Origin: an uncultured Gemmatimonadales bacterium
GTDB lineage: Bacteria > Gemmatimonadota > Gemmatimonadetes > Longimicrobiales > RSA9
NCBI GenBank assembly: GCA_963783305.1
Contig: CAWAMW010000016.1
Span: 739,491 to 803,490 of the forward strand
Length of the DNA stretch: 64,000 nt
Direction of reading: 5' to 3'
In this document: in pieces, positions 1 to 64,000 of the stretch
Layout: each line of letters starts with the position of its first letter
Numbering within the stretch: position 1 is the first letter of the stretch
Made by a program: the position numbers and the translations under genes
Notes under the pieces: model-generated
What the model saw: only the letters and a program-made list of their open reading frames with translations
What the model was told of the DNA's origin: nothing
The model's database searches: none

Positions 1-2
1 TG

Positions 3-380
3 ACGAAGCGATCGCCGGACGAGCGGGAGTGGGCGGACCTGCGATTCGCCTGGCGTGCGGCGGCGGTGGTCAAGTCGAACGCGATTGTGCTGGTGAAGGA
101 TCGACGGACCGTGGGCATCGGAGCCGGGCAGATGAGCCGGGTGGACGCCTCGCGGATTGCCGTGCTGAAAGCCCATGACCAGGGCGTGGACCTTGCCGGG
201 TCGGTCGTCGCTTCAGATGCGTTCTTCCCGTTCAGGGACGGCGTGGACGCGGCCGCGGAGGCCGGTGCGACGGCCATTATCCAGCCCGGCGGCTCCGTTC
301 GCGATGAGGAAGTGATCCAGGCCGCGAACGATCATGGTGTGGCCATGGTGCTCACAGGACGGAGGGTGTTCCGGCACTAG
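3..380 (+). CDS. purH: Bifunctional AICAR transformylase/IMP cyclohydrolase, C-terminal part (runs off window start)
   Basis: [41 protein letters not shown] and terminal FRH motifs. Confidence 0.97.
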
Positions 381-502
381 TCGGCCCGCCGGAGACGGGA
401 GAACGGGGCCGCGGCCGGAGGAACTTTCCGGTCGCGGCCCCAGTACGTTCCGGTGTGGCGCGGGGAGAGCGCCTCAGTGCTCCAGGATACGCGGGCGGAT
501 CC

Positions 503-1645
503 ATGATGATCGAGAGAGCGGTGAGAAAAGGTGCGGTCCCGCTGGGGATCGCGGGGGCGGTGCTGGGCACGCTGGCCGGGTGCGGTGATGCCACGGCTCC
601 GTGGTCGCGCTTCGATCCCGACGAGGCACTCTACAACCTGGAAGAGGTAACCCGGCCTCTGGACCCGGATGGGGATCTCCTGCTCGGGCTCGATCTGGCG
701 GTCATCACACTGGAATACTATGGCAGCGGCGCGCTGGGGAGCGCGCTCTCACTCCATGCCATACGGCCGGAGCCGCTTTCAGCGGCGCTGCGGCCGTCGA
801 AGGCGCCGGTGGGGTCGTGGCGAAGGCGTGCCGCCGGCTCCGAGGTTCAGGGCGGTACGATCGCCGGGCTCACGCTGCCGTGGGCTTTCACGGGCGAGAC
901 AATGACGTGGGACCCTGTGGACGGCTATGTCGTCAGCGGATTCGCCGGAGCGCCCGCGAACGGGGTGCGCTTCATCCTGTACCGCATGGATCCGGTGACG
1001 GGTTATCCGTCCCGTCCGCTTTCGGCTCTCGGCCACATGGACATCCTGGACGAGGACGGCGCGACGACGGAAGCGGTGCGTGTGCGGGCGGTCCGTACGA
1101 GCGGGCCCGACCGGGTGATCGCCGACTACCGGGTGACGTTCGCCGGGACCGGCAGCTACAGCGAGGGCTCGATGGAGACGACGCTGCGAGGCGTTGTGGG
1201 GGAGGTGGGCACCGTGGATGTCGACCTGACGCAGCGGCTGGAATGGAGCGGGAGCCGGGACCACGAGGAGCTGACGCTCGACTATGTGTACCGGCGCGGG
1301 TCGAGCCGTGTGGAGCTTGAGGGTCGGGCGACCAGCGGGTATGAAGCCGCGGAGTGGGCTACGTTCGATTTCGAGACTCGCATCCGGGGCGGGTACAGCA
1401 CGACGGAGATCGACGCGAGCATCAGTGCCACTGGCTCGCTACGGGGGGACGTGCGGAGCGATGGCCGACGGGTGATCCGGATCGACGGCCACGATGGGAG
1501 CCCGCGCTTCGAGCGCTCCGATGGTGGCCAACTCTCATGGTCGGAGGAGGCGGTGCTGGAACAGATATGGACCGGCATCACCGATCTGATCTGGCTGACC
1601 GACTGGGTCATGACGCCGGCCGATCTGCTGGTGCTCAACGGCTGA
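503..1645 (+). CDS. Hypothetical lipoprotein
   Basis: Long ORF; hydrophobic signal ending in LAGC lipobox; start codon uncertain (455 or 503). Confidence 0.75.
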   Translation: MMIERAVRKGAVPLGIAGAVLGTLAGCGDATAPWSRFDPDEALYNLEEVTRPLDPDGDLLLGLDLAVITLEYYGSGALGSALSLHAIRPEPLSAALRPSKAPVGSWRRRAAGSEVQGGTIAGLTLPWAFTGETMTWDPVDGYVVSGFAGAPANGVRFILYRMDPVTGYPSRPLSALGHMDILDEDGATTEAVRVRAVRTSGPDRVIADYRVTFAGTGSYSEGSMETTLRGVVGEVGTVDVDLTQRLEWSGSRDHEELTLDYVYRRGSSRVELEGRATSGYEAAEWATFDFETRIRGGYSTTEIDASISATGSLRGDVRSDGRRVIRIDGHDGSPRFERSDGGQLSWSEEAVLEQIWTGITDLIWLTDWVMTPADLLVLNG

Positions 1646-1666
1646 CGCGCGGGTGGGGCGCGGGGG

Positions 1667-1963
1667 TTACCCGCTTGTCACCATCTCGCGATCACCCGGG
1701 CCGCGCTCCGGGGCCCGGTCCCCGGAGCGCGCGGTTTCACGACGGGGCTCGCGCGGTACCAGCCGGACGCCAGGACGAGGGCGGGGGCCGCGCCACCAGT
1801 AGTACACCCGCTCACTGCGCTCGAGGGCGAACGAGCGCGTCCCGCCGTTCACGCCCACCACGACATCGCGACCATCCGGCCGACGGATTCCGGCAGGGCC
1901 CTGTCCCCTGTCGACGTCGAGTTGGTACCGTCCCGGCGCAAGGTGCCTGTAGGTTCCGCTCAT
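1667..1963 (-). CDS. Hypothetical protein
   Basis: 98-aa ORF with strong RBS (GAAGGAGGAG) directly before ATG. Confidence 0.55.
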   Translation of the reverse strand: MSGTYRHLAPGRYQLDVDRGQGPAGIRRPDGRDVVVGVNGGTRSFALERSERVYYWWRGPRPRPGVRLVPREPRRETARSGDRAPERGPGDREMVTSG

Positions 1964-2248
1964 GCTCCTCCTTCAACGCTGGCGGGGGAGCTGACCGGTA
2001 CAAAAACAGCCCGGCGGAGGCTCCCTCCGTCGGGCTTATCACGGCGGTGGAGATCGGTCCATCCGCCTGATCTTTCTGGGTAGAAAAGATGCTTTCGACG
2101 CTCCGGCGGCGCAAGGATTTTTCAGCCATTTCCCTCAGTCTATGAGGGCATTCCCGCTTTCGCCGCCGCCAGTGGCGCTGCATCTTTGAGCATGCCTCTC
2201 CGGCGGCCGATTCCCCCGGCCTCTCGATCGGGGAACAAGGAGGTGCGC

Positions 2249-2743
2249 ATGCGACACGACCGGGCCCGAATGGCGCAGGACAGCATTGCGGCCGGGTTCA
2301 GCGGATACCTCGCCGTGATCCTCTTTTTCGGGGTATGGAACATCGCCTGGGGACGGTCCCCGTTCTACACGGCCGCGCTGCTGGGGGAGGGTCTCTTAGC
2401 CGGGCTGCGCGACCCCACCGCGGTGGTGCTGGACCCGGCCATGATCCTCGCCTTCAATGGCCTCCACCTCATGGCGTTCCTGGTCTTTGGCGTGTTCGCG
2501 GCGTGGCTCGTGTACGAGGTGGAACTGCACCCTGACTTCTGGTACCTGGCCTTCTTCCTGTTCCTGGGAGCGACGGTGCTCAGCTATACCCTGGTGCTGG
2601 CGCTCACGGTGGTCGCGGGCAGCCTGCTGTCGCCATGGCTGGTGGTGGCGTCGAGCCTGGCGGGCGCCGCTGCCATGGCGGGGTACCTGACCGGGACGCA
2701 CCGCCCGCTCCTGCGAGGGATCCCTGGGGTGGGGTGGTCCTGA
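2249..2743 (+). CDS. Hypothetical integral membrane protein
   Basis: AAGGAGGT RBS; about 4 hydrophobic segments. Confidence 0.75.
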   Translation: MRHDRARMAQDSIAAGFSGYLAVILFFGVWNIAWGRSPFYTAALLGEGLLAGLRDPTAVVLDPAMILAFNGLHLMAFLVFGVFAAWLVYEVELHPDFWYLAFFLFLGATVLSYTLVLALTVVAGSLLSPWLVVASSLAGAAAMAGYLTGTHRPLLRGIPGVGWS

Positions 2744-2824
2744 GGGTGCGGGGTGGCAGATCGACATTGGCGACCGAGGAAACGTGACGACTCGGGGGGT
2801 GGGGGCCGTGGAGATGGGCCGTCT

Positions 2825-3388
2825 ATGAGCACACCGCGAATGACACCGGCCAACTACCTGAGCGCGCTGCGTCTCGCGCTGGTGCCGGTTCTGTGGGTGC
2901 TGGCGCTGCTGGAACTGCCGTTCTACCTGGGAGTGGGTCTCGCGGTGGCCGGGTTGACGGACGTGCTGGATGGGCCGGTGGCCCGCGCGACCGGGCGCAC
3001 GTCGCGGTACGGGGCCCAGCTGGACTCGCTGGCCGACATCCTCCTCATGGCCTCGATTTTCTGGTGGCTGGTTCTCCTGCGACCCGAGTTCTTCAGCGAC
3101 AACGCGGCGCCGCTCGTGGTGTGGGCGGTGGTGGGGAGCGCGGCGGTGATCGTGACGCTGGTGAAATTCGGCAGGATGGGGAACCTCCACCTCTACTCGG
3201 CCAAGGCCGCGGGGGTGCTGGGACACCTCTTCGCGGTCTGGATCTTCATCTTCGGCGACTACGATCCGATCTTCTTCACCGTGGCCATCGCCGTGGCGAT
3301 CGTCGCGTCCACGGAGACACTGCTGGTGGCGCTCATCCGCGACCGTGTGAGCGAGCGGATCGGGACGATCCTCCGGCGGCCTGGCTGA
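2825..3388 (+). CDS. CDP-alcohol phosphatidyltransferase family protein
   Basis: DVLDGPVARATGRTSRYGAQLDSLAD matches the DxxDGxxAR...GxxxDxxxD motif. Confidence 0.9.
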   Translation: MSTPRMTPANYLSALRLALVPVLWVLALLELPFYLGVGLAVAGLTDVLDGPVARATGRTSRYGAQLDSLADILLMASIFWWLVLLRPEFFSDNAAPLVVWAVVGSAAVIVTLVKFGRMGNLHLYSAKAAGVLGHLFAVWIFIFGDYDPIFFTVAIAVAIVASTETLLVALIRDRVSERIGTILRRPG

Positions 3389-3433
3389 GGAGGGGCGTCG
3401 GCCGACGGGCCGTACCGTCGGCTCGCGGTAGAG

Positions 3434-4509
3434 CTACTCGCTCCGGGCCAGCAGGATGGCGGCCGCGGCCGCCACCGCTCCGGCCGTGGCGAGCCAGCCG
3501 CGATTCTTCGTCGCCCATAGCTGTGGGCTGCTTGAACGAGCCCGGGCATCGAAGCGGCCGTGAGCCGCGTAATCGCCCGGCGCGGGCTCGAAGAGGTTGT
3601 CGGGTCGGCCCTTCTCGGCGGGCTGGTCGGTCTGCTGGCTCTTGAAGCCGTTCCGGGCGAGGTAATGGTCCACGATGCGCGGCGCGAAGCGCTGTCCCAT
3701 GACGGTCTGCACCGTGGGGTACCCGACGAATAGCACGGGCCGGCGGTTGTGGGCCGCCCAGTGGATGGCGTCGGCCGCCACTTCCGGCTGGTAGATGGGG
3801 GGAACCGGCTGCGCCCGGTTGGGGAGTCGGCTCCGGACCCAGTCGAACTGCGGTGTGTTCAGCGCGGGCATGTGGACCAGGCCGACGTGGATGTTGCTGC
3901 CATCGTGCATGAGCTCCGTCCGGAGCGACTCGGTGAACCCCTGAATGGCGTGCTTCGAGGCGCAGTACGGGGCCTGGAGGGGGATGCCGCGATAGGCCAG
4001 GGCGGAGCCGACCTGGATGATGACGCCGGCATCGCGCTCGCGCATCCGCCGCAGGGCGGCCAGCGTGCCATGGACGAAGCCGAGGTAGTTCACGGCGGTG
4101 ACGCGACTGTACTCCTCGGCCGAGATCTCGTGGGCCCGGGCGAAGACCGACGTCATGGCGTTGTTGATCCAATGTCGATGGGTCCGAGCTCGGCCTCGGT
4201 GCGGGCTGCGGCGGCCTCCACGGCCTCGGCGTCCGCGACGTCCGTGGGGATCACCAGCGCCTCGCCGCCCGCGCGCTCCACCTCGTCGGCCGCCGCCGCC
4301 AGCCGGTCCTCGCCGCGTGCGAGCAGGGCGATGCGGGCGCCATCGCGGGCAAATCGGCGTACGGTGGCGCGCCCCACGCCCGCGGAAGCCCCGGTGATCA
4401 CCACCACCGGGCGCTCGCCGTCGGTGCGGGTGTCGGGCCGGCTCTCGGTGCGGTTGGTGGGGGAGCTCTCGTTCCGTCCGGGCGACCCGGTCGTGCCGTT
4501 CGGAGTCAT
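3434..4509 (-). pseudogene. SDR family oxidoreductase split by a 1-nt frameshift near 4172 (real or sequencing error)
   Basis: 5' ORF has TGASAGVG; 3' ORF has YCASK; restoring one base gives GPIDIWINNAMTSVF. Confidence 0.85.
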
Positions 4510-4937
4510 CGGATGAGCGGGAGTCCGCTGTCCTCGTCGGTGCGGCGGACGAGCTGGTCGTCGTAGGCGGTGAGGAACAGCTCGAGGGTAGGTCTCACTT
4601 CCGCCTCCATGAGGTGGCCGGCGACCGTGGAGCCATCGCGGCGGCCGAGAACGCAGTGGATGTGGATGGCCGGCGCGCCATCCTGGGTGCCGATATTGCC
4701 CACGAGCGACGTGACCTCGACCTGCTCCTCCACCGGGATCTCGATGTAGTCCTTCTTCTTCCAGTCGAAGTAGGCGAGGGTGGCGGACTCGAAGGCGCCG
4801 AGGGCCACGAAATGGGCTGCCTTCATTCCGGTGCGACGCGCGTGCCCCTCCAGGGTCTCGATGACCTTGTCACCGGTTTCGAAGATCAGGCTGGACGTAT
4901 GGCCGCGGCCTTCCCGGCCGAGCTCACTGACGCGCAT
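4506..4937 (-). CDS. PPC domain / DUF296 protein
   Basis: EVTSLVGNIG...IHIHCVLG...GHL...TLELF pattern. Confidence 0.85.
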   Translation of the reverse strand: MRVSELGREGRGHTSSLIFETGDKVIETLEGHARRTGMKAAHFVALGAFESATLAYFDWKKKDYIEIPVEEQVEVTSLVGNIGTQDGAPAIHIHCVLGRRDGSTVAGHLMEAEVRPTLELFLTAYDDQLVRRTDEDSGLPLIR

Positions 4938-5012
4938 GCTGGTTTTCCGTTCCGAGTGCATGATGGCGATTCGGGCGACGGAGCGTCGCGCATGAACCAT
5001 ACCTCCCGAGCG

Positions 5013-8000
5013 TCAGCGGTGGAAAAGGGCGCGGGCGACGCGGTAGAGGGAGTACCCGGCCGCGGCACCGGCGGCGATGCCGAGGGCTTCGGCGGCGTGC
5101 GACCTCGTTCTGACGGGGCGCCGGGAGGCCCCAACCGGAGAGGGGAGGAGACCCTTCCGGCCCATGGCCATGTGCAGCACCTCTGCGGTGTGGAGCGGAC
5201 GGCGGAGTCCGTTCTGCTCGACCATCTCACGGCAGGAGAAGCCACCGGTGATGACCATGCTCCCGGGATCCGCGTCACGGACGGCGGGGAGCAGGACGCG
5301 CTCGCCGCACGCCTGCGAGACGTCGAAGTGGTCCTCCTCGAAGCCGAAGGGGCCGGCCATGCCGCAGCAGCCGGAGTCGAGCACGCTGTAGTCGAGGCCG
5401 AGCCGATCGAGGACGGCGCGCTCCGCGCCGAAATCGAGGACGGCCTTGTGGTGGCAGTGGCCGTGGACGACCGCGGTCTCACCGTGGAGGTCCCCCAGGT
5501 CGACGTCCGGGGCGAACTCGGCGAGGAACTCCGTGAGCAGGAAGGTCTGACGGGAAAGCCGCAGGGCATCCTCGTCGTCGGGGAAGAGCTCGATGAGCTC
5601 GGTCCGGAACGTGGCGACGCAGCTGGGCTCCATGCCGACGATGAGCGTGCCCGCGCGGATCTCTTCGCGCAGCTCGTCCAGGATCTGGCGGAGGAGGTGC
5701 CTGGCTAGGGTGAGCATGCCGTAGTCGTAGAGGGGGCGGCCACAGCAGAGCATGGCGTCCGGCATGACCGGGCGGAACCCGGCCCCCTCCAGGACCTCCA
5801 CGGCCGCGCGACCGACATCGGGGCGGAAGAAGTTGTTGAAGGTGTCGGGCCAGATGATGATGCGGCGACCCTCTGCGGTGGACGGTCCACGGGCGGCGAA
5901 CCACGCGCGGAACGTCTGCGTGGCGAAGGTGGGCACGTGGCGGTCTGGGTGGATCCCGGCGATGCGTCGGGCGATGGGGCCGAGAACGGGCGCGGTGACG
6001 AGCGCGTTGACGAGCCGGGGCACGTGCTGGGCGATGCGGGCCCACCAGTAGATGAGGCCGAGTGCGTAGGCGGAGCGCGGGCGGAGGCGGCCGTCGTAGT
6101 AGTGGGAGAGGAATTCGGCCTTGTAGGTGGCCATGTCCACGTCCACCGGACAGTCGCCCTTGCAGCCCTTGCAGGAGAGGCAGAGGTCCAGCGCCTCCTT
6201 GACCTCCTCGCTCTTCCAGCCGTCGGTGATGGTCTCGCCGCGCATCATCTCGTGCAGCAGGCGGGCGCGGCCGCGGGTGGAGTGCTTCTCCTCCTTCGTC
6301 ACCATGTAGGAGGGGCACATGGTGCCGCCCTCCTTCCGCCGGCACTTGCCCACGCCCACGCACCGGTTGGTGGCGTTGTGGAAGGCGCCGCCATCGGCGG
6401 GGAACCGGAAATGGGTCTCCACGTCGGCCGGATGGTAGTCCGGGCCCAGCACGAGGTTGGAGTCGGGCGGGTACGCGTCGATGACCTTCCCGGGGTTCAT
6501 CTTCCATTCCGGGTCCCAGATCCGCTTGAACTCACGGAACGCCTCCATGAGATCGTCGCCGAACATCTTCGGGAGGAGTGCGCCGCGGCTCTGGCCGTCG
6601 CCGTGCTCACCGGAGAGGGAGCCACCGTATTTCAGCACCAGGTCGGCGGCCTCATCGATGAAAGCCAGGTACTTGTCGAGCCCCTCGCGGGTGGAGTAGT
6701 CGAAGTTTATGCGGCAGTGGACGCAGCCGTGCCCGAAGTGGCCGTAGAGCGCGGAGTCGTAGTCGTAGTTGTCGAGGAGCGCGCGGAAGTCGCGGAGATA
6801 GCTGCCGATGTGCTCGGGGGCGACGGCGGCGTCCTCCCAGCCCTCCCATGTGGGCGGCTGGCCGGGTACGAAGGCGGTGGCGCCCAGGCCGGACTCGCGG
6901 ACGTGCCAGACGTGGCTCTGCAGCAGCTCGTCGGAGTAGATCCTGGAGTCGAGGATGGGGGAGTCGGCGGAGCGGATGCTGTCCAGGGCGGCGTGGGCGC
7001 GGGACTCCGCCGCCTCCTGCGTGTCACCGCCGAACTCGACCAGGAGCCAGCCACGGCCCTCGGGAAGGTACTGGAGGTAGTCGACGTTGAGGTCCTTGAG
7101 CTCCATGAACTCGGCGAGCCGGTAGTCGAAGCCCTCGAGGCCGAGCGGCTTGTGGGCCATGATCTCCGGGACGTGGTCGCCGGCGGCATAGGCGTCCTCG
7201 TAGCCGAGGAGGAGGAGCGCGCGCTTCGGCGGGTCGGGGATCAGGGCGACCCGGGCTTCCAGAACGATGACGCACGTGGACTCGGTGCCGACCAGCGCGC
7301 GGGCCACGTCGAAGCCGGCCTCCGGCAGCAGCGAGGGCAGGTTGTAGCCGGAGACGCGGCGCGGGATGTCGGGGAAACGCTCCCGGATCTGGTCGGCGTA
7401 GCGGTCGCGGAGGTCGCGGAGCCCGCGATAGATCTCGCCCTTCCGGCCGCCCTCGGCGATGATCGCATCGAGCTCGTCATCGGGGGTGGCGCCCACGGTC
7501 AGGATCTCGCCGTCGTAGGTCATGACGGTGAGCTCGAGGATCTGGTCCTCCGTGCGGGGTCCGGGGCCGAAGAACTGGGCCTGGACGGAGTGCACGCCGC
7601 ACGAGTTGTTGCCGATCATGCCGCCAAGGGTGCAGTGGGTGTGGGTGGCGGGATCGGGTCCGAACGTGAGGCCGTGGGTGCGGGTGATGGCGCGGAGATC
7701 GTCGAGGACGGTGCCGGGCTCCACGCGGGCCCAGCGCTCTTCGGCGTTCACCTCCAGGACCCTGCCCATGTACCGGGTGAAGTCGAGCACCACCGCCGTG
7801 TTGCAGCACTGGCCGGCGAGACTGGTGCCGCCACCCCGGCAGAGGATGGGGGCGCCGTGCTCGCGGGCGATGCGTACCGTGTTCACGACGTCGTCGATGT
7901 CCTGGGGGAGAACCACTCCGATGGGGACCTGGCGATAGCTGGACGCGTCGGTGGAGTACATGGCGCGGCTGCCGCTGTCGAAGCGGACCTCGCCGCGGAT

Positions 8001-8105
8001 GGAGTCGCGGAGTGCGCGCTCGAGGTCGGTGGAGGGGCCGTCCCGGCTGAGGCGGTCGTGGATCGGGAGGGGAGGTTGGGTTGTGGGTTGGGTTTTGGTG
8101 GTCAT
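5013..8105 (-). CDS. FAD-binding and Fe-S-binding oxidoreductase (GlcD/Dld-like fused to Fe-S and CCG domains)
   Basis: RGGGTSLAGQ, GEHGDG, CVGVGKC, CLSCKGCKGDCP, CCG motifs. Confidence 0.92.
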   Translation of the reverse strand: MTTKTQPTTQPPLPIHDRLSRDGPSTDLERALRDSIRGEVRFDSGSRAMYSTDASSYRQVPIGVVLPQDIDDVVNTVRIAREHGAPILCRGGGTSLAGQCCNTAVVLDFTRYMGRVLEVNAEERWARVEPGTVLDDLRAITRTHGLTFGPDPATHTHCTLGGMIGNNSCGVHSVQAQFFGPGPRTEDQILELTVMTYDGEILTVGATPDDELDAIIAEGGRKGEIYRGLRDLRDRYADQIRERFPDIPRRVSGYNLPSLLPEAGFDVARALVGTESTCVIVLEARVALIPDPPKRALLLLGYEDAYAAGDHVPEIMAHKPLGLEGFDYRLAEFMELKDLNVDYLQYLPEGRGWLLVEFGGDTQEAAESRAHAALDSIRSADSPILDSRIYSDELLQSHVWHVRESGLGATAFVPGQPPTWEGWEDAAVAPEHIGSYLRDFRALLDNYDYDSALYGHFGHGCVHCRINFDYSTREGLDKYLAFIDEAADLVLKYGGSLSGEHGDGQSRGALLPKMFGDDLMEAFREFKRIWDPEWKMNPGKVIDAYPPDSNLVLGPDYHPADVETHFRFPADGGAFHNATNRCVGVGKCRRKEGGTMCPSYMVTKEEKHSTRGRARLLHEMMRGETITDGWKSEEVKEALDLCLSCKGCKGDCPVDVDMATYKAEFLSHYYDGRLRPRSAYALGLIYWWARIAQHVPRLVNALVTAPVLGPIARRIAGIHPDRHVPTFATQTFRAWFAARGPSTAEGRRIIIWPDTFNNFFRPDVGRAAVEVLEGAGFRPVMPDAMLCCGRPLYDYGMLTLARHLLRQILDELREEIRAGTLIVGMEPSCVATFRTELIELFPDDEDALRLSRQTFLLTEFLAEFAPDVDLGDLHGETAVVHGHCHHKAVLDFGAERAVLDRLGLDYSVLDSGCCGMAGPFGFEEDHFDVSQACGERVLLPAVRDADPGSMVITGGFSCREMVEQNGLRRPLHTAEVLHMAMGRKGLLPSPVGASRRPVRTRSHAAEALGIAAGAAAGYSLYRVARALFHR

Positions 8106-8119
8106 GGGGATTGGGGTGC

Positions 8120-8324
8120 GGGGTGGCTCGCCCTCTGGGCTCGCAGTGTGGCTCGGCTTTCGCCTCGCAGGGTGGCTCGGCTTTCGCCTCGCAGGGTGGC
8201 TCGGCTTTCGCCTCGCAGGGTGGCTCGGCTTTCGCCTCGCAGGGTGGCTCGGCTTTCGCCTCGCAGGGTGGCTCGGCTTTCGCCTCGCAGGGTGGCTCGG
8301 CTTTCGCCTCGCAGGGTGGCTCGG
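8120..8324. repeat. Tandem repeat, 24-nt unit GGGTGGCTCGGCTTTCGCCTCGCA, 7 near-perfect copies plus degenerate flanks
   Basis: Direct reading; exact 24-nt period. Confidence 0.95.
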
Positions 8325-8329
8325 GTGGG

Positions 8330-8860
8330 GGCTACGGGTGTGTTGAAGGCATCGCGGAGGGCGGCGGTCCGGAGGGACGAGGTGAACCCACTGTATCGTA
8401 TGGGGTCCGGCTGTACCACGTCGACGGCCTCCTCACACAGCATGCGGAACTCGAACACGTCGGAGCCGAACTCACCGGCGGCGACCGGAACGCCCGGCGG
8501 GATCCGCTCGCGGATCCATTGAAGGCCGGGCAGGTCGGTGGAGCGAACGGGCTCCTCGAACGGTAATGTCGTGGTCGGCGGAGCGGTGCGCCATGTCACT
8601 GGCCCGGGCGGGGGTAGTTCCGCGGTGCCCGATGTTTCGGGTGGCGCGGCGAATGGCTTCGAATGCGCGCGGGACGTCCATGACATCGATCCACCGGACG
8701 GCGGGTGCCAGGGTGTCCTCGATGACGCGGATGGCAGCCGGGTGGCTATGGCCGTAGCCGAACCCGGTGGCGCCAGCACCGTCGACGTGGACCCTACCGG
8801 CAGGGTGGCGTCGGATCCCAGGGTCAGCTCCTGCCGACGGCGGGGATCCGACCTGTGACC
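8330..8860 (-). pseudogene. Decayed mandelate racemase/muconate lactonizing enzyme family gene
   Basis: Fragments in different frames: GFGYGHSHPAAIRVIEDTLAP..MDVPRAFEAIRRATRNIG and FEEPVRSTDLPGL..VAAGEFG..AVDVVQPD; large internal deletions. Confidence 0.7.
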
Positions 8861-8968
8861 GTGCCAGTTCAGTGAAGAGGTGCCAGACAGGGTTGCACGA
8901 GATGGTCCGGGCGACGCCGCGGCGCGGGGGTCGTGGTGTGGTCGTGATCTTGCGCGCATTGGGCCGTC

Positions 8969-9931
8969 ATGAGCATCGAGGCGCTGCGGATTCCCACGGA
9001 CAAAAGGGCGGCCGTCCTCCGGCTGTCGGGTCGTGAGCTGCGGCTGACGAACCTGGGCAAGCCGTTCTGGCCGGGCCGGGGGCTGAGCAAGGGCGACCTG
9101 CTGCAGTACTATGCCGACGTGGCGCCGGTCCTCCTCCCGCACATCGAGGGGCGGGCGATGGTGATGAAGCGGTACCCGAACGGGTGGCAGGGGAAGCACT
9201 TCTTCATGAAGCGCACCCCCGATCACGCCCCCGTCTGGCTGGAGACGTGCGCCATCGAGCACGGGTCGGGGAGTGTCATCGACTTCCCGGTGGTCCGGTC
9301 GGTGGCGGGACTGCTCTGGCTCGTGAACCTCGGGTGCATCGACCTGAACCCCTGGTACTCCCTCTGTGACGACGTGGACCGGCCCGACGTGCTGCACTTC
9401 GATCTCGACCCCGTGGAGCCGGCGGGATTCGACCGGGTGCGGGAGACGGCACTGCGGGTGCGGGAATCGCTGGACGCGCTGGGAATGCCGTCGTATCCGA
9501 AGACATCGGGCTCGAAGGGGATCCACGTGTACGTGCCCATTGTGCGGGGCCCCAGGCAGAAGGAGGTGTGGCGGTTCGCGAAGGCGTTCGCCCGTCTGAT
9601 GGAGGAGCGGCACCCGGAGCTGGTGACGGCGGAGTACCGGATACGGAACAGGCCGGCGGGCCGGGTGCTGGTGGACTACAATCAGAACGCCTGGGGGAGG
9701 ACGCTGGCGAGCGTGTACTCGGTGAGGCCCACGGCCGAGGCGTCGGTGTCGACGCCGGTGACGTGGGAGGAGGTGGAGGCCGGGGTGGAGATCGGCGACT
9801 TCCGGCTGGAGAACGTGCCGGAGCGGGTGGAGCGGGTGGGTGACCTGTGGCGGCCGATGGCGTGGCCGAAGCGGGGGCGGGTGGAGCTGTCGGAGGTGGC
9901 CGGGAGGACCGGGGCGGGCCGCCGCGACTAG
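8969..9931 (+). CDS. Stand-alone LigD polymerase (PolDom/primase-polymerase) domain protein
   Basis: RYPNG..FFMK, FDLDP, KTSGSKGIHVYVP, VDYNQN, YSVRP. Confidence 0.92.
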   Translation: MSIEALRIPTDKRAAVLRLSGRELRLTNLGKPFWPGRGLSKGDLLQYYADVAPVLLPHIEGRAMVMKRYPNGWQGKHFFMKRTPDHAPVWLETCAIEHGSGSVIDFPVVRSVAGLLWLVNLGCIDLNPWYSLCDDVDRPDVLHFDLDPVEPAGFDRVRETALRVRESLDALGMPSYPKTSGSKGIHVYVPIVRGPRQKEVWRFAKAFARLMEERHPELVTAEYRIRNRPAGRVLVDYNQNAWGRTLASVYSVRPTAEASVSTPVTWEEVEAGVEIGDFRLENVPERVERVGDLWRPMAWPKRGRVELSEVAGRTGAGRRD

Positions 9932-9964
9932 CGCGGCACCCGCCCCGGTCACCCGCCCATCGCG

Positions 9965-10489
9965 TCAGAAGGCGAAGCCGACGTTGACCAGGCGAACGGT
10001 CGGAAAGAACTCCAGGTTGTCGCCCTCCTCCGGATTCAGGATCCGCTTCAGGCCGAAGCCGATCCCCACGTAGAAATTCTTATTGGCGCCGAGCAGCCAG
10101 CTCCGGTTCACGTCGACCCCGACCCCGACGCCGAGGTCCTCCGTGTAGCCGAGCTTCGCGCCGAAGGCCCAGCCATCGAAGGTTACGCCGTTGGGATAGA
10201 ACCGGGCGAAGACGTCGACGTTCAGTAGGTTCTCGTCCCTGGGGTTCCCCTCCAGGTCGTAGTCCCGCTCGATGGGCCACGAGGAGCCACCGATGCCGGC
10301 CGTGAAGCGGTTGTTGATGGCGCGCTCGTACTCGGCGTTGAACACGTCCAGCAGGATCCCCAACGGGTTGGCGGAGACCACGTTGGCGCGCTCGGGCATG
10401 TACGTGCTCTACGCGTGACCGGGAACGGGAGCGAGCGCGAGGAGAATGACGGGCACGAGGAACGCGGACGCACGGAAGAGTCGCGGCGT
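9965..10489 (-). pseudogene. Outer-membrane beta-barrel-like protein (DUF3575-like) with inactivated signal-peptide region; residual ORF 9965..10399
   Basis: SANPLG..AEYER start and C-terminal GFAF; upstream in-frame signal peptide begins at ACG after AAGGAG and is followed by in-frame TAG (10409-10411). Confidence 0.65.
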
Positions 10490-10586
10490 GGAGCTCCTTA
10501 ACGTCGGGGGATGGAGGGTGCGAGGCCCGGGTGGCAGGAAATATGCCGGTTTCCGGTGCGAATTCAAGTGAGACGGAGTCATCTCG

Positions 10587-13241
10587 ATGGCGCTCGAGGA
10601 ATACAACGAGAAGCGCGACTTCGGTCGGACACCGGAGCCGAGCGGCGCGTCCGCGCGCGGCGGTGGGAACGGCGGTCTGGAGTTCGTGATCCAGAAGCAC
10701 GACGCGTCGCACCTCCACTACGACTTCCGGCTGGAGCTGGACGGGGTGCTGAAGAGCTGGGCGGTGCCGAAGGGTCCGAGCCTCCGAACGGGGGTGAAGC
10801 GGCTGGCGATGGAGACGGAGGACCACCCCATGGGCTACGGCGGGTTCGAGGGTGTGATCCCGAAGGGTCAGTACGGCGGCGGGACCGTCATGCTCTGGGA
10901 CCGGGGCGAGTGGAAGCCGACCGGGGACCCGCGCAAGGACTACCGCCGGGGCCGGCTCCGGTTCCGGCTGGAGGGAGAGAAGCTCGGCGGCGAGTGGATC
11001 CTGACGCGGATGAAGAAGAAGCCGGGGGAGAAGAAGTCGAGCTGGCTGCTGATCAAGTCGGAGGACGAGGCGTCGCGGGGGGAGGACGAGCCGGACATCG
11101 CGGAGGAGAAGCCTCTGAGCGTGGCGACGGGTCGCGACCTGGACGCCATCGCGGCGGAGGAGGACCGGGTCTGGAACAGCGATCGGGCGTCGGATGGGAA
11201 GCGGGCGTCGAGCGGAGGCGACGGCGAGTCGAGCGGCGAGGGTCCCGGGTCGTCCGCCGGGGCCGCCGCGCCCGTGCGGCCGGAGGGTGTGGAGGGGAGC
11301 CGGGCGGGGAAGACGCCGGAGCGGCCGAAGGCGCAGCTGGCGAAGCTGGTGTCGGACGCCCCGACCGGCGACGACTGGGTGCACGAGCTGAAGTTCGACG
11401 GCTACCGGATCCTGGCGCGGGTGGAGGACGGCGCGGCGCGACTGATCACCCGGAACGGCAAGGACTGGACGGAGCAGTTCCCGGGCGTCGCGGAGGCGCT
11501 CTCGGAGCTGGCGTGCGAGTCGGCGGTGGTGGACGGCGAGGTGGTGGTGCTGGACGCGGACGGGCGGACGAGCTTCCAGCTGCTCCAGAACTCGCTGTCC
11601 GGAGCCCGGGCGGGCACACCGCTCTTCTTCGGCTTCGACCTGCTCCACCTGGACGGGCGAGACCTGACGAAGGCGACGCTGGTCGACCGGAAATCGCTGC
11701 TCCGGCCGCTCCTGGCGGGCGCCCCCGTGGACCGGGTGCGGTACAGCGACCACGTCCGCGGGATGGGCCCGGCATTCTTCGAGCGCGCCTGTCGGATGGG
11801 AGTGGAGGGGATCATCTCCAAGCGGGCGGATTCGCCGTACCGGGCGGGGCGCGGTGGGGACTGGCTGAAGGTGAAGTGCACCGCGCGGCAGGAGTTCGTG
11901 GTGGTGGGCTACACGGAGCCGTCGGGCTCGAGGGTGGGGCTCGGGGCGCTCCTGCTGGGGGTCCACGACAACGAGGGCAGGCTGGTGTACGCGGGGAAGG
12001 TGGGAACGGGGTTCACCGACCGCACACTCCTGGAACTGCAGGAGCGGCTGACGAGGCTGGAGCGGAAGGCGGCCCCGGTGGAGGATCCGCCGCGGGGATA
12101 CAAGGTCCGTGGGGTCCACTGGGTCGACCCGGAGCTGGTGGCGGAGATCGAGTTCACGGAGTGGACGGACGATGGAAAGGTGCGGCACCCGTCGTTCCAG
12201 GGGCTGCGGGAGGACAAGAAGGCGGAGGACGTGGTCCGGGAGGCGGGGGGAGACGGAACCGGAGCGGCGGCCTCGGGTCGGGGCCGGGGGTCCGGCGGCG
12301 AGCACCGCAGCGGCGGTGGGGAGGCGAGCATGGCGAGGATCGAGGACAGGGGCGACGAGCTGCGAGTGGCGGGCGTGCGGATATCGAGTCCCGACAAGGT
12401 GCTATGGGAAGCGCAGGGAGTGACCAAGCGGGAGCTGGTGGAGTACTACCTCGCGGTGGAGGAGGTCGTGCTGCCGCGACTGGTGGACCGGCCCCTGACG
12501 CTGGTTCGGTGCCCGTCGGGCGCGGAGGAGAAGTGCTTCTTCCAGAAGCACGCGGGCGACACCGTCCCGGAGGTCGTGCCACGCGTGCCGATCAGCGAGG
12601 AGAAAGAGCCGGAGCTGTACATGTACGTGGATGGGATGCCATCGCTGCTGACGCTGGTGCAGCTCGGGGTGCTGGAGTTCCACATCTGGGGCTCGAGGCG
12701 TGACCGGCTGGACCGGCCGGACCGGCTGGTGTTCGACCTGGACCCGGACGAGGCGCTGCCGTTCGGGCGCATCGCCGCCGCCGCGCTCCAGCTCCGTGAC
12801 CTGCTCGCCGAGCTCGGCCTCCAGAGCTGGCCGAAGAGCAGTGGCGGCAAAGGCCTTCATGTGGTGGTTCCCATCACCCGGCGGAACGACTGGGAGGAGG
12901 CGAAGTCCTTTACCCGTGCGGTCGCTCGCCGCATGGTTGCAGACGACCCGGACGCCTTCACGGCCACCATGTCGAAGAGCCAGCGCGGCGGCCGCATCTT
13001 CGTGGACTACCTCCGCAACGCGCGCAACTCGACGGCCATCGCGGAGTACTCGACGCGCTCTCGGCCCGGGGCGCCCGTGGCGGTGCCGCTCACGTGGGAC
13101 GAGGTGAACCCCAGGGCCAGGAAGGCGCCCGTGTTCACGATCCGCGATGTTCCCGACCGCGTGCGCGAGATCGGGGATCCGTGGCAGGGATTCGATGAGG
13201 TCCGGCAGAGCATTACGAAGGCCGCGCTGGCCGCACTCTAG
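10587..13241 (+). CDS. ligD: Multifunctional NHEJ DNA ligase D (phosphoesterase-ligase-polymerase)
   Basis: PE: QKHDASHLHYDFRLE; ligase: ELKFDGYR, EGIISKR, WLKVK; Pol: FDLDP, KSSGGKGLH, DYLRN. Confidence 0.96.
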   Translation: MALEEYNEKRDFGRTPEPSGASARGGGNGGLEFVIQKHDASHLHYDFRLELDGVLKSWAVPKGPSLRTGVKRLAMETEDHPMGYGGFEGVIPKGQYGGGTVMLWDRGEWKPTGDPRKDYRRGRLRFRLEGEKLGGEWILTRMKKKPGEKKSSWLLIKSEDEASRGEDEPDIAEEKPLSVATGRDLDAIAAEEDRVWNSDRASDGKRASSGGDGESSGEGPGSSAGAAAPVRPEGVEGSRAGKTPERPKAQLAKLVSDAPTGDDWVHELKFDGYRILARVEDGAARLITRNGKDWTEQFPGVAEALSELACESAVVDGEVVVLDADGRTSFQLLQNSLSGARAGTPLFFGFDLLHLDGRDLTKATLVDRKSLLRPLLAGAPVDRVRYSDHVRGMGPAFFERACRMGVEGIISKRADSPYRAGRGGDWLKVKCTARQEFVVVGYTEPSGSRVGLGALLLGVHDNEGRLVYAGKVGTGFTDRTLLELQERLTRLERKAAPVEDPPRGYKVRGVHWVDPELVAEIEFTEWTDDGKVRHPSFQGLREDKKAEDVVREAGGDGTGAAASGRGRGSGGEHRSGGGEASMARIEDRGDELRVAGVRISSPDKVLWEAQGVTKRELVEYYLAVEEVVLPRLVDRPLTLVRCPSGAEEKCFFQKHAGDTVPEVVPRVPISEEKEPELYMYVDGMPSLLTLVQLGVLEFHIWGSRRDRLDRPDRLVFDLDPDEALPFGRIAAAALQLRDLLAELGLQSWPKSSGGKGLHVVVPITRRNDWEEAKSFTRAVARRMVADDPDAFTATMSKSQRGGRIFVDYLRNARNSTAIAEYSTRSRPGAPVAVPLTWDEVNPRARKAPVFTIRDVPDRVREIGDPWQGFDEVRQSITKAALAAL

Positions 13242-13285
13242 CGGACTGGCCGGCCCGGTCGGGGAGACACGGAAGAAGGGGAGCT

Positions 13286-13816
13286 ATGGTGCAGAGGGTG
13301 GGGCGTCATGTGACCGGTGGGGACGAGCCGGAAGGTGAGCGGCTTGAGCGGGAGCGGAAGGAGCGATTGCGGGAGGCGCTCTCGTACTGGGCGACCGGCG
13401 TCACGATCCTGGCGGTTCGGGAGCGGGCGGGTGGACGGATCCACGCGCTGACCGTCAGCGCGTTCATGCCGCTGTCCATCGATCCTCCCCTCGTGATCGT
13501 GAGCCTCGGAGCGAACGCGTCGGCGCTGCCCTATCTGGAGAAGGGTGGTGGGTTCACGATCAGCATGCTCGGCAGCGACCAGAAGGGAATCGCTTCCCGC
13601 TACGCTGACACGTTTCCGGTTGGACCGTCACCGTTCCCGGCGACGGGAGCGCCGCGGGTGGCGGGCAGCGCGGCGGCGGTGGTGTGCGAGGTGGACGAGA
13701 TGCTGGTGCGGGGGGACCACACGGTGGTGGTCGGGAGGGTGGTGGAGGCCAGCACGAGCGATGCCGAATCCGCTCTGGCCTACTTCCGCCGGGCGTACCA
13801 CAGCATCGGCGGTTGA
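13286..13816 (+). CDS. Flavin reductase family protein
   Basis: ATGVTIL, SIDPPLV, GDHTVVVG. Confidence 0.9.
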   Translation: MVQRVGRHVTGGDEPEGERLERERKERLREALSYWATGVTILAVRERAGGRIHALTVSAFMPLSIDPPLVIVSLGANASALPYLEKGGGFTISMLGSDQKGIASRYADTFPVGPSPFPATGAPRVAGSAAAVVCEVDEMLVRGDHTVVVGRVVEASTSDAESALAYFRRAYHSIGG

Positions 13817-13832
13817 GCTCGACTACGCCGGT

Positions 13833-14270
13833 TCAATCGGCGTCGGGACGGGCGGGCGCGCCGAGCTCGGCGAGCGTCGTGTTGCGCAGGGGCTCCCAGA
13901 CTCGGTTGGATACGCGCTTCCACCGGCCGTGGAGGGCGCAGGGCGTGCGGTCGGAGCAGCGGGTGTTGTCGATGAGGCACATGTCCTTGGGTGCGGGGTC
14001 ATCGACGATCTGGATGATGCGCGCGAGGGTGAGCTCCCTGGGGTCCATGGCGAGGCGGAACCCGCCGGTGGGACCGCGTCGGCTGGAGAGGACTCCGGCG
14101 GAGGCGAGTGCGTGGAGGGTCTTGCTCATGTAGTTGGGGGGCGCACCGAGGGTCTCGGCAATATCTGATGCCTTGCTCGCCTCGGGTCCGTGCGAGGCGA
14201 GATACAGGAGTGCTCGGACGGCGTGCTCCGCGGTCCGGGACATGAATCGGGGTGCGTCCGTTCTGGGCAT
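13833..14270 (-). CDS. Rrf2 family transcriptional regulator (3 Cys, likely Fe-S binding)
   Basis: AEHAVRAL, SRRGPTGGFRL, CLIDNTRCSDRTPCALH. Confidence 0.92.
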   Translation of the reverse strand: MPRTDAPRFMSRTAEHAVRALLYLASHGPEASKASDIAETLGAPPNYMSKTLHALASAGVLSSRRGPTGGFRLAMDPRELTLARIIQIVDDPAPKDMCLIDNTRCSDRTPCALHGRWKRVSNRVWEPLRNTTLAELGAPARPDAD

Positions 14271-14324
14271 GGCGGTAAAAGTAACGTGCGGTGCGCCGGC
14301 CCGCACGGGTGGGCGGGGCCGCCC

Positions 14325-16031
14325 TCAGAGCAGGCGCTGCTCTTCCTCATACGGGAAGAAGTCCACCACCTCGCCGGCGCGCTGGCGCTCCTGCATCGAG
14401 CGCCACCAGGCGGGGTCGAAAAGCTCCGGGTAGGCCTCCTGGAGAGTATGCCGAAGAGGTCCGGCGGGCCCGAGGAAGGCGCGCCACTCCTCCGGGAAGA
14501 CATCGTCCGGGCCCACGTAGAAATGGGGCGACTCGTCGAACTCCGCCTCCGGGTACGCGGCCTGCGGCATGCTGCGGAAGTTGCAGCGGGTAAGGGGGGC
14601 CACCTCGTCGTAGTCGTAGAAGATCACCCGACCATGGCGGGTGACGCCGAAGTTCTTGATCAGCATGTCGCCGGGGAAGATGTCGGCGGCAGCGAGGTCC
14701 TTGATGGCCTGACCGAACTGGAGCGTGGCCCTGCGCGCCTGTTCCGGCTCGACGTCGTCCAGATAGAGATCGAGGGGGCGAACGCGGCGCTCGACGTAGA
14801 GGTGCTCGATGATCACCGTGTCGTCTTCGAGGGTAGCCGTCCGAGAGGCGTTGTCCAGGAGCTCCCGGAGTACGGGGGGGTCGAAGCGCTCGCGGGGGAG
14901 CTCGAGCCGCTCGAATTCCTGCGCGTCGGCGAGACGACCCACGCGGTCCCGGACGAAGATCATGCCGTAGTTGCGCTTCACGCGCTGGGGCGTGGTCTTC
15001 TTGGGGTGTCCGAACTGGTCGCGGATGACCTTGAAGACGACGTTCAGGCCGGGCAGCGTAAAGACAATCATGACGAGCCCTTCCTTGCCGGGCGTAAACT
15101 GGAACCGGGCCTCGGGCTCGCTCAGGTGCTGACGCAGGGTGCGGTAGAACTCGGTCTTGCCGTGGCGATTGAAGCCAATGGCGGTATAGAGCTCATCGAC
15201 GCGCTTCAGGGGCATGATGGAGCGGAGGAAGTCGATGGTGGGGCGTGGGGCACCGACATCGGCGTGGAGGTAGGAGCGGGTGAAGCCGAAGACCACGCTG
15301 GCCTGGTCGGAAGTGGTGAGGACGGCATCGAGGATAACGCCGCGGTCGGGGTGGAGGAGGGCGAGGGCGAGGGGAACGGTCTCGTGACCGCGGACGAGGC
15401 GTCCCACGAGGTACGCGGCCTTGTTGCGATAGAAGAGGGGCCGTAGGAGCTGGAGGGTGGCGCCGGCCCATTCGTCGTCGGGGCCGAGATCGCGGTGGAG
15501 GCGTCGAGCGGCGCGGGCGGCGTCGCGGTCGCGGTCGTCCCAGGGGGCGTCGAGGGGAACGGAATCCAGGACGTGGTTCAGCATGGCCTGGAATCCGTGG
15601 GCGAGAGAGATTTCCCTCCAGGGTGCGGGTCCCGGGCTGGGGTCATCGACGTCATCGCCCACGAACTCAATGGCGGGGTCGACGCCGATGGTCCCGAAGA
15701 GGCGGCGAACGACGGAGTTGTAGAACGTTTCGGCCACCTCGGCGTCGTCGCGGCCGCGGGCCCATTCGGCGAACGCGGCGCGGGAGCGGGCGGGGTCATC
15801 GGGGAGGCCGTCGGGTGCGAGCTGCTTCCGCACCTCGGCGAGGGTCTCGTGGATGACGACGTCGTAGAGCAGGATCCTCTGGCGTGCGTCCTCCTGGCCC
15901 TCGGTCCAGGCGCGGGTCTCGAAGCGTCGGCGTGCGTGCTGAGTGACGTCGCGGAAGCGGCGGACGAAGTCGTGATAGCCGACGACGACGGCGTGCGCCA
16001 GGCGCTCGGGGCCCGTGGTTTCGCCGGTCAT
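14325..16031 (-). CDS. aceK: Isocitrate dehydrogenase kinase/phosphatase
   Basis: AETFYNSV, FYRNKAAY, FGFTRSY, PGKEGLVM, FPGDMLIKNFGVTRHGRVIFYDYDE. Confidence 0.96.
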   Translation of the reverse strand: MTGETTGPERLAHAVVVGYHDFVRRFRDVTQHARRRFETRAWTEGQEDARQRILLYDVVIHETLAEVRKQLAPDGLPDDPARSRAAFAEWARGRDDAEVAETFYNSVVRRLFGTIGVDPAIEFVGDDVDDPSPGPAPWREISLAHGFQAMLNHVLDSVPLDAPWDDRDRDAARAARRLHRDLGPDDEWAGATLQLLRPLFYRNKAAYLVGRLVRGHETVPLALALLHPDRGVILDAVLTTSDQASVVFGFTRSYLHADVGAPRPTIDFLRSIMPLKRVDELYTAIGFNRHGKTEFYRTLRQHLSEPEARFQFTPGKEGLVMIVFTLPGLNVVFKVIRDQFGHPKKTTPQRVKRNYGMIFVRDRVGRLADAQEFERLELPRERFDPPVLRELLDNASRTATLEDDTVIIEHLYVERRVRPLDLYLDDVEPEQARRATLQFGQAIKDLAAADIFPGDMLIKNFGVTRHGRVIFYDYDEVAPLTRCNFRSMPQAAYPEAEFDESPHFYVGPDDVFPEEWRAFLGPAGPLRHTLQEAYPELFDPAWWRSMQERQRAGEVVDFFPYEEEQRLL

Positions 16032-16642
16032 TCGAGCAGCCGGTTCAGGGCCCCGCGGAGGGCCGGCTCGGCGTAGAATCCTTCGACTCGCCGGACGATC
16101 CGCCCCTCGCGGTTGATGAGCAGCGAAGTGGGTAGGACATTGGCGCCGCCGTACGCCCGGACCATCTCACCGGTGGGGAAGGCGATGGGGTACGTGATGT
16201 CCCGGTCCCGGACCCAGCGCTCCACCATGCCGCGGTCGCCACGGTCGACCGAAAGGCCGAGGATGAGCACGCCCCGATCGCGGTAGTCTTCCCAGACATC
16301 CTGGAAGCCGGGCATCTCGAGGCGGCAGGGGGGGCACCAGGTGGCCCAGAAGTTGACGAGTACCACGCGTCCTTCCAGCTCCGACAGGCGGATCGTTTCG
16401 CCGTCGAGGGTGGTGACGGAGAACTCAGGGGCGGGCAGGTCGGTGTCGCCGATCCCGATGGCGGCGCCCACCTGGGGGCCGAAGCGCCAGACCAGGACCC
16501 CGAGGACGGCGACCCAGAGGGCGATGTCGAGAGCGCGCTTCCACCCCGCGCGCGGGGGCTCGCCCGAGCCGCGATCGGCGGGGCCCTTCGGGTGGTCGCG
16601 GGGCGGCTCGTGCTCGGCTGTGGGTGGTCGGGTCATGGACAT
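16028..16642 (-). CDS. TlpA family disulfide reductase, membrane anchored
   Basis: VNFWATWCPPC; N-terminal TM helix. Confidence 0.92.
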   Translation of the reverse strand: MSMTRPPTAEHEPPRDHPKGPADRGSGEPPRAGWKRALDIALWVAVLGVLVWRFGPQVGAAIGIGDTDLPAPEFSVTTLDGETIRLSELEGRVVLVNFWATWCPPCRLEMPGFQDVWEDYRDRGVLILGLSVDRGDRGMVERWVRDRDITYPIAFPTGEMVRAYGGANVLPTSLLINREGRIVRRVEGFYAEPALRGALNRLLE

Positions 16643-16709
16643 AGTCTAATCGGCCCCGACCGGGCGCGCCGGTGGGTGGTTGCACAGGTCTTGCCGCCTG
16701 TCGAGCGCG

Positions 16710-17045
16710 ATGAGCAATCGAGACCGTATGGACCGTGCGCGCCGGGAGCACCTGGAGGCGGAGCTCCGACGGGCGCTGGAGAAGGTGGGGGCGACGGAGC
16801 GAGTGATCGATTCCGTGATGGCGGCGGGGTGCCGTCTGGACGGAGTGGGCGCCATGGGGGTGAGCGAGGAGCTGGCGTCGGCCAATGCCCGGCTGAGCAC
16901 GCGCGTCCGCGAAGTGGCCGGGGCGCTGGACCGGCTGGACCGGGGCATGTACGGGCACTGCGCGAGGTGCGAGGAGCGGATCGACGCCGAACGGCTGGAT
17001 CTGCTCCCCACGACCACGCTGTGCCGCGAATGTGCCGCCATGTAG
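16710..17045 (+). CDS. TraR/DksA C4-type zinc finger protein
   Basis: GMYGHCARCEERIDAERLDLLPTTTLCREC. Confidence 0.85.
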   Translation: MSNRDRMDRARREHLEAELRRALEKVGATERVIDSVMAAGCRLDGVGAMGVSEELASANARLSTRVREVAGALDRLDRGMYGHCARCEERIDAERLDLLPTTTLCRECAAM

Positions 17046-17054
17046 GGGACCCGC

Positions 17055-17501
17055 CTAGCGGATCTCGACCAGCTCGACGTCGAACGTCAGGGCCTTGCCG
17101 GCCAGCGGGTGATTGAGGTCGAGCTTGATCGACTCGTCATCGACGTCCTGGATGGTGGCCACGCGGTTCTGACCGGGTGCCACCTGTACCTGCACCTGCT
17201 GGCCCACCGCAGGCTCCGCTTCCGCCGGGAACTGGCTCCGCTCCACGTCCACGACCATGTCCTCACGCGGGTCGCCATACGCCTCCTCGGGCTCCAGACG
17301 GACCTCGCGACTCTCGCCGATCTCGAGACCCTGGACCGCCCGATCGAAGCCGGGGATGACCTGCCCGCCCCCTACCTGGAACTCAAGCGGGTCGCGGCCC
17401 TTCGAGCTGTCGAAGACCTCGCCGTCGTCCAGCTTGCCCGTGTAGTGCACTGCTACGGTGTCGCCCTGCTGCGCCTTCTGCGCCACGTGATTTTCCTCCA
17501 T
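17055..17501 (-). CDS. FKBP-type peptidyl-prolyl isomerase (SlyD/SlpA-like)
   Basis: VHYTGKL..FDSS, PEEAYG, DLNHPLAGKALTF. Confidence 0.93.
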   Translation of the reverse strand: MEENHVAQKAQQGDTVAVHYTGKLDDGEVFDSSKGRDPLEFQVGGGQVIPGFDRAVQGLEIGESREVRLEPEEAYGDPREDMVVDVERSQFPAEAEPAVGQQVQVQVAPGQNRVATIQDVDDESIKLDLNHPLAGKALTFDVELVEIR

Positions 17502-17606
17502 TTGTCCTATGATCGGGGACGACTGGCTGCCGCCCCGTGTGGTGGCCTACACGCCAGTGCACGAGCCGTTCCGGGCGGGTGGCCGGGGATTCCCGATCGC
17601 CCCGCG

Positions 17607-18695
17607 TCACTGGGGCCGGTCATCGACGAGGACGACATCGTGGTCGCGGAGCGACGCCAGGAACGGGCCGGGATCCACGAGCTGCGAGGGGGCGAGGACG
17701 CCCGTGGGGGCGCCGGACTCCATGGCGCGGCGGGCGCCCGCCAGGGCGGCCACGGCCGTGATGCCGTACGGGTCCCGACCGCGCACTTCGAGGGCGCGCT
17801 CGCGACCGTCCGCGTCCACCAGCTCGACCCGGATGGTGAAGCGGCTGGCGTGCCGCTGCTCGGGCGTCGGGTCGTCGGCGCGGGTGGCCAGCTTCTCGAG
17901 GATGGGCCGGAGGACCGGGACCAGGAGCGGGAGCGCCGGCGCCATCAGCGGGATCACGCGCGCCATGGCGGGACCCATGACGAGCCAGCCGCGGACGTCC
18001 TGCACGTCCACGTAGCGGGGCGCCGTCACCACCTCGCCCGACGGGAACGCCACCGCGCTGAGACGGCGGCCGGAGCCCAGACGGACCGTCCGATGACCCG
18101 CGCCGAGGGCGGTGCGGCCGAACTGGCCGTCCTCACGGGTCCAGCCCTTCTGGCCGAGCATGCCGATGACCGTGCGCCGCGTGCCTCGTGAGCTGGCGGA
18201 GCCGCCCCACGCGTAGATGACGTCGGCGGACCGGAGTGGCGTGGTGAGCCCCTCCGCACCGACGGCCAGGGCGCAGTCGCCGAGCGCGTACTCGAAGGCC
18301 ATGGCGTTCACCACCGCCACACCGGCCGCCTCGGCCGCCTCGTGGTACGTCTCATGGATGTGGTGCACGAAGGGCTGCTCGCCGGTGGTGTCGAGGTAGT
18401 GGGCGCCGATTTCGATGCACGCAGCGACCACCGGCTCGCCCAGCTCGGTGAAGGGGCCGGCCGTGTTGATCACCGCGTCTCCCGGTCGGATGAGGCGATG
18501 GAGCGATGCGCGGTCCGTGACGTCGACCACCTGCGGCGTGGCGCCCTGGAGCTCCGCGGTCAGGCGCTTGAGCCGCTCGGCGTCCCGGCCGGCCACGACA
18601 AACGGCGAGTCCCCGCCGGAAAGGGCGCGGGCGATCAGGCCGCCCGTGAACCCGGTCGCCCCGATGATCACGAGGGTGGGGGTGTCTCTGCTCAT
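17607..18695 (-). CDS. Saccharopine dehydrogenase-like NAD(P)-binding oxidoreductase
   Basis: GATGFTG, INTAGPF, HYLDTTGE. Confidence 0.88.
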   Translation of the reverse strand: MSRDTPTLVIIGATGFTGGLIARALSGGDSPFVVAGRDAERLKRLTAELQGATPQVVDVTDRASLHRLIRPGDAVINTAGPFTELGEPVVAACIEIGAHYLDTTGEQPFVHHIHETYHEAAEAAGVAVVNAMAFEYALGDCALAVGAEGLTTPLRSADVIYAWGGSASSRGTRRTVIGMLGQKGWTREDGQFGRTALGAGHRTVRLGSGRRLSAVAFPSGEVVTAPRYVDVQDVRGWLVMGPAMARVIPLMAPALPLLVPVLRPILEKLATRADDPTPEQRHASRFTIRVELVDADGRERALEVRGRDPYGITAVAALAGARRAMESGAPTGVLAPSQLVDPGPFLASLRDHDVVLVDDRPQ

Positions 18696-18725
18696 GCGCC
18701 TGCTCCTTCGGTGGTAGGGCGGGAT

Positions 18726-18758
18726 GAGAAACGGCCGCCTCCCGTGGGGAAGCGGCCG
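18726..18758 (-). terminator. Probable intrinsic terminator of the cold-shock gene
   Basis: CGGCCGCTTCCC/GGGAGGCGGCCG stem followed by TTTCTC on the minus strand. Confidence 0.55.
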
Positions 18759-18785
18759 CCTCACGACCGAAACGCGGTCAACGTG

Positions 18786-18992
18786 TCAGGCCGGGATGAC
18801 GTTCTCCGCCGCCGGACCCTTCTGGCCCTGGACGATATCGAACTCGACCCGTTGGCCCTCGGCGAGGGTCTTGAAGCCCTCCATCTGAATGGCGCTGTGA
18901 TGGACGAAGCAGTCCTTGCTGCCGTCCTCGGGCTCGATGAAACCGAAGCCCTTCTGGTCGTTGAACCACTTTACGGTTCCGGTGGTACGCAT
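18786..18992 (-). CDS. Cold-shock protein (CspA family)
   Basis: [30 protein letters not shown]. Confidence 0.97.
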
Positions 18993-19180
18993 ACTACCGT
19001 ACTCCCTCTGGTGTTCTGGTGCTCGCGAGGCCGGTATCTCCGTACCACTCATCGATCACCGTTACGACGCGGATATCACGCCCCGCGGACCTGGCGGGCG
19101 ACCCGCTGCGTGCCTGCCGCAGGCGAGCGCCACGGGCAATATTATGCGTGAGTGCGCGAGGGTCAACTAATGGGCGCGCC

Positions 19181-19330
19181 TGCGGCTCGCGGAGGGCGAG
19201 CCTTGCGGCTCGCGGGGGGCGAGCCTTGCGGCTCGCGGAGGGCGAGCCTTGCGGCTCGCGGAGGGCGAGCCTTGCGGCTCGCGGAGGGCGAGCCTTGCGG
19301 CTCGCGGAGGGCGAGCCTTGCGGCTCGCGG
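19181..19330. repeat. Tandem repeat, 23-nt palindromic unit TGCGGCTCGCGGAGGGCGAGCCT, 6.5 copies
   Basis: 23-nt period; internal GGCTCGC/GCGAGCC inverted repeat. Confidence 0.95.
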
Positions 19331-19567
19331 GGGGGAACGCCTCGTCCGCGTGAAGCGCCCTCTTTCTCGCGCGTGGTGCCGTAGCGCGTCGTGCCTTTCC
19401 GTCGATTCACCGACGTCAATCCGGCACTGCCGACCGTTCAACGTGCCGTTCCCCGATATACCCCGGTGGGCGAGGTGGAATCGACGCGGGAGCCGGGAGC
19501 TCGGTCGGTCTGACGATTTTTCGTCGTATAGCGGGGACAACTCGCCAGCGACGCCTTCCGGGTCGCG

Positions 19568-20719
19568 TCAGCGGGCCTCTTCCCGCTCCACTCGGATGCC
19601 GCGCTCGGCGAGGTGACGGAGGACCCAGTCGAGGGCGCCATCGGTTGCGCCGACGAGCTCGGGGGGGGAAATGCCGGGTTCGCGGTAGTGGCCGGCGAGG
19701 ACGAAGCGTGCGATGGCGGTTGCGGTGTAGCCGGTGGTCCGGGCCATGGAGGAGACATCGGTCTCGGGGTCATACCGGTCGAGGAGGCGCAAGGTGTGAC
19801 GCACCGGGCCGTCCTGGTCCTCGCCCTCGACGATCACGCGCATGATGGTGAGGTCGGGCTCGCCCGGATCATAGCGCCAGGCGTCGAAGAGGAGGTGGGC
19901 GGAGAGGTCGAGGGGGGCGATGGTGCCGCCGCGGGTCTCGATTTCCGATTCAGAGAAGAAGCCGGTCTCCCGCAGGAGGCGGATACGGTCGGCGTGGCCG
20001 GGCCAGCGCATGGTCTTCTCCACGAGGTCGGGCGTGCGGCTGGTGGCGAGGAGGGTGCGGAGGCCGTCGGTGTTGAAGGCTTCCAGGCGACCCAGGCCCG
20101 GGAAGTCCACGAGTTCCACCTCGCTCAGAGCGGGGAGCGTGACGGTCTCACCGCCACGGCGGAGGCGTGCCGGGCGGGTGTACTCGGCGATGACGTCGAT
20201 GGGTGAGAACGGCGCCTTGTACTCCCACGGCTGCTGCGGCTCGGCGGGGATGCCGCCCACGAGGCATTCGAAGCGGGTGGTGCGCTCCAGCCGGGTCTCC
20301 AGGTCCCCGAGGATGAGGTTGCTGAGACCGGGCGCGACGCCCGCGTCCACGATGGCGACACGGCCGCGCTCCCGGGCCAGGTCGTGGAGAGCGAAGGCGT
20401 CCTCCTCGAAGAAGGAGATGTCCACGAGGTCGACTCCGGCGGAGAGGACCCGCCGGGCGGTCTCGAATCCCATGGGTCCCGGGACGGCACCGATCACCAG
20501 GTCCTGTCCGTCGAGCGCGCTGGCCAGGCTGCGGGAGTCGGAGAGGTCGAGGGGGAGCACGCGCACGGAGGAGCCATCGGCGCTGGCTCGCTCCTGGAGC
20601 GCGGCGAGGGCTTCCCGGCTCGCGTCCGCCGCAGTCACCGTCAGGTCCTCATCCCGCGCCAGGTCCCGCGCCATTGCCGCGCCCACGCGCCCCGCACCGA
20701 GTACGACCACTGAAGGCAT
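19568..20719 (-). CDS. Saccharopine dehydrogenase / lysine 6-dehydrogenase family protein
   Basis: VLGAGRVG, DAGVAPGLSN, EAFNTDGLRTL, EKTMRWPGH, SSMARTTGY. Confidence 0.9.
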   Translation of the reverse strand: MPSVVVLGAGRVGAAMARDLARDEDLTVTAADASREALAALQERASADGSSVRVLPLDLSDSRSLASALDGQDLVIGAVPGPMGFETARRVLSAGVDLVDISFFEEDAFALHDLARERGRVAIVDAGVAPGLSNLILGDLETRLERTTRFECLVGGIPAEPQQPWEYKAPFSPIDVIAEYTRPARLRRGGETVTLPALSEVELVDFPGLGRLEAFNTDGLRTLLATSRTPDLVEKTMRWPGHADRIRLLRETGFFSESEIETRGGTIAPLDLSAHLLFDAWRYDPGEPDLTIMRVIVEGEDQDGPVRHTLRLLDRYDPETDVSSMARTTGYTATAIARFVLAGHYREPGISPPELVGATDGALDWVLRHLAERGIRVEREEAR

Positions 20720-21015
20720 ATCAAGTCCCTTCGTCCAGCGGCCCGGGAGCGCCGGGCGTTCGCGTCCGTTTCGATCCGAGGGTGCAAGGTACGGGCGGCG
20801 GTCGGCGTGAGAAAGACGCCGCGCGGCAGAAAGGATGGGGGGGTTCCGGAGGAGGGGTGATGGACGACATGCCGGCTGCGACATTTCAGGAAATCCCCCA
20901 CCGGACTACCCGGAGTTCTTCCTACTGCGCCCGGCGCCGGGGTCAAGGTACGTTGAACCTGTACGCCCCCCCCACGGGCGTGCGAATCCCACCAAAAAGC
21001 CATCCGGGAGGAAGC

Positions 21016-22173
21016 ATGGTCGCAGAGTATCATGCTGGCTCGACTCTACTCATGAGCGAGCCGGACCGTCGGGACTTCGTGAAGAGTGTGTGTGTCCTGT
21101 CTGCGGCCGCCATCGGGCTGCCGGCGACGACTGCGGAGGTGTTCGCGCAGAGCGTTGCGAAGCGGAAGCCGTCGGTGATCTGGCTGTCGTTCCAGGAATG
21201 CACGGGGTGCACGGAGTCGCTGCTGCGGACCAGTCATCCGGGGCTGGACACGCTGGTCCTCGACCTCATCTCGCTGGACTACCACGAGGCGCTGAGCGCG
21301 GCGGCGGGGCACCAGGCGGAAGAGGCGAAGCGGGCGAGCATGCGGGAGAACGCGGGCTCGTACGTGCTCGTGGTGGAGGGGGCGATCCCGACGAAGGATG
21401 GCGGGATCTACTGCAAGGTGGGGGGGCAGACGGCGCTGGACAGCGTGCGGGAGGCGGCGGAGCACGCGGGCGCGATCGTGGCGATCGGATCGTGCGCGTC
21501 GTGGGGCGGGATTCCGTCGTCCGGTCCGAACCCGACGGGGGCCATGGGAGTGCCGGGGGTGCTCCAGGGGAAGACGGTGGTGACGATCCCCGGCTGCCCG
21601 GCGAACCCGTACAACTTCCTGGGGACGGTGCTCCAGTACGCGACGTACGGCACCCTGCCGGAGCTGGACGCGCAGGGGCGGCCGAAGTTCGCGTACGGGC
21701 GGACGATCCACGAGGACTGCCCGCGACGGCCGCATTTCGATGCCGGCCGGTTCGCGCAGCGTTTTGGCGACGAGGGGCACCGCGAGGGATACTGCCTCTA
21801 CAAGCTGGGGTGCAAGGGTCCGGAGACGTACGCCAACTGCTCGCTCCAGCATTTCGGTGAGATGAACGGGGCGTGGCCGATCGGGATCGGGCACCCGTGC
21901 TTCGGCTGCACCGAGTACGGCGTGGGATTCAACAAGCCTCTGCACGCCACCGCGGACGTGATCCGGCTCACGCCCGGAGCATCGGCGCCGCCGATCCATC
22001 CGGAGCACGGCGGCGGGATCGGCCCGTGGGCCACGGGAGTGGCGGGTGTCGTAGGCGGTCTGGCGGTGGGCGGTGCGGCCATGGCGTCGCGACAGCTCGG
22101 GGATTACGACCCGGCGATGGAGGAGCTAGACCCGGCCGCCGGCGGAATGGACGAGACGGGCGGGGAGGCCTGA
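21016..22173 (+). CDS. hybO: [NiFe]-hydrogenase small subunit, copy 1 (Tat signal, C-terminal anchor)
   Basis: RRDFVK, ECTGCTES, GSCASWGG, PGCP, IHEDCPRR, CLYKLGCKGP, CFGC; GGGAGG RBS. Confidence 0.93.
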   Translation: MVAEYHAGSTLLMSEPDRRDFVKSVCVLSAAAIGLPATTAEVFAQSVAKRKPSVIWLSFQECTGCTESLLRTSHPGLDTLVLDLISLDYHEALSAAAGHQAEEAKRASMRENAGSYVLVVEGAIPTKDGGIYCKVGGQTALDSVREAAEHAGAIVAIGSCASWGGIPSSGPNPTGAMGVPGVLQGKTVVTIPGCPANPYNFLGTVLQYATYGTLPELDAQGRPKFAYGRTIHEDCPRRPHFDAGRFAQRFGDEGHREGYCLYKLGCKGPETYANCSLQHFGEMNGAWPIGIGHPCFGCTEYGVGFNKPLHATADVIRLTPGASAPPIHPEHGGGIGPWATGVAGVVGGLAVGGAAMASRQLGDYDPAMEELDPAAGGMDETGGEA

Positions 22174-23049
22174 GTGGGCGTGGACCGCAGGACGGCGCTG
22201 AAGTCGCTGGCGGCCGCGGGCGCGGCGCTGGCGGGCGCGCCGAGGCGGGCGGAGGCGCGGGAGCCGCGGCAGGCACCCGCCGACGCGGTGGGACTCCTCT
22301 ACGACGCCACGCTGTGCATCGGCTGCAAGGCGTGCGTGTCGGCGTGCTACGAGGCCAATTTCGAGGGGCGTCCGCCGGGCGAGCTGTACTACGAAGCGGA
22401 GGACCTGAGCTCGACCTGCCGGAACATCATCAAGGAGTACCGGGAGGGTGGGGCGCAGTCGTTCATGAAGATGCAGTGCATGCACTGCGTGGACCCGGGC
22501 TGCATCAGCGCGTGCATGATGGGGGCGCTCGACAAGCGCGAGTACGGGATCGTGACGTGGGACGGCGACAAGTGTATTGGGTGCCGGTACTGTCAGGTCG
22601 CCTGCCCGTACAACGTGCCGAAGTTCCAGTGGGACGATGCCACGCCGGAGATCGTGAAGTGCGAGCTGTGCAGTCACCGGCTGGCGGCAGGCGGGATCCC
22701 CGCGTGCGCCGAAGTCTGCCCGCGCGAGGCGGTGATCTTCGGGACGCGTGAGGAGCTGCTGACGGAGGCGCACCGGCGTTTGGACGAGGACCCGGCAAGC
22801 TACGAGCCGAAGGTCTTCGGCGAAACGGATGGGGGCGGAACCCAGGTGCTCTACCTGAGCTCGGCCGGCGTACCGTTCACGGCGCTGGGCCTGCCTGAGC
22901 TCGGGAACCGGAGCGTCGCGCACACGTCGGAAACGATCCAGCATACGATCTACAAGGGGTTCGTGGCGCCGGTGGTGGTGTACGGCGTGCTGGGTGCCGT
23001 GGTCTGGCGGGCGCACCGAACACAGCGGGACGAGGAGGTGACGCCATGA
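22174..23049 (+). CDS. hybA: Hydrogenase-2 Fe-S subunit, copy 1
   Basis: RRTALK; CIGCKAC, CMHCVDPGC, CIGCRYCQVACP, KCELC. Confidence 0.93.
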   Translation: MGVDRRTALKSLAAAGAALAGAPRRAEAREPRQAPADAVGLLYDATLCIGCKACVSACYEANFEGRPPGELYYEAEDLSSTCRNIIKEYREGGAQSFMKMQCMHCVDPGCISACMMGALDKREYGIVTWDGDKCIGCRYCQVACPYNVPKFQWDDATPEIVKCELCSHRLAAGGIPACAEVCPREAVIFGTREELLTEAHRRLDEDPASYEPKVFGETDGGGTQVLYLSSAGVPFTALGLPELGNRSVAHTSETIQHTIYKGFVAPVVVYGVLGAVVWRAHRTQRDEEVTP

Positions 23050-24281
23050 CGATGAGGCATACGCCTCCGGAGCCCATCGGCGGGCCCATCCTGACGAAGC
23101 CATTCCTGGTGATGAGCGGGCTGCTGGCCGGCGCGCTCGTGCTGCTGGCCTACCGGTTCTGGGCGGGGCTGGGGCCGGTGACGGGGCTCTCGGACGGGTA
23201 CCCGTGGGGGATCTGGATCGCCTTCGACGTGGTGGTCGGCACGGCGCTGGCCACGGGCGGGTATGCCATCGCGATCCTGGTCTACCTGCTGAACAACGGG
23301 AAGTACCACCCGCTGGTGCGCCCCGCGTTGCTGACGAGCGCCCTCGGCTACTCGCTGGGGGCGATCGGTGTCGTCATCGACATTGGTCGGTGGTGGAACG
23401 TCTACGCGCTGCCGTACCGGTTCTGGGACTGGAACCTGAACTCGGTGCTGCTGGAGGTGGCGCTCTGCATCATGCTGTACCTGGCGGTGCTCTGGATCGA
23501 GGTGTCGCCTTTCCTGCTGGAGAAGTGGGAGCACGGGGGGAACGAGCGGATGGCGCGGTTCAGCCGGTGGGCGCTGCCGAAGCTCCGGAGGGCGATGCCG
23601 TGGATCATCGCGCTCGGGCTGTTGCTGCCCACGATGCACCAGTCCTCGCTGGGCTCGCTCATGTTGCTGGCGGGGACGAAGCTGCACCCGCTCTGGTACA
23701 CGCCCATGCTGCCGGCGCTGTTCCTCCTGTCGTGCATCGCCATGGGGTATGCGGTGGTGGTGCTGGAGGGGATGACCACGCGGACGGCGTTCGGGCGGCT
23801 GCGGGAGACGCCGGTGCAGGCGGGGCTCACGACCGCGGCGCTCGTGGTCATGGGGCTGTACGTGGTGCTGCGGTTCGGCGACGTGATCTACCGCGGCCAC
23901 CTGGGCATGCTGGCGGAGCTCACGCCCATGACGCTCCTGTTCTGGTTCGAGCAGGCGCTCTTCGTCGCGGCCATCGTCCTCCTGGCGCGCCGCGGCGAGA
24001 ACTACAAGCGGGGCCATCTGTTTCGGGCGGCCGGGTTCATGGTGCTCGCCGGATCGCTGTACCGCTTTTCGACCTTCCTGATCGCGTTCGACCCCGGCCC
24101 GGGCTGGAGCTATTTCCCGACGATCCCCGAGCTGCTGATCACGGTCGGCCTCGTGGCCGGAGAGATCATGCTGTATCTGGTGATCATCAAGCGGTTCCCC
24201 ATCGTGGGCGGAGTGAAGCCGGCGGGCTGGCCGAACGTGCCGGCCCCCATCAGCCCACCCGTCGTTGCTGCCCGCTCCTGA
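23046..24281 (+). CDS. hybB: Hydrogenase-2 NrfD/PsrC-family membrane subunit, copy 1
   Basis: YPWGIWIAFD, DIGRWWN, LPTMHQSSLGSL; multi-TM. Confidence 0.93.
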   Translation: MTMRHTPPEPIGGPILTKPFLVMSGLLAGALVLLAYRFWAGLGPVTGLSDGYPWGIWIAFDVVVGTALATGGYAIAILVYLLNNGKYHPLVRPALLTSALGYSLGAIGVVIDIGRWWNVYALPYRFWDWNLNSVLLEVALCIMLYLAVLWIEVSPFLLEKWEHGGNERMARFSRWALPKLRRAMPWIIALGLLLPTMHQSSLGSLMLLAGTKLHPLWYTPMLPALFLLSCIAMGYAVVVLEGMTTRTAFGRLRETPVQAGLTTAALVVMGLYVVLRFGDVIYRGHLGMLAELTPMTLLFWFEQALFVAAIVLLARRGENYKRGHLFRAAGFMVLAGSLYRFSTFLIAFDPGPGWSYFPTIPELLITVGLVAGEIMLYLVIIKRFPIVGGVKPAGWPNVPAPISPPVVAARS

Positions 24282-24293
24282 GGAGGAGGACCC

Positions 24294-26006
24294 ATGACGA
24301 GAGTCGTCGTTGACCCGATCACCCGAATCGAAGGGCACCTGCGCGTGGACGTGGAGGTGAACAACGGGCAGGTGACGAACGCGTGGTCGAGCGGGCAGAT
24401 GTGGCGGGGGATCGAGCTGATCCTGGAGGGTCGGGACCCGCGGGAGGCGTGGCTGTTCACGCAGCGGATCTGCGGCGTGTGCACCACGGTGCATGCGATC
24501 ACGAGCGTGCGGGCGGTGGAGAACGCGCTCGGTCTCGAGATCCCGCCGAACGCGCAGTACATCCGCAACCTGGTGCTGGTCGCGCACGCGCTGCACGACC
24601 ACATCGTGCATTTCTACCACCTGTCGGCGCTGGACTGGGTGGACGTGACCAGCGCGCTCAAGGCGGACCCCCGCAAGACGGCATCGCTCGCGGAGAGCAT
24701 CTCGCCCTGGCCGCGGAACAGCCGTCAGGAGCTGGAGGCGGTGAAGGGGAAGGTGAAGGGGCTGGTGGACAGCGGTCAGCTGGGGATCTTCGCCAATGGC
24801 TACTGGGGGCACCAGGCCATGCACCTGGAGCCGGAGGTCAACCTGCTGGCGGTGAGCCATTACCTCCAGGCGCTGGAGTTCCAGCGGAAGGCGAACCAGG
24901 TGGTGGGCATGCTCGGCGGGAAGACGCCGAACATCCAGAACCTGGCGGTGGGGGGTGTGGCGAACGCCATCAACCTGGACAACCAGGCGGCGCTGAACAT
25001 GGAGAAGCTGTACTGGATCAAGGAGCTGCTGGCGGAGGTGAAGCAGTTCGTGCAGCAGGTCTATCTCCCCGACCTGATCGCCGTGGGCGCCATGTACCCG
25101 GAGTGGCTCGGCTATGGCGCGGGCGTGACCAACTACATGGCGGTGCCGGACCTGCCGACCGACGCGGCCGGGACCGCGTTCGACCTTCCCGGGGGGACCA
25201 TCATGGGTGGCGACCTGTCGACATACCGTCCGATCTCGAAGTTCGGCGACCCGTACTTCGAGGAGAACGTGACCGAGTCGGTGGCGCACGCGTGGTACCA
25301 GGGCAAGGACACGCTCCACCCGTACGACGGTGTGACGGAGCCCGATTACACGGATTTCCAGGACAACGGGAAGTACTCGTGGGTGAAGGCGCCGCGCTGG
25401 GACGGGAAGCCCATGCAGGTGGGGCCGCTGGCGCAGGTGCTGGTGGGGTACGCGTCGGGCCACGAGGGAATCCAGCACTGGGCGCGGCACGCGCTGAACA
25501 CCGCCTCGAGCATCGCCGGCACGCCGCTGGGTCTCGAGGTGATGCACTCCACGCTGGGGCGGCACCTGGCCCGCGGCATCCGCGCAGCCACCATCGCCGA
25601 CCTGGCGGAGAAGCACTGGGGTCTGCTGGCGAACAACATCGGTTCGGGCGACACCGACATTTTCAACCAGCCGGAGTTTCCCAAGGGAGAGATCCGGGGG
25701 TTCGGCTTCCACGAGGCGCCGCGAGGCGCGCTGAGCCACTGGACGGTCATCAATGACGGCGTCATCAAGAACTACCAGGCCGTGGTCCCGTCCACGTGGA
25801 ACGCCGGGCCCCGTGACGAGTACGAGCAGATGGGGCCGTACGAAGCGGCGCTCATGGGCAACCCGGTCGCCGACACGGACCGGCCGCTGGAGGTGCTGCG
25901 GACGATCCACAGCTTCGACCCATGCCTGGCCTGCGCGATCCATACGCTGGATCCGGAGGGACGGGAGCTTTCCAACGTAATGGCGGTGGATTTCTGCTCG
26001 ATATGA
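24294..26006 (+). CDS. hybC: [NiFe]-hydrogenase large subunit, copy 1
   Basis: DPITRIEGH, L1 QRICGVCTTVH, L2 SFDPCLACAIH plus cleavable tail. Confidence 0.95.
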   Translation: MTRVVVDPITRIEGHLRVDVEVNNGQVTNAWSSGQMWRGIELILEGRDPREAWLFTQRICGVCTTVHAITSVRAVENALGLEIPPNAQYIRNLVLVAHALHDHIVHFYHLSALDWVDVTSALKADPRKTASLAESISPWPRNSRQELEAVKGKVKGLVDSGQLGIFANGYWGHQAMHLEPEVNLLAVSHYLQALEFQRKANQVVGMLGGKTPNIQNLAVGGVANAINLDNQAALNMEKLYWIKELLAEVKQFVQQVYLPDLIAVGAMYPEWLGYGAGVTNYMAVPDLPTDAAGTAFDLPGGTIMGGDLSTYRPISKFGDPYFEENVTESVAHAWYQGKDTLHPYDGVTEPDYTDFQDNGKYSWVKAPRWDGKPMQVGPLAQVLVGYASGHEGIQHWARHALNTASSIAGTPLGLEVMHSTLGRHLARGIRAATIADLAEKHWGLLANNIGSGDTDIFNQPEFPKGEIRGFGFHEAPRGALSHWTVINDGVIKNYQAVVPSTWNAGPRDEYEQMGPYEAALMGNPVADTDRPLEVLRTIHSFDPCLACAIHTLDPEGRELSNVMAVDFCSI

Positions 26007-26539
26007 AGAGAGTGGCGGTGGTGGGACTGGGCAACGTGCTGGTGGGCGATGACGCGTTCGGTCCGTACGTGGTGCGGCTGTTCGACGCGCGCTACGACAC
26101 GGAGCCAGCGGTGGAGGTGCTGGATCTGGGCACGCCCGGTCTCGACCTGGCGCCGCACCTGGAGGGGCTCGACGCGCTCGTCGTGGTGGACACGGTGCAT
26201 TCGGATGGCGCACCGGGGACCCTCAAGCAGTACGATCGCGAGCAGCTCCTGTCCCGTCCATCGCCGCCGCGAACCAATCCGCATCAGCCGGGTGTGAAGG
26301 AGACGCTGCTCCGGCTCGAGGTGGAGGACCTTTCGCCCCGTGACGTGCTGCTGGTGGGCGTGGTCCCGGAGCGGACGGAGACCGGCGTCGGTCTCACGGA
26401 CGCGGTGCGCGACGCGGCGGCCGAGGCGCTGGTGGCGATCGTGGCCGAGCTGGAGCGGCTGGGGGTCGTCGTCACGGCGCGGGAGCCGGAGCGGGACCCC
26501 GACATCTGGTGGGAGCGGCGGCGGGTGGACGTGGCGTAG
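26003..26539 (+). CDS. hybD: Hydrogenase maturation endopeptidase
   Basis: GLGNVLVGDDAFGP, DLGTPG, PHQ. Confidence 0.9.
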   Translation: MKRVAVVGLGNVLVGDDAFGPYVVRLFDARYDTEPAVEVLDLGTPGLDLAPHLEGLDALVVVDTVHSDGAPGTLKQYDREQLLSRPSPPRTNPHQPGVKETLLRLEVEDLSPRDVLLVGVVPERTETGVGLTDAVRDAAAEALVAIVAELERLGVVVTAREPERDPDIWWERRRVDVA

Positions 26540-26739
26540 GGGGCCGGCCCACCGCCCGGAGCGCGCCCGACGCCGGCGGTTTGTTCCGCACGGACCATAG
26601 GTAAAATCCACCACGACACGTCGCGAGGTTCCCCCCGCACGAAGTTCTTCATCTCCCCCCACAGACTCCCCCACGGCGTGCCGATATCCTAGGGCGCACG
26701 CATCGCAGACATCACCGGCAGGTGACCCAGGGGGGGTAA

Positions 26740-27927
26740 ATGGAACCGGACCATCGTCCGGCGGCGGGGACCCTTGTGATCGAGGGGCCCGACCGTCGGG
26801 AGTTCGTGAAGAGCATGTGTGTCATGGCAGCGGCGGCCGTGGGCCTCCCTGCAACCGCCGCGGAGGCGTTCGCCCAGACAGTGGCGACGGCGAAGCGGCG
26901 TCCTTCCGTGATCTGGCTGTCCTTCCAGGAATGCACCGGGTGCACGGAGTCGCTCCTGCGGACCAGCCACCCCCAGCTCGATGAGCTGATCCTGGAGCTG
27001 ATCTCCCTGGACTACCACGAAGCGCTCTCGGTCCCCGCGGGTCACCTGGCGGAGGAGGCGCGCCGGGCGGCCATGGAGGAGAACTCCGGGCGGTACATCC
27101 TGGTGGTGGAGGGCGCGATCCCCACGAAGGATGGCGGGATCTATTGCATGATCGGTGGCCACACGGGGATGGAGATCCTGAAGGAGGCGGCGGAGCACGC
27201 GGGCGCGATCGTGGCCATCGGGTCGTGCGCGGCCTGGGGCGGGATCCCGTCGTCGCCGCCGAACCCCACGGGCGCCACGGGCGCACCGCAGATCCTGACC
27301 GACAAGACGGTCGTGACGCTGCCGGGCTGCCCGCCCAACCCGTACAACCTTCTGGGCACGGTGCTGCAGTATGCGACGTACGGCACGCTGCCGGAGCTCG
27401 ACGAGAAGGGCCGGCCGATGTTCGCCTACAAGCGGGTGATCCACGAGGACTGCCCGAGGCGACCGCACTTCGACGCGGGCCGGTTCGCGCGCCAGTTCGG
27501 CGACGAGGCGCACCGTGCCGGTCACTGCCTGTATTACCTGGGGTGCAAGGGGCCGCAGACCTACGCAAACTGCTCGCTCCAGAGCTTCAACGAGCTGACC
27601 AACTCCTGGCCCGTGGGCACGGGCGCGCCGTGCTTCGGGTGCACGGAGGAGGCGGTGGGGTTCAAGCTGGCGCTGCACGAGACGGTGCCCACGATGAACC
27701 CCACTCCGTTCGGAGTGGCGCCGCCCCCGGATGGGAAGATCGGCTCGATAAGCCCGCTGGCCGTGGGCGTCGCTGGCGCGCTGGGTGGTGGTGCGGTGGG
27801 TGCGGGTGTCATGGCGGCGCTGCGGCTGGACCGGGACGACCGGGTGGTGGGTGTGGCCGGGGAGGAGCCGGTGGACCCGGCGGCGAAGCGGGAGGAGGCG
27901 TCGGAGGAGGTGCCGCATGGGCATTGA
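26740..27927 (+). CDS. hybO: [NiFe]-hydrogenase small subunit, copy 2
   Basis: RREFVK and the same Cys/His motifs as copy 1. Confidence 0.93.
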   Translation: MEPDHRPAAGTLVIEGPDRREFVKSMCVMAAAAVGLPATAAEAFAQTVATAKRRPSVIWLSFQECTGCTESLLRTSHPQLDELILELISLDYHEALSVPAGHLAEEARRAAMEENSGRYILVVEGAIPTKDGGIYCMIGGHTGMEILKEAAEHAGAIVAIGSCAAWGGIPSSPPNPTGATGAPQILTDKTVVTLPGCPPNPYNLLGTVLQYATYGTLPELDEKGRPMFAYKRVIHEDCPRRPHFDAGRFARQFGDEAHRAGHCLYYLGCKGPQTYANCSLQSFNELTNSWPVGTGAPCFGCTEEAVGFKLALHETVPTMNPTPFGVAPPPDGKIGSISPLAVGVAGALGGGAVGAGVMAALRLDRDDRVVGVAGEEPVDPAAKREEASEEVPHGH

Positions 27928-28768
27928 CCGGCGCGACTGGCTGAAGGCCATGGGCGGTGCGGCCGCCGTGGTGGCGCTGCCGGGCCGAGCCGCGGCGAGC
28001 GAGCCGGCCCTGCTGTCGGACGAGGTGGCGTATGGACTCCTCTACGACACGACGCTCTGCATCGGGTGCCAGGCGTGCGTGGTGGCGTGCCGGCAGGCGA
28101 ACGGGGACGAGAAGGAGGGGCCGCACGCGGCGGCGCAGAACCTGGACTCGGAGACGCGCAACATCATCTACGCGGCGCGCGATGAGTCGGGCGATTTCCT
28201 GTCGTACATGAAGCGGCAGTGCATGCACTGCGCGGAGCCGGCGTGCGCGAGCGCGTGCATGTTCGGGGGTCTGAAGAAGGACGAGCATGGCCGGGTCTGG
28301 TGGAACGGCGACCTGTGCGTGGGGTGCCGCTACTGCCAGATCGCGTGCCCGTTCGGGGTGCCGCGGTTCGAGTGGGACTCGGCGAACCCCGAGATCGTGA
28401 AGTGTGAGCTGTGCCGACACCGCGACGAGGGGCCCGCGTGCGCGGAGGTGTGTCCCCGTGGCGCGGTGATCACGGGTACGCGGTCGGAGCTGCTGCGGGA
28501 GGCCCGTCGCCGGCTGGCGGACCATCCGGAGCGGTACGTCCCCCGGATCTACGGGGAGACGGACGCGGGCGGGACCCAGTGTCTGTACCTGTCGCACGTG
28601 CCGTTCGAGGATCTGGGGCTGCCGGCCGTGGGGGATCGGCCGCTGCCGGACTACACCGAGCAGGTGCACGGCCTCATCTGGAAGGGGGCGGTGATCCCGA
28701 GCGCGCTGTACGCGATCCTGGGGCTGGCGGTGTTCCGGAACAACCGCGCGCACAAGGAGGACGCATGA
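27917..28768 (+). CDS. hybA: Hydrogenase-2 Fe-S subunit, copy 2
   Basis: RRDWLK; CIGCQAC, CMHCAEPAC, CVGCRYCQIACP. Confidence 0.92.
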   Translation: MGIDRRDWLKAMGGAAAVVALPGRAAASEPALLSDEVAYGLLYDTTLCIGCQACVVACRQANGDEKEGPHAAAQNLDSETRNIIYAARDESGDFLSYMKRQCMHCAEPACASACMFGGLKKDEHGRVWWNGDLCVGCRYCQIACPFGVPRFEWDSANPEIVKCELCRHRDEGPACAEVCPRGAVITGTRSELLREARRRLADHPERYVPRIYGETDAGGTQCLYLSHVPFEDLGLPAVGDRPLPDYTEQVHGLIWKGAVIPSALYAILGLAVFRNNRAHKEDA

Positions 28769-29985
28769 GCGCGCACGTGCACGTCGAGGATGACACCGCG
28801 CCGCTCGGGGGCCCGCTGCTGTCGCCGTTCGTGAAGCTGCTGCTGGTGGTCTCGGCGGTGTGGGTGGCGCTGGTGGTGTACCGGTTCGCGGTGGGGATCG
28901 GCCCGGTGAGCGCCATGAACGACGGCTACGCGTGGGGCTCGTGGAAGATCTTCAACGTCATCGTGCTGACCGCGCTCGCGTCGGGCGGCTATGCCACCGC
29001 CACGGTGGTGTACGTGCTCAACCGGGGTCGCTACCACTCGCTGATCCGGACGGCCATCGTCACGAGCGTGCTCGGCTACACCACGGCCATGGTGGCGCTG
29101 GGGATGGACGTGGGCCGGCCGTGGAACATGTGGCGGATCATGAACCCGGTCGGCTGGAACGGGCACTCCGTGCTGCTGGAGATCGCGGTGTGCGTCACGC
29201 TCTACGCAGGGTTCCTCTGGCTGGAGATGACGTACCCGGCGCTGGACGGGTGGCGGAGCTCTCAGGACTCGCGGCTGCGACGGATCGCGGCGCGGCTGCA
29301 TCCCATCATGGAGAAGGCGTACCCGTTCATCGTGGCGACGGCGATCTTCCTGCCCACGCTGCACCAGTCGAGCCTCGGCTCGCTCTTCCTGCTGGCGGGC
29401 CCGCGGCTGCACGACCTGTGGCAGACGCCGCTGCTCCCGCTCTTCTTCCTGGTGGCCGCCTTCCTCATGGGGTTCAGCGCGGTGATCGGGGTGTCACTGC
29501 TGTCGAGCCTGATCTGGAGGACGCCGTATCAGACACCGATGCTGAGCCGGCTCGCCCGGATCATGGCGTGGCTGATGATCGCGCTGGTGGTGGGACGGTG
29601 GGCCGACTGGGCGTCGCAGGGGGAGCTGGGCCAGCTCTTCCGGCTGGACAAGTACGCGGTCCTGGCGTGGCTGGAGACGGCGCTGCTCATGGGCCCGGCG
29701 CTCTTCGCGCTGGGCTACGACATGAGGCGGACGCGGAACCTCTACATGGCGGCGGGTGGCGCGGCGGTGGGCGGGATGCTCTACCGGCTGGACGCGAGCC
29801 TGATCGCCTTCGCGCCGGACGAGCGGTACAGCTACTTCCCGTCGCTCGTGGAGCTGTTCCTGACCTTCGGGCTGATCTGCATCGCGGTACTGGGCTACAT
29901 CCTGTTCGTGAAGACGCTCCCGATCCTGCCCAGCCGGCGGCCGATCGGGCCTGAGAACCGACCGCACTTCGACCACGCCGCGTGA
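28765..29985 (+). CDS. hybB: NrfD-family membrane subunit, copy 2
   Basis: DGYAWG, DVGRPWN, LPTLHQSSLGSL; ATGA overlap with hybA2. Confidence 0.9.
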   Translation: MSAHVHVEDDTAPLGGPLLSPFVKLLLVVSAVWVALVVYRFAVGIGPVSAMNDGYAWGSWKIFNVIVLTALASGGYATATVVYVLNRGRYHSLIRTAIVTSVLGYTTAMVALGMDVGRPWNMWRIMNPVGWNGHSVLLEIAVCVTLYAGFLWLEMTYPALDGWRSSQDSRLRRIAARLHPIMEKAYPFIVATAIFLPTLHQSSLGSLFLLAGPRLHDLWQTPLLPLFFLVAAFLMGFSAVIGVSLLSSLIWRTPYQTPMLSRLARIMAWLMIALVVGRWADWASQGELGQLFRLDKYAVLAWLETALLMGPALFALGYDMRRTRNLYMAAGGAAVGGMLYRLDASLIAFAPDERYSYFPSLVELFLTFGLICIAVLGYILFVKTLPILPSRRPIGPENRPHFDHAA

Positions 29986-30007
29986 AGCGCGGGGGAGCGA
30001 GACCGAT

Positions 30008-31717
30008 ATGACAATGATCGTGGTGGATCCGGTTACCCGGATCGAAGGCCACCTGCGGGTGGACGTGGAAGCCGAGGACGGGTTCGTTAAGAACGCGTGG
30101 TCGAGCGGACAGATGTGGCGCGGGATCGAGCTGATCCTGAAGGACCGCGACCCGCGGGACGCGTGGGTGTTCACGCAGCGGATCTGCGGCGTGTGCACCA
30201 CGGTGCACGCCATCGCGAGCGTCCGGGCGGTGGAGGACGCGCTGAAGCTGGAGGTGCCGGCCAACGCGCAGTATATCCGCAACCTGATCCTGATCAGCCA
30301 CGCGCTGCACGACCACATCGTGCACTTCTACCACCTCTCCGCGCTGGACTGGGTGGACGTGGTGAGCGCGCTGGACGCGGATCCGCGCAAGGCGGCGGCG
30401 CTGGGCGCGAGCCTGAGCGAGTGGCCGGGGAACAGCGTGCAGGCGCTGACGGAGGTGAAGCAGAAGCTCCAGAAGCTGGTGCAGAGCGGTCAGCTCGGGA
30501 TCTTCGCCAACGGCTACTGGGGCCACAGCGCCATGCGGCTCCCGCCCGAGGCGAACCTGCTGGCGGCGGCGCACTACCTCCAGGCGCTGGAGTACCAGCG
30601 GAAGGCCACGCAGGCCACGGCGATCCTGGGCGCCAAGACGCCCCATATCCAGAACCTGGCCGTGGGCGGCGTGGCGAACCCCATCAACCTGGACAACCAG
30701 TCGGCGCTGAACATGGAGAAGCTGTACCGCTGGCTGGACCTCATGCGGGACGTGAACCAGTTCATCCGCCAGGCCTACCTGCCGGACGTGGCGGCGGTCG
30801 CCGCCCACTACCCGGAGTGGCTCGGCTACGGGGCCGGCGTGACCAACTACATGGCCGTGCCGGACCTCCCGCTGGACGCCGGTGCCACGAAGTTCGACCT
30901 GCCGGGCGGGATGGTGTCCGCCAACGGTGGACCCACCGGACGGCTGGACCGATGGAACGACAGCCGCTGGTCGGAGGGCGTGACAGAGACCGCGGCGCGG
31001 GCGTGGTACGAGAAGTCGCAACCGCTCCACCCGCACGTGGGCGAGACGAACCCCGCGTACACCGGCTTCGACCGCGACGCCGATTACAGCTGGGTCAAGG
31101 CGCCGCGCTTCGAGGGCGTCCCCATGCAGGTGGGCCCGCTGGCCCAGACGCTGGTGGGGCTGGAGCAGGGCCACCCGCTGTTCGTGAAGTACGGGACGCA
31201 GATGCTGGAGACCGCGGGGGGGCTGGCGGGGATGAAGCTCGGACCGGAAGTGCTGCACTCGACGCTGGGCCGCCACGCGGCCCGCGCCATCCGGGCGGGC
31301 GTCCTCACGGACCTGGTGGAGAAGCACTGGACGCTGCTGGCCGACAATATCGGCTCCGGCGATACGGAGACGTTCCGCGAGTGGGAGTACCCGAAGCACG
31401 AGGTGCGCGGCTATGGGGTCCACGAGGCGCCGCGCGGCGTGCTCAGCCACTGGGTCGTGATCGAGGACGAGAAGATCAAGAACTACCAGGCCGTGGTGCC
31501 ATCGACCTGGAACGCGGGCCCGCGCGACGAGGAAGGGCAGCTCGGCCCGTACGAGGCCAGCCTGGTGGGGAACCCCGTGGCCGACCCGGAGCGCCCGCTG
31601 GAGGTGATTCGCACCGTCCACTCGTTCGATCCGTGCCTGGCCTGCGCGATCCATACGCTGGATCCGGAGGGGCGGGAGCTGAGCGAGGTGCAGGCGGTGG
31701 GGTACTGCGCGACGTGA
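30008..31717 (+). CDS. hybC: [NiFe]-hydrogenase large subunit, copy 2
   Basis: DPVTRIEGH, QRICGVCTTVH, SFDPCLACAIH. Confidence 0.95.
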   Translation: MTMIVVDPVTRIEGHLRVDVEAEDGFVKNAWSSGQMWRGIELILKDRDPRDAWVFTQRICGVCTTVHAIASVRAVEDALKLEVPANAQYIRNLILISHALHDHIVHFYHLSALDWVDVVSALDADPRKAAALGASLSEWPGNSVQALTEVKQKLQKLVQSGQLGIFANGYWGHSAMRLPPEANLLAAAHYLQALEYQRKATQATAILGAKTPHIQNLAVGGVANPINLDNQSALNMEKLYRWLDLMRDVNQFIRQAYLPDVAAVAAHYPEWLGYGAGVTNYMAVPDLPLDAGATKFDLPGGMVSANGGPTGRLDRWNDSRWSEGVTETAARAWYEKSQPLHPHVGETNPAYTGFDRDADYSWVKAPRFEGVPMQVGPLAQTLVGLEQGHPLFVKYGTQMLETAGGLAGMKLGPEVLHSTLGRHAARAIRAGVLTDLVEKHWTLLADNIGSGDTETFREWEYPKHEVRGYGVHEAPRGVLSHWVVIEDEKIKNYQAVVPSTWNAGPRDEEGQLGPYEASLVGNPVADPERPLEVIRTVHSFDPCLACAIHTLDPEGRELSEVQAVGYCAT

Positions 31718-31793
31718 CAGGTTACAGAACACAGATTACAGAACACAGATTACAGAACACAGATTACAGAATACAGATTACAGAACACAGAAC
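31717..31793. repeat. AT-rich tandem repeat, 14-nt unit ACAGATTACAGAAC (heptamer-based), about 5.5 copies
   Basis: Starts at the hybC2 stop codon. Confidence 0.93.
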
Positions 31794-32025
31794 AGCATTA
31801 GGTCGCGCTCCGTTCGGGAGGGCGGGAGTCTGTGCGACAGCGGGATCCCTTGTCGCGAAAGCGGACAGCGCGCGGGCTGGAACCGGGTGCGGGTGGACGC
31901 GGCAAGTTGTTTGAGGGCAGGGTGATGTGGCCGTGGCGCGGGAGCGGTGCGGAAGTTGACGATCTCGGCGGGTGGCCCATGCGGTAATCGAACGGTCGTC
32001 CAGGAGGGATCCCTTGGTCACGCTG

Positions 32026-34428
<2,403 letters not shown>

Positions 34429-34543
34429 GGGTCCGGTCCGTGTCGGTGGGAGGACTCACCACCGGAAGTGTTGGGAGAATCAGGACGCAGATCGCGGAGC
34501 GTTCCCCCTGCTACCGGGCGGGGTGGGCGTAGTACGTTTCCCC

Positions 34544-34891
34544 ATGCACGAGATGCCGGCGACGCAGGGTATGCTGGACCTGGCCCTGGAGCACATGCGG
34601 AAGGCGGGCGGCCGCCGGATCACCGCCATCGACGTGGTGGTGGGGGAGCTGACGAGCATTGTGGACGATTCGGTCCAGTTCTACTTCGATGTCATGAGCC
34701 GGGACACGGCCGCATCGGGAGCGGAGCTGCGGTTCCGGCGTGAGGCGGCGGAAGGGCGGTGTGGGGAGTGCGGGCACGCGTGGGACGTGAAGCCGCCGCT
34801 GGACCGGATGTGCCCCGAGTGCGGGTCGCTTGCGCTGCGGGTGACGGGCGGTCGTGAATTCTTCGTGGAAAGCATAGAGGTGGACGAATGA
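34544..34891 (+). CDS. hypA: Hydrogenase nickel metallochaperone
   Basis: MHE start, two CxxC motifs, GREFFVESIEV. Confidence 0.93.
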   Translation: MHEMPATQGMLDLALEHMRKAGGRRITAIDVVVGELTSIVDDSVQFYFDVMSRDTAASGAELRFRREAAEGRCGECGHAWDVKPPLDRMCPECGSLALRVTGGREFFVESIEVDE

Positions 34892-35568
34892 AGGTTCCCG
34901 TGGTGAAGGAGATCCTGAAGGCGAACGACCAGGTGGCGGGGGAGAACCGGGTGCTGTTCGACGCGCAGGGCATCCGCGTGATCAACGTCATGGCCTCGCC
35001 GGGTGCGGGGAAGACGTCCACGATCCTGGCCACGCTGGACCGCCTGCCTGCGGAGCTGTCGCCGGGGGTGATCGAAGGGGACATCGCGAGCAGTATCGAC
35101 GCGGACAAGATCGCGGAGCGTGGCGTGCCGGTGGTGCAGATCAACACGGGTGGCAACTGTCACCTGGACGCGCCCATGGTGCGGACGGCGCTGGCGCACC
35201 TGGAGCTGGACGCCATCGACGTGCTGTTCATCGAGAACGTCGGCAACCTGATCTGCCCGGCCAACTACCGGCTGGGGTCGGACCTGAACCTGGTGATCGG
35301 GAGCGTGCCGGAGGGGCACGACAAGCCGTTCAAGTACCCGGGGATCTTCACGGGCGCCGATGTCATCGTGCTGAACAAGGACGACATGACGGAGGCGTTC
35401 GAGTTCGACCACGCGGAGTACGAGCGAGGGATCCGGATGGTGAACCCGGACGTGCCGATCTTCCGGCTCTCGTGCAAGACCGGCCAGGGCGTGGACGAGT
35501 GGGTGGGCTGGCTGGTGGAGCGACTCGCGTCCCTCGGCCGACCCACGCCGGCCGTTCCGGCCCGCTGA
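34888..35568 (+). CDS. hypB: Hydrogenase nickel incorporation GTPase
   Basis: SPGAGKT, CHLDA, ENVGNLICP, DKPFKYP, NKxD. Confidence 0.96.
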   Translation: MKVPVVKEILKANDQVAGENRVLFDAQGIRVINVMASPGAGKTSTILATLDRLPAELSPGVIEGDIASSIDADKIAERGVPVVQINTGGNCHLDAPMVRTALAHLELDAIDVLFIENVGNLICPANYRLGSDLNLVIGSVPEGHDKPFKYPGIFTGADVIVLNKDDMTEAFEFDHAEYERGIRMVNPDVPIFRLSCKTGQGVDEWVGWLVERLASLGRPTPAVPAR

Positions 35569-35579
35569 TCGCCGACGGC

Positions 35580-38009
35580 ATGAGCGCCACCGCCCCCCCG
35601 GTCCGGCGTCGGCTCCGCCTCCGCGTGACGGGTGCGGTGCAGGGGGTGGGAATGCGCCCGTTCCTCTACCGCACCGCGTCCGAGCTGGGGCTCGCCGGGT
35701 GGATCCGGAACGACACGCGGGGCGTGATCCTGGAGATGGAGGGCGCCGAGGCGTCGCTCCGCACGCTCGAGGACCGGCTTCGACGCACGCCGCCGCCCCG
35801 GGCGGTGATCCAGGAGCTGGCCTCCGAATGGCTGGCCCCCGCGGGCGAGCTGGAGCTCGTGATCCTGCCGAGCGACGCCGCCGGGGAGAAGCGGGCGGTC
35901 GTACTTCCGGACCTGGCCACGTGCCCGGCGTGCCTGGAGGACATCGGGGTCCGGGCGGTTCGCGCGGCCGCGCCGGGGCGCGCGGACGAGGCCGCCGCCC
36001 CCGACCGCCGCGCTGGCTACGCGTTCACCAACTGCACCGATTGCGGTCCCCGGTTCAGCATCATCCGGGCGCTGCCCTACGACCGGCCCAATACGACAAT
36101 GGCGGGGTTCACACTCTGCCCCGAGTGCCGCGCGGAGTACGAGAACCCGCTGGACCGACGCTTCCACGCACAGCCCACGGCGTGCCCGTCGTGCGGCCCG
36201 CACTTGCGCTTCGAGGACGGCGCGACGGCCGGGGCGGTGACGGCGGCGCCGGAGGGCGATTCCGTGTCCGACGCGGCGGCGATCCGGGCGGCCGCGGCGG
36301 CGATCCGGGCGGGGCGGGTGGTGGCGGTGAAGGGGCTGGGCGGGTTCCACCTGGTGGTGGACGCCGGCAACGAGGCGGCGGTGGCGCGGCTGCGGGAGCG
36401 GAAGCACCGGCCCACGAAGCCGCTGGCGGTGATGGCCCGGGACCTGGCGATGGCCCGGTCGTTCGCGGAGATCGGGGAGGAGTCGGCGGCGCTGCTGTCA
36501 TCGCCGGAAGCGCCCATCGTGCTGCTGCCGAAGCGGGAGACGCCGCCGGAACCGGGCGCGGCCTCGCCGGTGGAAGCCGCCCCGCTGGCCCCGGGCGTGG
36601 CGCCGGGGAACCCGTACGTGGGCGTCATGCTGCCGTACACGCCGCTCCACCACCTGCTCCTGCGCGAGCTGGACGGCCCGGTGGTGGCGACGAGCGGGAA
36701 CGTGAGCGATGAGCCCATCTGCACCGACGACGCGGAGGCGGCCGACCGGCTCGGCGGGATCGCCGACGCCTTCCTCTTTCACGACCGTCCCATCGAGCGG
36801 CCGGTGGACGACAGCGTGATCCAGTGGATCGCGGGCGCGCCGCGGCCGGTGCGCAGGGCGCGGGGCTACGCCCCGCTGCCGGTGACCGTGCCGGCGGAGC
36901 TGCCGCCGATCCTGGCGGTGGGCGGGCACCTCAAGAACACCATCGCGCTGGCCCGGGGCACCGACGTGTTCCTGAGCCAGCACATCGGTGACCTGGAGAC
37001 GCCGCAGGCGCGGGACGCGTTCGAGCGGGTGATCGCCGATTTCCTGGAGCTCTATGAGATCGAGCCCGGCGTCATCGCGCACGATCAGCATCCGGGCTAC
37101 GCGTCCACCGCCTGGGCGGTGGCCGCCGCGGACCGCGCGGACGGGCGGCGGCTGGTGGGCGTGCAGCACCACCACGCGCACCTGGCTTCGTGTCTGGCGG
37201 ACAACCAGGTGGACGGCCCGGCACTGGGCGTCATCTGGGATGGCACCGGGCTCGGCCCGGACGGCGAGATATGGGGGGGCGAGTTCCTGCTGGGCGATGC
37301 CGCCGGTTACCAGCGGGTGGCGCACCTGCGGCCCTTCCGGCTTCCGGGCGGCGAGGCGGCCGTGAAGGAGCCGCGGCGGATGGCGCTGGCGCTGGCGCAC
37401 GCGGCGTGGGGCGAGGTGGGTGTCCGGGGTGCCATGGAAGCGTCGCAGGACCCCGGCGATGGCGAGCCGTGGGACCGCGGCGAGCTGCGGGTGCTGCTCC
37501 GGATGCTGGAGACCGGGCTCCGATCCCCGTGGACCACGAGCGCCGGGCGGCTCTTCGACGGTGTGTCCGCGCTGCTGGGGATCCGGCAGCGCGCAGGCTA
37601 CGAGGGCGAGGCGGCGATGGCGCTGGAGTACGCGGTGGACCGGGCGGAACCCGGGTCGTATGGCCTCGAGGTCCTGAGCGGGGACGGGCCCATGGTGGTG
37701 GACTGGACGCCGGCGCTGGAGTCGCTGCTGGAGGACCGTCGGACGGGCGCGCCCGTGGGGGTCATGGCGGCGCGGTTCCACAACGGGCTGGCGGCGGTCA
37801 TCGCGGACGTGGCGGAGCGGGTGGGTGTGGAGCGGGTGGCGCTGAGCGGTGGGTGCTTCCAGAACACGGTGCTGGCGGAGGAGACGGCGCGGGCGCTGGA
37901 GCGGCGCGGGTTAAAGCCACTGCTGCACCGGCGGGTGCCGGCGAACGATGGTGGGCTGGCGCTGGGTCAGGTGGCCGTCGCGGCGGCCGTGATGGCGGCA
38001 GCGGTCTAA
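35580..38009 (+). CDS. hypF: Carbamoyltransferase
   Basis: GAVQGVGMRP, zinc fingers, KGLGGFHL, QHHHAH, DGTG, NDGGLALGQ. Confidence 0.96.
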   Translation: MSATAPPVRRRLRLRVTGAVQGVGMRPFLYRTASELGLAGWIRNDTRGVILEMEGAEASLRTLEDRLRRTPPPRAVIQELASEWLAPAGELELVILPSDAAGEKRAVVLPDLATCPACLEDIGVRAVRAAAPGRADEAAAPDRRAGYAFTNCTDCGPRFSIIRALPYDRPNTTMAGFTLCPECRAEYENPLDRRFHAQPTACPSCGPHLRFEDGATAGAVTAAPEGDSVSDAAAIRAAAAAIRAGRVVAVKGLGGFHLVVDAGNEAAVARLRERKHRPTKPLAVMARDLAMARSFAEIGEESAALLSSPEAPIVLLPKRETPPEPGAASPVEAAPLAPGVAPGNPYVGVMLPYTPLHHLLLRELDGPVVATSGNVSDEPICTDDAEAADRLGGIADAFLFHDRPIERPVDDSVIQWIAGAPRPVRRARGYAPLPVTVPAELPPILAVGGHLKNTIALARGTDVFLSQHIGDLETPQARDAFERVIADFLELYEIEPGVIAHDQHPGYASTAWAVAAADRADGRRLVGVQHHHAHLASCLADNQVDGPALGVIWDGTGLGPDGEIWGGEFLLGDAAGYQRVAHLRPFRLPGGEAAVKEPRRMALALAHAAWGEVGVRGAMEASQDPGDGEPWDRGELRVLLRMLETGLRSPWTTSAGRLFDGVSALLGIRQRAGYEGEAAMALEYAVDRAEPGSYGLEVLSGDGPMVVDWTPALESLLEDRRTGAPVGVMAARFHNGLAAVIADVAERVGVERVALSGGCFQNTVLAEETARALERRGLKPLLHRRVPANDGGLALGQVAVAAAVMAAAV

Positions 38010-38025
38010 CGGAGAGGGGGGCGGT

Positions 38026-38283
38026 ATGTGTCTCGGAGTGCCGGGCAAGGTGGTGAGCAAGACGGAGAACCCGCTGGGGATGACCATGGGCAAGGTCAGC
38101 TTCAGCGGGATCACCAAGGAGTGCTGCATGGCGTACGTGCCGGAGGTGGAGGTGGGCGACTACGTGGTGGTACACGTGGGCTTCGCCATCGCCATCATCG
38201 ACGAGGCCGAGGCCCGGCGCACCCTCGAGTTCCTGGCGGAGATGGACGACCTGGGCGAGCTCGACATCGAGCAGCCGGCGTAG
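38026..38283 (+). CDS. hypC: Hydrogenase maturation chaperone
   Basis: [15 protein letters not shown]. Confidence 0.96.
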
Positions 38284-38293
38284 GGGGTCGGCC

Positions 38294-39406
38294 ATGAAAT
38301 ACATCGACGAGTACCGCAATGAGGGCGACGCGAAGAAGCTGCTGTCGGCGATCCGCGCGCGCGTGACGCGCCCGTGGACGCTCATGGAGATCTGCGGCGG
38401 CCAGACGCACACGTTCGTGAAGTTCGGCATCGACCGGATGCTCCCCGACGAGGTCTCGCTGGTGCACGGCCCCGGCTGCCCGGTCTGTGTCACGCCGCTG
38501 GAGATGATCGACAAGGCGAACATCATCGCGCGCCGGCCGGAGGTCATCTTCACGTCGTTCGGCGACATGCTCCGCGTGCCCGGCAGCCACGGCGACCTCC
38601 TGTCGGCCAAGGCCGAGGGCGCGGACGTGCGCATCGTGTACTCGCCGCTGGACGCGGTGAAGCTGGCGGCGAAGAACCCCGACCGGGAGGTCGTCTTCTT
38701 CGCCGTGGGGTTCGAGACGACGGCGCCCGCCAACGCCGCCGCCGTATGGCAGGCCCACCAGCAGGGGATCGAGAACTTCTCCGTGCTCGTCTCCCACGTG
38801 CTCGTGCCGCCCGCCATGGAGGCCATCCTCTCCTCCGAGCAGAACCGGGTGCAGGCGTTCCTGGCCGCCGGTCACGTGTGCGCCATCATGGGCTTCACCG
38901 AGTACGAGCCGCTGGCGGAGAAGTACCAGGTGCCCATGGTCATCACCGGCTTCGAGCCCACCGACCTGCTCCAGGGCACGCTCATGGCCGTGGAGATGCT
39001 CGAGGAGGGCCGCGTGGGCGTGGAAAACCAGTACGTCCGCGCGGTGAACCGGGCGGGGAACGTCCCGGCGCAGGCGCTGGTGATGAAGGTGTTCGGCGTG
39101 TCCGACCGGAAGTGGCGGGGGATCGGCGAGATCCCCCGGAGCGGGCTGGTGCTGAACCCCGAGTACCGTGCCCACGACGCGGAGCTGAAGTTCGGCGTGG
39201 CAGCGATCTCGGCGGAGGAGTCGTCGGAGTGCATCGCCGGTGTGATCCTCCAGGGTCTCAAGAAGCCCAACGAGTGCCCGGCGTTCGGGACCAGGTGCAC
39301 GCCCGAGGCCCCGCTGGGCGCGCCCATGGTGAGCTCGGAGGGCGCGTGCGCCGCCTACTACCACTACGGGAGGGTTGATGAGCCGGTCGAGATTGAAGCC
39401 CGCTGA
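38294..39406 (+). CDS. hypD: Hydrogenase formation protein
   Basis: [32 protein letters not shown]. Confidence 0.97.
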
Positions 39407-40523
39407 GGCCCGGGAAGCGGCCGAGGTGGTGCAGGGCGTGGCCGGCGGTGAGGACAGCGCCACGGCCCGCGCGCCGGACCCGGCGGGGCTCGTCTGCCCC
39501 ATGCCCATCGACCGTTACCCGACCATCGTGCTGGCTCACGGCGGCGGCGGGAAGTTCAGTCGGATGCTCACGGAGCAGGTGTTCCAGGCGGCGTTCGGGG
39601 CTGAATCGCTAGGGCAGCTCCACGACGGCGCGGTGCTGGACGTGGGCGGCGAGCGGCTGGCGTTCTCCACCGACACGTTCGTCATCGACCCGCCCTTCTT
39701 CCCGGGCGGCAACATCGGGTCGCTGGCGGTGCACGGCACGGTGAACGACCTGGCCATGTGCGGCGCGCGGCCGCTGGCGCTCTCCACGGGGTTCATCCTG
39801 GAGGAGGGGTTCGCCATGGAGAGCCTCTGGACCATCGCCACGTCCATGCAGGCGGCCGCCGCGGAGTCCGGCGTGCGGATCGTCACGGGCGACACGAAGG
39901 TGGTGGACCGCGGCAAGGGCGATGGCGTGTTCATCAACACCACGGGCATCGGGATCATCCCCGAGGGGATCGAGATCGCGCCGAGCCGCGCCCGACCTGG
40001 CGACGCGGTTCTGGTGAGCGGGTCGATCGCCACCCACGGGATCGCCATCATGAGCGTGCGCGAGGGGCTGGAGTTCGAGACGGCGCTGGAGTCGGACTCG
40101 GCGTCGCTGGTGAGCATGGTCCACGCGCTCCTCGACGCCCTCGGCCGCGACGTTCACGTGCTCCGCGACCCCACGCGCGGCGGCGTGGCCAGCGCGGTGA
40201 ACGAGATCGCCGACACCGCCGGTATGGGCGTTCTGCTGGACGAGACCGCCATCCCGGTGGAGGACCAGGTCCGGGGGGCGTGCGAGATCCTGGGGCTCGA
40301 CCCGCTCTACGTCGCCAACGAGGGGAAGCTGGTGGCGTTCGTGGCCGCGGACCGTGCGGACGAGGCGCTGGCGGTGCTGCGGGCGCACCCGTTAGGGGGC
40401 GACGCGGCGCGGATCGGGACGGTGACGGAGGAGCACCCGGGGAAGGTGTTTCAGCGGAGCCGGATCGGGGGGCTGCGGGTGGTCGAGATGATCTCCGGGG
40501 AGCAGTTGCCGCGGATCTGCTAG
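39375..40523 (+). CDS. hypE: Carbamoyl dehydratase
   Basis: [22 protein letters not shown]-terminal LPRIC; start uncertain. Confidence 0.96.
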
Positions 40524-40536
40524 GGGCAGCAGCCGG

Positions 40537-40598
40537 GAGGCAGGAGTAAGAGGCAGGAGTAAGAGGCAGGAGTAAGAGGCAGGAGTAAGAGGCAGGAG
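40537..40598. repeat. Tandem repeat, 13-nt unit GAGGCAGGAGTAA, about 4.8 copies
   Basis: Direct reading, just after the hypE stop. Confidence 0.93.
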
Positions 40599-40679
40599 GC
40601 GCGACTTTCATTTCGGCGCCCTTGCCGGACAGGGGAAGGTAGGGCAGGCTCCGTTCCCGCGGCTCTTCGAGGCGAACTG

Positions 40680-41186
40680 ATGGCTGAACATCCGGTACTC
40701 GACCTGCGCGGTGGCCCTCCCCCCGGGGCCGCCATCGTGAACGACCCCGTCATGGGGGGGCGGTCGACCAGCGAGCTGACGGCCGGGGACGGGTGCGCGG
40801 TCTTCACCGGCCACCTCTCGCTGGAGAACAACGGCGGGTTCGCGTCCGTCCGCCTCCCCACGGACGCTGGCGCCCTCGCCGGGGCGACCACCGTCCGGGC
40901 CCGCGTGCGCGGCGATGGCCGCCGCTACGAGCTCCGGCTGCGACCCGGGAAGGAGTTCAGCGAGGTGGCGTACGGCGCCGCCTTCCACGCCCCCGCCGGC
41001 GAATGGACGACGGTCGAGCTCCCCCTCGCGGCGTTCGAGCCCAGCTGGCGCGGTCGCCGCCCCCCCGACGCCGCGCCGCTGGACCCGGCCCGTGTCGGAA
41101 TGGTGGCGTTCATGATCAAGGACGGCCTCGGGGGTGCGTTCCGACTCGAGATTGCGTGGGTGGACGCGGTGCGGGACGGGGAGTGA
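40680..41186 (+). CDS. CIA30 family protein
   Basis: VNDPVMGGRS, SLENNGGFASVR, RGDGRRY. Confidence 0.9.
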   Translation: MAEHPVLDLRGGPPPGAAIVNDPVMGGRSTSELTAGDGCAVFTGHLSLENNGGFASVRLPTDAGALAGATTVRARVRGDGRRYELRLRPGKEFSEVAYGAAFHAPAGEWTTVELPLAAFEPSWRGRRPPDAAPLDPARVGMVAFMIKDGLGGAFRLEIAWVDAVRDGE

Positions 41187-41575
41187 CGCGGGACAGATGG
41201 CTGTGAGGTGTCAGGCGTCAGGCGACACGGGGTGATGCTCCGGCCGCCGCCTCTCTTGCCGAACCGGCGAGGGCGTGGCAAGGTAGGGCGGGCTCCGTTC
41301 CCGCGGCGCCACGTTGATCAACCCCCTTCACGTGCCGCAGCGGAGGCCGGCCGTAGTGTACTTGTCGAGCTCACCACCCTGAATCAGAGCCGCCGCACGA
41401 TGAGGCGAATCCCTTTCCGGATAACCGAGTCCACCGCCCGGTTGAGTGAACCAGGATCGTGGGAGCTTCTCCGAAAGGCCGGTAACCGGACCGAAAGCGG
41501 TAATCGAGGCGGGAACACAAACGTTATCGGAAACGCGCCTTGAGCGAGACAATCACCAATCGGGCCGACGACACG

Positions 41576-41995
41576 TCAAGGTTTCTGGAGCCGGAAGTTG
41601 AGGGTCCCGTTGGCTTTCGAGAGTGTGACGGTCACAGTCCAGTTCCCCGCCGTACCGGGTCCTGTCTGGAAGGTGCCGTTGCTTGCGAGGCTCCGCGAGT
41701 ACACTTCCGTACCGGCGGAATCAGTGATGCGGAGATCCGCCGATCCACTGACCAGACTCGATGCTTGGTTGACGCTCGCGGTGGTGCCACTGTTCACCCA
41801 GGTGTAGGTGAATGTTTGCGTGACAGCGGACAGCGCCGATACTTGCCACTGAAATGTGTCAGGAATGTTGCTGACTTCCAGTTGATTCTCAGGCCCGACC
41901 ACGTTCCCGTCGGCGGTGCACCCTCCGACTCCGACGAAGAGTGCCAGGCCCAGCAAGAGGTATCGCATCGCCGGTGCCACTCGGACGTTCTTCAT
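41576..41995 (-). CDS. Hypothetical lipoprotein
   Basis: Signal peptide ending VGGC; lower-GC ORF. Confidence 0.7.
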   Translation of the reverse strand: MKNVRVAPAMRYLLLGLALFVGVGGCTADGNVVGPENQLEVSNIPDTFQWQVSALSAVTQTFTYTWVNSGTTASVNQASSLVSGSADLRITDSAGTEVYSRSLASNGTFQTGPGTAGNWTVTVTLSKANGTLNFRLQKP

Positions 41996-42264
41996 CGGGG
42001 ATCCCTTAGCTGTGGGAGTCTGAGGGCCCCGGACGCGCGGGCCAAACCTGGAAAAATCGCAAGAACGGTACCGCGGCACTTCCAAGAGCATTCGCCGCTG
42101 ACAGAGTCAGGCTGTCATGAAAGACTTCGGTGGCGGGGCGGAGGCATGGAGAGCTTGGATTGAGAGCATATGCCTCGTATTGACCCTGGGTCTGGCTGGC
42201 GAGTTCAAGAGGGCATTTCGAACGACGAGTTCGGAGTGCCGGCCCTAAGCCAGGAGATTGTCGA

Positions 42265-42672
42265 TTCTTCCTTCATCGGAACGCTCCCTATCAGGAGATC
42301 GACATCGAATGTTTGGGCGACGACCCCTCGAGAATGCTCCTAAATGTTTTCTATAACCCAGGATCGGTGGGCACAAAGCTCGAGTACGGGTATCGCGGCA
42401 CTCCGGTGGTCGTCGACCTCGGGTTCGACTCCACCGCAGGCTTCCACGAGTACGAAATTGAGTGGGCTCCGAGCAGACTAACTTGGAAAGTTGACGGATG
42501 CGTGGTCCATTCCCGTGACGTTTGGGCTCCGAGTCCCATTCCCCACCTTCCCCTCGGGCTGAACCTGAACGTATGGCACAGCCGGTCGCGCGCCTTGGCC
42601 GGGCCGCTTGACGTGAATGATCTGCCCGCCTGCGCTCAGGTTCGGGAGATACGCGTCTTGGGCTACCCATAA
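42265..42672 (+). pseudogene. 5'-truncated glycoside hydrolase family 16-like fragment
   Basis: In frame upstream of the listed TTG: FFLHRNAPYQEIDIECLG (ExDxE motif), then FHEYEIEW..WKVDG..LNLNVW; stop at 42181 and no start before the motif. Confidence 0.7.
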
Positions 42673-42825
42673 GGCGTCGCCCGTCCTGATCAGTACCCCG
42701 TCGGCCTTCACACCTTGCCACGCTACAGGCCGGGCCGCACTCTGGATCTGTTGCCGATGCCGCGGCGCGCTCTGTGACTGGAACGGAACCGTGCGCTATC
42801 AAGCCATCACAAGCCCCGAAAGCCC

Positions 42826-44887
42826 ATGAAAACCCCCACCCTCGCCGCGATCCTCATCCTCGCCGCCGCCGCGACCCTCGCCGCGCAGGCCACCGGCCCG
42901 GCCGCGACCTTCCAGCCGGCGGACGTCTTCGGTCTGGAGGTGGGAGCGGACCCGCGGATCTCGCCGGACGGGGAGTGGGTGGTGTACGTGCGGACGGGGT
43001 TCGACGTGATGGAGGACGGGACGGTGTCGAACCTGTGGCTGGTGCCGTGGTCGGGGGGCGAGGGTCGTCCGTTGACGACGGGGTCGCAGCGGGACGGGTC
43101 GCCCCGGTGGTCGCCGGACGGGGGTCGGCTGGCGTACGTGTCGAACGAGGAGGACGGGAGCCAGGTCTGGCTGCGGTGGATGGACGGGAGCGGGGCGGTG
43201 GCGAAGCTGACGTCGCTGACGGAGTCGCCGGGTGGGCTGGCGTGGTCGCCGGACGGGCGGTGGCTGGCGTTCACGATGTTCGTGCCGGGGGAGGGCGCGG
43301 CGCTGGATGTGGACATGCCGCGGCGGCCGGAGGGCGCGGACTGGGGGCCGGCGTGGACGTACATCGACGCGCTGGACTACCGGTCGGACGGGAACCCGGG
43401 GTTCATCCGGGCGGGGCACCGGCAGCTGTTCGTGCTGCCGGCGGAGGGGGGGACGCCGCGGCAGGTGACCAGCGGGCCGTACGACCACGGCGCGCCGTCG
43501 TGGACGCCGGACGGCCGCGGGCTCGTCTTCTCCGCCAACCGCCACGACGACCGGGAGCGGATGCCGCGGAACACGGAGCTGTGGCGGGTGGACGTGGCGA
43601 CGGGCGCGCTGACGCAGCTCACCGACCGGTTCGGTCCGGACGGGAGCCCGGCGGTGTCGCCGGACGGCCGCCGCATCGCCTTCATCGGGTACGATGACGC
43701 GTTCCAGGGCTACCAGAATACTCGCCTCTACGTCATGGACGCGGATGGCACGAACCGCCGGGAGCTGGCGGCGTCGCTGGACCGGGGTCTGGGCGGCCCC
43801 GTGTGGAGCGCGGACGGCCGGGGCCTCTATATCGACTACGACAGCGAGGGGACGGGCCGGCTGGCGTACGTGGATGTGTCGAGTGGTGGGGTGAGGGAGC
43901 TGGCGGACCGGGTGGGCGGGCTGAGCCTGGGGCGGCCGTACGGCGGCGGGTCGTGGAGCGTGGCCCGGAACGGCCGGTTCGCGTTCACGCGGTCGTCGCC
44001 CGCGCGGCCGGCGGAGGTGGCGGTGGGCGAGCGTCGTCGCCCGGGGCAGGCCCGACTCGTCACAGCCCTCAACGCGGACCTGCTGGGCCACAAGACGCTG
44101 GGGCAGGTGGAGGAGCTGTGGTGGGAGTCGTCGTACGACGGTCGGCGGATCCAAGGCTGGGTCGTCACGCCGCCGGGGTTCGACGCGTCGCGGGAGTACC
44201 CGCTGATCCTGGAGATCCACGGCGGACCGTTCGCGAACTACGGGCCCCGCTTCGCCGCCGAGGTCCAGCTTTATGCGGCCGCCGGGTACGTGGTGCTGTA
44301 CACGAACCCGCGGGGGAGCACGTCGTACGGCGAGGAGTTCGGGAACCTGATCCACCACGCGTACCCGTCGCAGGACTACGACGACATGATGAGCGGCGTG
44401 GACGCGGTGATGGGGCGGGGGTACGTGGACCCGGCCCGGCTGTACGTGACGGGTGGGAGCGGCGGCGGCGTGCTCACGGCGTGGATCGTGGGGAGCACGG
44501 ACCGGTTCCGGGCGGCCGTGGTCCAGAAGCCGGTGATCAACTGGTCGAGCTTCGTGCTGCACGCCGACGCGCCGGCCACCTTCTGGCGCTACTGGTTCCC
44601 GGGCCCGCCGTGGGAGTACCCGGAGCACTACTGGGCCCGGTCGCCGCTGTCACGGGTGGGGAATGTTTCGACGCCCACCATGCTCATCAGCGGCGAGGCT
44701 GGACTACCGCACGCCCACGTCGGAGAGCGAGCAGTACTACGCGGCGCTGCAGATCCGGGAGGTGCCGAGCGCGCTTGTGCGGGTCCCGGACGCGTCGCAT
44801 GGGATCGCGAACAAGCCGAGCAACCTGATCGAGAAGGTGGCGTACGTGCTGGGGTGGTTCGGGAAGTGGGGCGGGGTGGCTCGCTGA
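42826..44887 (+). CDS. S9 family (acylaminoacyl/dipeptidyl) peptidase with 1-nt frameshift near 44698
   Basis: Signal peptide, WSPDG propeller repeats, IHGGP, GGSGGG nucleophile; catalytic D (DYRTP) and H (ASHG) lie in the shifted frame. Confidence 0.9.
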
Positions 44888-45082
44888 CGCTCGCAGGGTG
44901 GCTCGCTGGCGCTCGCAGGGTGGCTCGCTGATGCTCGCAGGGTGGCTCGCTGACGCTCGCAGGGTGGCTCGCTGACGCTCGCAGGGTGGCTCGCTGACGC
45001 TCGCAGGGTGGCTCGCTGGCGCTCGCAGGGTGGCTCGCTGATGCTCGCAGGGTGGCTCGCTGGCGCTCGCAGGGTGGCTCGG
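44874..45082. repeat. Tandem repeat, 22-nt unit GGGTGGCTCGCTGACGCTCGCA, 9.5 copies
   Basis: 22-nt period with GAC/GGC/GAT variants. Confidence 0.95.
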
Positions 45083-45481
45083 CTGCACGGGACATATTCC
45101 GGCGGACTCCCAATCAATCCCGGAGGCAGGATTGTTTGGGGCCTCGACCGGGTTGGGCGTGGGTGAGAGGCGGAATCCCGAGGTGAGCGGAGCGCAGCAG
45201 ACCCCGGCTCACAGGTGTGTCTCGGTACCGGATCGAGCGGAAACGACCGCGGGCCGCGCCGGGGGTCTGGCTGCGCGGCGGCCGGGTGGTCGGGGAAGTC
45301 TGCGCATGGGAAGTGGTACAGCGGGCGCCCGGCTGGCGGCAAGAGGCTCGCGGCGAGGCCGCTGCGGCAAATTGTGTCATCCCAGGGGGTTTGTCAGGCG
45401 ATGAGGGCCGCGGTATGTTGCCGCAGCCCCCCGCGCGGCGCGATCGCCGCTGCCACACCCTTGCGAAACGGACGGTACCCT

Positions 45482-48364
45482 ATGCGGGCTGGCCCGACAC
45501 GACGGCTGCATCCGACCTCGCGGTTCTTCGCGACCCTCCTTGCCCTTCTCATCGTTCTCACGCTGATGCCCGGCGCCACCGCGCCGGGCGCGGCCCAGGA
45601 GCCGGCGACGGCTCCGCTGGGGTCGGCCGCGGCCCAGGGGTCGGTCCCGCTGGACACGGCGGTGGTGACGGGGACGCTGGACAACGGGCTGCGCTACTTC
45701 ATCCGGGGGAACCGCCGGCCTGAAGCGCGGGCGGAGCTGCGGCTGGTGGTGAATGCGGGGTCGGTGCTGGAGGACGAGTCGCAGCGGGGGCTGGCGCACT
45801 TCGTGGAGCACATGGCGTTCAACGGGACGCGGAACTTCGCGAAGCAGGAGCTGGTGGACTACCTGGAGTCGATCGGGATGCGGTTCGGCCCGGACCTGAA
45901 CGCGTACACGTCGTTCGACGAGACGGTGTACATGCTTACGGTGCCGACGGACAGCGCGGGTCTGCTGGAGCGAGGGCTCGGGATCCTGGAGGACTGGGCG
46001 TGGGGTCAGACGTTCGACCCGGACGAGGTGGAGAAGGAGCGCGGGGTGGTGGTGGAGGAGTGGCGTCTGGGGCGTGGGGCGCAGGCGCGGATGATGGACG
46101 AGCAGCTGCCGGTGCTGTTCCACGGGTCGCGCTACGCGGAGCGGCTGCCCATCGGGGAGCGGGAGGTGCTGGACAGTTTCGACGTGGAGACACTGGAGCG
46201 GTTCTACCGGGACTGGTACCGCCCGGACGTTATGGCGGTGGTGGCGGTGGGCGACTTCGACACGGCGCGGGTCGAGGCGCTGGTGCGGGAGCGGTTCAGC
46301 GGGATCCCCACGCCGGCGCGGCCACGGCCGCGGCCGGAGTACGGGCTGCCGTCCCACGAGGAGACGCTGTTCGCCATCGCCACGGACCCGGAGGCGACGG
46401 GGTCGCAGGTGGCGCTGTACCACAAGCTGCCGCCGCTCCGCACGGGGACGGTGGACGCGTATCGTGAGCGGGTGGTGGAGCGGCTGTTCCTGGGGATGCT
46501 CAACGAACGGCTGCGGGAGCTGACGCAGCAGGCGGACCCGCCGTTCCTGGGGGCGGGGTCGGGGAAGGGCTCGTTCGTGGGCGGCGCGGAGATCCACACG
46601 CTGTCGGCGAGCGTGCCGGATGGCGGGATCGTGCGGGGCCTGGACGCGCTGCTGACGGAAGCGGAGCGGGTGGCGCGTCACGGGTTCACATCGGGTGAGC
46701 TGGAGCGGCAGAAGACCGTGGTCCTGCGGCGGCTGGAGCAGGCGTTCGCGGAGCGGGAGAAGACGGAGTCGAGACGGCTCGCGGGGGAGTACATCCAGCA
46801 CTTCCTCCGCGGCGAGCCCGCGCCGGGCATCGCATACGACTACGCGTTCCACCAGCGGGTGCTGCCGGGCGTGACGCTGGCGGAGGTGGACGCGCTGGCG
46901 GCGTCCTGGATCAAGGACCACAGCCGGGTGGTGCTGGTGAGCGCGCCGGAGAAGGCGGACGTCCCCGTCCCGGACGAGGCGGAGCTGCGAGCGGCCATGC
47001 GGGCGGCGCTGGACCGGCCGGTGCTGGCGTTCGAGGACGAGGTGGTGGACGAGCCGCTCGTCGCCCGGATCCCGGAGCCGACGGCCATCGTGAGCGAGTC
47101 GGAGATCCCGGAGCTCGGGATCACGGAGTGGGAGCTGGCGAACGGCGTGCGCGTCGTGCTCAAGCCCACGGACTTCCAGGACGACCAGGTCCTGCTCGGC
47201 GCGCTGAGTCCCGGCGGGGGCGGCCGTGTCTCCGACGACGAGTACCTCTCTGCCATGATGGCGGCCCCGGTGGCGTCCATGAGCGGCTTCGGCCCGTTCA
47301 GCATGACGGAGCTCCAGAAGAAGCTGGCGGGGAAGGCGGTGATGGTCTCGCCGTGGATCAGCGAGGGCGAGGAGGGGTTCCAGGGCCAGGCCTCGCCCAG
47401 CGACCTGGAGACCCTGTTCCAGCTGGTGTACCTCGAGTTCACCGCGCCCCGCGTCGACAGCGCCGCGTTCCAGTCGCTGAAGAGCCGGTACTCGGCCATC
47501 CTGACCAACCGGGGCGCGAGCCCGGAGGCGGTCTTCACCGACACCATCAGCGTAACCATGGCCGACTACCACCCGCGGGCCCGGCCGCTGTCGCCGGAGC
47601 TCCTGGACGAGCTGGACCTGGGCGTCGCCATGGCCACGTACCGGGACCGGTTCGCGGATGCCAGCGACTTCACGTTCGTGCTCCTGGGCAGCTTCGACAT
47701 TGCCGGCGTACGGCCGCTGGTCCAGCGGTACCTGGGCGGCCTGCCCTCCACCGGTCGGGTGGAGGAGCGCGCCTGGGTCGACATGGACCCGCCCCCCGGC
47801 GTGATCGAGAAGACGGTCCGGAAGGGGACGGAGCCGAAGGCCTCCGCCCACATCCGCTACACCGGCCCCGCCGAGTACAGCGATGCCGCCGCGGAGACCA
47901 TGAGCCTCATGGTGGAGGTGCTGCGGATCCGGCTCCGGGACGTGCTGCGGGAGGACATGGGCGGGACGTACGGCGTGCAGATCCGCGGCAGCCTCGAGCG
48001 GGGTCCCGACGAGGAGTACGACGTCGGCATCCAGTTCGGCACCGACCCCGACCGCGTCGAGGAGCTGACCGCCGCCGTGGCCACCGAGCTCGAGCGGCTC
48101 CGGGCCGACGGGCCCACGCCCGACGAGATGCAGAAGGTGCGGGAGATCCGCCGGCGCGCGATGGAGGTGAACCGCGAGCGCAACGAGTACTGGCTCAGCC
48201 AGCTCTACGAACGCTACCGCTTCGACGAGGACCCGCGGTCGATCCTCGAGGAGGGGGAGCGCGTGGACGCGGTGACGGCCGCGGACGTGCGGGAGGCGGC
48301 GCGGCGGTATCTCGGGGAGGATCGGGTGGCGCGGTTCTTTTTGTATCCGGAGGTGGCTCGCTGA
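45482..48364 (+). CDS. M16 family zinc protease (PqqL-like), secreted
   Basis: GLAHFVEHMAF (HxxEH), NAYTSFDETVY, LREDMGGTYG. Confidence 0.94.
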   Translation: MRAGPTRRLHPTSRFFATLLALLIVLTLMPGATAPGAAQEPATAPLGSAAAQGSVPLDTAVVTGTLDNGLRYFIRGNRRPEARAELRLVVNAGSVLEDESQRGLAHFVEHMAFNGTRNFAKQELVDYLESIGMRFGPDLNAYTSFDETVYMLTVPTDSAGLLERGLGILEDWAWGQTFDPDEVEKERGVVVEEWRLGRGAQARMMDEQLPVLFHGSRYAERLPIGEREVLDSFDVETLERFYRDWYRPDVMAVVAVGDFDTARVEALVRERFSGIPTPARPRPRPEYGLPSHEETLFAIATDPEATGSQVALYHKLPPLRTGTVDAYRERVVERLFLGMLNERLRELTQQADPPFLGAGSGKGSFVGGAEIHTLSASVPDGGIVRGLDALLTEAERVARHGFTSGELERQKTVVLRRLEQAFAEREKTESRRLAGEYIQHFLRGEPAPGIAYDYAFHQRVLPGVTLAEVDALAASWIKDHSRVVLVSAPEKADVPVPDEAELRAAMRAALDRPVLAFEDEVVDEPLVARIPEPTAIVSESEIPELGITEWELANGVRVVLKPTDFQDDQVLLGALSPGGGGRVSDDEYLSAMMAAPVASMSGFGPFSMTELQKKLAGKAVMVSPWISEGEEGFQGQASPSDLETLFQLVYLEFTAPRVDSAAFQSLKSRYSAILTNRGASPEAVFTDTISVTMADYHPRARPLSPELLDELDLGVAMATYRDRFADASDFTFVLLGSFDIAGVRPLVQRYLGGLPSTGRVEERAWVDMDPPPGVIEKTVRKGTEPKASAHIRYTGPAEYSDAAAETMSLMVEVLRIRLRDVLREDMGGTYGVQIRGSLERGPDEEYDVGIQFGTDPDRVEELTAAVATELERLRADGPTPDEMQKVREIRRRAMEVNRERNEYWLSQLYERYRFDEDPRSILEEGERVDAVTAADVREAARRYLGEDRVARFFLYPEVAR

Positions 48365-48509
48365 CGCTCGCAGGGTGGCTCGCTGACGCTCGCAGGGTGG
48401 CTCGCTGACGCTCGCAGGGTGGCTCGCTGACGCTCGCAGGGTGGCTCGCTGACGCTCGCAGGGTGGCTCGCTGACGCTCGCAGGGTGGCTCGGCCCGTGG
48501 CCTCGCAGG
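48351..48509. repeat. Tandem repeat, same 22-nt unit, 6 copies plus degenerate tail
   Basis: Same unit as 44874..45082. Confidence 0.95.
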
Positions 48510-48612
48510 GCTCGGCTGCGCTCGCGTGTAGTTCTACCGAATGGGAATATAGCTGACAATGTTTCAGGGATCTCCCCACTGACAGGCGTGGTCTGGGGGG
48601 CGAGGGTTGAGG

Positions 48613-49740
48613 ATGGGATATCGCGAGCGAGGGGTCCGGTTCTGGGGGGTGGCGGCGGTCGCGCTGGTGGCGCTGGTGGGGTCGGCGCACTTCGCGGGAG
48701 TGCGGCTGGTGGACGCGTGGCGGGCGCGGGGGTTGGAGCGTGCGCCGGCGGTGTCGGTGCAGCTGCTGGACGGGAGCGTGGTGTCGCTGTCGTCGCTCGA
48801 GGGGAAGGTCGTGCTGCTGAACTTCTGGGCGACGTGGTGTCCGCCGTGTCGGCTGGAGATGCCGGGGTTCCAGCGGGTCTATGACGCGCGGCGGGATGAC
48901 GGGTTCACGATCGTGGGGCTGTCGACGGACCAGCTCCCGGACGAGGCGATCCGGACGTTCCTGGAGCAGCGTGGGATCGAGTACCCGGTAGGCCGGGTGA
49001 CGCGCTACGTGGCGGACGCGTACGGCGGTGCGAACACGCTGCCGACGTCGTTCCTGATCGACGCGGACGGTCGGATCCGGCGGCAGGTGACGGGCGCGTA
49101 CGATGAGACGGAGCTGGTGCGGGACGTGGACGGTCTGCTGCGCGAGGCGGGGCTGGAGCCCACGGGCGAGGTGGCGGTGTACCGTCCGGAGCCGCCGAAC
49201 GAGGGCGAGGCGGAGGCGGTGGGGCACGTGACGGGGGCGGCCGATGCGCCCATCACGGTGATCGAGTTCAGCGACTACGGCTGCGGCTACTGCAGCCGCT
49301 TCACCCGCGAGAGCTTCCCAGCGCTCTACAAGGAGTTCATCGACGCCGGGTCCGTGCGCTGGGTGCACCTGCCGTTCGTGCTGGGCAAGTTCCCGAACGC
49401 GGAGCTGGCGGCGGCTGCGGCGGTGTGCGCGTCGGAGCAGGGGGAGTCGGTGTTCCAGGCCACGCACCAGACGCTGTTCCGGCGGCAGGCGGAGTGGCGT
49501 TCGACGGCGGACGCGGCGGCGCTGCTGCGCGGCTGGGTGGAGGCCGCCGGCGGCGATGGCGAGGCGCTGGCCGCGTGCCTCGAGGACGACCGCCCCCGCG
49601 CCGACCTGGCCCGCGTCGAGGAGATCGCCATGCGCGCCAACGTCGCGGCCACACCCACGTTCTTCGTGAACGGTCAGCGCGTCGAGGGCGCGCTGCCGCT
49701 GGAAGCGTTCCAGGAAGGGTTCCGGTCGATGCTGCGGTAG
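48613..49740 (+). CDS. TlpA-DsbA fusion thiol-disulfide oxidoreductase
   Basis: NFWATWCPPC domain followed by EFSDYGCGYC..ATPTFFVNG domain. Confidence 0.88.
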   Translation: MGYRERGVRFWGVAAVALVALVGSAHFAGVRLVDAWRARGLERAPAVSVQLLDGSVVSLSSLEGKVVLLNFWATWCPPCRLEMPGFQRVYDARRDDGFTIVGLSTDQLPDEAIRTFLEQRGIEYPVGRVTRYVADAYGGANTLPTSFLIDADGRIRRQVTGAYDETELVRDVDGLLREAGLEPTGEVAVYRPEPPNEGEAEAVGHVTGAADAPITVIEFSDYGCGYCSRFTRESFPALYKEFIDAGSVRWVHLPFVLGKFPNAELAAAAAVCASEQGESVFQATHQTLFRRQAEWRSTADAAALLRGWVEAAGGDGEALAACLEDDRPRADLARVEEIAMRANVAATPTFFVNGQRVEGALPLEAFQEGFRSMLR

Positions 49741-49746
49741 CGGGGC

Positions 49747-50062
49747 CTACCCGGCCGCGCCAATCAGCTCCTCCAGGTCGTGGATCCAGCGGTCGCCGTT
49801 CTCGTGGGCCTCCAAGCAGATCCCGACGGCCTGGACCATCTGCGGCGGGGAGACGGGCTTGGTGACCAGGGCGCAGAAGCCCGCCTCCCGGATCCGCTCC
49901 TGCGCCGGGTCCGACGTGTGATGGCGACCACCGGAATGTCCCGGGTCACCGGGTTCTCCTTGAGGAGGGCGATGGCCGCCCAGCCGTCCACCTCGGGCAT
50001 GATGAGGTCCAGGAAGATGAGGTCCGGCCGGTGCTTCAGCGCGATCTCCACGGCCTCCCTCC
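49747..50062 (-). pseudogene. Truncated, frameshifted single-domain response regulator
   Basis: PDLIFLDLIMPEVDGW..TRDIPVVAIT then, in another frame, AGF..VTKPV; N-terminal acidic pocket missing. Confidence 0.75.
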
Positions 50063-50179
50063 CTGGATCTTTCCGTGCAGGAGGAGGGGCGGCGGCGCCC
50101 CGGAGCGGGGAGCGGGACACGCAGGAGTCGCGCCCCGGCGCGTGTGACGGCCTCCCCGCGGGTCCGCGCCGCGGGCGGG

Positions 50180-50285
50180 GTTGCGGTGCCGGGCGCCGGG
50201 CGACAACGTTTCGATCGAGACCCGTGGCCGCGGCGGCTTTTCGACCCCCTTCTCGCGCCGCAGCGGGTTCGCCGTGTTGAGCATC
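50180..50285. repeat. Dispersed ~100-bp hairpin repeat, copy 1
   Basis: Core AGACCCGTGGCCGCGGCGGC-N-ACCCCCTTCTCGCGCC-N-CGGGTT shared with copies at 55283 and 63220. Confidence 0.88.
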
Positions 50286-50738
50286 GACACCATGGAGTGC
50301 CCTCATTCGATATCTCCGCATACTGGTGATCCTGGCAGTGTACGCACTCGTGCAGCCCGGGCGAGCCGCCGCCCAGGTCGAAGATCGGGCGGCGTTCGAG
50401 GGAGCCGTGCAGCGGGTAGTCCAGGAGCTCGGGCCGCATATCGTGCCCAGGGTGGATCCTCGCCCGGTGGCGGGATGGACAGGACCCGGATACTGCAGGG
50501 GTCCGCGCGGTGGAAGAGTGGCGCGCGCGGTGTCAGGACCACGCGCCGGACGGCGTGCATGTGGTCCTGAGTCTGCCGCGCGCGGATATGGACGGCGGTG
50601 GTACGGAGTACCGGGTCGTCGGCTACGGGGATGGGTGCGTGTGGGGCTGGGACGTCGTGGTCGCGAAGGGCGGCGCCGAGGTCGAGCTGCGGGGCGGTAT
50701 CGACACCTGCACCTGAGGCAGAGAAGGGAGATACGTAG

Positions 50739-51338
50739 ATGAACGACGCCGAATGGTGGGTCCCACCGAGGCCGATCCTCTGGATCCTGGGCGCGCTCTT
50801 CGTGGGCAACGTCGTGACCACCGCGATCCCGTCCCTGGGCGGCGCGCTCGCGCTCCACGCACCGCTCTGGAGCCAGCCCCTCAACCTGCCGCGCGTGGCC
50901 ACCTTCTCGCTCGTGCACGGGGGCACGCTGCACTGGGCCTTCTCGTCGGCCTGGATCCTCCTTGCCGCGCTGGTCCTCAAGGGACGGTTGGACGAACGCT
51001 GGATGGTCGGGGCGCTCGTGGCCGGCGCCGTGGCGGGCGCGCTCGCATTCGGCTGGTCGGCCTCCGACGGCGTGATGGTCGGCAGCACCGCCGCGGGGTG
51101 GGCACTGGCGTGGGCCGCGGTCGGAGCGTTCACCCGGGATCCCGGCCGCTTCGGAGGGTGGCGTCGGGCCTACGTTACCCTGCTGCCGCTCTTCGTCGTC
51201 GCTCTCGCGGCGGGCGGACTGTTCCCTCCCGTGGGGGTATTCGCGGCGGGTGCGGTCGGGGTGCTGATCGGCCGTGAGGCCATGACCCGGATCCGGGAAT
51301 CCAGCGCGGGACTCGCCCTTGCGCGAGGCAATCGATGA
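50739..51338 (+). CDS. Hypothetical integral membrane protein
   Basis: GGGAG RBS; multiple hydrophobic helices. Confidence 0.7.
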   Translation: MNDAEWWVPPRPILWILGALFVGNVVTTAIPSLGGALALHAPLWSQPLNLPRVATFSLVHGGTLHWAFSSAWILLAALVLKGRLDERWMVGALVAGAVAGALAFGWSASDGVMVGSTAAGWALAWAAVGAFTRDPGRFGGWRRAYVTLLPLFVVALAAGGLFPPVGVFAAGAVGVLIGREAMTRIRESSAGLALARGNR

Positions 51339-51465
51339 ACCGGCCCCGGCCCCGCACCGGGGCCGATGGGCATGGACTCGGAGTGGCTCGTGCTCCGGCT
51401 GGACGAGGACCAGCGGGTCGTGGAGCACCGGGTCGTCACCGACTGATCACGATCGACGAGGGGGG

Positions 51466-52221
51466 ATGATGGGGGACTGGATCTGGACATACGCGGGCCT
51501 GGCGCTGGGGATGGCGATCGGCGTGTACGCGATCTGGGTCTACCCGGCGGAGGTCGAGGCGAAGAGAAAGGCCGGCAAGGTCCGCAGTATCTCCGTGGAC
51601 CTGGTCCGCTGGGTCCGTCTGAGCGGCGTCCTTGTGCTCGTGCTCGTGGGCGTCCTGGCCGTCGCTCTGACGGCATGCACGCACGCACGTCCCGGCGCGG
51701 GGCCGGCGGACACCGCGCAGGTCTACGCCACGCTCCTCCGCGACGTGGTCCTGGCCGAGGGCTGGGGCGGCCCGGTCGCCGAGCGGGAGCAGCGAAACCC
51801 CGTACGGCAGCTGGTCCTCCAGGCGGAGACGGCCACCGAAGCGCCCCGCGAGATCGGTGCGTTCGAACGCGACGGTCTGCCCATGCTGTCGCCCACCACG
51901 ATCGACGACTACGAGCGCCGCTACGAGCTCGGCCTCCAGGACGCCCGCCTCGAGGGCGTGGGCGAGTACCACTGGGTCCCCCGGGATTCGATGTTCTCCC
52001 TCGCGAACGGCCGGGGCTGGCGTGAATTCTACCGGAAGTATCCAGGGGCGCCCGGCTTCGTCGCCTTCTCGAGGGCGGGATTCGGGGAGGGCGGGGACCA
52101 GGCGCTCGTATACATGGAGCTCGGGCGGGGCGGCACCTGGGGCGATGGGGCGCTGTACGTGCTGGAGCGTACCGGGGATAGGTGGGAGATAGTGGGCAAA
52201 AACAGTCTCTGGCAAGCGTAA
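51466..52221 (+). CDS. Hypothetical membrane-anchored protein
   Basis: GAGGGG RBS; two TM segments then a soluble domain. Confidence 0.7.
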   Translation: MMGDWIWTYAGLALGMAIGVYAIWVYPAEVEAKRKAGKVRSISVDLVRWVRLSGVLVLVLVGVLAVALTACTHARPGAGPADTAQVYATLLRDVVLAEGWGGPVAEREQRNPVRQLVLQAETATEAPREIGAFERDGLPMLSPTTIDDYERRYELGLQDARLEGVGEYHWVPRDSMFSLANGRGWREFYRKYPGAPGFVAFSRAGFGEGGDQALVYMELGRGGTWGDGALYVLERTGDRWEIVGKNSLWQA

Positions 52222-52228
52222 GGTCGCA

Positions 52229-53054
52229 ATGCTCGCAAGGTATGGCTGGACTGCGGTTGCACTGCTGACGCTGGCGTGCGCGGCGCCCGATCGTCAGCCC
52301 GAGCGCACGGCGCTGCCCATGCCTGCAGGGGGCGACACCGTCCTCCTCCTCGGCGGCACCGTCGTGCGGCGAGGCGCCCCGAACGAGCGCCTGGACCTCC
52401 TGCTGGACCGCCGCAACGGGCATCTCGTCCTGGCCGCCACGGCCGACGACTCGCACCTCGAGGCACCCGATACCCTCGACATCAGCGGGCTCTACGTGCA
52501 CTCCGCGAGCATGCTCGAAGCGATGGTCGATACCAGCCACGTCCCGACCCGGCCGGCATTCCTCGGCCATGTACGTGATCCGCGAGGGCGCGGGCGAGGC
52601 GTCGCCGGCCCGGTGGCGCGTCGATGGCCGCGAGGTCCAGCGGATCGAGCCGGAGGAGAGCCATCCTCCGGGGCCCGTTGATGATCGTGTCGGCTGCTAC
52701 GCGCTGGAGCGGGGGGAGTGGAGCGACCCGTCGTTCGACCCGACTCGCTACCCGCGGCTCTGGTTTCCCGATACCGTCCGACTGAGCTGGCAGTACCACT
52801 TCCCGGTCGGTCCCGATCCCTACCTGGTCGCCACGAACGCCGCCGGGCGGGTCGAGAACGCCGAGATCACATACTACGCCTGGTCGCCCGTGGCGCCCGA
52901 TTCGGTTCACGTGGAGTTCTGGGACCCGCACATGGGGACGCGGTTCGAGGGGCGTGCCATGGCCGGCGGGTTCGAGGGTCGGCTGGCCCTCTATGGGGTC
53001 GGGGGCGTCGAGGCGCCTGCGCGGCTGAGGAGCGTCGAATGCCGCGATCCGTAG
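52229..53054 (+). CDS. Hypothetical lipoprotein, probably one gene with a frameshift near 52566
   Basis: TLAC lipobox in 52229..52681; overlapping ORF 52569..53054 joins if one G is removed. Confidence 0.55.
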
Positions 53055-53076
53055 AGCCGAACCCGTAGAGCGACTG

Positions 53077-54099
53077 ATGTTCACCCGCTGCACCGCCTGC
53101 CACGCCCGCCTAGGTACCAACGACGTCCTGGAGCCGTTCCCCGTGGGACGACGACTCGCGTTCGACGCCGCCACCGGCCGGCTCTGGGTCCTCTGCACCG
53201 CCTGCCGCGCTTGGAACCTCGCCCCGATCGAGGAGCGCTGGGAGGCCGTGGAGACGGCCGAGCGGCTGTTCGAGGGCGCTGTCGTCGGGGCGTCGACGGA
53301 GAACGTGGCGCTGGGTCGCCTGCGCGATGGGACGGAGCTGGTGCGCGTGGGCCGGGTGGAGCGGCCGGAGCTCGCGGCGTGGCGCTACGGGAAGCGGCTC
53401 CTGCGACGGTTCTGGGGGAACCAGGTGGTGGGCGGGGTGCAGGGCGGGATCATCGGCGCCGCCGGGTTCACCGCGCTGGGGCCTCTTGGAGCCATGGCGG
53501 TGTTCGGCGCCGCGGCGGTGACTGTCCTGGCCGTGCGGGACCGGCGGCCGTTGACCCGGACCGACGACGGAGTCGTCGTCCGGCGCGGCGATGCCACGGG
53601 CGCCCTCATGCTGCCGAGCGACAGCGTCCACGGCTGGCTCCTCGAGATGCCCCGCCGGGGTCAGGACCCCATCGTCGTGGAAGGCTCCGAGGCCGTCCGC
53701 ATTCTGCGTCGCATTCTGCCGCGGGTCACCGCCGGCAAGGCACGCCCCCGGGTGATACGGAACGCCGTATCGGAGGTGGAGCGGCTGGGCACGCCGGAGC
53801 GGGTGCTGCGGGAGGCCGCCACCGACCTGGGCGACATGGACAACATGGACCAGGTCGACGCGTGGTCCCGGCTCCACGCCCGCCCCCACCGCATCGCCAC
53901 CGGCCACCCCACCCTCTGCCTCGCCCTCGAGATCGCCGCCAACGAGGAGACGGAGCGGCGCGCGCTGGACGGCGAGCTGGGGCTCATCGAGCGCGAGTGG
54001 CGCGAGGCGCAGGAGCTGGCGCGGATCACCGACGACCTGCTGATGCCGACCGCCATCGCCGCACGGCTCCGCGAACTGCGGGGGGCGGTTGACACCTGA
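53077..54099 (+). CDS. Hypothetical protein with N-terminal CxxC..CxxC zinc-finger-like region and a central TM segment
   Basis: CTAC..CTAC; coding-like GC3 pattern. Confidence 0.8.
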   Translation: MFTRCTACHARLGTNDVLEPFPVGRRLAFDAATGRLWVLCTACRAWNLAPIEERWEAVETAERLFEGAVVGASTENVALGRLRDGTELVRVGRVERPELAAWRYGKRLLRRFWGNQVVGGVQGGIIGAAGFTALGPLGAMAVFGAAAVTVLAVRDRRPLTRTDDGVVVRRGDATGALMLPSDSVHGWLLEMPRRGQDPIVVEGSEAVRILRRILPRVTAGKARPRVIRNAVSEVERLGTPERVLREAATDLGDMDNMDQVDAWSRLHARPHRIATGHPTLCLALEIAANEETERRALDGELGLIEREWREAQELARITDDLLMPTAIAARLRELRGAVDT

Positions 54100-54106
54100 C
54101 TCTACG

Positions 54107-54144
54107 AAAAAAGGACCCGCCCCCCCGATAAGAGGGGCGGGTCC
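54107..54144 (-). terminator. Intrinsic terminator (U-tract on the minus strand, possibly bidirectional)
   Basis: GGACCCGCCCC/GGGGCGGGTCC stem preceded by A6. Confidence 0.75.
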
Positions 54145-54290
54145 AGGGAGGATCGCATTCACTGTTCAAATGCCCGATCCCAGTGTCGATCGGACTGGAG
54201 CTCCTTGAGGGGATGATACCCGAGGAAGGATCGGCAGTTCAAGGACGGCATCGGTTTCGTGGAGCGAAAGGCCTGGGTTTGCGGGCGCCG

Positions 54291-54465
54291 GATATACAAG
54301 CGGTTGGCGTCGACGTGTGCCGGATCACTGTTCCGTCTGATCCGGCATCGCAGGAGGGAGTAATCGTCGAACGGGACCGGTAAGCTTGTGAGGTGCTGGT
54401 GGTTTTGAAGATGGTGGCGCACTGTTGGGATTGGCGCGGCGGGTCGCCAGCCTCGAACGTTAGCT
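54291..54465 (+). repeat. attC-like site A (divergent)
   Basis: TACAAGCGGTTGGCG ... CGCCAGCCTCGAACGTTAGCT; 3' half aligns with sites B-F. Confidence 0.65.
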
Positions 54466-54468
54466 GAC

Positions 54469-54924
54469 ATGCTCGAGAAGGGAGTCGTGTGGCTGATGGA
54501 AACAGAGATTCGCAGGGGACGTCGTCAGTTTCAGGCTGTCATGGTTGCAGCCCTGGCTGTCGTCGTGGTGCCATCCTTCATGGTAGTCATTTACACCGGT
54601 GAGTGGATTGGGTTAGGCGGTCAGGTGATTTTCGTTGGCCTGGCAGGTGCTCTCGTCTACACTGGTGCGAAATGGGCACGGTGGGGGCTTGCCCTGTGGT
54701 TCGGGCTCATGGGGCTCATCGTCCTGCTGGCCGGGTTCGTCGCCGCGGGTCTGAGCCTTCGACCGTCGATCAGAGATGTGGCTCCGCACATTCTGCTGGG
54801 TGTGCTGTATGAAATATTCGCGATGATCTTCGCGCTGTCATTCGGGATCGATGGGTGGCTGGATTTTCGGGGGCAGCGGGCTCGAGAACTGGCCAATGGA
54901 GGCCCAGAGTCGCACATCAGCTAG
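54469..54924 (+). CDS. Cassette-encoded membrane protein
   Basis: About 4 TM helices; starts 3 nt after R' GTTAGCT; stop lies inside CAGCTAGC (R''-like). Confidence 0.78.
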
Positions 54925-54974
54925 CAACCGGTCGGCGCCTCGGAGAACCCGCCGCGGCCGTGCAGAGCTGGTGA
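54918..54974 (+). repeat. attC-like site A2, 5' half only, internally deleted
   Basis: CAGCTAGCAACCGGTCGGCGCCT..CGGAGAACCCGCCGCGGCCG..GAGCTGGTGA. Confidence 0.7.
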
Positions 54975-54989
54975 TGGCGCAGATCTTCC

Positions 54990-55282
54990 TGGTCGTGGGC
55001 CCAGAGGCCGGCGTAGCAGTCGGCCTGGAGCTCCATGCGGACGGAGGCGCTGCCGGGCCCGCTCTCCTGGTAGCCGCTGAAGCTCTCCATGGCGCCCGTG
55101 AGGTGCTGGACATGATGGCCGACCTCGTGGGCGATGACGTAGGCTTGGGCGAAGTCGCCGGCGGCGCCGTAGCGGTCGGGGAGCTGCCGAAAGAACCCGA
55201 GGTCGATGTAGACCTGGGCGTCCCGGGGGCAGTAGAAGGGCCCGACGGCGGAGTTGGCGGTGCCGCAGGCGGAGGCGAGCGA
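54990..55282 (-). pseudogene. Internal fragment of neutral zinc metallopeptidase (YpfJ/Zn_peptidase family)
   Basis: [39 protein letters not shown]; both termini missing. Confidence 0.85.
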
Positions 55283-55385
55283 CTTGCGACGACGTGAGCC
55301 GCGTGACACGTTTTCCAGACCCGTGGCCGCGGCGGCTTTCAACCCCCTTCTCGCGCCCCAACGGGTTCGCCTTGATGCATTCTAG
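55283..55385. repeat. Dispersed ~100-bp hairpin repeat, copy 2
   Basis: Begins CTTGCGACGA; same core as copies 1 and 3. Confidence 0.88.
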
Positions 55386-55691
55386 CGAACTCAGCTTCGG
55401 CAATGCTACCGCCGAAGGCAGCATCACGAACTGGGTTTCGCTAATCCAGTAGTTATGCTGCCATGCGCACGTGGAGACCTCAGATGCGATGGGACTTGAT
55501 GCGGCAGGTGCCATGCTCGGGCGATCGGATCGGCTGACGTCGAGATGCTGATGCGCTTGCGGCACTGGTTCGTGCAGTCTGACGCGAGCTGCAGGTCTGT
55601 CGAGGTCATCGGATGCTCGCGAAGCGGACTGGTCGATGCGACGAACGGCTGGAGAGCATCGGCTGGACGGTCGTGGCACTGGGCGCACTGC

Positions 55692-55843
55692 GGATAACAA
55701 ACGGTTGGCGCCTGCGCTCGCCTGCGCGCCGCTCCGGAGAACCCGCCGCGGCCGTCTGGAAGCTGGAGAGGTCGTGGAGTTTCGAAGGCGGTCGCGCGCT
55801 GGAGGTTTCGGCGCGGCGGGTCGCCAACCTGGAAACGTTAACC
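55692..55843 (+). repeat. attC-like site B
   Basis: R'' GGATAAC, L'' GGTTGGCG, L' CGCCAACC, R' GTTAACC. Confidence 0.88.
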
Positions 55844-56032
55844 GCCATGTCCGCACAGGAAGACTGCTGGGTTGCTTCGCCAGGTCGATCGCAGCTGGCT
55901 GGCCGTGGGACGCAGCTGAGTTCGGCTGCGAGCGCGTAGCGGAAGTTCGTGATGAGCGGCTGTTCGAGAGCAGACGGCTGGAGGCCGCGAGTCTAGTGCT
56001 CGAGAGGTCGGCAGAGGCCGGGCGCGCACAGC

Positions 56033-56182
56033 GGCTAACAAACGGTTGGCGCCTGCGCTGCCTTCGGTCGCTCCGGAGAACCCGCCGCGGCCGTCTGGAG
56101 CTGGTGAGGGTCGTGAAGTTTCGAAGGCGGTCGGCGCGCTGGAGGTCGGCGCGGCCGGGTCGCCAACCTGGAAACGTTAAGC
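56033..56182 (+). repeat. attC-like site C
   Basis: GGCTAAC-AAAC-GGTTGGCG ... CGCCAACC-TGGAAAC-GTTAAGC. Confidence 0.9.
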
Positions 56183-56205
56183 GCCACCGCCGGAGAGGAG
56201 TCGCG

Positions 56206-56820
56206 ATGGTACGCGGTATGGTCATGGTGTTTTTGGCGGGCCTGCTTGCATCCTGCGGATCTGGCTCTTCGACGGATCAGGAGCCGGAGGCGGAGTCTTC
56301 TAGCATTTCCGATGAAGTTCCGGGGCTCGCGTTCCAGAAGGTGGCTTGGACTGTCCTAGGAGAGGTTCAGCGCGGGAGCTCCGAGACAGTTCCTCTGGGA
56401 GTGCTCGACGTTACTCGTCGCCAAGTTTGTGCACCGGGATCATCCCCTTGCCGAATGGTCTCTGAGGAACTCCCAATTCCTCAGCGGGCTCGCGAAGCAG
56501 TGGCGGAACACGGTCAACCCGTCCGATTCGTGAGCGTTGCAAATGGCGTGTGTCCGGACGCGGTGTGGCTGGGCTTTGCCGCGGCACGGGTACTAGGACG
56601 GGATTCCTTTGCCGTGACCATTGACTTAGTTGATACCCGGCAACCGTACCCTCGAATGGAACTAGGTCGGGAGTACATGCTGGTGTGTGAGGAGCGGTAT
56701 TGTGCCGTCGCCTCCATTCGGCCTGGGGAAGAACCGGATGTGGAACTGAAGTACGCATCCGAAGCAGAGTGTGAATTCGAGAACGCCGCGGAAGAGCCAT
56801 CGCTGGACGGCGGCGCTTAA
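56206..56820 (+). CDS. Cassette-encoded lipoprotein
   Basis: GAGGAG RBS, LASC lipobox, stop TAA inside R'' GCTTAAC. Confidence 0.82.
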   Translation: MVRGMVMVFLAGLLASCGSGSSTDQEPEAESSSISDEVPGLAFQKVAWTVLGEVQRGSSETVPLGVLDVTRRQVCAPGSSPCRMVSEELPIPQRAREAVAEHGQPVRFVSVANGVCPDAVWLGFAAARVLGRDSFAVTIDLVDTRQPYPRMELGREYMLVCEERYCAVASIRPGEEPDVELKYASEAECEFENAAEEPSLDGGA

Positions 56821-56966
56821 CAAACGGTTGGCGCCTGCGCGGCCTGCGGCCGCTCCGGAGAACCCGCCGCGGCCGTCTTGGAGCTGGTGAGAGAGTCGTG
56901 AGTTTCGAAGGCGGTCGCGCGCTGGAGGTTTCGGCGCGGCGGGTCGCCAACCTGGAAACGTTAAAT
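56815..56966 (+). repeat. attC-like site D
   Basis: GCTTAAC ... GTTAAAT with the same L boxes. Confidence 0.9.
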
Positions 56967-57025
56967 GCCATCACGTAGCGTGTTTCCAGGCGTTAGATTG
57001 GTGGCAGCTTAACGGGAGGATCTGA

Positions 57026-57232
57026 ATGAAGTATCGGGTGCTGGTAGAGCAGGACGAGGACGGATTCTTCGCGGCGGAGGTTCCGGCGCTGCCCGGGTGT
57101 GTCAGCCAGGGCGCGACGCGGCAGGAGGCGCTCGAGAACATCAGGGAGGCGATCGCCGGGTACCTTGAGAGCCTGGATGATCACCAGGAGCCGGTGCCGC
57201 CCTCGATCCACGAAGAGATCGTCGAGGTATAA
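57026..57232 (+). CDS. hicB: HicB family antitoxin (short form)
   Basis: YRVLVEQDEDG.F.AEVPALPGCVSQGATRQEALENIREAI. Confidence 0.92.
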   Translation: MKYRVLVEQDEDGFFAAEVPALPGCVSQGATRQEALENIREAIAGYLESLDDHQEPVPPSIHEEIVEV

Positions 57233-57456
57233 TGGCGGAGCTGCCAGTCGTCTCAGGACGCGAGGCAGTGAAGGCGTTCGGTAAGCTCGGGTATCGAGTC
57301 GACCGTCAACGTGGAAGTCACATCATTCTGAGACAGGCGGAACCCCCTCATCGCCGCCTGACAATTCCAGACCACAAAGAAGTTCGAAAAGGGACGCTGC
57401 GCGCGTTGATTCGTCAGGCTGGCCTGACGGTCGACGAGTTCGTGGCTCTCTTGTAG
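57232..57456 (+). CDS. hicA: HicA family mRNA interferase toxin
   Basis: RQRGSHIIL..TIPDHKEVRKGTLRALIRQAGL. Confidence 0.92.
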   Translation: MAELPVVSGREAVKAFGKLGYRVDRQRGSHIILRQAEPPHRRLTIPDHKEVRKGTLRALIRQAGLTVDEFVALL

Positions 57457-57518
57457 GGCCGGGGAACAGCCCGTTCGAGACAGGTCTTGATGCTGGACGG
57501 GCGTGACGGCAGTTAACA

Positions 57519-57949
57519 CGTATGAGGCCCCGGGCGTCAAGGGTGCGCACGAGTACGAGGCCGTTGCGAGGCAACGGAGCAGCTTTGAGATCGGCCGGTG
57601 ACCCTGACTTGGTTTCGACTCTTGGCTGCAGATTAGGCTCTGCACCAAACACGTATTGAGGCTCGAGGCCTAGAAATTCATTCTGACCCTCGCATCCGGC
57701 CTATTCAAAGGAGACGGGCTCGCCATGAGGCGTCCAGTTATCTCCGGGCTCGGGGGAGGGGCAGAGCCTGCAAGCCGAGCATCTATGTAGATGAGCGAGA
57801 AGGGTGTCCAATCAAACGGCCGCGGTGCCGGACGTGTGGTGCCCATGGAGCCGGGTTCAGGTGCTTCGAGCACATTGGTTACGAACTCCCATGAGGGCTC
57901 TGTCTTTGGCGGCTCGAGTTATACGCCGGGCTCACCCTCCTCACTCTGC
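57519..57949 (-). ncRNA. Candidate bridge/seek RNA region in the IS right end
   Basis: ~430-bp ORF-poor end containing copies of both junction sequences and a duplicated motif; RNA expression is inferred. Confidence 0.6.
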
Positions 57950-58993
57950 TCAGTTCGGAAAGAAGCGATCCATATCGAACGCTCGCTTTTGCTTGAGCAT
58001 GAAGTAGTTGGCGCGGCCGAGCTTGGCGGCCAGGATGCTGAGCGCTTTGCCTTTGCCATAGCGCCGCCGCAGCCGCTTGATGTGCTGCTTCCCGCTCGGG
58101 TTGTTGTGGAGGAAGCAGACGGCCGCCTCGGAGTAGGCCCATTTGAGATGGGCGTTTCCGATCTTCGCGCCGGAGGTGCCCAGGCGTTTGCCGGCGGATT
58201 CCTTGGGTGCTTTCACGAGTCGAGCGTACGAGCTGAAGTTCTGGACTCGCGGAAATCGTTCAATGGTGTGGATCTCATAGAGGATCGTGAGCCCCAGGAT
58301 TCGGCCGATGCCGGGGGTGGTCTGGAGCACGTGGAGTGAATGGGCGTTGTGCCGACTGGCCTGGCGCTGCACCGTCTTCTCGAGTTCCTTGATCACCGTG
58401 TCGTACGTAGTGCAGAGCTGGAGGTCGGCTTGAACGGTGTGGCGGACGATCGGGTCCTTGAATTGGGCTGGGATCGCTTCGCGGCTCTTCTTCGTAAGGA
58501 GCGTTCCCTTCGGGGCCGGCAGGTTGTATTGGTGGAAGGTGTTGCGGACGTGCGAGAGCATCTCGCTCCGCTTCCGAGTGAAGTAGAGTCGGCGGCGAAG
58601 CAGGTCGCGAGTCGCGCGCATTGCAGGCGGATACACATAGGCCTGCGGGATGACGCCACCTCGGAGCAGGACCACGAGCTTCTCGGAGTCGATGCGGTCG
58701 TTCTTGGTCTTGGCGCCGTGGATCGCTTTCAGGTAGAGGGCGTGAGCCAGGACGAAGGCAATCCCGTGCTCAGCACAGAGATCGGCGAGCCAATACCAAC
58801 AGAAGATGCATTCGGCACAGACGACCAGATCCTCCATGTACGGCCGAACGGCCTGCAGAAATTCTTCGGGTGTGCAGTCCGCCCGCTCGTGGAGCAGGAT
58901 GGTGCCCTGGTGGTCGGTGACGCACAGGTACATGGTCCGGGCGTGGAGGTCGACGCCGCAGTAGTAGCGGTGGGAGCCGCGGTAGAAGCGCAT
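57950..58993 (-). CDS. IS110 family DEDD transposase/recombinase
   Basis: CGVDLH, AEC, KTKNDRID (DEDD); TPGIG, ESAGK (candidate catalytic Ser), KIGN..LKWA; CAGGAGG RBS. Confidence 0.95.
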   Translation of the reverse strand: MRFYRGSHRYYCGVDLHARTMYLCVTDHQGTILLHERADCTPEEFLQAVRPYMEDLVVCAECIFCWYWLADLCAEHGIAFVLAHALYLKAIHGAKTKNDRIDSEKLVVLLRGGVIPQAYVYPPAMRATRDLLRRRLYFTRKRSEMLSHVRNTFHQYNLPAPKGTLLTKKSREAIPAQFKDPIVRHTVQADLQLCTTYDTVIKELEKTVQRQASRHNAHSLHVLQTTPGIGRILGLTILYEIHTIERFPRVQNFSSYARLVKAPKESAGKRLGTSGAKIGNAHLKWAYSEAAVCFLHNNPSGKQHIKRLRRRYGKGKALSILAAKLGRANYFMLKQKRAFDMDRFFPN

Positions 58994-59087
58994 GAGGTCC
59001 CCTCCTGGGGTGAGTGGATGCTTTGGTTGGCACCTGACATCCTGCCTGCCCCGTTGGGACAGGTCCAGGAGGGGCCTCGATGAGTAT

Positions 59088-59232
59088 CAAACGGTTGGCG
59101 CCTCCGCGTCCTGCGGCCGCTCCGGAGAACCCGCCGCGGCCGTCTGGGACCTGGTGAGGTTCGTGAAGTTTCGAAGGCAGCCGCGCGCTGGAGGTATCGG
59201 CGCGTCGGGTCGCCAACCTGGGAACGTTATGT
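59088..59232 (+). repeat. attC-like site E, main body (its R'' lies at 57511..57517, on the other side of the IS)
   Basis: CAAACGGTTGGCG ... CGCCAACCTGGGAACGTTATGT. Confidence 0.88.
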
Positions 59233-59284
59233 GCCACCCGCTCGCGGGGCTGGCAATCGTCCACAGATAAGATGAAGGGGGCGC

Positions 59285-59599
59285 GTGATAGAACCGGTTG
59301 CGGTTATCGGGGCGGGTTCGTTGGCGGTCGCGATCTGGCTGGCCTGGGGTGGGGTCCGGTGGTTGAGGGTTGCGAGCCAGGGCAGTTGGCAGTGCAACGG
59401 CTTTCGCGTCGACCCCCGGCACGCGTATCAAAGGAGTGCCATAAAGGGCTTCGGCGCTGTGGCCGTACTCGGTTGCGCTGTGGCCTTCGCATTGGGGGCC
59501 CACGTGTTGTGGGCCATCGCTGGGCCACCGGTCATCATCCTGGACGTCTTCTTAGCTGAGCGGGTCTGGTATCGTCTCTTGCAGAAGCGGCCCGTGTAG
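59285..59599 (+). CDS. Cassette-encoded small membrane protein
   Basis: GTG start after GAAGGGGG; about 3 hydrophobic segments. Confidence 0.65.
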   Translation: MIEPVAVIGAGSLAVAIWLAWGGVRWLRVASQGSWQCNGFRVDPRHAYQRSAIKGFGAVAVLGCAVAFALGAHVLWAIAGPPVIILDVFLAERVWYRLLQKRPV

Positions 59600-59675
59600 C
59601 TGTCGCCGCCCGGGATGCTCCCCCAGGAGCGAACACTCTAGTTCATACACGTGGCGCTCTCATGGGGCGGGCAGC

Positions 59676-59825
59676 ACATATCAAACGGTTGGCGCCTGCG
59701 CGGCCTGCGGCCGCTCCGGAGAACCCGTCGCGGCCGCCTGGGAGCTGGTGAAGTCGTGAGGGTTCGAGGGCGGTCGCGCGCTTGACTTATCGGCGCGGCG
59801 GGTCGCCAGCCTGGAAACGTTGAGC
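59676..59825 (+). repeat. attC-like site F
   Basis: ACATATC-AAAC-GGTTGGCG ... CGCCAGCC-TGGAAAC-GTTGAGC. Confidence 0.87.
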
Positions 59826-59839
59826 GCCATTCTTTGGAA

Positions 59840-60238
59840 ATGAGAACTGTCCTAGGATTCGCGATCGTGGTGATCGGAGCTAATGCGTGTGGAGCGCACC
59901 AGCGCGAGCACGATAATGCCACGGTGGTAGGAGGCCACTACGTCTGGGGGGCGGAAGTGAATGTCTTCAGTCCGTGCGGTTCTGACCTTGAATACTGGGT
60001 CGAGGCTGAGCCGCCGGTCCTCCGTGCCCTCCGCGAACAGTACACTGCGTTTGGGCTTCCGCCGTACCAGGTCGTCTTCGTAGCGGTGCGCGGGGAGATT
60101 GGGCCGGTGTTGGACTGCGGCTTCTGTGTTGAGTATGACGGCAGCTTCAAGGTGGAGGAACTGGTCGAAATGGACTCGCCGGGCCCCGGGAAGTGCGAGA
60201 CCGAGATCGGTGGTACACTCAGGGAGAACGGCGCTTAA
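59840..60238 (+). CDS. Cassette-encoded putative lipoprotein
   Basis: Signal ending NAC; stop inside R'' GCTTAAC. Confidence 0.75.
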   Translation: MRTVLGFAIVVIGANACGAHQREHDNATVVGGHYVWGAEVNVFSPCGSDLEYWVEAEPPVLRALREQYTAFGLPPYQVVFVAVRGEIGPVLDCGFCVEYDGSFKVEELVEMDSPGPGKCETEIGGTLRENGA

Positions 60239-60380
60239 CAACTGGCTGGCGTCTGCGCGGCCTGCGGCCGCTCCGGAGCAACCGGTCGGCTTACGTGGCG
60301 GCGCCAGGAGAGGTGTTGCTGTTCAGGATCTCTGGGGCGATGTAGAAGCGGCGGCCCGTTCGCCAGCTTTGAACGTAGGC
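60233..60380 (+). repeat. attC-like site G (divergent; R' degenerate, GTAGGC)
   Basis: GCTTAACAACTGGCTGGCG..GCCTGCGGCCGCTCCGGAG ... CGCCAGC-TTTGAAC-GTAGGC. Confidence 0.75.
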
Positions 60381-60452
60381 GCCCTAACGTGAATGTTGAA
60401 TCGGGAGATGCTGCAATGGAGGCGTCTGCAGAAGGGGATGCCCCTGTCTGCA

Positions 60453-61167
60453 TCACCCATGGGCCGCTTCGATGATCTCGCGGGTCTTGTCAGCCGAGAC
60501 GTGGCCGCGAGAAACCTTCTTGATGAGCCGCCGGACCGTCCGCGGAGAAGCGGTCGCCAGGTCTTGCGGGAGCGGCCAGCGCCGGAGGATCGCCAGCGGC
60601 GTCCGCTTCTCGATGGACGAGAAAGCACCCAGCAGCTCGGGCCAGCCGAGATCGAGCATGCCCTGGAGTCGGTTTTTGTACCGCGTCGCCTCGACCGTGA
60701 GCCGGTGGCGCTGCATGATCAGGAGCTTGAGCCGCGCCAGATCATCGCTCAGGAAGGGGAAGGGAACGAACCGACCTTCACCCGTGAGGCGCGAGATCAG
60801 CGCGGCGTCGATCTGGTCGGACTTGTTCGGGCTGTTGTCGTCGAGCTCCTTCGCCTTCTTCGTGTGCGCAGGGAGCACGCTCACGATCCTCATGGCCGAG
60901 CTCCCGCAGGAAGTTGGCGTAGGTGAAGCCGTGATGGCCCGCGAACTCGAGCCCGATCAGGAATCCATCGGGCGGGACGTCGGGGAACTGGGCATAGAGG
61001 CGCTCCAGCGACCGCTCGAAGCTCCCCCGAGCCACCTGGACTGTGATGGGATCGGCGGCCACACCGTCGGGCCCACGGGCCACCATGACGTGGTGCTTCT
61101 TGCCGGTGTCGACGCCGACGTGGACGGGGAACGTGCGGGCGTACACCAGCTTCTCGTCCGGTCTCAT
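60453..61167 (-). pseudogene. Second IS110-family transposase, frameshifted (~60889) and C-terminally truncated
   Basis: VGVDTGK, GLEFAG, NKSDQIDA (DEDD); AAGGAGG RBS; C-terminal domain absent. Confidence 0.85.
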
Positions 61168-61407
61168 GAGGCACCTCCTTCGCTGAGGCGCCCGTGAACG
61201 TGTCCGCGGTGCTGGCATGCCCGGTCGGGCCACCGGTGAGGGCGCCGGTCCCACGACCGTATCGGTCTATAGGCGGACAGCCAACCCGTGGACTCCGGAA
61301 GTGAACCCGCTTTCGGACCGGAAGCCCAGCGGGAGCGGGGTCGGCCGGAGCCGCGTAGATTGCGACGGGTGAGCTTGAATGGGAGGGGCCTCCGTAGAGG
61401 CCGGCGA

Positions 61408-61475
61408 GCCTAACACGCGTGTACGGATGTCTGGCGCCTGCGCGGCCTGCGGCCGCTCCGGAGAACCCGCCGCGG
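61408..61475 (+). repeat. attC-like site H, 5' part only
   Basis: TGGCGCCTGCGCGGCCTGCGGCCGCTCCGGAGAACCCGCCGCGG identical to site D; GCCTAAC upstream. Confidence 0.75.
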
Positions 61476-61653
61476 ACCGAAGGAGTCCCGTGCAAGTTCA
61501 GGGTCTTCGAGGAGTTCAAGAAGAACACCACGTCGGGCGCCCACTTAGTCTCGGACTGGCGTCACCTGAAGAAGCGCACCGGTCGCTCCGGAAGGAGCTC
61601 TAAAACGGCAAGGCCGCGGTGAAGGCGCGCCGGGCCGGCCAGGGGGTGAGGAC

Positions 61654-62271
61654 ATGACCGTCATGGAGATCACCATCGAGCCGGCGACGGCGGCCCGGCA
61701 CGATGCCACCGAGTCGCTGACCCGCGACGCGTTCTGGGACCTGTACCGGCCCGGCTGCGTCGAGCACCTGATCCTGCACCGGCTGCGGCGGAGCGGCAGC
61801 CACGTCCCCGCGCTGGACCTGGTGGCCGTAGCCGGCGGGCGGGTCGTCGGGCACCTCATCGCCACCCGGGCCGCGGTCCGGGACGCGGCCAGCGGGGACG
61901 AGGAGGTCCTGTGCGTCGGGCCGGTCTCGGCGGCGCCGTCGCTCCAGCGGCGTGGCGTGGGGAGCGCGCTCATGGAGCGGTGCATCGCGGAGGCGCGTCG
62001 TCTGGGCCACCGCGGCATGATCCTGTTCGGCGACCCCGCGTACTACCACCGCTTCGGGTTCCGCAACGCCGCGGCGTACGGGATCACCACGAAGACCGGC
62101 GATAACATGGAGCCGTTCATGGCCCTCGAGCTGCGCCCCGGCGCCCTGGCGGACGTCACGGGGCGCTTCTACGAGGACGACGCCTTCGAGGTGGACGACG
62201 ACGCCGTCGCCGGCTTCGACGCGCGCTTCCCCCGCAGGGAGAAGGGGGAGGCGAAGCGGCCGATCGGGTAG
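61654..62271 (+). CDS. GNAT family N-acetyltransferase (YhbS-like)
   Basis: PGCVEHLILHRLR, GPVSAAPSLQRRGVG, GDPAYYHRFGF. Confidence 0.9.
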   Translation: MTVMEITIEPATAARHDATESLTRDAFWDLYRPGCVEHLILHRLRRSGSHVPALDLVAVAGGRVVGHLIATRAAVRDAASGDEEVLCVGPVSAAPSLQRRGVGSALMERCIAEARRLGHRGMILFGDPAYYHRFGFRNAAAYGITTKTGDNMEPFMALELRPGALADVTGRFYEDDAFEVDDDAVAGFDARFPRREKGEAKRPIG

Positions 62272-62538
62272 CGGTCGCGCGCTCGGCTCGACGGGCCACG
62301 CCGGCCCGGGAATGCCGGCCTTCGGATCGTTGATCTACCGGACCGGGCAGCCCACATTGAACCGGTCCGGCCCCGCCGGACGCCCGAAGCCCCGCCCACG
62401 CACGCGCCGGCAGCCGACCTTCAACCCCCATCGATCGGCCGGCGCGCCGGGCAATGCCATGTTGATGATTGCGCAAGCGCGCCCTTACACCGTGGCCGCG
62501 GCGGGCGGCCTTCTCCTCGTGCAGGGGGCCTTCCGGCA

Positions 62539-63219
62539 GTGGAAATCGGTGCCCGACTTCGCCGAGCATCGTGGACCGTCCTGATCTGCGCACAGGTCGC
62601 CGTCGCCGTCGGGGTCCTGCCCGCCGTGGTCGCCATCGCCTGGAACTACACCCCGCCACCGACGCCGACCTTCCCCGCATCCGAGATCCTGGGGCTCGAG
62701 CTGCGGTCGCCATCGGGATCGGGCGACGCCGTCGCCTCGGGTGAGCCCGGACCGGACTACGCCACCCTGCAGGCGGAGCTGCTCCGCCGGGTGGAGGAGC
62801 CCCCGGAGGTCAGCGGAGTCACGTTCACCTCCGCGGGCAACCCGGCGTTCGCGCCGACGGTTCGCGTCGAAGTGGAGGACCCGACGGACGCGGGCGAGAA
62901 GAGCGTGTCCGCCAGCCGGTCCCATGGGGTCGACGTCGAATACCTCGGCGTGTTCGGCGGATCCCTGCTGGCGGGCAGGACCTTCGATCGAAGCGATGCG
63001 GTCGATGGCGCAACCGCGGTCCTGGTGAACCGGGCATTCGCGGACGAGCACTTCGGGGGTGGAGGCGCGCTGGGTCGCCGGTTCCGGGAAGTGACCGGAG
63101 CGGACGGCGAGGATGAGGGCGGGCCATGGTTCGAAGTCGTCGGTGTCGTCGAAAACATGCCCGTCCCCCGCGAGGCCGGCCGGCTTCGCCGTACGTGCTT
63201 CATCCGATCCGGCTGGGGG
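62539..63219 (+). pseudogene. Internal fragment of an ADOP-type ABC permease
   Basis: WTVLICAQVAVAV, LLAGRTF, VLVNRAFA..ALGRR, EVVGVV; N-terminal half and C-terminal FtsX domain absent. Confidence 0.75.
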
Positions 63220-63330
63220 CTTGCGACGAACGGCTCCGCGCGGCACGTTTCTGCCAGACCCGTGGCCGCGGCGGCGTTCAACCCCCTTCTCGCGCCGCAG
63301 CGGGTTTGCTCTGATGCACTTCAGGGAGCT
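63220..63330. repeat. Dispersed ~100-bp hairpin repeat, copy 3
   Basis: Begins CTTGCGACGA; same core as copies 1 and 2. Confidence 0.88.
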
Positions 63331-63416
63331 GCATCCACTCGTAACAGCCAGCGCGGATTCCATCGGCGAGCATCCAGCTCGGCGTCCTGGAGCCGTGCGG
63401 CGTGAGGAAGGAACGG

Positions 63417-63962
63417 ATGGCTGAAGGGTCGCTTCTAACTCCGATCGGGTACGCTCTTTCCGCACTCGCGCTCCTCGCCGCCGTGTGGCTGGTGGTGGAC
63501 GCCGTCCGACGGGGCGGGTCGTTCCCGGCGCTGGGGCACGGTGCGGTCGCGCTGTCGGGCCGCGCGATGCGCTGGGTCTGGATCGCGCTGATCGTCCTTT
63601 CGGCCGCAACGGGACCAAGCGCGCTGGTCATGGGTCACGCCGAGAGCTCGGGGCCCCCGGGCCTCCGGGTCGCCATAGGCGAGCCGATCGCCTACGAGCC
63701 AGCGGCGGGCGCGGTGGAGATGGCCACCAGCTCCTCGACCTCGATCTCGCTTCCGTTCTACCGGACGAGCAGGTGGTCGGGAGAAGCGCGCGGCGGCGAG
63801 CGATTCGAGGCGTCATCGAAGGCCATCGTCCTGCCGGTGGGGTTCCTGCTCGTCGTGCTCGCCTACGTGTGGGCCGTGGCCCGGGAAGGTCGTGGCGCGG
63901 CCAACCGGCAGGCGATCGCGGAGAGAGCGCGGTCGACAGGAACGGCGCGGTGGAACGCATGA
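63417..63962 (+). CDS. Hypothetical membrane protein
   Basis: About 3 hydrophobic segments; AAGGA upstream. Confidence 0.6.
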   Translation: MAEGSLLTPIGYALSALALLAAVWLVVDAVRRGGSFPALGHGAVALSGRAMRWVWIALIVLSAATGPSALVMGHAESSGPPGLRVAIGEPIAYEPAAGAVEMATSSSTSISLPFYRTSRWSGEARGGERFEASSKAIVLPVGFLLVVLAYVWAVAREGRGAANRQAIAERARSTGTARWNA

Positions 63963-64000
63963 CGAGCGGCTTCCGACGCGTGAGGTCGATCGCCGCGCTC

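Follow-up and report, generated by a model that had tools for sequence, protein, structure and literature searches.

An orphan cassette array in a Gemmatimonadota genome points to an integron-like system whose likely recombinase lacks the IntI insertion

The window analysed here, a 64,000-nucleotide stretch of contig C16 of a Gemmatimonadota genome, carries a gene-cassette array that is probably an orphan, partly decayed satellite of an integron-like system, with the tyrosine recombinase P0001, encoded on contig C15 of the same genome, as its likely catalyst. P0001 lacks the I2 domain of the integron integrase IntI and is predicted to cut cassette sites that are single-stranded and folded. Integrons are defined and detected by this IntI insertion together with attC sites that carry extrahelical bases. 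An orphan array alone would be ordinary; what is of interest is the system behind it.

Nine attC-like sites, all on the + strand, were located in the window by nhmmer and alignment and bound seven low-GC cassettes. A first-pass annotation had read them as a cassette array of integron type whose sites form a homogeneous family; this is supported and all nine sites are there. Five are homogeneous (150–152 bp), two are divergent and two are halves. Site 1 (54292–54465; 174 bp; nhmmer E 1.2e-10) is full and divergent, with a degenerate R'', and is followed by a cassette (54459–54925, +) with a 151-residue hydrophobic ORF (54469–54924) that has no Pfam match and stops inside R''. Site 2 (54919–54977) is a left half, cut off by non-cassette DNA that breaks up the array, namely a Zn_peptidase (PF04228) gene fragment (54989–55278, − strand) with 93% identity to an intact gene region on C7. 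An attI-like site lies beyond it (55383–55458, +), with a 26-nt motif, an inverted repeat, a 7-nt spacer and G|TT at 55452, where a decayed cassette with a poor end match (6/10) begins (55452–55698, +); this cassette and its own site are 78% identical to the sixth cassette of C15. Homogeneous site 3 (55692–55843; 152 bp) opens a 203-bp cassette (55837–56039, +) without a self-contained + strand ORF of at least 50 residues, and homogeneous site 4 (56033–56182; 150 bp) opens a cassette (56176–56821, +) whose ends can pair at all but one of the first 14 positions and which encodes a 204-residue lipoprotein-like protein without a Pfam match (56206–56820). The homogeneous reference copy, site 5 (56815–56966; 152 bp), precedes a HicB-HicA toxin-antitoxin cassette (56960–57517, +; ORFs 57026–57232 and 57232–57456), and site 6, also homogeneous, is split by an insertion sequence (R'' at 57511–57517, the remainder at 59089–59232). 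The last two cassettes encode a 104-residue hydrophobic protein without a Pfam match (cassette 59226–59682, +; ORF 59285–59599) and a 134-residue NlpE_C-like protein (cassette 59819–60239, +; ORF 59834–60238), the latter cassette matching a portion of the first cassette on C15 with 93.6% identity over 345 nt. Between them lies homogeneous site 7 (59676–59825; 150 bp), with one change each in R'' and R'; site 8 (60233–60381), full, with a divergent centre and a degenerate R', and site 9 (61427–61483), a left half, complete the series.

Cassette DNA is lower in GC than its surroundings, as had been claimed (0.636 in the array versus 0.699 in the rest of the window). ORF stops were said to fall inside R''; this is so in three of the five ORF-bearing cassettes, the other two ending 61 and 83 nt earlier. 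The genome-wide repeat search proposed at the outset gave 28 matches to the nhmmer site profile in the 4.35-Mb genome, in four clusters (nine in the C16 window, 15 on C15, two on C12 and two on C14). Rfam returned no match in the window. Another small repeat family lies near the array. The attI-like site, the peptidase fragment that interrupts the array and two IS110-family elements had been missed by the first-pass annotation.

The first of these elements, of the IS110/IS1111 family (57518–59088, − strand; transposase 57950–58993), has short subterminal inverted repeats and a long non-coding region downstream of its transposase, and sits exactly after the AAC of R'' in site 6. The second is an IS110-family transposase in two frames (60453–61254, − strand), either broken or an assembly error. 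When 80 loci with relatives of the first element were surveyed, 41 of the 48 right ends that could be mapped lay, like that of the window element, directly against the AAC of an R''-like box. One 2516-nt contig from sequencing run X2 carried the same element with attC-like flanks on both sides. An IS110-family transposase, a downstream non-coding region, subterminal repeats and insertion at a single defined point of attC sites are all shared with the IS1111-attC group (ISKpn4, ISPst6; cited in PMC11187229), which has subterminal inverted repeats of 11–13 bp. The perfect 8-bp repeat of the window element is shorter than this (its relatives have mostly 8–14 bp). The element is a candidate member of the named group; neither ISKpn4 nor ISPst6 was among the 20 plasmid matches listed.

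No tyrosine recombinase was found on C16, so that the description of the array as integrase-less stands for this contig; at the level of the genome it does not, since P0001 (363 residues; C15:291444–292535, +) lies on C15. The G|TT of an attI-like site is found 100 bp past its stop codon, followed by 13 co-oriented cassettes. The motif of that site matches the window motif at 25 of 26 positions, and the two contigs thus have the attI-like motif and one cassette in common. A promoter scan gave one weak sigma-70-like match, located within the recombinase gene. The genome encodes three tyrosine recombinases, of which the two besides P0001 group with Xer. The search for intI elsewhere in the genome, suggested with the first-pass annotation, led to P0001 and to no classical IntI (TIGR02249 cut-off 265); with genome completeness at 96%, a classical intI could have escaped assembly.

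P0001 matches PF00589 (E 2.4e-42) and has an intact catalytic set (R218, K243/K246, H308, R311, H334 and Y343); across 108 sequences R218, K243, R311, H334 and Y343 are invariant and H308 nearly so. It lacks the insertion of ~41 residues (the I2 domain) that IntI carries between patch II and HxLR. The gap from R248 to H308 is 59 residues in P0001 and 58–60 in 39 of the 40 family members, the remaining one having 66, compared with 100–101 in 30/30 IntI proteins of the same phylum and 60–70 in ten Xer-type proteins. Against TIGR02249 its best piece scores 108.6 bits and the whole protein 201.5, with model positions 179–234 skipped, and it also falls below the NCBIfam cut-offs for XerC (174/335), XerD (168/330) and, closely, XerA_Arch (213.8/220). 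Its best sequence matches are archaeal XerA structures, 2A3V (VchIntIA) aligning in two pieces, while 2A3V is its top fold match. In a quick maximum-likelihood tree, which carries a long-branch warning, the P0001 family (82% support) is sister to IntI.

Besides Phage_int_SAM_4 and Phage_integrase, P0001 has an extra, putatively HARP-like N-terminal domain. Residues 1–79 gave a middling fold match to the N-terminus of T4 UvsW (Z 7.1, rmsd 2.1, 60 residues aligned), followed by XPB (Z 5.9) and the SMARCAL1 HARP domain (Z 4.1); Foldseek returned no match for this domain at E 0.001 or better. PF07443 was weakly matched by four of seven homologues (best E 0.003) and not by P0001. The domain was found at only 15 of 18 loci and is missing from L013, a locus that has an array.

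The sites carry inverted R''/R' and L''/L' boxes, and their polarity puts the crossover at G|TT in R': the start of each cassette complements the end of its own cassette and not the R'' of the same site. The complementarities quoted in the first-pass annotation are correct, and across 20 cassettes (13 from C15, seven from the window) start positions 4–14 matched the reverse complement of the same cassette's end at 180 of 220 positions, far above 100,000 permutations (mean 111, maximum 146). A reading of the repeats as REP/MITE-like intergenic elements or IS scars, which their conserved GC-rich centre, the half copies, the IS insertions and the neighbouring repeat family might recall, is refuted by this cassette-specific complementarity, and retains hardly any probability given that all copies are clustered, on a single strand and chimeric at G|TT.

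The complementary ends extend over ~15 bp, with a near-invariant mismatch at position 11 that can pair as T·G only on the bottom strand. This bottom-strand wobble was seen in 47/50 cassettes and in 27/28 more (74/78 together), compared with 1/9 classical cassettes, and other mismatches at positions 4–14 favour bottom-strand over top-strand wobbles by 27 to 3. The position-11 asymmetry could reflect sequence-specific binding instead of wobble. The L stem is an unbroken 8 bp without an extrahelical G, and the spacer is asymmetric (4×7). Beside I2-less recombinases, an ungapped L stem fits as well as or better than a bulged one in 56/58 sites, whereas a bulged-G model fits 17/17 sites beside classical IntI; in this comparison rows judged by eye to be chance pairs or reverse readings were dropped (18 rows from classical loci, 23 rows from I2-less loci), and four of ten classical loci gave no usable site. 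Eleven G270 sites, read in reverse, fit the bulge model, that is, with the extra base on the L'/R' arm. Lacking the extrahelical G, the sites are not classical attC. The 'unpaired T beside L'' proposed earlier is part of the asymmetric spacer (4 nt versus 7 nt); its reading as an equivalent of the extrahelical base is not supported, as the folded junction does not pair around it and the flanking pair is not conserved.

As to the bottom-strand folding on which the first-pass annotation had staked its reading, circle junctions fold as hairpins with R and L paired, consistent with that reading. The mean probability of R pairing was 0.94 for the bottom and 0.89 for the top strand, a modest preference (bottom above top in 13/18 junctions for R and 11/18 for L), and L was unpaired in 3/18. 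In-array sites were not unusually stable (bottom-strand z-scores −2.55, −0.53, 0.0, −2.15, −0.08 and −0.12). For attI, this genome and G167 showed a general hairpin, which was not clear in G270 or L013. Joints between sites in read contigs, at 88% likeness, were discarded as evidence of excision; they could stem from the repeats of other organisms.

Within this genome the sites have an almost uniform 7-nt spacer ahead of G|TT, as branch migration would need if the same enzyme instead performed double-stranded exchange of the Xer/Cre type at L'-spacer-R', the inverted repeats being binding sites or relics. The Xer-length catalytic domain of P0001 and its archaeal XerA matches would suit such exchange, and IntI itself keeps double-strand activity (PMC4792948). 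However, attI-like spacers differ from the site spacer, and spacers vary within single arrays of relatives. Without folding it is hard to account for a 15-bp complementarity between ends that are separated by 150 bp on the circle, for the compensatory changes in L stems (relatives show at least eight variants with both partners changed) and for the 27-to-3 wobble bias. We regard double-stranded exchange as unlikely, and recombination of folded single-stranded sites by P0001 as the preferred reading.

The distribution of the recombinase bears on a further alternative, that the window holds an ordinary CALIN of classical attC sites left by a lost or unassembled IntI, with P0001 as a bystander. 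CALINs are common, classical IntI is over the cut-off in 124 of 301 genomes of the phylum, and site 6 has also been hit by an IS group whose targets are classical attC sites. Against this, the bulged G of 17/17 classical sites is missing here, and among ten relative genomes chosen on the repeat alone, which are kin and not independent samples, the repeat tracks the I2-less recombinase (9/10) and not IntI (over the TIGR02249 cut-off in one of ten, ~0.5 Mb or more from its arrays). The exception, G310, has repeats, and the recombinase was not found in its 240 contigs. In all six assemblies of eight or fewer contigs the recombinase lies upstream of the repeat matches on the same strand (6/6), and the adjoining attI-like site and co-orientation recur in G167, G270, G249, G288 and L013; G279 and G239 have no array within the first 1.2–1.5 kb behind the recombinase. 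This co-location largely refutes the ordinary CALIN, which we consider very improbable.

Cassettes are shuffled across species, an outcome on which the earlier reading also depended. The HicAB cassette of the window occurs with 83% identity and the same termini in G324, G344 and G354, four genomes in all, with different and unrelated neighbours, and a C15 toxin-antitoxin cassette recurs in six related genomes (eight matches). The nearest named homologues of P0001 come from Longimicrobiales and Gemmatimonadetes, in keeping with the proposed Gemmatimonadota origin. Contrary to what had been suggested, the system is not lineage-specific: a Cytophagales genome (L013) has a recombinase of this family together with the site signature, and Paenibacillus and Clostridiales are among the named sources of homologues. 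A P0001 search of genome contigs returned 11 loci, mostly Xer-type, of which L013 proved informative; at another, L014, a repeat array was not seen. The family is large: of 8000 scored candidates, 5884 reached E 1e-40 or better, a count that takes in other IntI- and Xer-like proteins.

The window and C15 have much in common with sedentary chromosomal integrons and CALINs: ORFs that lack promoters and share one orientation, R''-L''...L'-R' sites with a G|TT crossover, chimeric sites of a homogeneous family, toxin-antitoxin cassettes, low GC, and a recombinase with the same two domains and top fold match. Compared with classical integrons, the IntI insertion and the extrahelical G in L'' are absent and the HARP-like domain is added; compared with classical attC, the spacer has an excess of 2–3 nt on the R' arm, the R arm is ~15 bp with the position-11 wobble rather than ~9–10 bp, and sites measure 149–153 bp versus 64–135 bp for classical sites of the same phylum. 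The GTT insertion site beside the recombinase gene, with similar positions in relatives, resembles a classical attI. As in 'inverted integrase' and archaeal integrons, the integrase is co-oriented with the cassettes and attI lies directly downstream of its gene; those integrases (Cury et al., 10.1101/030866; Ghaly et al., 10.1101/2022.02.06.479319) are defined by the IntI-specific additional domain, which P0001 lacks. Against the present reading, Cury et al. (10.1101/030866) did not accept as IntI the I2-less recombinases located near attC sites, and their Fig. S1 includes 21 I2-less integrases near attC. A close comparison for P0001 is the 'integron-like' subgroup of simple tyrosine recombinases of Smyshlyaev et al. 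(PMC8138268), who, in the passages covered, regard integron function as dependent on the insertion and mention no arrays for members that lack it. In CTXphi integration, an I2-less recombinase, XerCD, acts on a single-stranded hairpin without extrahelical bases (PMC4792948), but CTXphi hijacks host XerCD at dif, whereas the P0001 system comprises a dedicated recombinase with an attI-like site of its own and numerous cassettes. A search of the literature outside subscription journals found no description of such a system.

Taken together, these data suggest a mechanism in which the bottom strand of a single-stranded site would form an R arm of ~15 bp, then an asymmetric internal loop whose excess lies on the R' side, and an L stem of 8 unbroken bp topped by a branched head. 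Two recombinase monomers would bind R and L and exchange one strand at AA|C, the partner being attI or a second site. Selection of the bottom strand would be helped by the position-11 T·G wobble. Without an extrahelical base or I2 helix, the mismatched spacer itself may block the second exchange, leaving replication to resolve the junction. The HARP-like domain may help to bind the single/double-strand junction, although the system can probably do without it. As for the window array, it was likely either supplied in trans or derived as a copy of the C15 platform, along with a copy of attI, and has decayed since.

The joint origin of I2 and extrahelical bases has been presented as a chicken-and-egg paradox (Escudero et al., PMC4792948). 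Here both features are missing together, yet there are still arrays, attI-like sites and shuffled cassettes, so that the question can be tested directly with a single 363-residue enzyme and 150-bp sites. More tentatively, the family may be a living proto-integron: a sister clade of IntI, widespread, that needs no I2 helix to recombine single-stranded hairpins free of bulges, chooses its strand by wobble and spacer, and often bears a HARP-like fork-binding domain. If so, it would be a functional intermediate that resolves the paradox, and a large reservoir of cassettes would be invisible to IntegronFinder. A hairpin recombinase with different site rules could serve as a tool for genome engineering. 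The family reaches phyla thought to be integron-poor, so that cassette diversity and integron distribution may be underestimated; it is likely a second, simpler kind of integron, and would show how integrons could have arisen.

The array occupies window positions 54292-61483, where nine copies of a ~150-bp attC-like repeat, all on the + strand, delimit seven cassettes of 203–646 bp. Five of the sites are homogeneous (one split by an insertion sequence), two are divergent but full, and two are left halves. The site layout is R'' (..AAC), 4 nt, L'' (8 nt), a centre of ~115 nt, L' (8 nt), 7 nt and G|TT, with L' the exact complement of L''. As the first-pass annotation had claimed, cassette DNA is low in GC (0.636 for the array versus 0.699 for the remaining window); its claim that ORF stops fall within R'' held for three of the five ORF-bearing cassettes and failed for the other two. 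Cargo comprises HicB-HicA, one NlpE_C-like protein and ORF products that have no Pfam match. A 203-bp cassette (55837-56039) with intact ends has no self-contained ORF of 50 aa, and is possibly non-coding cargo. With its half sites, degenerate boxes, two insertion sequences (IS) and one peptidase fragment, the array looks decayed, and part of its frameshifts may be assembly errors.

Genome-wide, 28 copies of the repeat form four clusters. The cluster on contig C15 holds 13 cassettes and begins 100 bp 3' of the gene for P0001, a tyrosine recombinase of 363 aa encoded in the same orientation. A 26-nt motif lies directly upstream of the first C15 G|TT; its one further genome copy, at window 55422-55447, also directly precedes G|TT, and the window array therefore has its own attI-like copy. 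The two arrays also share cassette sequence: over 345 nt, window cassette 59819-60239 and a portion of the first cassette on C15 are 93.6% identical. Two more small orphan clusters of the same site family were seen on other contigs (L012, C14:7783-8340; L011, C12:1-1260), the former, as read by eye, preceded by type I restriction-modification-like DNA and followed by tRNA-like sequence.

The complementarity of cassette ends noted at first pass was borne out. Across 20 cassettes, 180 of 220 bases at start positions 4-14 matched the reverse complement of the same cassette's end, against a mean of 111 and a maximum of 146 when ends were permuted in 100,000 trials, while R'' and R' within one site matched at merely 77 of 140 (positions 4-10). 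The sites are chimeric, like integron sites, and this pattern places the crossover at G|TT in R', which is the classical polarity. Complementary ends extend for ~15 bp, versus ~9-10 bp in classical cassettes. Position 11, counted from the cassette start against its own end, carries a near-invariant mismatch (A·C top strand, T·G bottom strand), seen in C15 (13/13), the window (6/7), the related genomes G270 (13/14) and G288 (10/10), a Cytophagales genome (5/6) and further relatives (27/28), versus 1/9 classical cassettes. The remaining mismatches include 27 bottom-strand wobbles versus 3 on the top strand; position 11 could be a base read by sequence instead of a wobble.

We consider it probable that P0001 recombines a bottom-strand hairpin, by a single exchange at AA|C with replicative resolution. 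The second exchange would be blocked by the mismatched spacer, not by contact between an extrahelical base and the ~41-residue insertion specific to classical integron integrases (I2 of IntI); CTXphi/XerCD, in the portion of the source available, has such a block without that contact. Site anatomy, genomic linkage and cassette shuffling are observations; that P0001 catalyses the exchange, which strand it uses and what its N-terminal domain does are inferred. L stems covary among relatives. Folding of the bottom strand, a check proposed at first pass, was seen for modelled circle junctions (pairing for R 0.94 bottom and 0.89 top, for L 0.82 and 0.77) and not for sites folded as in the array, whose stability was mostly no greater than that of shuffled sequences. 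The latter result counts against a folded substrate. Double-strand exchange of the Xer type is an unlikely alternative to the hairpin reading.

P0001 comprises Phage_int_SAM_4 and Phage_integrase domains, with every catalytic residue present. It lacks I2: the R248-to-H308 gap is 59 residues, 58-60 in 39/40 family members and 100-101 in 30/30 IntI. A quick ML tree, which carries a long-branch warning, makes the family (82% support) sister to IntI, and is compatible with either ancestral absence or loss of I2. Residues 1-79 have a confident predicted fold (pLDDT 91) that is matched best, at a middling level, by the N-terminus of T4 UvsW (Z 7.1, rmsd 2.1, 60 aligned), XPB and SMARCAL1 HARP. These domains are structure-specific DNA binders, and the N-terminal domain of P0001 may act likewise. 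HARP-like domains occur at 15/18 I2-less loci versus 0/30 IntI loci; the Cytophagales locus L013 has an array and no such domain.

Sites were compared with one script for both sets, from which 18 and 23 rows (chance pairs, reverse readings) were removed by eye. Beside classical IntI, all 17 sites, from the 6 of 10 loci that yielded any, fit a bulged-G stem; beside I2-less recombinases, an unbroken stem fits at least equally well in 56/58. Site differences from classical attC thus go in step with enzyme differences, and the accessible text of PMC4792948 gives accommodating extrahelical bases as the role of I2.

The search for intI elsewhere in the genome, suggested at first pass, found P0001 beside the C15 array and no IntI: none of the genome's three tyrosine recombinases reached the IntI cut-off (TIGR02249), and the other two cluster with Xer proteins. 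Within the phylum, 124 of 301 genomes (the unpublished G157 included) reach this cut-off. P0001-like genes (E 1e-60 or better) occur in 10 of 300 other phylum genomes; co-oriented arrays follow in four (G167, G270, G249, G288), the contig stops shortly after the gene in four (G116, G086, G267, G179), and G279 and G239 show no array within the 1.2-1.5 kb read behind it. A search independent of the recombinase matched the repeat, often weakly, in 33 of 151 order-level genomes (including the unpublished G353). Among ten with long matches, nine have the recombinase and one has a TIGR02249 hit over the cut-off, distant from its arrays. An ordinary array without integrase (CALIN), left by a lost IntI, is very improbable beside these counts. 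In all six well-assembled genomes among these ten, recombinase and repeats share a strand, with the recombinase upstream, and three have additional distant orphan arrays like that of the window; because the genomes are kin, these linkage counts are not independent. In G270, L037:6800-17700 is an array of many tandem copies of a single ~200-bp cassette with no obvious gene.

Cassettes are shuffled among relatives: the window HicAB cassette recurs in G324, G344 and G354 at 83% identity, with identical termini and unrelated neighbours. That the repeats do not recombine is barely credible.

The IS at 57518-59088 is inserted exactly 3' of AAC in R'' of the HicAB cassette. Of 80 metagenomic relatives, 48 had mapped right ends, 41 adjoining an R''-like AAC; their targets are mostly classical-attC-like and a few (e.g. 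L087, L089, L092) resemble the new sites, which suggests that a single IS clade exploits both types. The element in the window behaves as the IS1111-attC group does in the available part of PMC11187229. A second IS110 gene, at 60453-61254, is frameshifted. In the short non-coding IS end, 59020-59033 matches the L'' box of the targeted site at 9/10 and is possibly a guide segment. Against this, guides of the IS1111 type are usually found on the downstream side of the transposase.

Other features were also recorded. A ~70-85 bp repeat (86-90% identity) has four genome copies, all within about 15 kb (window 50206-50279, 55300-55385, 63237-63318; C7:1525-1591), one directly upstream of the attI-like site. 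A nearby Zn_peptidase gene has a partial 93% duplicate inside the array (window 54989-55278, C7:3974-4263). Contigs C16, which carries the window at 739491-803490, and C7 are adjacent, since the last 194 bases of C16 overlap the C7 start. Tandem repeat tracts (units 24, 23, 14, 22 nt) lie at 8085-8372, 19158-19364, 31703-31791, 44809-45149 and 48286-48560. A tandem duplication (about 21060-25792 and 26787-31503; ~5.7-kb spacing, 71-83% identity) probably represents paralogous large genes.

In the accessible portions of these sources, Cury et al. (10.1101/030866) reported 21 recombinases without I2 close to attC sites and judged them not to be IntI; Smyshlyaev et al. (PMC8138268) describe the insertion as not fully conserved in an integron-like subgroup, yet essential for integron function; and Ghaly et al. 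(10.1101/2022.02.06.479319) define archaeal IntI by the same additional domain and name Gemmatimonadota as one of the phyla that carry integrons. Our search of openly available literature found no description of an I2-less integron-like system. The window/C15 system shares the working plan of sedentary chromosomal integrons but lacks two of their defining features, the I2 insertion and the extrahelical base. We conclude that it is a variant of the known integron kind, apparently undescribed in the literature searched.

Follow-up and report, generated by a model that had tools for sequence, protein, structure and literature searches.

The window (the whole stretch of DNA analysed, 64,000 nucleotides) contains a hicBA gene cassette whose attC site is split by an element of the IS110 superfamily. 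The locus raises the question of how such an element comes to sit with base precision in an attC, and what in the element recognizes the site.

The split attC and the inserted element

Single-gene cassettes are closed by R''/R' and L''/L' boxes, and the two ends of a cassette are complementary. The hicBA cassette starts with GTT at 56960, and this start is complementary at 9 of 10 positions to the cassette's R'' end, GGCAGTTAAC at 57508-57517. The rest of the site is found beyond an element body of 1569 bp (1571 bp with one core), which lies antisense to the cassettes and is flanked on both sides by a CA core:

56960-57517, plus strand: hicBA gene cassette, from the R' GTT of site D to its own R''
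57026-57232: hicB (PF15919)
57232-57456: hicA (PF07927)
57511-57517, plus strand: R'' box of the split attC; it is complementary to the start of the cassette
57517-57518, plus strand: CA core (TG on the element strand), right-end junction
57519-59087, minus strand: element body, IS110 superfamily
57524-57531, plus strand: right subterminal inverted repeat, 5 nt from the core
57950-58993, minus strand: intact DEDD recombinase (transposase) gene, 347 aa (PF01548, PF02371, NF033542)
59071-59078, plus strand: left subterminal inverted repeat, 9 nt from the core
59088-59089, plus strand: CA core, left-end junction
59090-59232, plus strand: rest of the split attC, with spacer, L'', central region, L' and R' (at 59226)
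59675-59683, plus strand: next attC, with ATC replacing AAC in its R'' (T at 59681), a possible footprint

An earlier, sequence-only reading of this DNA had described the split site, and every coordinate that it gave for the attC, the cores and the repeats was correct when the sequence was read again. The 8-bp subterminal inverted repeats (GAGGCCCC and GGGGCCTC) and the CA at both junctions are exact, and the circle-junction sequence is obtained as written when the ends are joined in silico. Deletion of 57517-59087, that is the element with one CA, likewise reproduces the claimed repeat-family sequence, as found at site D. The restored 16-mer context with TAAC occurs 34 times in 8 of 73 genomes of the host family and a reversed control pattern 0 times, which excludes a chance origin of the restored attC context. 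The host genome (4.35 Mb) holds this copy of the element and no further one, and a close homologue is present in one of 60 relatives.

For site D, the bottom strand forms a fold with R and L boxes; the L'-R' spacer is longer than usual. The attC repeat family has 26 nhmmer matches on four contigs. One of these, C15, carries a 13-site array headed by a tyrosine recombinase that scores 201 bits against the TIGR02249 cut-off of 265; as this integrase falls below the cut-off, the sites are attC by anatomy and not by a typed IntI. On the window's own contig no tyrosine recombinase or integrase was found.

The transposase gene had been described as intact, and the open reading frame indeed encodes both IS110 domains, with an NF033542 match of 190 bits (cut-off 140) and, from the motif positions, the active-site residues D15, E61, D99, D102 and S266 (DEDD and serine). 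The closest transposases come from Gemmatimonadota records, which points to this phylum as the probable group of the host. The mode of recombination that had been named, at a short core and with no true target duplication, is borne out by the CA/TG found at the two junctions of this element and of 38 distinct complete homologues, for which the core dinucleotide formed part of the end-finding pattern. With 430 nt of non-coding DNA downstream of the transposase gene against 94 nt upstream, the architecture, characterized by subterminal repeats of at least 7 bp and a long right end, is IS1111-like (for the IS1111 architecture, see PMC11187229). The transposase motif is not: its RLVKAPKESAG does not match the IS1111-type GL-P----S(T)G, and the protein is 20-22% identical to the IS1111-type proteins in loci L081 and L088.

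Target choice among the homologues

Homologues with 48-72% identity were analyzed in two sets, the first of 87 loci (including 80 genome and 6 plasmid loci) and the second of 81 (80 metagenome loci and one relative); locus L170 repeats a first-set element. By record title they represent more than ten phyla, in bins that may be contaminated. The end-finding patterns were written after the first set had been viewed, and bases outside the element were left out of them. Left ends were detected in 74 and right ends in 53 of the 87 loci (13 and 34 undetected), and in 73 and 36, respectively, of the 81 loci of the second set (8 and 45 undetected).

At the left end the core is TG in 73 of 74 elements, with a pattern that allowed TG or GG only. 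On the right, the TG core is followed by TT in 49/50 distinct flanks of the first set and in 31/35 of the second, where the right ends of L084 and L167, which are duplicated-end artefacts, count as misses. TTA follows in 37 of the 50 first-set flanks and corresponds to the GTTRRRY box of the attC bottom strand. Left flanks carry the L'' signature, an A at -7 (54/66 and 60/64), and an attC-type hairpin with at least 8 L-box pairs and an upstream AAC is present in 43/66 and 43/59 of them, against 14-25% in controls (35/250 random TGTT sites of the host genome; 10-11/66 and 15/59 shifted flanks). Approximately 30% of left flanks fail this crude hairpin test, some of them being decayed sites. Insertions at L017, L040 and L085 look off-target, outside attC, and a 31%-identical relative (L087) is by eye not in an attC. 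An initial attC score, based on R''/R' complementarity beyond AAC/GTT (20/38, with controls at about 10%), gave way to the fold test, as R' is part of the cassette that follows.

Thus, attC targeting is clade-wide, and the same position is occupied in most homologues with readable ends. The flanks define TAA[CA] on the attC top strand as the fixed part of the target, while the next five bases vary. The proposal of an attC-specific element of the IS110 superfamily agrees with these data, as the homologues share their ends and sit at TAA[CA]. The test that had been proposed, whether all of them sit at TAA-CA-AAC, came out positive for TAA[CA] and not for the five bases after the core, which vary with the attC family of the host.

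Guide-like segments in the right end

The sequence-only reading had overlooked that the five bases past the core track a guide of the RNA type. Past the stop codon, the 430 nt of the right end hold, on the element strand, two similar modules, each with a 5' segment that ends in TAAC and a 3' segment with TG:

57600-57949, minus strand: predicted bridge/seek RNA region in the 430-nt right non-coding end
57648-57656, minus strand: putative loop 2 3' guide, with donor arm ATACG, TG core and handshake TT; 9/9 identical to the junction 57515-57523
57737-57740, minus strand: putative loop 2 5' guide TAAC, with one mismatch to the donor arm and a perfect match to the target arm
57811-57819, minus strand: putative loop 1 3' guide, with target arm CCGTT, TG core and handshake AT; 9/9 identical to the junction 59086-59094
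57918-57927, minus strand: putative loop 1 5' guide ending in TAAC, which matches the attC R''; one host site on C15 has this 10-mer as its R''

By simple arithmetic, the chance of each 9/9 junction copy within 430 nt is about 0.002. The guide-like segments covary with both target and donor. At positions -1 to -5, the target guide matches its target in 177/275 comparisons (shuffled 112 +/- 9) and, in the second set, in 190/280 (123 +/- 7), and no signal was found at -6 to -10 in either set. The 5' segment of module 1 tracks the base before the TAAC of R'' (33/44 against 18.6; 23/29 against 14.3). The donor guide equals the donor end at five positions in 17/17 and 54/55 cells, and module 2 tracks the right end of the element at a position that takes all four bases (17/17; 10/11). 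As shuffles ignore kinship, the analysis was repeated on tree-independent pairs, which favored the match by 30:6 for the target 3' guide (9 ties, p 3e-5), by 10:2 for the R'' guide (10 ties, p 0.02) and by 7:0 for the donor guide (1 tie, p 0.008).

Both 3' guides are followed by bases that resemble the post-exchange handshake guides of IS621, for which the cleavage geometry has also been described (PMC11208158, in part). Among 86 elements the donor guide had 79 matches, of which 78 are followed by TT, and AT follows the target guide in 28 of 32 matches that were found without the use of those bases. The AT of module 1 matches the donor arm and the TT of module 2 the target arm; these bases are invariant, and their match is one without covariation.

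The outer stem of loop 1 varies in sequence but is self-complementary: the cognate arm pairs better than 20 foreign arms on average in 117/119 modules, and better than every one of the 20 in 79; the inner stem gave a weak result (75/119). The fold of the whole right end of the window's element did not differ significantly from shuffles (z -0.71), forcing all four guides to be unpaired costs 8 kcal/mol, and no Rfam family was matched at gathering score within 54000-62000. Taken together, the two short junction copies in the right end probably act as an RNA guide.

About one third of the target-guide positions mismatch the occupied site, and the extended R'' guide of the window's element has 7/10 matches to the site that it occupies. 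Such mismatches would fit a recombinase whose protein itself recognizes attC, through the folded bottom strand or the L'' box, with the guide-like segments in a secondary role, as would the conservation of the target at -7 to -12 (the L'' box with its A at -7), which extends beyond the guide. Conservation of L'' is, however, expected of any attC, and the covariation of guide and target in independent pairs argues against recognition by protein only. In addition, the host genome has 12 occurrences of the guide-defined 10-mer, 12/12 in sites of the attC family, so that base pairing alone could provide attC specificity in this host. We therefore consider protein recognition as the primary mode unlikely, though the attC hairpin may have a helper role beside the guide.

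A second alternative concerns loop 2. The two loops are built on one frame and have an identical TAAC 5' guide. This guide fits the target arm; in loop 2 it has a one-base mismatch to the donor arm in 36/37 and 28/29 pairs and shows no clear covariation with that arm. Loop 2 also matches the inserted element's right junction, and does so on both strands. These features could indicate two target-type loops, that is a duplicated seekRNA, with the element ends read by the protein via the subterminal repeats. In contrast to what this predicts, the loop 2 3' guide tracks the donor end in the comparisons above, the position with all four bases included, and it terminates in the handshake that a donor loop should have. 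For the loop 2 5' segment, no covariation with the target was seen (p 0.11-0.22). A duplicated target loop thus appears improbable, and we favor a target loop paired with a donor loop. A pairing of the loop 2 5' segment with the donor arm through a one-base bulge was also evaluated (p 0.008 in the first set, p 0.08 in the second) and rejected.

On the basis of these observations we consider it likely that the window carries an intact ISGsu4/ISMahy12-like element of the IS110 superfamily at the R''/spacer edge of an attC, where it would have arrived as a circle. Once joined, its ends would create a promoter serving both the recombinase and a two-loop guide RNA in the right end, with one loop predicted to pair with the attC target and the other with the element's own ends. 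We infer circle, promoter, RNA, pairing and chemistry by analogy with IS621 and ISEc11/ISKpn4. On circle formation, the following boxes would be brought together, with TTGACG 17 nt before GATACT:

57535-57540, minus strand: predicted -35 box TTGACG of the circle-junction promoter; a circle would place it 17 nt from the -10 box
59083-59088, minus strand: -10 box GATACT of the predicted circle-junction promoter

A spacing of 17-18 nt is found in 66/66 distinct junctions, with an end-finding pattern that included the -35 motif. The junction promoter would drive expression of the transposase gene and the downstream RNA, module 1 of which would bind the R''/spacer edge of attC and module 2 the circle junction. 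Top strands would then be exchanged beside the core, aided by the handshake bases, driving the insertion forward. Read on the attC top strand, the predicted layout would be that of IS621: target loop first, donor loop second, and each 3' guide with two handshake bases. The fixed TAAC guide may read the invariant R'' box, and the five variable guide bases may be retuned to the attC spacer of each host. As the donor arm TAT is one base from the TAA of R'', both loops could share the TAAC guide.

Relatives of the element and fate of the cassettes

The sequence-only reading had referred to the known IS1111-attC subgroup, and an ordinary member of this group (such as ISPst6, ISKpn4, ISPa21, ISPa25 or ISUnCu1) would share much with the window element: the habit of inserting antisense into attC, near the 5' end (PMC3001079, in part), subterminal repeats, a long right end and, as predicted for the window element, a junction promoter and a top-strand guide located 5' of the bottom-strand guide. 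A seekRNA has been demonstrated for ISKpn4 and ISPst6 (PMC11187229). However, the known members carry another type of transposase. The window element's is 22% identical to that of ISUnCu1 across 140 aa only (sequence taken from the plasmid described in PMC10232235, in part), and in a quick tree ISUnCu1, the sole IS1111-attC member included, is on the other side from the window's clade (SH-aLRT 100, long branches). None of the best 40 plasmid matches carries the name of an IS1111-attC member, and ISGsu4 itself is 17-18% identical to ISPst6, ISKpn4 and ISPa21 (source data of PMC11187229). The insertion point also differs, as the IS1111-attC group inserts between spacer and L'' whereas the crossover of the window's clade is at the R''/spacer edge. 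Both the insertion point of ISKpn4, ISPst6 and ISPa25 (PMC13604230, Table 1, in part) and the junctions of ISUnCu1 in L088, at the spacer/L'' edge, are five bases from the core of the clade. Finally, a right end of approximately 430 nt with a predicted second, donor-matching loop is unlike that of the IS1111-attC group. An ordinary IS1111-attC element is thus highly unlikely.

The window transposase resembles those of ISGsu4 and ISMahy12, by eye, in its MRFY...G[IV]DLHAR start and in motifs along the full length (supplement file 6 of PMC11187229). ISGsu4 is classed as IS110 family in the source data of the same study, and forms one cluster with ISGsu5, ISShfr7 and ISShwo5 in a supplement table of PMC11208160 (in part). 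In the literature searched we found no description of an attC preference or a guide RNA for ISGsu4 or ISMahy12, nor of ISGsu4-like elements in attC or of their RNA; the original reports on the IS1111-attC group (one from 2008 by Tetu and Holmes, the other from 2009 by Post and Hall) are represented here by papers that cite them. A survey of Shewanella integrons reports, in the part available, no insertion sequences in attC (PMC9229058). Supplement file 5 of PMC11208160 contains unlabelled attC-like target strings, and the ISGsu4 cluster is present in the tree of its file 3. Judged by sequence, the element is placed outside the published IS1111-attC group, in a distant ISGsu4/ISMahy12-like branch of the IS110 superfamily with its crossover five bases away.

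IS621 has a target of the REP type, and the window element is unlike it in its attC target and its 8-bp subterminal repeats. The RNA of IS621 is located in the left end whereas that of the window element is predicted in the right end, and the orientation in which the DNA would be read, relative to the element, is opposite in the two. The likeness to the IS621 bridge recombinase comprises two predicted internal loops, a 2-bp core under the 3' guide, post-exchange handshake bases, and the DEDD and serine residues (PMC11208160 and PMC11208158, in part). Group IIC-attC introns insert antisense as well, on the attC bottom strand at TTGT/T in the R'' box (PMC7923331, in part), within one to three bases of the window element's core, but differ in their retroelement chemistry, their need for a folded bottom strand and an unrelated protein.

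Targeting of attC by elements of the IS1111 family and RNA-guided recombination are already known, and the clade appears to be a separate lineage that uses a trick known from other insertion sequences. If so, the few bases at the R''/spacer edge of attC would be a hot spot that group IIC introns, IS1111-attC elements and the window's lineage each came to hit independently. IS1111-type elements have been described with a single target-seeking RNA and IS621 with a target and a donor loop (PMC11187229 and PMC11208160, in part); an element with IS1111-like architecture and a predicted loop whose 3' guide clearly matches the donor, with handshake bases, bears on the question of one loop or two, for which the clade supplies hundreds of natural guide/target pairs. 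For integron biology, it would imply common fusing of neighbouring cassettes, reversible or permanent.

At this locus, R'' and L'' are 1.57 kb apart, and the attC should therefore not fold, so that hicBA could leave only with its neighbours. This would block excision at the site, an idea also put forward for ISPa21 (PMC11616780, in part), and the sequence-only reading had proposed that the toxin-antitoxin cassette is thereby locked in place. That insertions are kept, or even aimed, for this reason could find support in locus L172, from another genus of the host family, where a homologous hicBA cassette has its attC occupied, at the identical core, by a different, truncated, 33%-identical IS110 element. 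We scanned open reading frames of 55-260 aa within approximately 800 bp of the insertions, with left flanks included only for the 37 loci that had both. Toxin-antitoxin Pfam matches were present in the split cassette at 8/59 loci, and at the 37 two-sided loci on the split side in 4 against 6 on the opposite side (7 if a DUF4160 match is counted). Enrichment of toxin-antitoxin genes at occupied attC sites was thus not found, and the contig of this array is without an integrase. The lock is plausible as a local side effect and is not a trait of the clade; selection or targeting for it seems unlikely.

The position at which the shared TAAC guide mismatches the donor arm may leave traces. The bottom-strand cuts of IS621 place the handshake positions in the exchanged segment (PMC11208158, in part), and cuts of this type predict an occasional fixation of the wrong base at the mismatch position. 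The donor base is found in two right junctions (L099, L134) and the target base in one left junction (L019). Similarly, the attC adjoining the element reads TAT-CA, with the T at 59681 being the base expected from the donor arm. Within the host family, the context without regard to this base has 36 matches in 8/73 genomes, of which 34 are TAAC and the other two are the junction of the element and the site at 59681. A degenerate site at 54920 has a G at this position. For another IS110 element, a preprint describes, in the part available, top-strand insertion and a copy-out that leaves the original copy in place (10.1101/2025.10.25.684509); copy-out would explain the fidelity of the junctions, not excision scars. 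An excision footprint at 59681 is therefore a reading to which we hold only weakly.

As a broader proposal, advanced tentatively and with more doubt than conviction, a multi-phylum IS110 lineage may have evolved attC targeting independently of the IS1111-attC group, with a complete two-loop bridge RNA in the right end and an IS621-like handshake. Its donor arm would mimic R'' so that one TAAC guide serves both loops, its five variable bases would be retuned to each host attC family, and the mismatch would occasionally be fixed as a TAT-CA footprint that kills the attC (59681; L099 and L134).

Further IS110 elements at attC sites

Two IS110 elements other than the intact one that splits the attC of the hicBA cassette were found in association with attC sites:

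L172:1430-2400 (contig C1 of G032, a genome from another genus of the host family): truncated IS110 element, distinct from the intact window element (33% identical), with different subterminal repeats
Window 60453-61254, minus strand: second IS110 element of the window, belonging to another clade, frameshifted and truncated, with PF01548 only

In L172 the occupied attC belongs to a hicBA cassette homologous to that of the window, and the element sits at the same TG core. The truncated window element is found where the array ends, adjoining a half attC at about 61412, and shares 71% DNA identity over 164 nt with an IS110 element on C6. Additional IS110 transposase genes or second copies are present within a few kb at six of the collected loci (in the left flanks of L025, L047, L081 and L101, and at L028 and L082), indicating that an array often carries several such elements. 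Targeting of attC is not common to the whole wider clade, as a relative with 31% identity and a similar layout of its ends (L087:2300-4000) occupies a site that, judged by eye, is not an attC.

Possible traces of recombination

The attC that follows the occupied one differs in its R'' box:

Window 59675-59683: R'' reading ATC where AAC is expected

This ATC-type box is identical to the left junction of the element, and is possibly a footprint left by an earlier insertion. At locus L003 (4000-4150), the terminal 143 nt of the element are tandemly duplicated. The duplicated stretch begins precisely with the TG of the donor-guide copy, as though this internal copy of the guide had acted as a recombination site, but the tandem duplication may be an assembly artefact.

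The host attC array on C15 and other repeats in the window

The host genome carries an array of the same attC family on another contig, and the window contains several further repeats:

G000:C15:290500-302500 (L171): array of 13 sites of the 150-nt attC family of the window, with a tyrosine recombinase at its head on the same strand
Window 54950-55400, 63240-63330, 50239-50279 and 41316-41356: repeats of a second type, AACCCCCTT...CGCGCC, together with fragments of the central region of attC in inverted orientation
Window 8085-8372, 19158-19364, 31703-31791, 44809-45149 and 48286-48560: long intergenic tandem arrays with units of 24, 23, 14 and 22 nt
Window 21060-31503: tandem duplication of roughly 5.7 kb (71-83% identity)

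The recombinase of the C15 array has an extra N-terminal region and scores below the IntI cut-off, and the L'-R' spacer of the sites is unusually long, at about 8 nt versus 5 nt on the other arm. One of the copies of the second repeat and attC fragments is joined to a piece of a reading frame, which we take to be neutral-zinc-metallopeptidase-like.

Follow-up and report, generated by a model that had tools for sequence, protein, structure and literature searches.

Introduction

RNA-guided insertion by recombinases of the IS110 family has been described for several elements, and the precedents used here are the accessible parts of PMC11187229, PMC11208160, PMC11208158, PMC13626964 and 10.1101/2025.10.25.684509. 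In IS621, as far as these texts describe it, the handshake base pairs form only after strand exchange and favour insertion. The seekRNAs of ISKpn4, ISPst6 and ISPa25 (PMC11187229, accessible text) are encoded in a downstream non-coding region, have the top-strand match first and come with a promoter at the junction of the element ends, all of which has its counterpart at the locus described here. In IS1111 seekRNAs in general the top-strand guide precedes, according to the same text, and this order recurs here both in the first target loop and in the donor loop. The attC-targeting members of the IS1111 group insert near the 5' end of attC in antisense orientation (PMC3001079, accessible part), just like the element studied here. 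How directionality is achieved in IS110/IS1111 elements, and whether RNAs with a target loop only and full bridge RNAs use separate pathways, is disputed in papers from 2025-2026.

The element analysed here disrupts an integron attC site and is followed by a long non-coding end, which, judging from its sequence and that of its homologues, is predicted to encode a guide RNA for the neighbouring IS110-family recombinase, likely a bridge RNA with three loops.

Results

The element and its attC site

Within the window, i.e. the whole stretch of 64,000 nt that was analysed, the element and the features assigned to it are located as given in Table 1. Its transposase combines a DEDD RuvC-like domain with a Transposase_20 domain that contains the catalytic serine, as is typical of the IS110 family (residues D15, E61, D100/D103 and S266, assigned from motif positions), and within the ISfinder set its motif words match ISGsu4 and ISMahy12 only. 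Target and donor share a 2-nt TG core with no longer duplication, the orientation is fixed, and empty paralogous sites in the genome are consistent with this core at both junctions. The non-coding region comprises 431 nt downstream of the transposase gene vs 94 nt upstream, and no Rfam family matched within the 64,000-nt window. The element occurs once in the 4.35-Mb genome, so that a within-genome test of guides tracking their sites is not available.

Table 1. Features of the element, its target site and its predicted RNA (positions of the window), and homologous loci with a long insert between the target-type loops
Feature	Position	Strand	Remarks
attC split by the element	57510..59235	+	R'' part ~57510-57518, remainder 59088-59235; repeat families D2/D3
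IS110-family element	57517..59089	-	includes both TG core copies (57517-57518, 59088-59089); 1,571 bp with one core copy
DEDD transposase/recombinase, intact, 347 aa	57950..58993	-	PF01548 and PF02371; NF033542 above cut-off; ISGsu4/ISMahy12 branch
Right sub-terminal inverted repeat	57524..57531		perfect over 8 bp with 59071-59078; paired covariation of the end positions, z=24
Left sub-terminal inverted repeat	59071..59078		from sequence; end motifs the same in homologues
-35-like hexamer	57535..57540	-	17 bp from a -10-like hexamer (core G and 59087-59083) if circular
Target loop 1 module	57791..57947	-	outer stem formed by 57947-57933 and 57806-57791; inner hairpins variable; supported by MI scan
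Left-target guide 1, CCGTTTG (57819-57813), with handshake-like AT (57812-57811)	57811..57819	-	covariation with left flank
Right-target guide 1, ends TAAC	57918..57927	-	predicted pairing with core G and right flank; covariation
Second target-type loop module (loop 2)	57687..57760	-	right guide TAAC 57740-57737; left guide CCTTTG 57711-57706; no handshake match
Left-donor guide, ATACGTG (57656-57650), with handshake-like TT (57649-57648)	57648..57656	-	covariation
Right-donor guide, tentative	57673..57682	-	one position varies with base 6 of the left end
Long-range stem, 57765-57761 with 57643-57639	57639..57765	-	67-69 of 69 paired; 25 compensatory at 57765-57639
Loci with ~600-nt insert			L027, L037, L103, L104, L116, L117, L119, L120, L125, L127, L129, L132, L134, L141

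The interrupted attC directly follows a hicB-hicA cassette within an attC array (Pfam; repeat families), and the insertion point is located just inside the R'' edge. By motif, R'' and R' boxes recur between single-gene cassettes, as in integron attC arrays, and the genome contains 27 attC-like matches on four contigs. The 10-mer spelled by loop 1 is found 12 times in 4.35 Mb, every time at the start of an attC, which corresponds to 12 of the 20 intact starts. The hicB-hicA toxin-antitoxin cassette (57026-57456) lies immediately before the interrupted site, and the insertion would likely hinder its excision.

No integrase was found near the attC array of the window, which runs to the contig end. 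Elsewhere in the genome (C15) a tyrosine recombinase (L163; 291714-292523) is encoded beside a 13-site attC array in the same direction; its score with the integron-integrase model is below the cut-off, model positions 179-234 being skipped. In the window an element-free attC (59672-59690) reads ATC where paralogues have AAC; ATC corresponds to the letters left by the left end of the element, and this may be either a footprint or a point mutation. A second, unrelated IS110-family element (60385-61420) is frameshifted, lacks its 3' part and has its non-coding region upstream; it appears to be inserted in an attC-like site as well, a few bases deeper than the main element. Further repeats comprise arrays of a 22-bp unit at 44809-45149 and 48286-48560, flanking a large peptidase-like gene, and a sequence of 41 nt (up to 92 nt) that recurs at four scattered places (41316, 50239, 55337 and 63276).

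Homologues and their target sites

For comparison we used homologous loci from genomes (the best 80 of 574) and from metagenomes (the best 80 of 582), with 54-72% identity. The best homologue in this set is 72% identical, so that it offered no near-identical copy at a different site. A match is present in only 2 of 73 genomes of the family, and among the matches listed the closest homologues come from Longimicrobiales and other Gemmatimonadota. The end motifs are kept in 146 (left) and 107 (right) of the 161 rows from these best 80 plus best 80 loci, counted before five left-end assignments (L005, L020, L036, L092 and L132) were dropped as mis-hits of the pattern. Homologue flanks were classed as attC by their GTT core and by eye. 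The right flank begins with TT after the TG core in 88 of 89 two-ended elements and reads GTTRRR in 42 of the 89, and many left flanks look attC-like by eye, indicating that the clade largely targets the R'' end of attC.

A distant sister group (30-33% identity) has non-attC targets and yielded 15 distinct RNAs parsed from 26 loci, viral contigs having contributed no loci of this group; two entries with a mis-parsed loop-2 left guide (L168 and L172) were retained, which likely lowers the loop-2 score of this group. The covariation tests on the homologues used one element per 90%-identity cluster and compared the observed matches with global shuffles and with shuffles within 75%-identity clades.

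Target loop 1 follows its target

The earlier note on this DNA had reported a 9-nt identity between the non-coding end and the attC-side junction, and this identity is confirmed by a sequence check (57811-57819 = 59086-59094 = ATCAAACGG), as is its second match, between 57648-57662 and 57515-57528 with one inserted base. When the non-coding end was resampled 20,000 times with a Markov model, the fixed 9-mer occurred with a frequency of 0.002, any 9-mer spanning the left or right junction with frequencies of 0.0099 and 0.0076, respectively, and 9-mers for both junctions together once (5e-5). In each match the guide proper comprises 7 nt only, and the 2 nt past the TG core fit the opposite partner. 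As to the 15-nt match, its GCCTC half largely forms the 3' strand of a hairpin in the RNA; in the 69-element alignment the pair 57668-57662 is formed in 61 of 69 sequences, with 30 compensatory changes.

Left-target guide 1 follows the left flank of its own element. The two agree at positions -3 to -7 in 73, 51, 51, 58 and 38 of 83 elements, as compared to 58, 25, 29, 34 and 27 of 83 after global shuffling; each of these positions also exceeds the shuffles within clades, and there is no signal beyond them. With alignment anchors 197 of 290 positions match vs 119 (global) and 151 (within-clade; p=1e-4, n=58), and uninterrupted runs of at least 6 nt are found in 18 of 58 elements vs 2.0 and 8.9, respectively. 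On the other hand, in 23 of 58 elements the occupied site matches guide 1 for at most 3 nt from the core, which speaks against guidance by this segment.

Right-target guide 1, which the earlier note lacked together with the entire second target-type loop, covaries with the right flank at position -5 (57 vs 40; within-clade 51, p=0.0008; n=77) and at position -8 (43 vs 31). Extended by its 5' neighbours (57918-57930) it matches the start of a host attC on C15 (near 293991) over 13 nt, i.e. over a longer stretch than the occupied site. In the sister group guide 1 also follows the flanks, both left (36 vs 19.9, n=11) and right (70 vs 42, n=13). Thus, as for described bridge and seek RNAs, guides match both target strands and covary with the target.

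Handshake bases and donor guides

The two bases after guide 1 correspond to the start of the left end of the element (the right end of the donor) in 59 of 60 elements, and those after the donor guide to the start of the right flank, both being nearly invariant in the attC clade. In the sister group both dinucleotides vary and still agree with their partner (guide 1: 10 of 11 vs 5.7 shuffled; donor guide: 11 of 13 vs 5.8). These junction-crossing dinucleotides look like handshake guides, and as they directly follow the guides, the 9-mers originally seen span the junctions.

The left-donor guide covaries with the donor end at its sole variable position, -4 (57 of 66 vs 26 after global and 47 after within-clade shuffling). 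When this guide is aligned to the donor end without a shift, the match extends over 7 nt and then ends (position -8: 15 of 66; position -9: 0 of 66). A right-donor guide, which had not been recognized by eye, can now tentatively be assigned to 57673-57682. One position of this candidate agrees with left-end base 6 in 38 of 65 elements vs 18 (within-clade 30.5, p=0.0002); for the whole segment the within-clade p is 0.12 and one position never pairs. Its 3' half may pair with 57616-57612 instead. In the donor region, covariation is thus found for the left guide and for a single position of the right candidate.

The internal matches may be viewed differently, i.e. attC might be read by a protein, or via its hairpin, and the matches might be DNA remnants (a copy of the right end, captured junctions) rather than guides. 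The near invariance of the core and the following TT (88/89) and the poor match at many sites would fit such remnants, as would one homologue (L003) in which the segment from the internal copy of the donor guide through the actual right end is exactly duplicated in tandem, a hint that guide-encoding DNA can serve as recombination site. Nevertheless, we regard this explanation as highly improbable since the position-specific covariation persists when shuffling is confined to clades, every element loses the register after 7 nt, the guides lie within conserved stems, and the sister group changes its guides along with unrelated targets. Guides of an attC-programmed RNA, as proposed in the earlier note, are the reading with which the data agree, both flagged segments covarying with the DNA they are supposed to read.

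Structure of the predicted RNA

Both flagged segments, described as loops in the earlier note, are indeed closed by stems with compensatory changes, and in the 69-element alignment the conserved stems leave the guides in loops. The outer stem of loop 1 comprises 15 pairs, which are formed in 49-66 of 69 sequences with up to 33 compensatory changes per pair, and a hairpin separates the two donor guides. The long-range stem would, in the structural model, bring loop 2 and the donor guides together within a single multiloop domain, although a competing local pairing of the same strands (57765-57761 and 57643-57639) scores too. Taken alone, the sequence folds no better than shuffled versions (z=-0.75), which counts against the predicted RNA, as does its predicted ensemble, where guide 1 is partly buried in pairs and 12 kcal/mol are needed to keep all guides open.

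No promoter was found in the linear element. In 70 of 90 two-ended elements the joined ends bring together a -35/-10-like pair (at least 5/6 and at least 4/6, spacing 16-18 bp).

A second target-type loop

Loop 2 is a paralogue of loop 1 and is located after it in the RNA. Its five blocks are found in order in 101 of 105 right-ended elements among the best 80 of 574 and best 80 of 582 loci, 69 of these elements having provided the profiles, and both target-type modules are also present in the distant sister group. In the attC clade the left guide of loop 2 follows the flank weakly (126 vs 111, p=0.008; p=0.049 within clades; p=0.52 if the alternative anchor is used), and its right guide gives no covariation signal there (p=0.20). 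As the left guides of both loops resemble each other (167 vs 142.5), this tracking may be indirect. The bases at the handshake position match the donor in 6 of 60 (attC clade) and 0 of 11 elements (sister group).

Loop 2 might be an old duplicate that persists as a mere structural scaffold or protein-binding site and pairs with no DNA, the RNA then being an ordinary two-loop bridge RNA. The weak within-clade covariation and the lacking handshake match would agree with this possibility, and so would the invariance of most stem pairs of loop 2 in the 69-element alignment and the fact that loop 2 does not rescue sites poorly matched by loop 1 (23 vs 24.3, n=14). In the sister group, however, the guide ends of loop 2 changed when the target did, on the left (30 vs 19.6, p=0.003) as well as on the right (51 vs 40, p=0.004). 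As loops 1 and 2 have stems of different sequence, such a co-change is not easily accounted for unless there is selection for pairing or gene conversion that is very local. We therefore consider a merely structural role possible but somewhat doubtful.

A second independent address, by which loop 2 would reach a different subset of attC spacers, appears unlikely. Some sites do fit guide 2 better by eye (L214, L220, L003), and a host attC on C15 (near 296139) fits both loop-2 guides over 6-7 nt. However, runs of at least 6 nt are found for guide 2 in 2 of 58 attC-clade sites vs 18 of 58 for guide 1, and the missing rescue where guide 1 fails as well as the missing handshake match do not fit this idea either. 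Loop 2 was also considered as a reader of the R' end of attC or of a fixed position in the element; an exact-match scan gave no positional peak, and the host R' flank does not fit, so that this reading was rejected.

Overall, loop 2 is rather a working, auxiliary target loop than not. Most likely it reads the same site as loop 1 in a looser manner and without a handshake, forming one domain with the donor guides, whereas loop 1 is a separable hairpin.

A natural arrangement bears on this separability. Of 17 loci that looked like a lineage with loop 1 only, 14 have the remaining RNA ~600 nt further on, so that this lineage was rejected; as to other candidates, L118 ends too early and L007 appears to be interrupted by other DNA. 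In the 14 loci, which form a subclade (Table 1), the ~600 nt between loops 1 and 2 include a helix-turn-helix gene, as compared to the usual gap of 32 nt. Right ends were found in 12 of the 14, and the subclade occupies many different sites. Among these close kin the left guides of both loops still track the flank (guide 1: 40 vs 30.5, n=12; guide 2: 34 vs 27, n=11, p=0.0015) despite the insert, which makes loop 1 look separable from the domain formed by loop 2 and the donor guides.

Discussion

Based on the sequence comparisons, the non-coding end (57519-57949, minus strand) very probably encodes a bridge RNA whose loop 1 selects attC and whose multiloop holds the donor. Support comes from the guide matches and their covariation, from the stems and from the conservation of the three modules.

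By analogy to the work on IS621, ISEc11 and ISKpn4 we propose the following scheme. A rare circle would unite the ends of the element, thereby creating a promoter, and the transcript would cross the transposase gene into the RNA region. Loop 1 would then open attC at R'', pairing with both strands, while the donor multiloop would grip the circle junction, and exchange would take place at the TG core. The AT and TT bases could pair solely after this exchange, so that insertion would be favoured.

For loop 2 we tentatively suggest that it might serve a step on the flanks of the inserted copy, i.e. excision, copy-out or direct transfer, although we would not call this probable. A free target loop aiding a full bridge RNA, as described in the accessible part of a preprint (10.1101/2025.10.25.684509), makes such a role at the flanks plausible and is not a test of it. 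By extension, one may speculate that a whole branch of IS110 uses a division of labour in which loop 1, having a handshake and forming a separable seek module, mediates insertion, and loop 2, being fused to the donor part and lacking a handshake, mediates excision or direct transfer. If true, the RNA would encode a directionality switch and represent a natural split guide. With two target loops that are unlike at the handshake, the predicted natural RNA makes the dispute about directionality and pathways testable by a swap of two bases or of one loop; it may also serve as a scaffold in which three loops can be programmed and a split is tolerated in nature. No RNA with two target loops was found in our literature searches, and figures or supplementary bridge-RNA tables may show the RNA of this branch. 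For integrons, the element stands for one more widespread lineage, which likely arrived at attC on its own and would fix cassettes in position.

As to the IS1111 group, to which the earlier note had likened the element, the layout fits, i.e. the downstream RNA, the presence of sub-terminal repeats and the order of the guides, and the lineage of the transposase does not. The long downstream non-coding region, the top-strand match coming first and promoter-like hexamers at the junction are those of IS1111. IS1111 elements have sub-terminal repeats of 11-13 bp with extensions of 7 bp and 3 bp; here the repeats are 8 bp (perfect) or 10 bp (with a bulge), followed by 6 and 3 nt and the 2-nt core. 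The GL-P----S(T)G motif of IS1111 is absent, the serine being part of ESAG, and as judged from ISGsu4 the protein is not related to IS1111 over its length. With ISGsu4 as a proxy for the protein of the window, the matrix in the accessible part of PMC11187229 gives 17% identity to both ISKpn4 and ISPst6 and 15-23% to the 160 elements shown in the row of ISGsu4, IS1111A included, and in the available part of Durrant's table ISGsu4 is placed in another cluster than ISKpn4 and ISPst6. ISGsu4 itself was described, in the accessible part of PMC11077965, as a 1,275-bp insertion inside a gene, i.e. it is shorter than the present element and is not in attC.

Accordingly, the element is located outside the IS1111-attC group (ISPa21, ISPst6, ISKpn4), differing in cluster, in identity as judged from ISGsu4 and in the insertion point given in a review table, in which the crossover of ISKpn4 is listed such that ours is ~7 nt nearer to R'' (PMC13604230, table as accessible). 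Since the ISGsu4/ISMahy12 branch is far from this group, attC targeting is likely convergent. Literature searches, limited for figures and supplementary bridge-RNA tables, returned nothing relevant on this branch and attC.

The RNA itself combines features of different systems. Like those of IS621 and ISCro4, it has a target and a donor loop, a 2-nt core and handshake dinucleotides (PMC11208160, PMC11208158, PMC13626964, accessible parts); unlike them, it is encoded downstream, its guide order is reversed, its donor guides are located in a multiloop, and it contains two target-type loops. Donor guides in a multiloop, as predicted here, have been reported for IS1111 orthologues (Durrant et al., accessible part). 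For the seekRNAs of ISKpn4, ISPst6 and ISPa25 the accessible text of PMC11187229 describes neither a donor loop nor a second target loop. A parallel to loop 2 is offered by CazIS110-1, where direct transfer involves a free target loop together with a complete RNA that has both target and donor parts (10.1101/2025.10.25.684509, accessible part); the free loop of CazIS110-1 is a truncated form of one RNA, whereas the present element has two different target loops, one encoded after the other. Taken together, an RNA guided to attC is of a known kind, as established by the published seekRNAs, and what appears new is the combination of three loops and unequal handshakes, in a lineage of its own.

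Follow-up and report, generated by a model that had tools for sequence, protein, structure and literature searches.

The locus and the inserted element

The window, by which the whole stretch of 64,000 nucleotides analysed here is meant, contains an IS110-family insertion sequence that is read on the minus strand and sits in an attC-like site. The element, its ends and the two parts of the interrupted site are as follows.

57517..59087, minus strand: IS110-family insertion sequence (probably of the ISGsu4 branch), 1571 bp with the 2-nt core counted once; the core is TG when read on the element strand
59071..59087, minus strand: left end ATACTCATC with the sub-terminal repeat GAGGCCCC, an 8-bp perfect match to the right repeat
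57950..58993, minus strand: DEDD recombinase (transposase), 347 aa, with PF01548 and PF02371; NF033542 at 189.9 bits (cut-off 140)
57540-57535, minus strand: -35 hexamer TTGACG of the predicted circle-junction promoter
57531-57524, minus strand: right sub-terminal repeat GGGGCCTC, part of the feature 57524..57540
57511..57517, plus strand: R'' box (AGTTAAC) of the interrupted attC-like site, the last C of which is common to the core; repeat family D1/D2
59088..59229, plus strand: rest of the attC-like site, up to the R' GTTA at 59226-59229

The protein has the domain plan of the IS110 family, with a DEDD RuvC-like domain and a C-terminal Tnp20 domain. Downstream of the gene lies a non-coding region of 434 nt, in which a TAAC guide precedes a TTG guide. 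The boundaries are given by an empty site in the public run X1, which is possibly the window's own source: a contig of this run joins 57516 to 59088, skipping 1571 letters, and two letters fit both sides. The insertion was thus made at a short shared 2-nt core, without target duplication, and a TG core is found across the relatives. There is one copy of the element in the genome. When the ends are joined, a predicted circle-junction promoter (TTGACG-17 nt-GATACT) is formed across them; no circle junction was found among the joints of four DNA runs. The sub-terminal repeats, 8 bp long here, have a median length of 8.5 bp and reach at least 11 bp in 9 of 72 clusters.

Upstream of the insertion lies a cassette (window 57026-57456) for two small proteins, which presumably resemble a HicB/HicA antitoxin-toxin pair. 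A second IS110-type gene (window 60310-61420, minus strand) looks unrelated to the one described here; it is frameshifted and truncated and lies between two partial attC-like copies.

The attC-like target site

The element occupies the R'' box of an attC-like site. Of the features of an integron attC site, the R'' and R' boxes, the bottom-strand hairpin and the repetition between single genes were found. The reconstructed target folds as a 151-nt bottom-strand hairpin and has 25 related matches in the genome. On the element strand, the target reads CCGTT-TG-TTAAC, which is the edge of the R'' box. A tyrosine recombinase of 365 aa is encoded on contig C15 (genome G000, approximately 291,400-292,550), directly upstream of a 13-repeat array and in the same orientation. 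It is the best match to TIGR02249 (integron-integrase), under the cut-off and without profile positions 179-234. The contig that bears the window's own array has no integrase match.

The left end of the element puts GAGTATC where the R'' box had been (window 59081-59089). A natural site nearby (window 59674-59690) has CACATATC, and the targets of two relatives (L097 and L132) also read TATC. Since the replacement resembles these natural TATC-type sites, the interrupted attC may still be usable, which would make the element part of the upstream cassette.

Three guide modules in the non-coding end

The original prediction described a duplicated module of the TAAC/TTTGA type in the non-coding end of the element, followed by a donor-like segment. 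The four strings that it quoted, GAGCCCGGCGTATAACTCG (57933-57915), CCGTTTGATTGG (57819-57808), GAGCCCGGAGATAACTGG (57751-57734) and CCTTTGAATAGG (57711-57700), lie on the minus strand exactly where it had placed them, and the two modules are real. The donor-like segment is indeed third in order: ATACGTG at 57656-57650 repeats the right end of the element (57523-57517). The parts of the predicted RNA are listed below.

57793..57946, minus strand: module 1, a stand-alone target-binding loop with a long closing stem and a variable apical insert (consensus stem)
57918..57926, minus strand: module 1 5' guide GCGTATAAC, which reads the R'' side and covaries with the right flank
57811..57819, minus strand: module 1 3' guide CCGTT, core TG and candidate handshake AT; equal to the left junction CCGTTTGAT, with left-flank covariation
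57680..57760, minus strand: module 2, a second target-type loop, found in 140 of 154 loci and without independent flank covariation
57745-57737 and 57713-57706, minus strand: module 2 guides GGAGATAAC and CTCCTTTG, followed by AA instead of AT
57648..57679, minus strand: donor-type segment with a weak 5' guide, GAATTTC, at 57679-57673
57656-57648, minus strand: donor 3' guide ATACG, TG and candidate handshake TT, the latter equal to the first two target bases
57636..57768, minus strand: closing stem GGCTCTGC / GCAGAGCC, which unites module 2 and the donor segment in one predicted multi-branch unit (consensus fold)

On contig C15, an unoccupied attC matches the 5' guide of module 1 over 10 nt. 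In the sequence of the window alone, the internal repeat is borderline, as its score is reached by 20 of 300 dinucleotide shuffles. The fold of the entire end is not better than that of its shuffles (z -0.47), opening the guides by force costs 6 and 10 kcal/mol, and an Rfam scan of the region returned nothing significant. The weight of the two-module observation lies in its conservation among relatives.

Relatives were taken from the best 80 of 574 genome matches, the best 80 of 582 metagenome matches and six plasmid loci, so the sample leans toward close kin. They share 48-72% protein identity with the window's transposase and come from many phyla. For 154 loci, the sequence continues for 330 nt or more beyond the transposase gene. 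A motif parser found both modules in 140 of them (105 clusters at 90% nucleotide identity), and 131 of these 140 also have the donor guide. Among the 14 loci without a two-module parse, two are single-loop (L020 and L098, which represent one element), five are interrupted by other DNA, one ends early, and in five both modules can be recognised by eye or had been parsed before; the remaining one is L027. Module 2 is therefore present in close as well as distant homologues, and the consensus folds leave the guides of both copies unpaired instead of burying them in stems elsewhere.

The same three modules are found in a sister clade at 30-33% identity, the flanks of which are without the attC GTTA/GTTR motif. 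As this clade has non-attC targets, the three-module plan is likely older than attC targeting. Viral contigs probed with two sister-clade proteins gave no relatives. In several elements of the sister clade (L204-L223), module 1 is separated from the stop codon by an additional 150-400 bases that include long GC-rich repeats.

Some loci depart from the common plan. In L020/L098 (54% identity), there is a single hybrid loop with a module 1-like start and a module 2-like end, and the core at the ends is different. In a tree made by a quick method without bootstrap, this element is nested among two-loop rows, so that its single loop is probably a loss, by deletion between the repeats. The right end of L003 continues into a second copy of its own donor-guide region, which may reflect a donor-like half-match event or a tandem duplication. 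L010 keeps both target loops, and its donor guide is deleted. In 14 loci (L027, L037, L109, L110, L122, L123, L125, L126, L131, L133, L135, L138, L140 and L147), a passenger of 0.6-0.8 kb lies between modules 1 and 2; it encodes a helix-turn-helix protein of about 120 aa (HTH_23 in L037). Passenger-bearing elements are found at 10 distinct left flanks. It follows that they have probably kept moving and that modules 1 and 2 need no adjacency.

Fold of the predicted RNA

The stem of module 1 comprises 14 consensus pairs, 13 of which show two-sided changes (38 sequences). Its cells are paired in 91.5% of cases, compared with 69% in shuffled and 40-49% in slid alignments. In the consensus fold of 34 sequences, an additional stem embraces module 2 together with the donor segment, so that the two form one multi-branch unit. 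The closing stem of this unit forms a duplex of -14.5 kcal/mol with its own partner and of -10.6 kcal/mol across elements. All five stems that were tested, including the inner and outer stems of module 2, pair better within than across elements (98 clusters); in the same clusters, cross-pairings between module 1 and module 2 are weak. Each target module carries CC-guide-UG twice, and the scaffold columns are almost invariant. The union of module 2 with the donor segment echoes the multi-loop donor nucleotides that PMC11208160 describes for IS1111 elements.

Module 1 follows the insertion site

The relation between guides and flanks was examined in 105 cluster/target pairs. At left-flank positions -3 to -7, module 1 matches in 0.657 of cells, compared with 0.419 after permutation (0 of 3000 permutations reached the observed value), and module 2 in 0.453, compared with 0.395. 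Where module 2 mismatches, module 1 still matches in 0.505 against 0.291; where module 1 mismatches, module 2 matches in 0.211 against 0.240 (p 0.85). The right flank behaves likewise, with a residual p of 0.97 for module 2. These counts were made after the removal of flank rows that were mis-parsed or duplicated (eight right, three left), among which L017 is possibly a true site. The same picture is given by 40 non-overlapping close pairs, in which changes in the module 1 guides follow the flank (+39 over 44 changed cells) and those in the module 2 guides do not (-2 over 26 cells). An independent role of module 2 was not recovered by wobble-aware or run-length scoring. The two guides of module 1 thus covary with both target arms, as do those of the target loop in a bridge RNA of the IS621 type, and these comparisons of sequences suggest that module 1 likely chooses the site.

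The donor segment matches the ends of the element unevenly. For the variable dinucleotide of its 3' guide, agreement with the right end of the same element is seen in 82 of 95 cases, and its 5' guide is a nearly fixed TTTC with a poor left-end match (TTTC as against the expected TATC).

Handshakes and the sister clade

When the DNA is flipped, the layout maps onto that of IS621, and in each 3' guide the dinucleotide that follows the core falls at the handshake-guide position. The letters after TAAC had also been considered as a handshake; they were dropped, as they are part of the conserved UG-type motif, and the letters after the core TG fit. In the sister clade, where 3 of 33 loci had no parse and the letters were left free, the module 1 pair is identical to the first two donor bases in 16 of 18 cases (AT, AA and AG types). 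The module 2 pair is identical to them in 0 of 18. The donor-loop pair equals the target's first two bases in 17 of 19. Handshake dinucleotides like those of IS621 are thus present on module 1 and on the donor loop, and module 2 is mostly without them. Module 2 of the attC clade has AT in 12 of 98 clusters; the 98/98 AT of module 1 was built into the parser and is not evidence. Most module 2 pairs in this clade start with A, so one handshake pair is still possible. Compared with the target bases, the module 2 pair is the same in 0/83 and 2/19 cases; it is mostly non-matching or half-matching and not tuned to the post-excision state.

Module 2 nevertheless has the look of a loop that reads DNA. 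Across 18 sister-clade pairs, its core-adjacent base follows the target in 0.94, compared with 0.46 after permutation, and the positions farther from the core match less well than those of module 1; this flank test includes a few mis-parsed module 1 guides (L213, and the 5' guides of L209, L214, L217 and L220). On the right flank of the sister clade, the test did not reach significance (p 0.16 and 0.36). Where module 1 and the target changed next to the core in the attC clade, most elements have kept TTTG in module 2.

Comparison with known systems

The window protein resembles the published ISGsu4 over long stretches (a by-eye comparison with the sequence in the source data of PMC11187229). 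ISGsu4, an ISfinder entry, is clustered with ISGsu5, ISShfr7 and ISShwo5; it is listed under the IS110 family, with five insertion events. No description of its RNA or target was found in the searched literature.

IS621, as described in PMC11208160 and PMC13626964, shares with the present element the DEDD recombinase, the 2-nt core without duplication, guides for both strands and a separate donor guide. The AU of its target loop against the donor AT has the same handshake letters as module 1. The element of the window differs in the place of the RNA, which is downstream of the gene, in the opposite orientation in which the DNA is read, and in having three guide modules, where IS621 has a single target loop and a single donor loop. 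In addition, the donor segment belongs to a multi-branch unit and has a weak 5' guide, and there are sub-terminal repeats of 8-9 bp.

The IS1111 seekRNA elements ISEc11, ISPa11, ISKpn4 and ISPst6, in the account of PMC11187229, have in common with the element a downstream non-coding region, a top-strand match that comes first and a junction promoter, which here is a predicted one, and the stand-alone module 1 resembles their short seekRNA. That account describes one target-matching pair per element, whereas two target-type modules are found here, and it gives sub-terminal repeats of 11-13 bp, as compared with 8 bp here. The proteins are distant: those of the seekRNA elements are approximately 17-21% identical to ISGsu4, and the published matrix gives ISGsu4, taken as a stand-in for the window protein, an identity of approximately 20% with ISEc11 and IS1111. 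Full-length kinship with IS1111 transposases was sought among 181 plasmid matches (E 1e-12), and the 60 listed include no named IS1111-type record.

Membership in the IS1111-attC group (ISKpn4, ISPst6, ISPa21, ISPa25) was considered and rejected. According to PMC3001079, these elements likewise insert in attC, antisense to the cassettes. Their insertion point, TTGAA*CGAATTGTTAG in PMC13604230, is approximately 7 bp further into the site, whereas here it is the R'' edge. The protein also falls in a separate cluster, and ISGsu4 is 17% identical to ISKpn4, ISPst6 and ISPa21. The different insertion point and the low identity of ISGsu4 place the element outside this group.

The CC-guide-UG of the target modules resembles the box C/D motifs that PMC12045711 reports in TIGR RNAs and bridge RNAs; bridge RNAs are likened there to two fused TIGR units. 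TIGR stem-loop arrays, in the same source, consist of repeated dual-guide units with CC(A) and UG motifs on their flanks, and processing takes place at the linkers. Here, in contrast to such arrays of equivalent guides, three units of different roles lie beside a recombinase.

Roles of the two target loops

Judging from the sequence comparisons, the reading that accounts best for these observations is that the non-coding end encodes a bridge RNA with three guide modules, in which module 1 tracks and likely chooses the site, the donor segment matches the element's ends, and module 2 is a looser target-type loop that likely serves excision instead of offering a second address. We would give it a probability of about one half. 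The role of module 2 is the part that we infer purely. The original prediction of a three-loop RNA thus holds as regards the two conserved, stem-closed target-type loops, the third, donor-type segment and the attC-like R'' target. Its two suggestions as to why there should be two target loops, for attC variants or for both arms of the folded site, have fared less well.

It is possible, albeit unlikely, that module 2 is structural or largely vestigial, that it binds a recombinase dimer or aids the folding and processing of the donor RNA, and that it owes its target likeness to duplication and to copying, now and then, from module 1. The likeness between modules 1 and 2 is higher within an element than between elements (0.505 vs 0.436), and copying from module 1 could account for the likeness of module 2 to the target. 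The missing independent flank signal, the near-invariance of the scaffold columns and the single-loop relative (L020/L098) point the same way. However, the core-adjacent guide letters differ between the clades, being TAAC/TTTG in the attC clade and of GAC, GGG and CTG types in the sister clade, and they track the target. The donor loop uses yet other letters at this place. The letters of module 2 are thus not fixed for protein binding.

The first suggestion of the original prediction, that module 2 is a second and rarely used address for minority attC variants, seems improbable. In its favour, rare variants would seldom be sampled as insertion sites, and there is an unoccupied attC on contig C15 (near 296,150) to which module 2 can be fitted over 6+7 nt, as compared with 4+5 for module 1. 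Against it, in the repertoire of the element's own genome, from which 7 of the 25 attC calls had been dropped beforehand, module 2 fits this attC variant over 13 nt, and 16 of 104 unrelated module 2 guides fit equally well; the fit of module 1 to one free attC extends over 17 nt, a length that 0 of 104 foreign guides achieve. A mixture model of 160 sites gives module 2 a best share of 0, and the upper bound is approximately 9%. Where both flanks are known, module 1 wins at 65 of 83 sites and module 2 at 9. Module 2 adds nothing once module 1 has been accounted for, and it is without the handshake that favours insertion. For the ISGsu4 branch, the data argue against two equal addresses.

The other suggestion, that the two loops bind the R'' and R' arms of the folded attC, has in its favour a GTTA on each arm, on opposite strands, and the hairpin-gated IS110 element ISPpu10, which is described in a review; it is very improbable and already contradicted, since most of 64 reconstructed sites have AAC-G at R' on the bottom strand (top strand C-GTT, not T-GTT; the folds were constrained and some R' picks are poor) while module 2 ends in TG, and since the sister clade keeps the same two-loop plan at flanks without the attC GTTA/GTTR motif.

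What is known of related systems bears on the preferred reading, in which module 1 serves insertion and module 2 excision. The handshake of IS621 promotes insertion and holds excision down, and excision rose approximately 13,000-fold with an engineered RNA whose changes included the handshakes (both PMC13626964). A preprint describes IS621 excision with donor loops alone, without the need for a target match (10.64898/2026.08.31.748434). For circle formation by ISEc21, short flank matches are described as sufficient (PMC11187229); ISEc11 requires its flanks. Split IS622 guides are described as outperforming joined ones (10.1101/2025.05.14.653916).

The process might then run as follows. Transcription would start from the circle-junction promoter, and processing would yield a stand-alone module 1 RNA and an RNA of module 2 and the donor segment. 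One recombinase dimer would sit on each loop. Insertion would use module 1 with the donor loop, the handshakes locking the direction forward, and circle formation would use module 2 with the donor loop. Circle formation would be entrusted to module 2 because a short core-proximal match without a handshake would be less of an obstacle to the reverse exchange and would put up with imperfect sites. The passenger loci, found at 10 left flanks, fit separable RNAs.

Tentatively, and with rather less than even confidence, it can be proposed that this branch has solved the conflict between insertion and excision in its RNA: a long-guide loop with a handshake would lock insertion, and a donor-tethered loop without one would excise from any occupied site.

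Significance

The chemistry is of a known type; a three-module plan with unequal target loops is new to the searched literature. Neither a bridge RNA with two target loops nor the RNA of the ISGsu4 branch was found described there. A locus for which more than one donor loop is predicted is mentioned in a preprint (10.64898/2026.08.14.744561).

IS621 guide designs that are good for insertion are bad for excision, which makes the natural mobilisation route of these elements a puzzle. Two target loops that differ exactly in guide fidelity and handshake make the question of insertion versus excision directly testable. The arrangement could yield separable guides for inserting and excising with one small protein, which would be of use to genome engineers. 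The findings also point to a widespread attC-targeting lineage that is distinct from the IS1111-attC group. If this branch has indeed solved the conflict between insertion and excision in its RNA, these elements would be a natural two-direction bridge system, and the attC-seeking clade would represent a second RNA-guided route into integrons, in many phyla.
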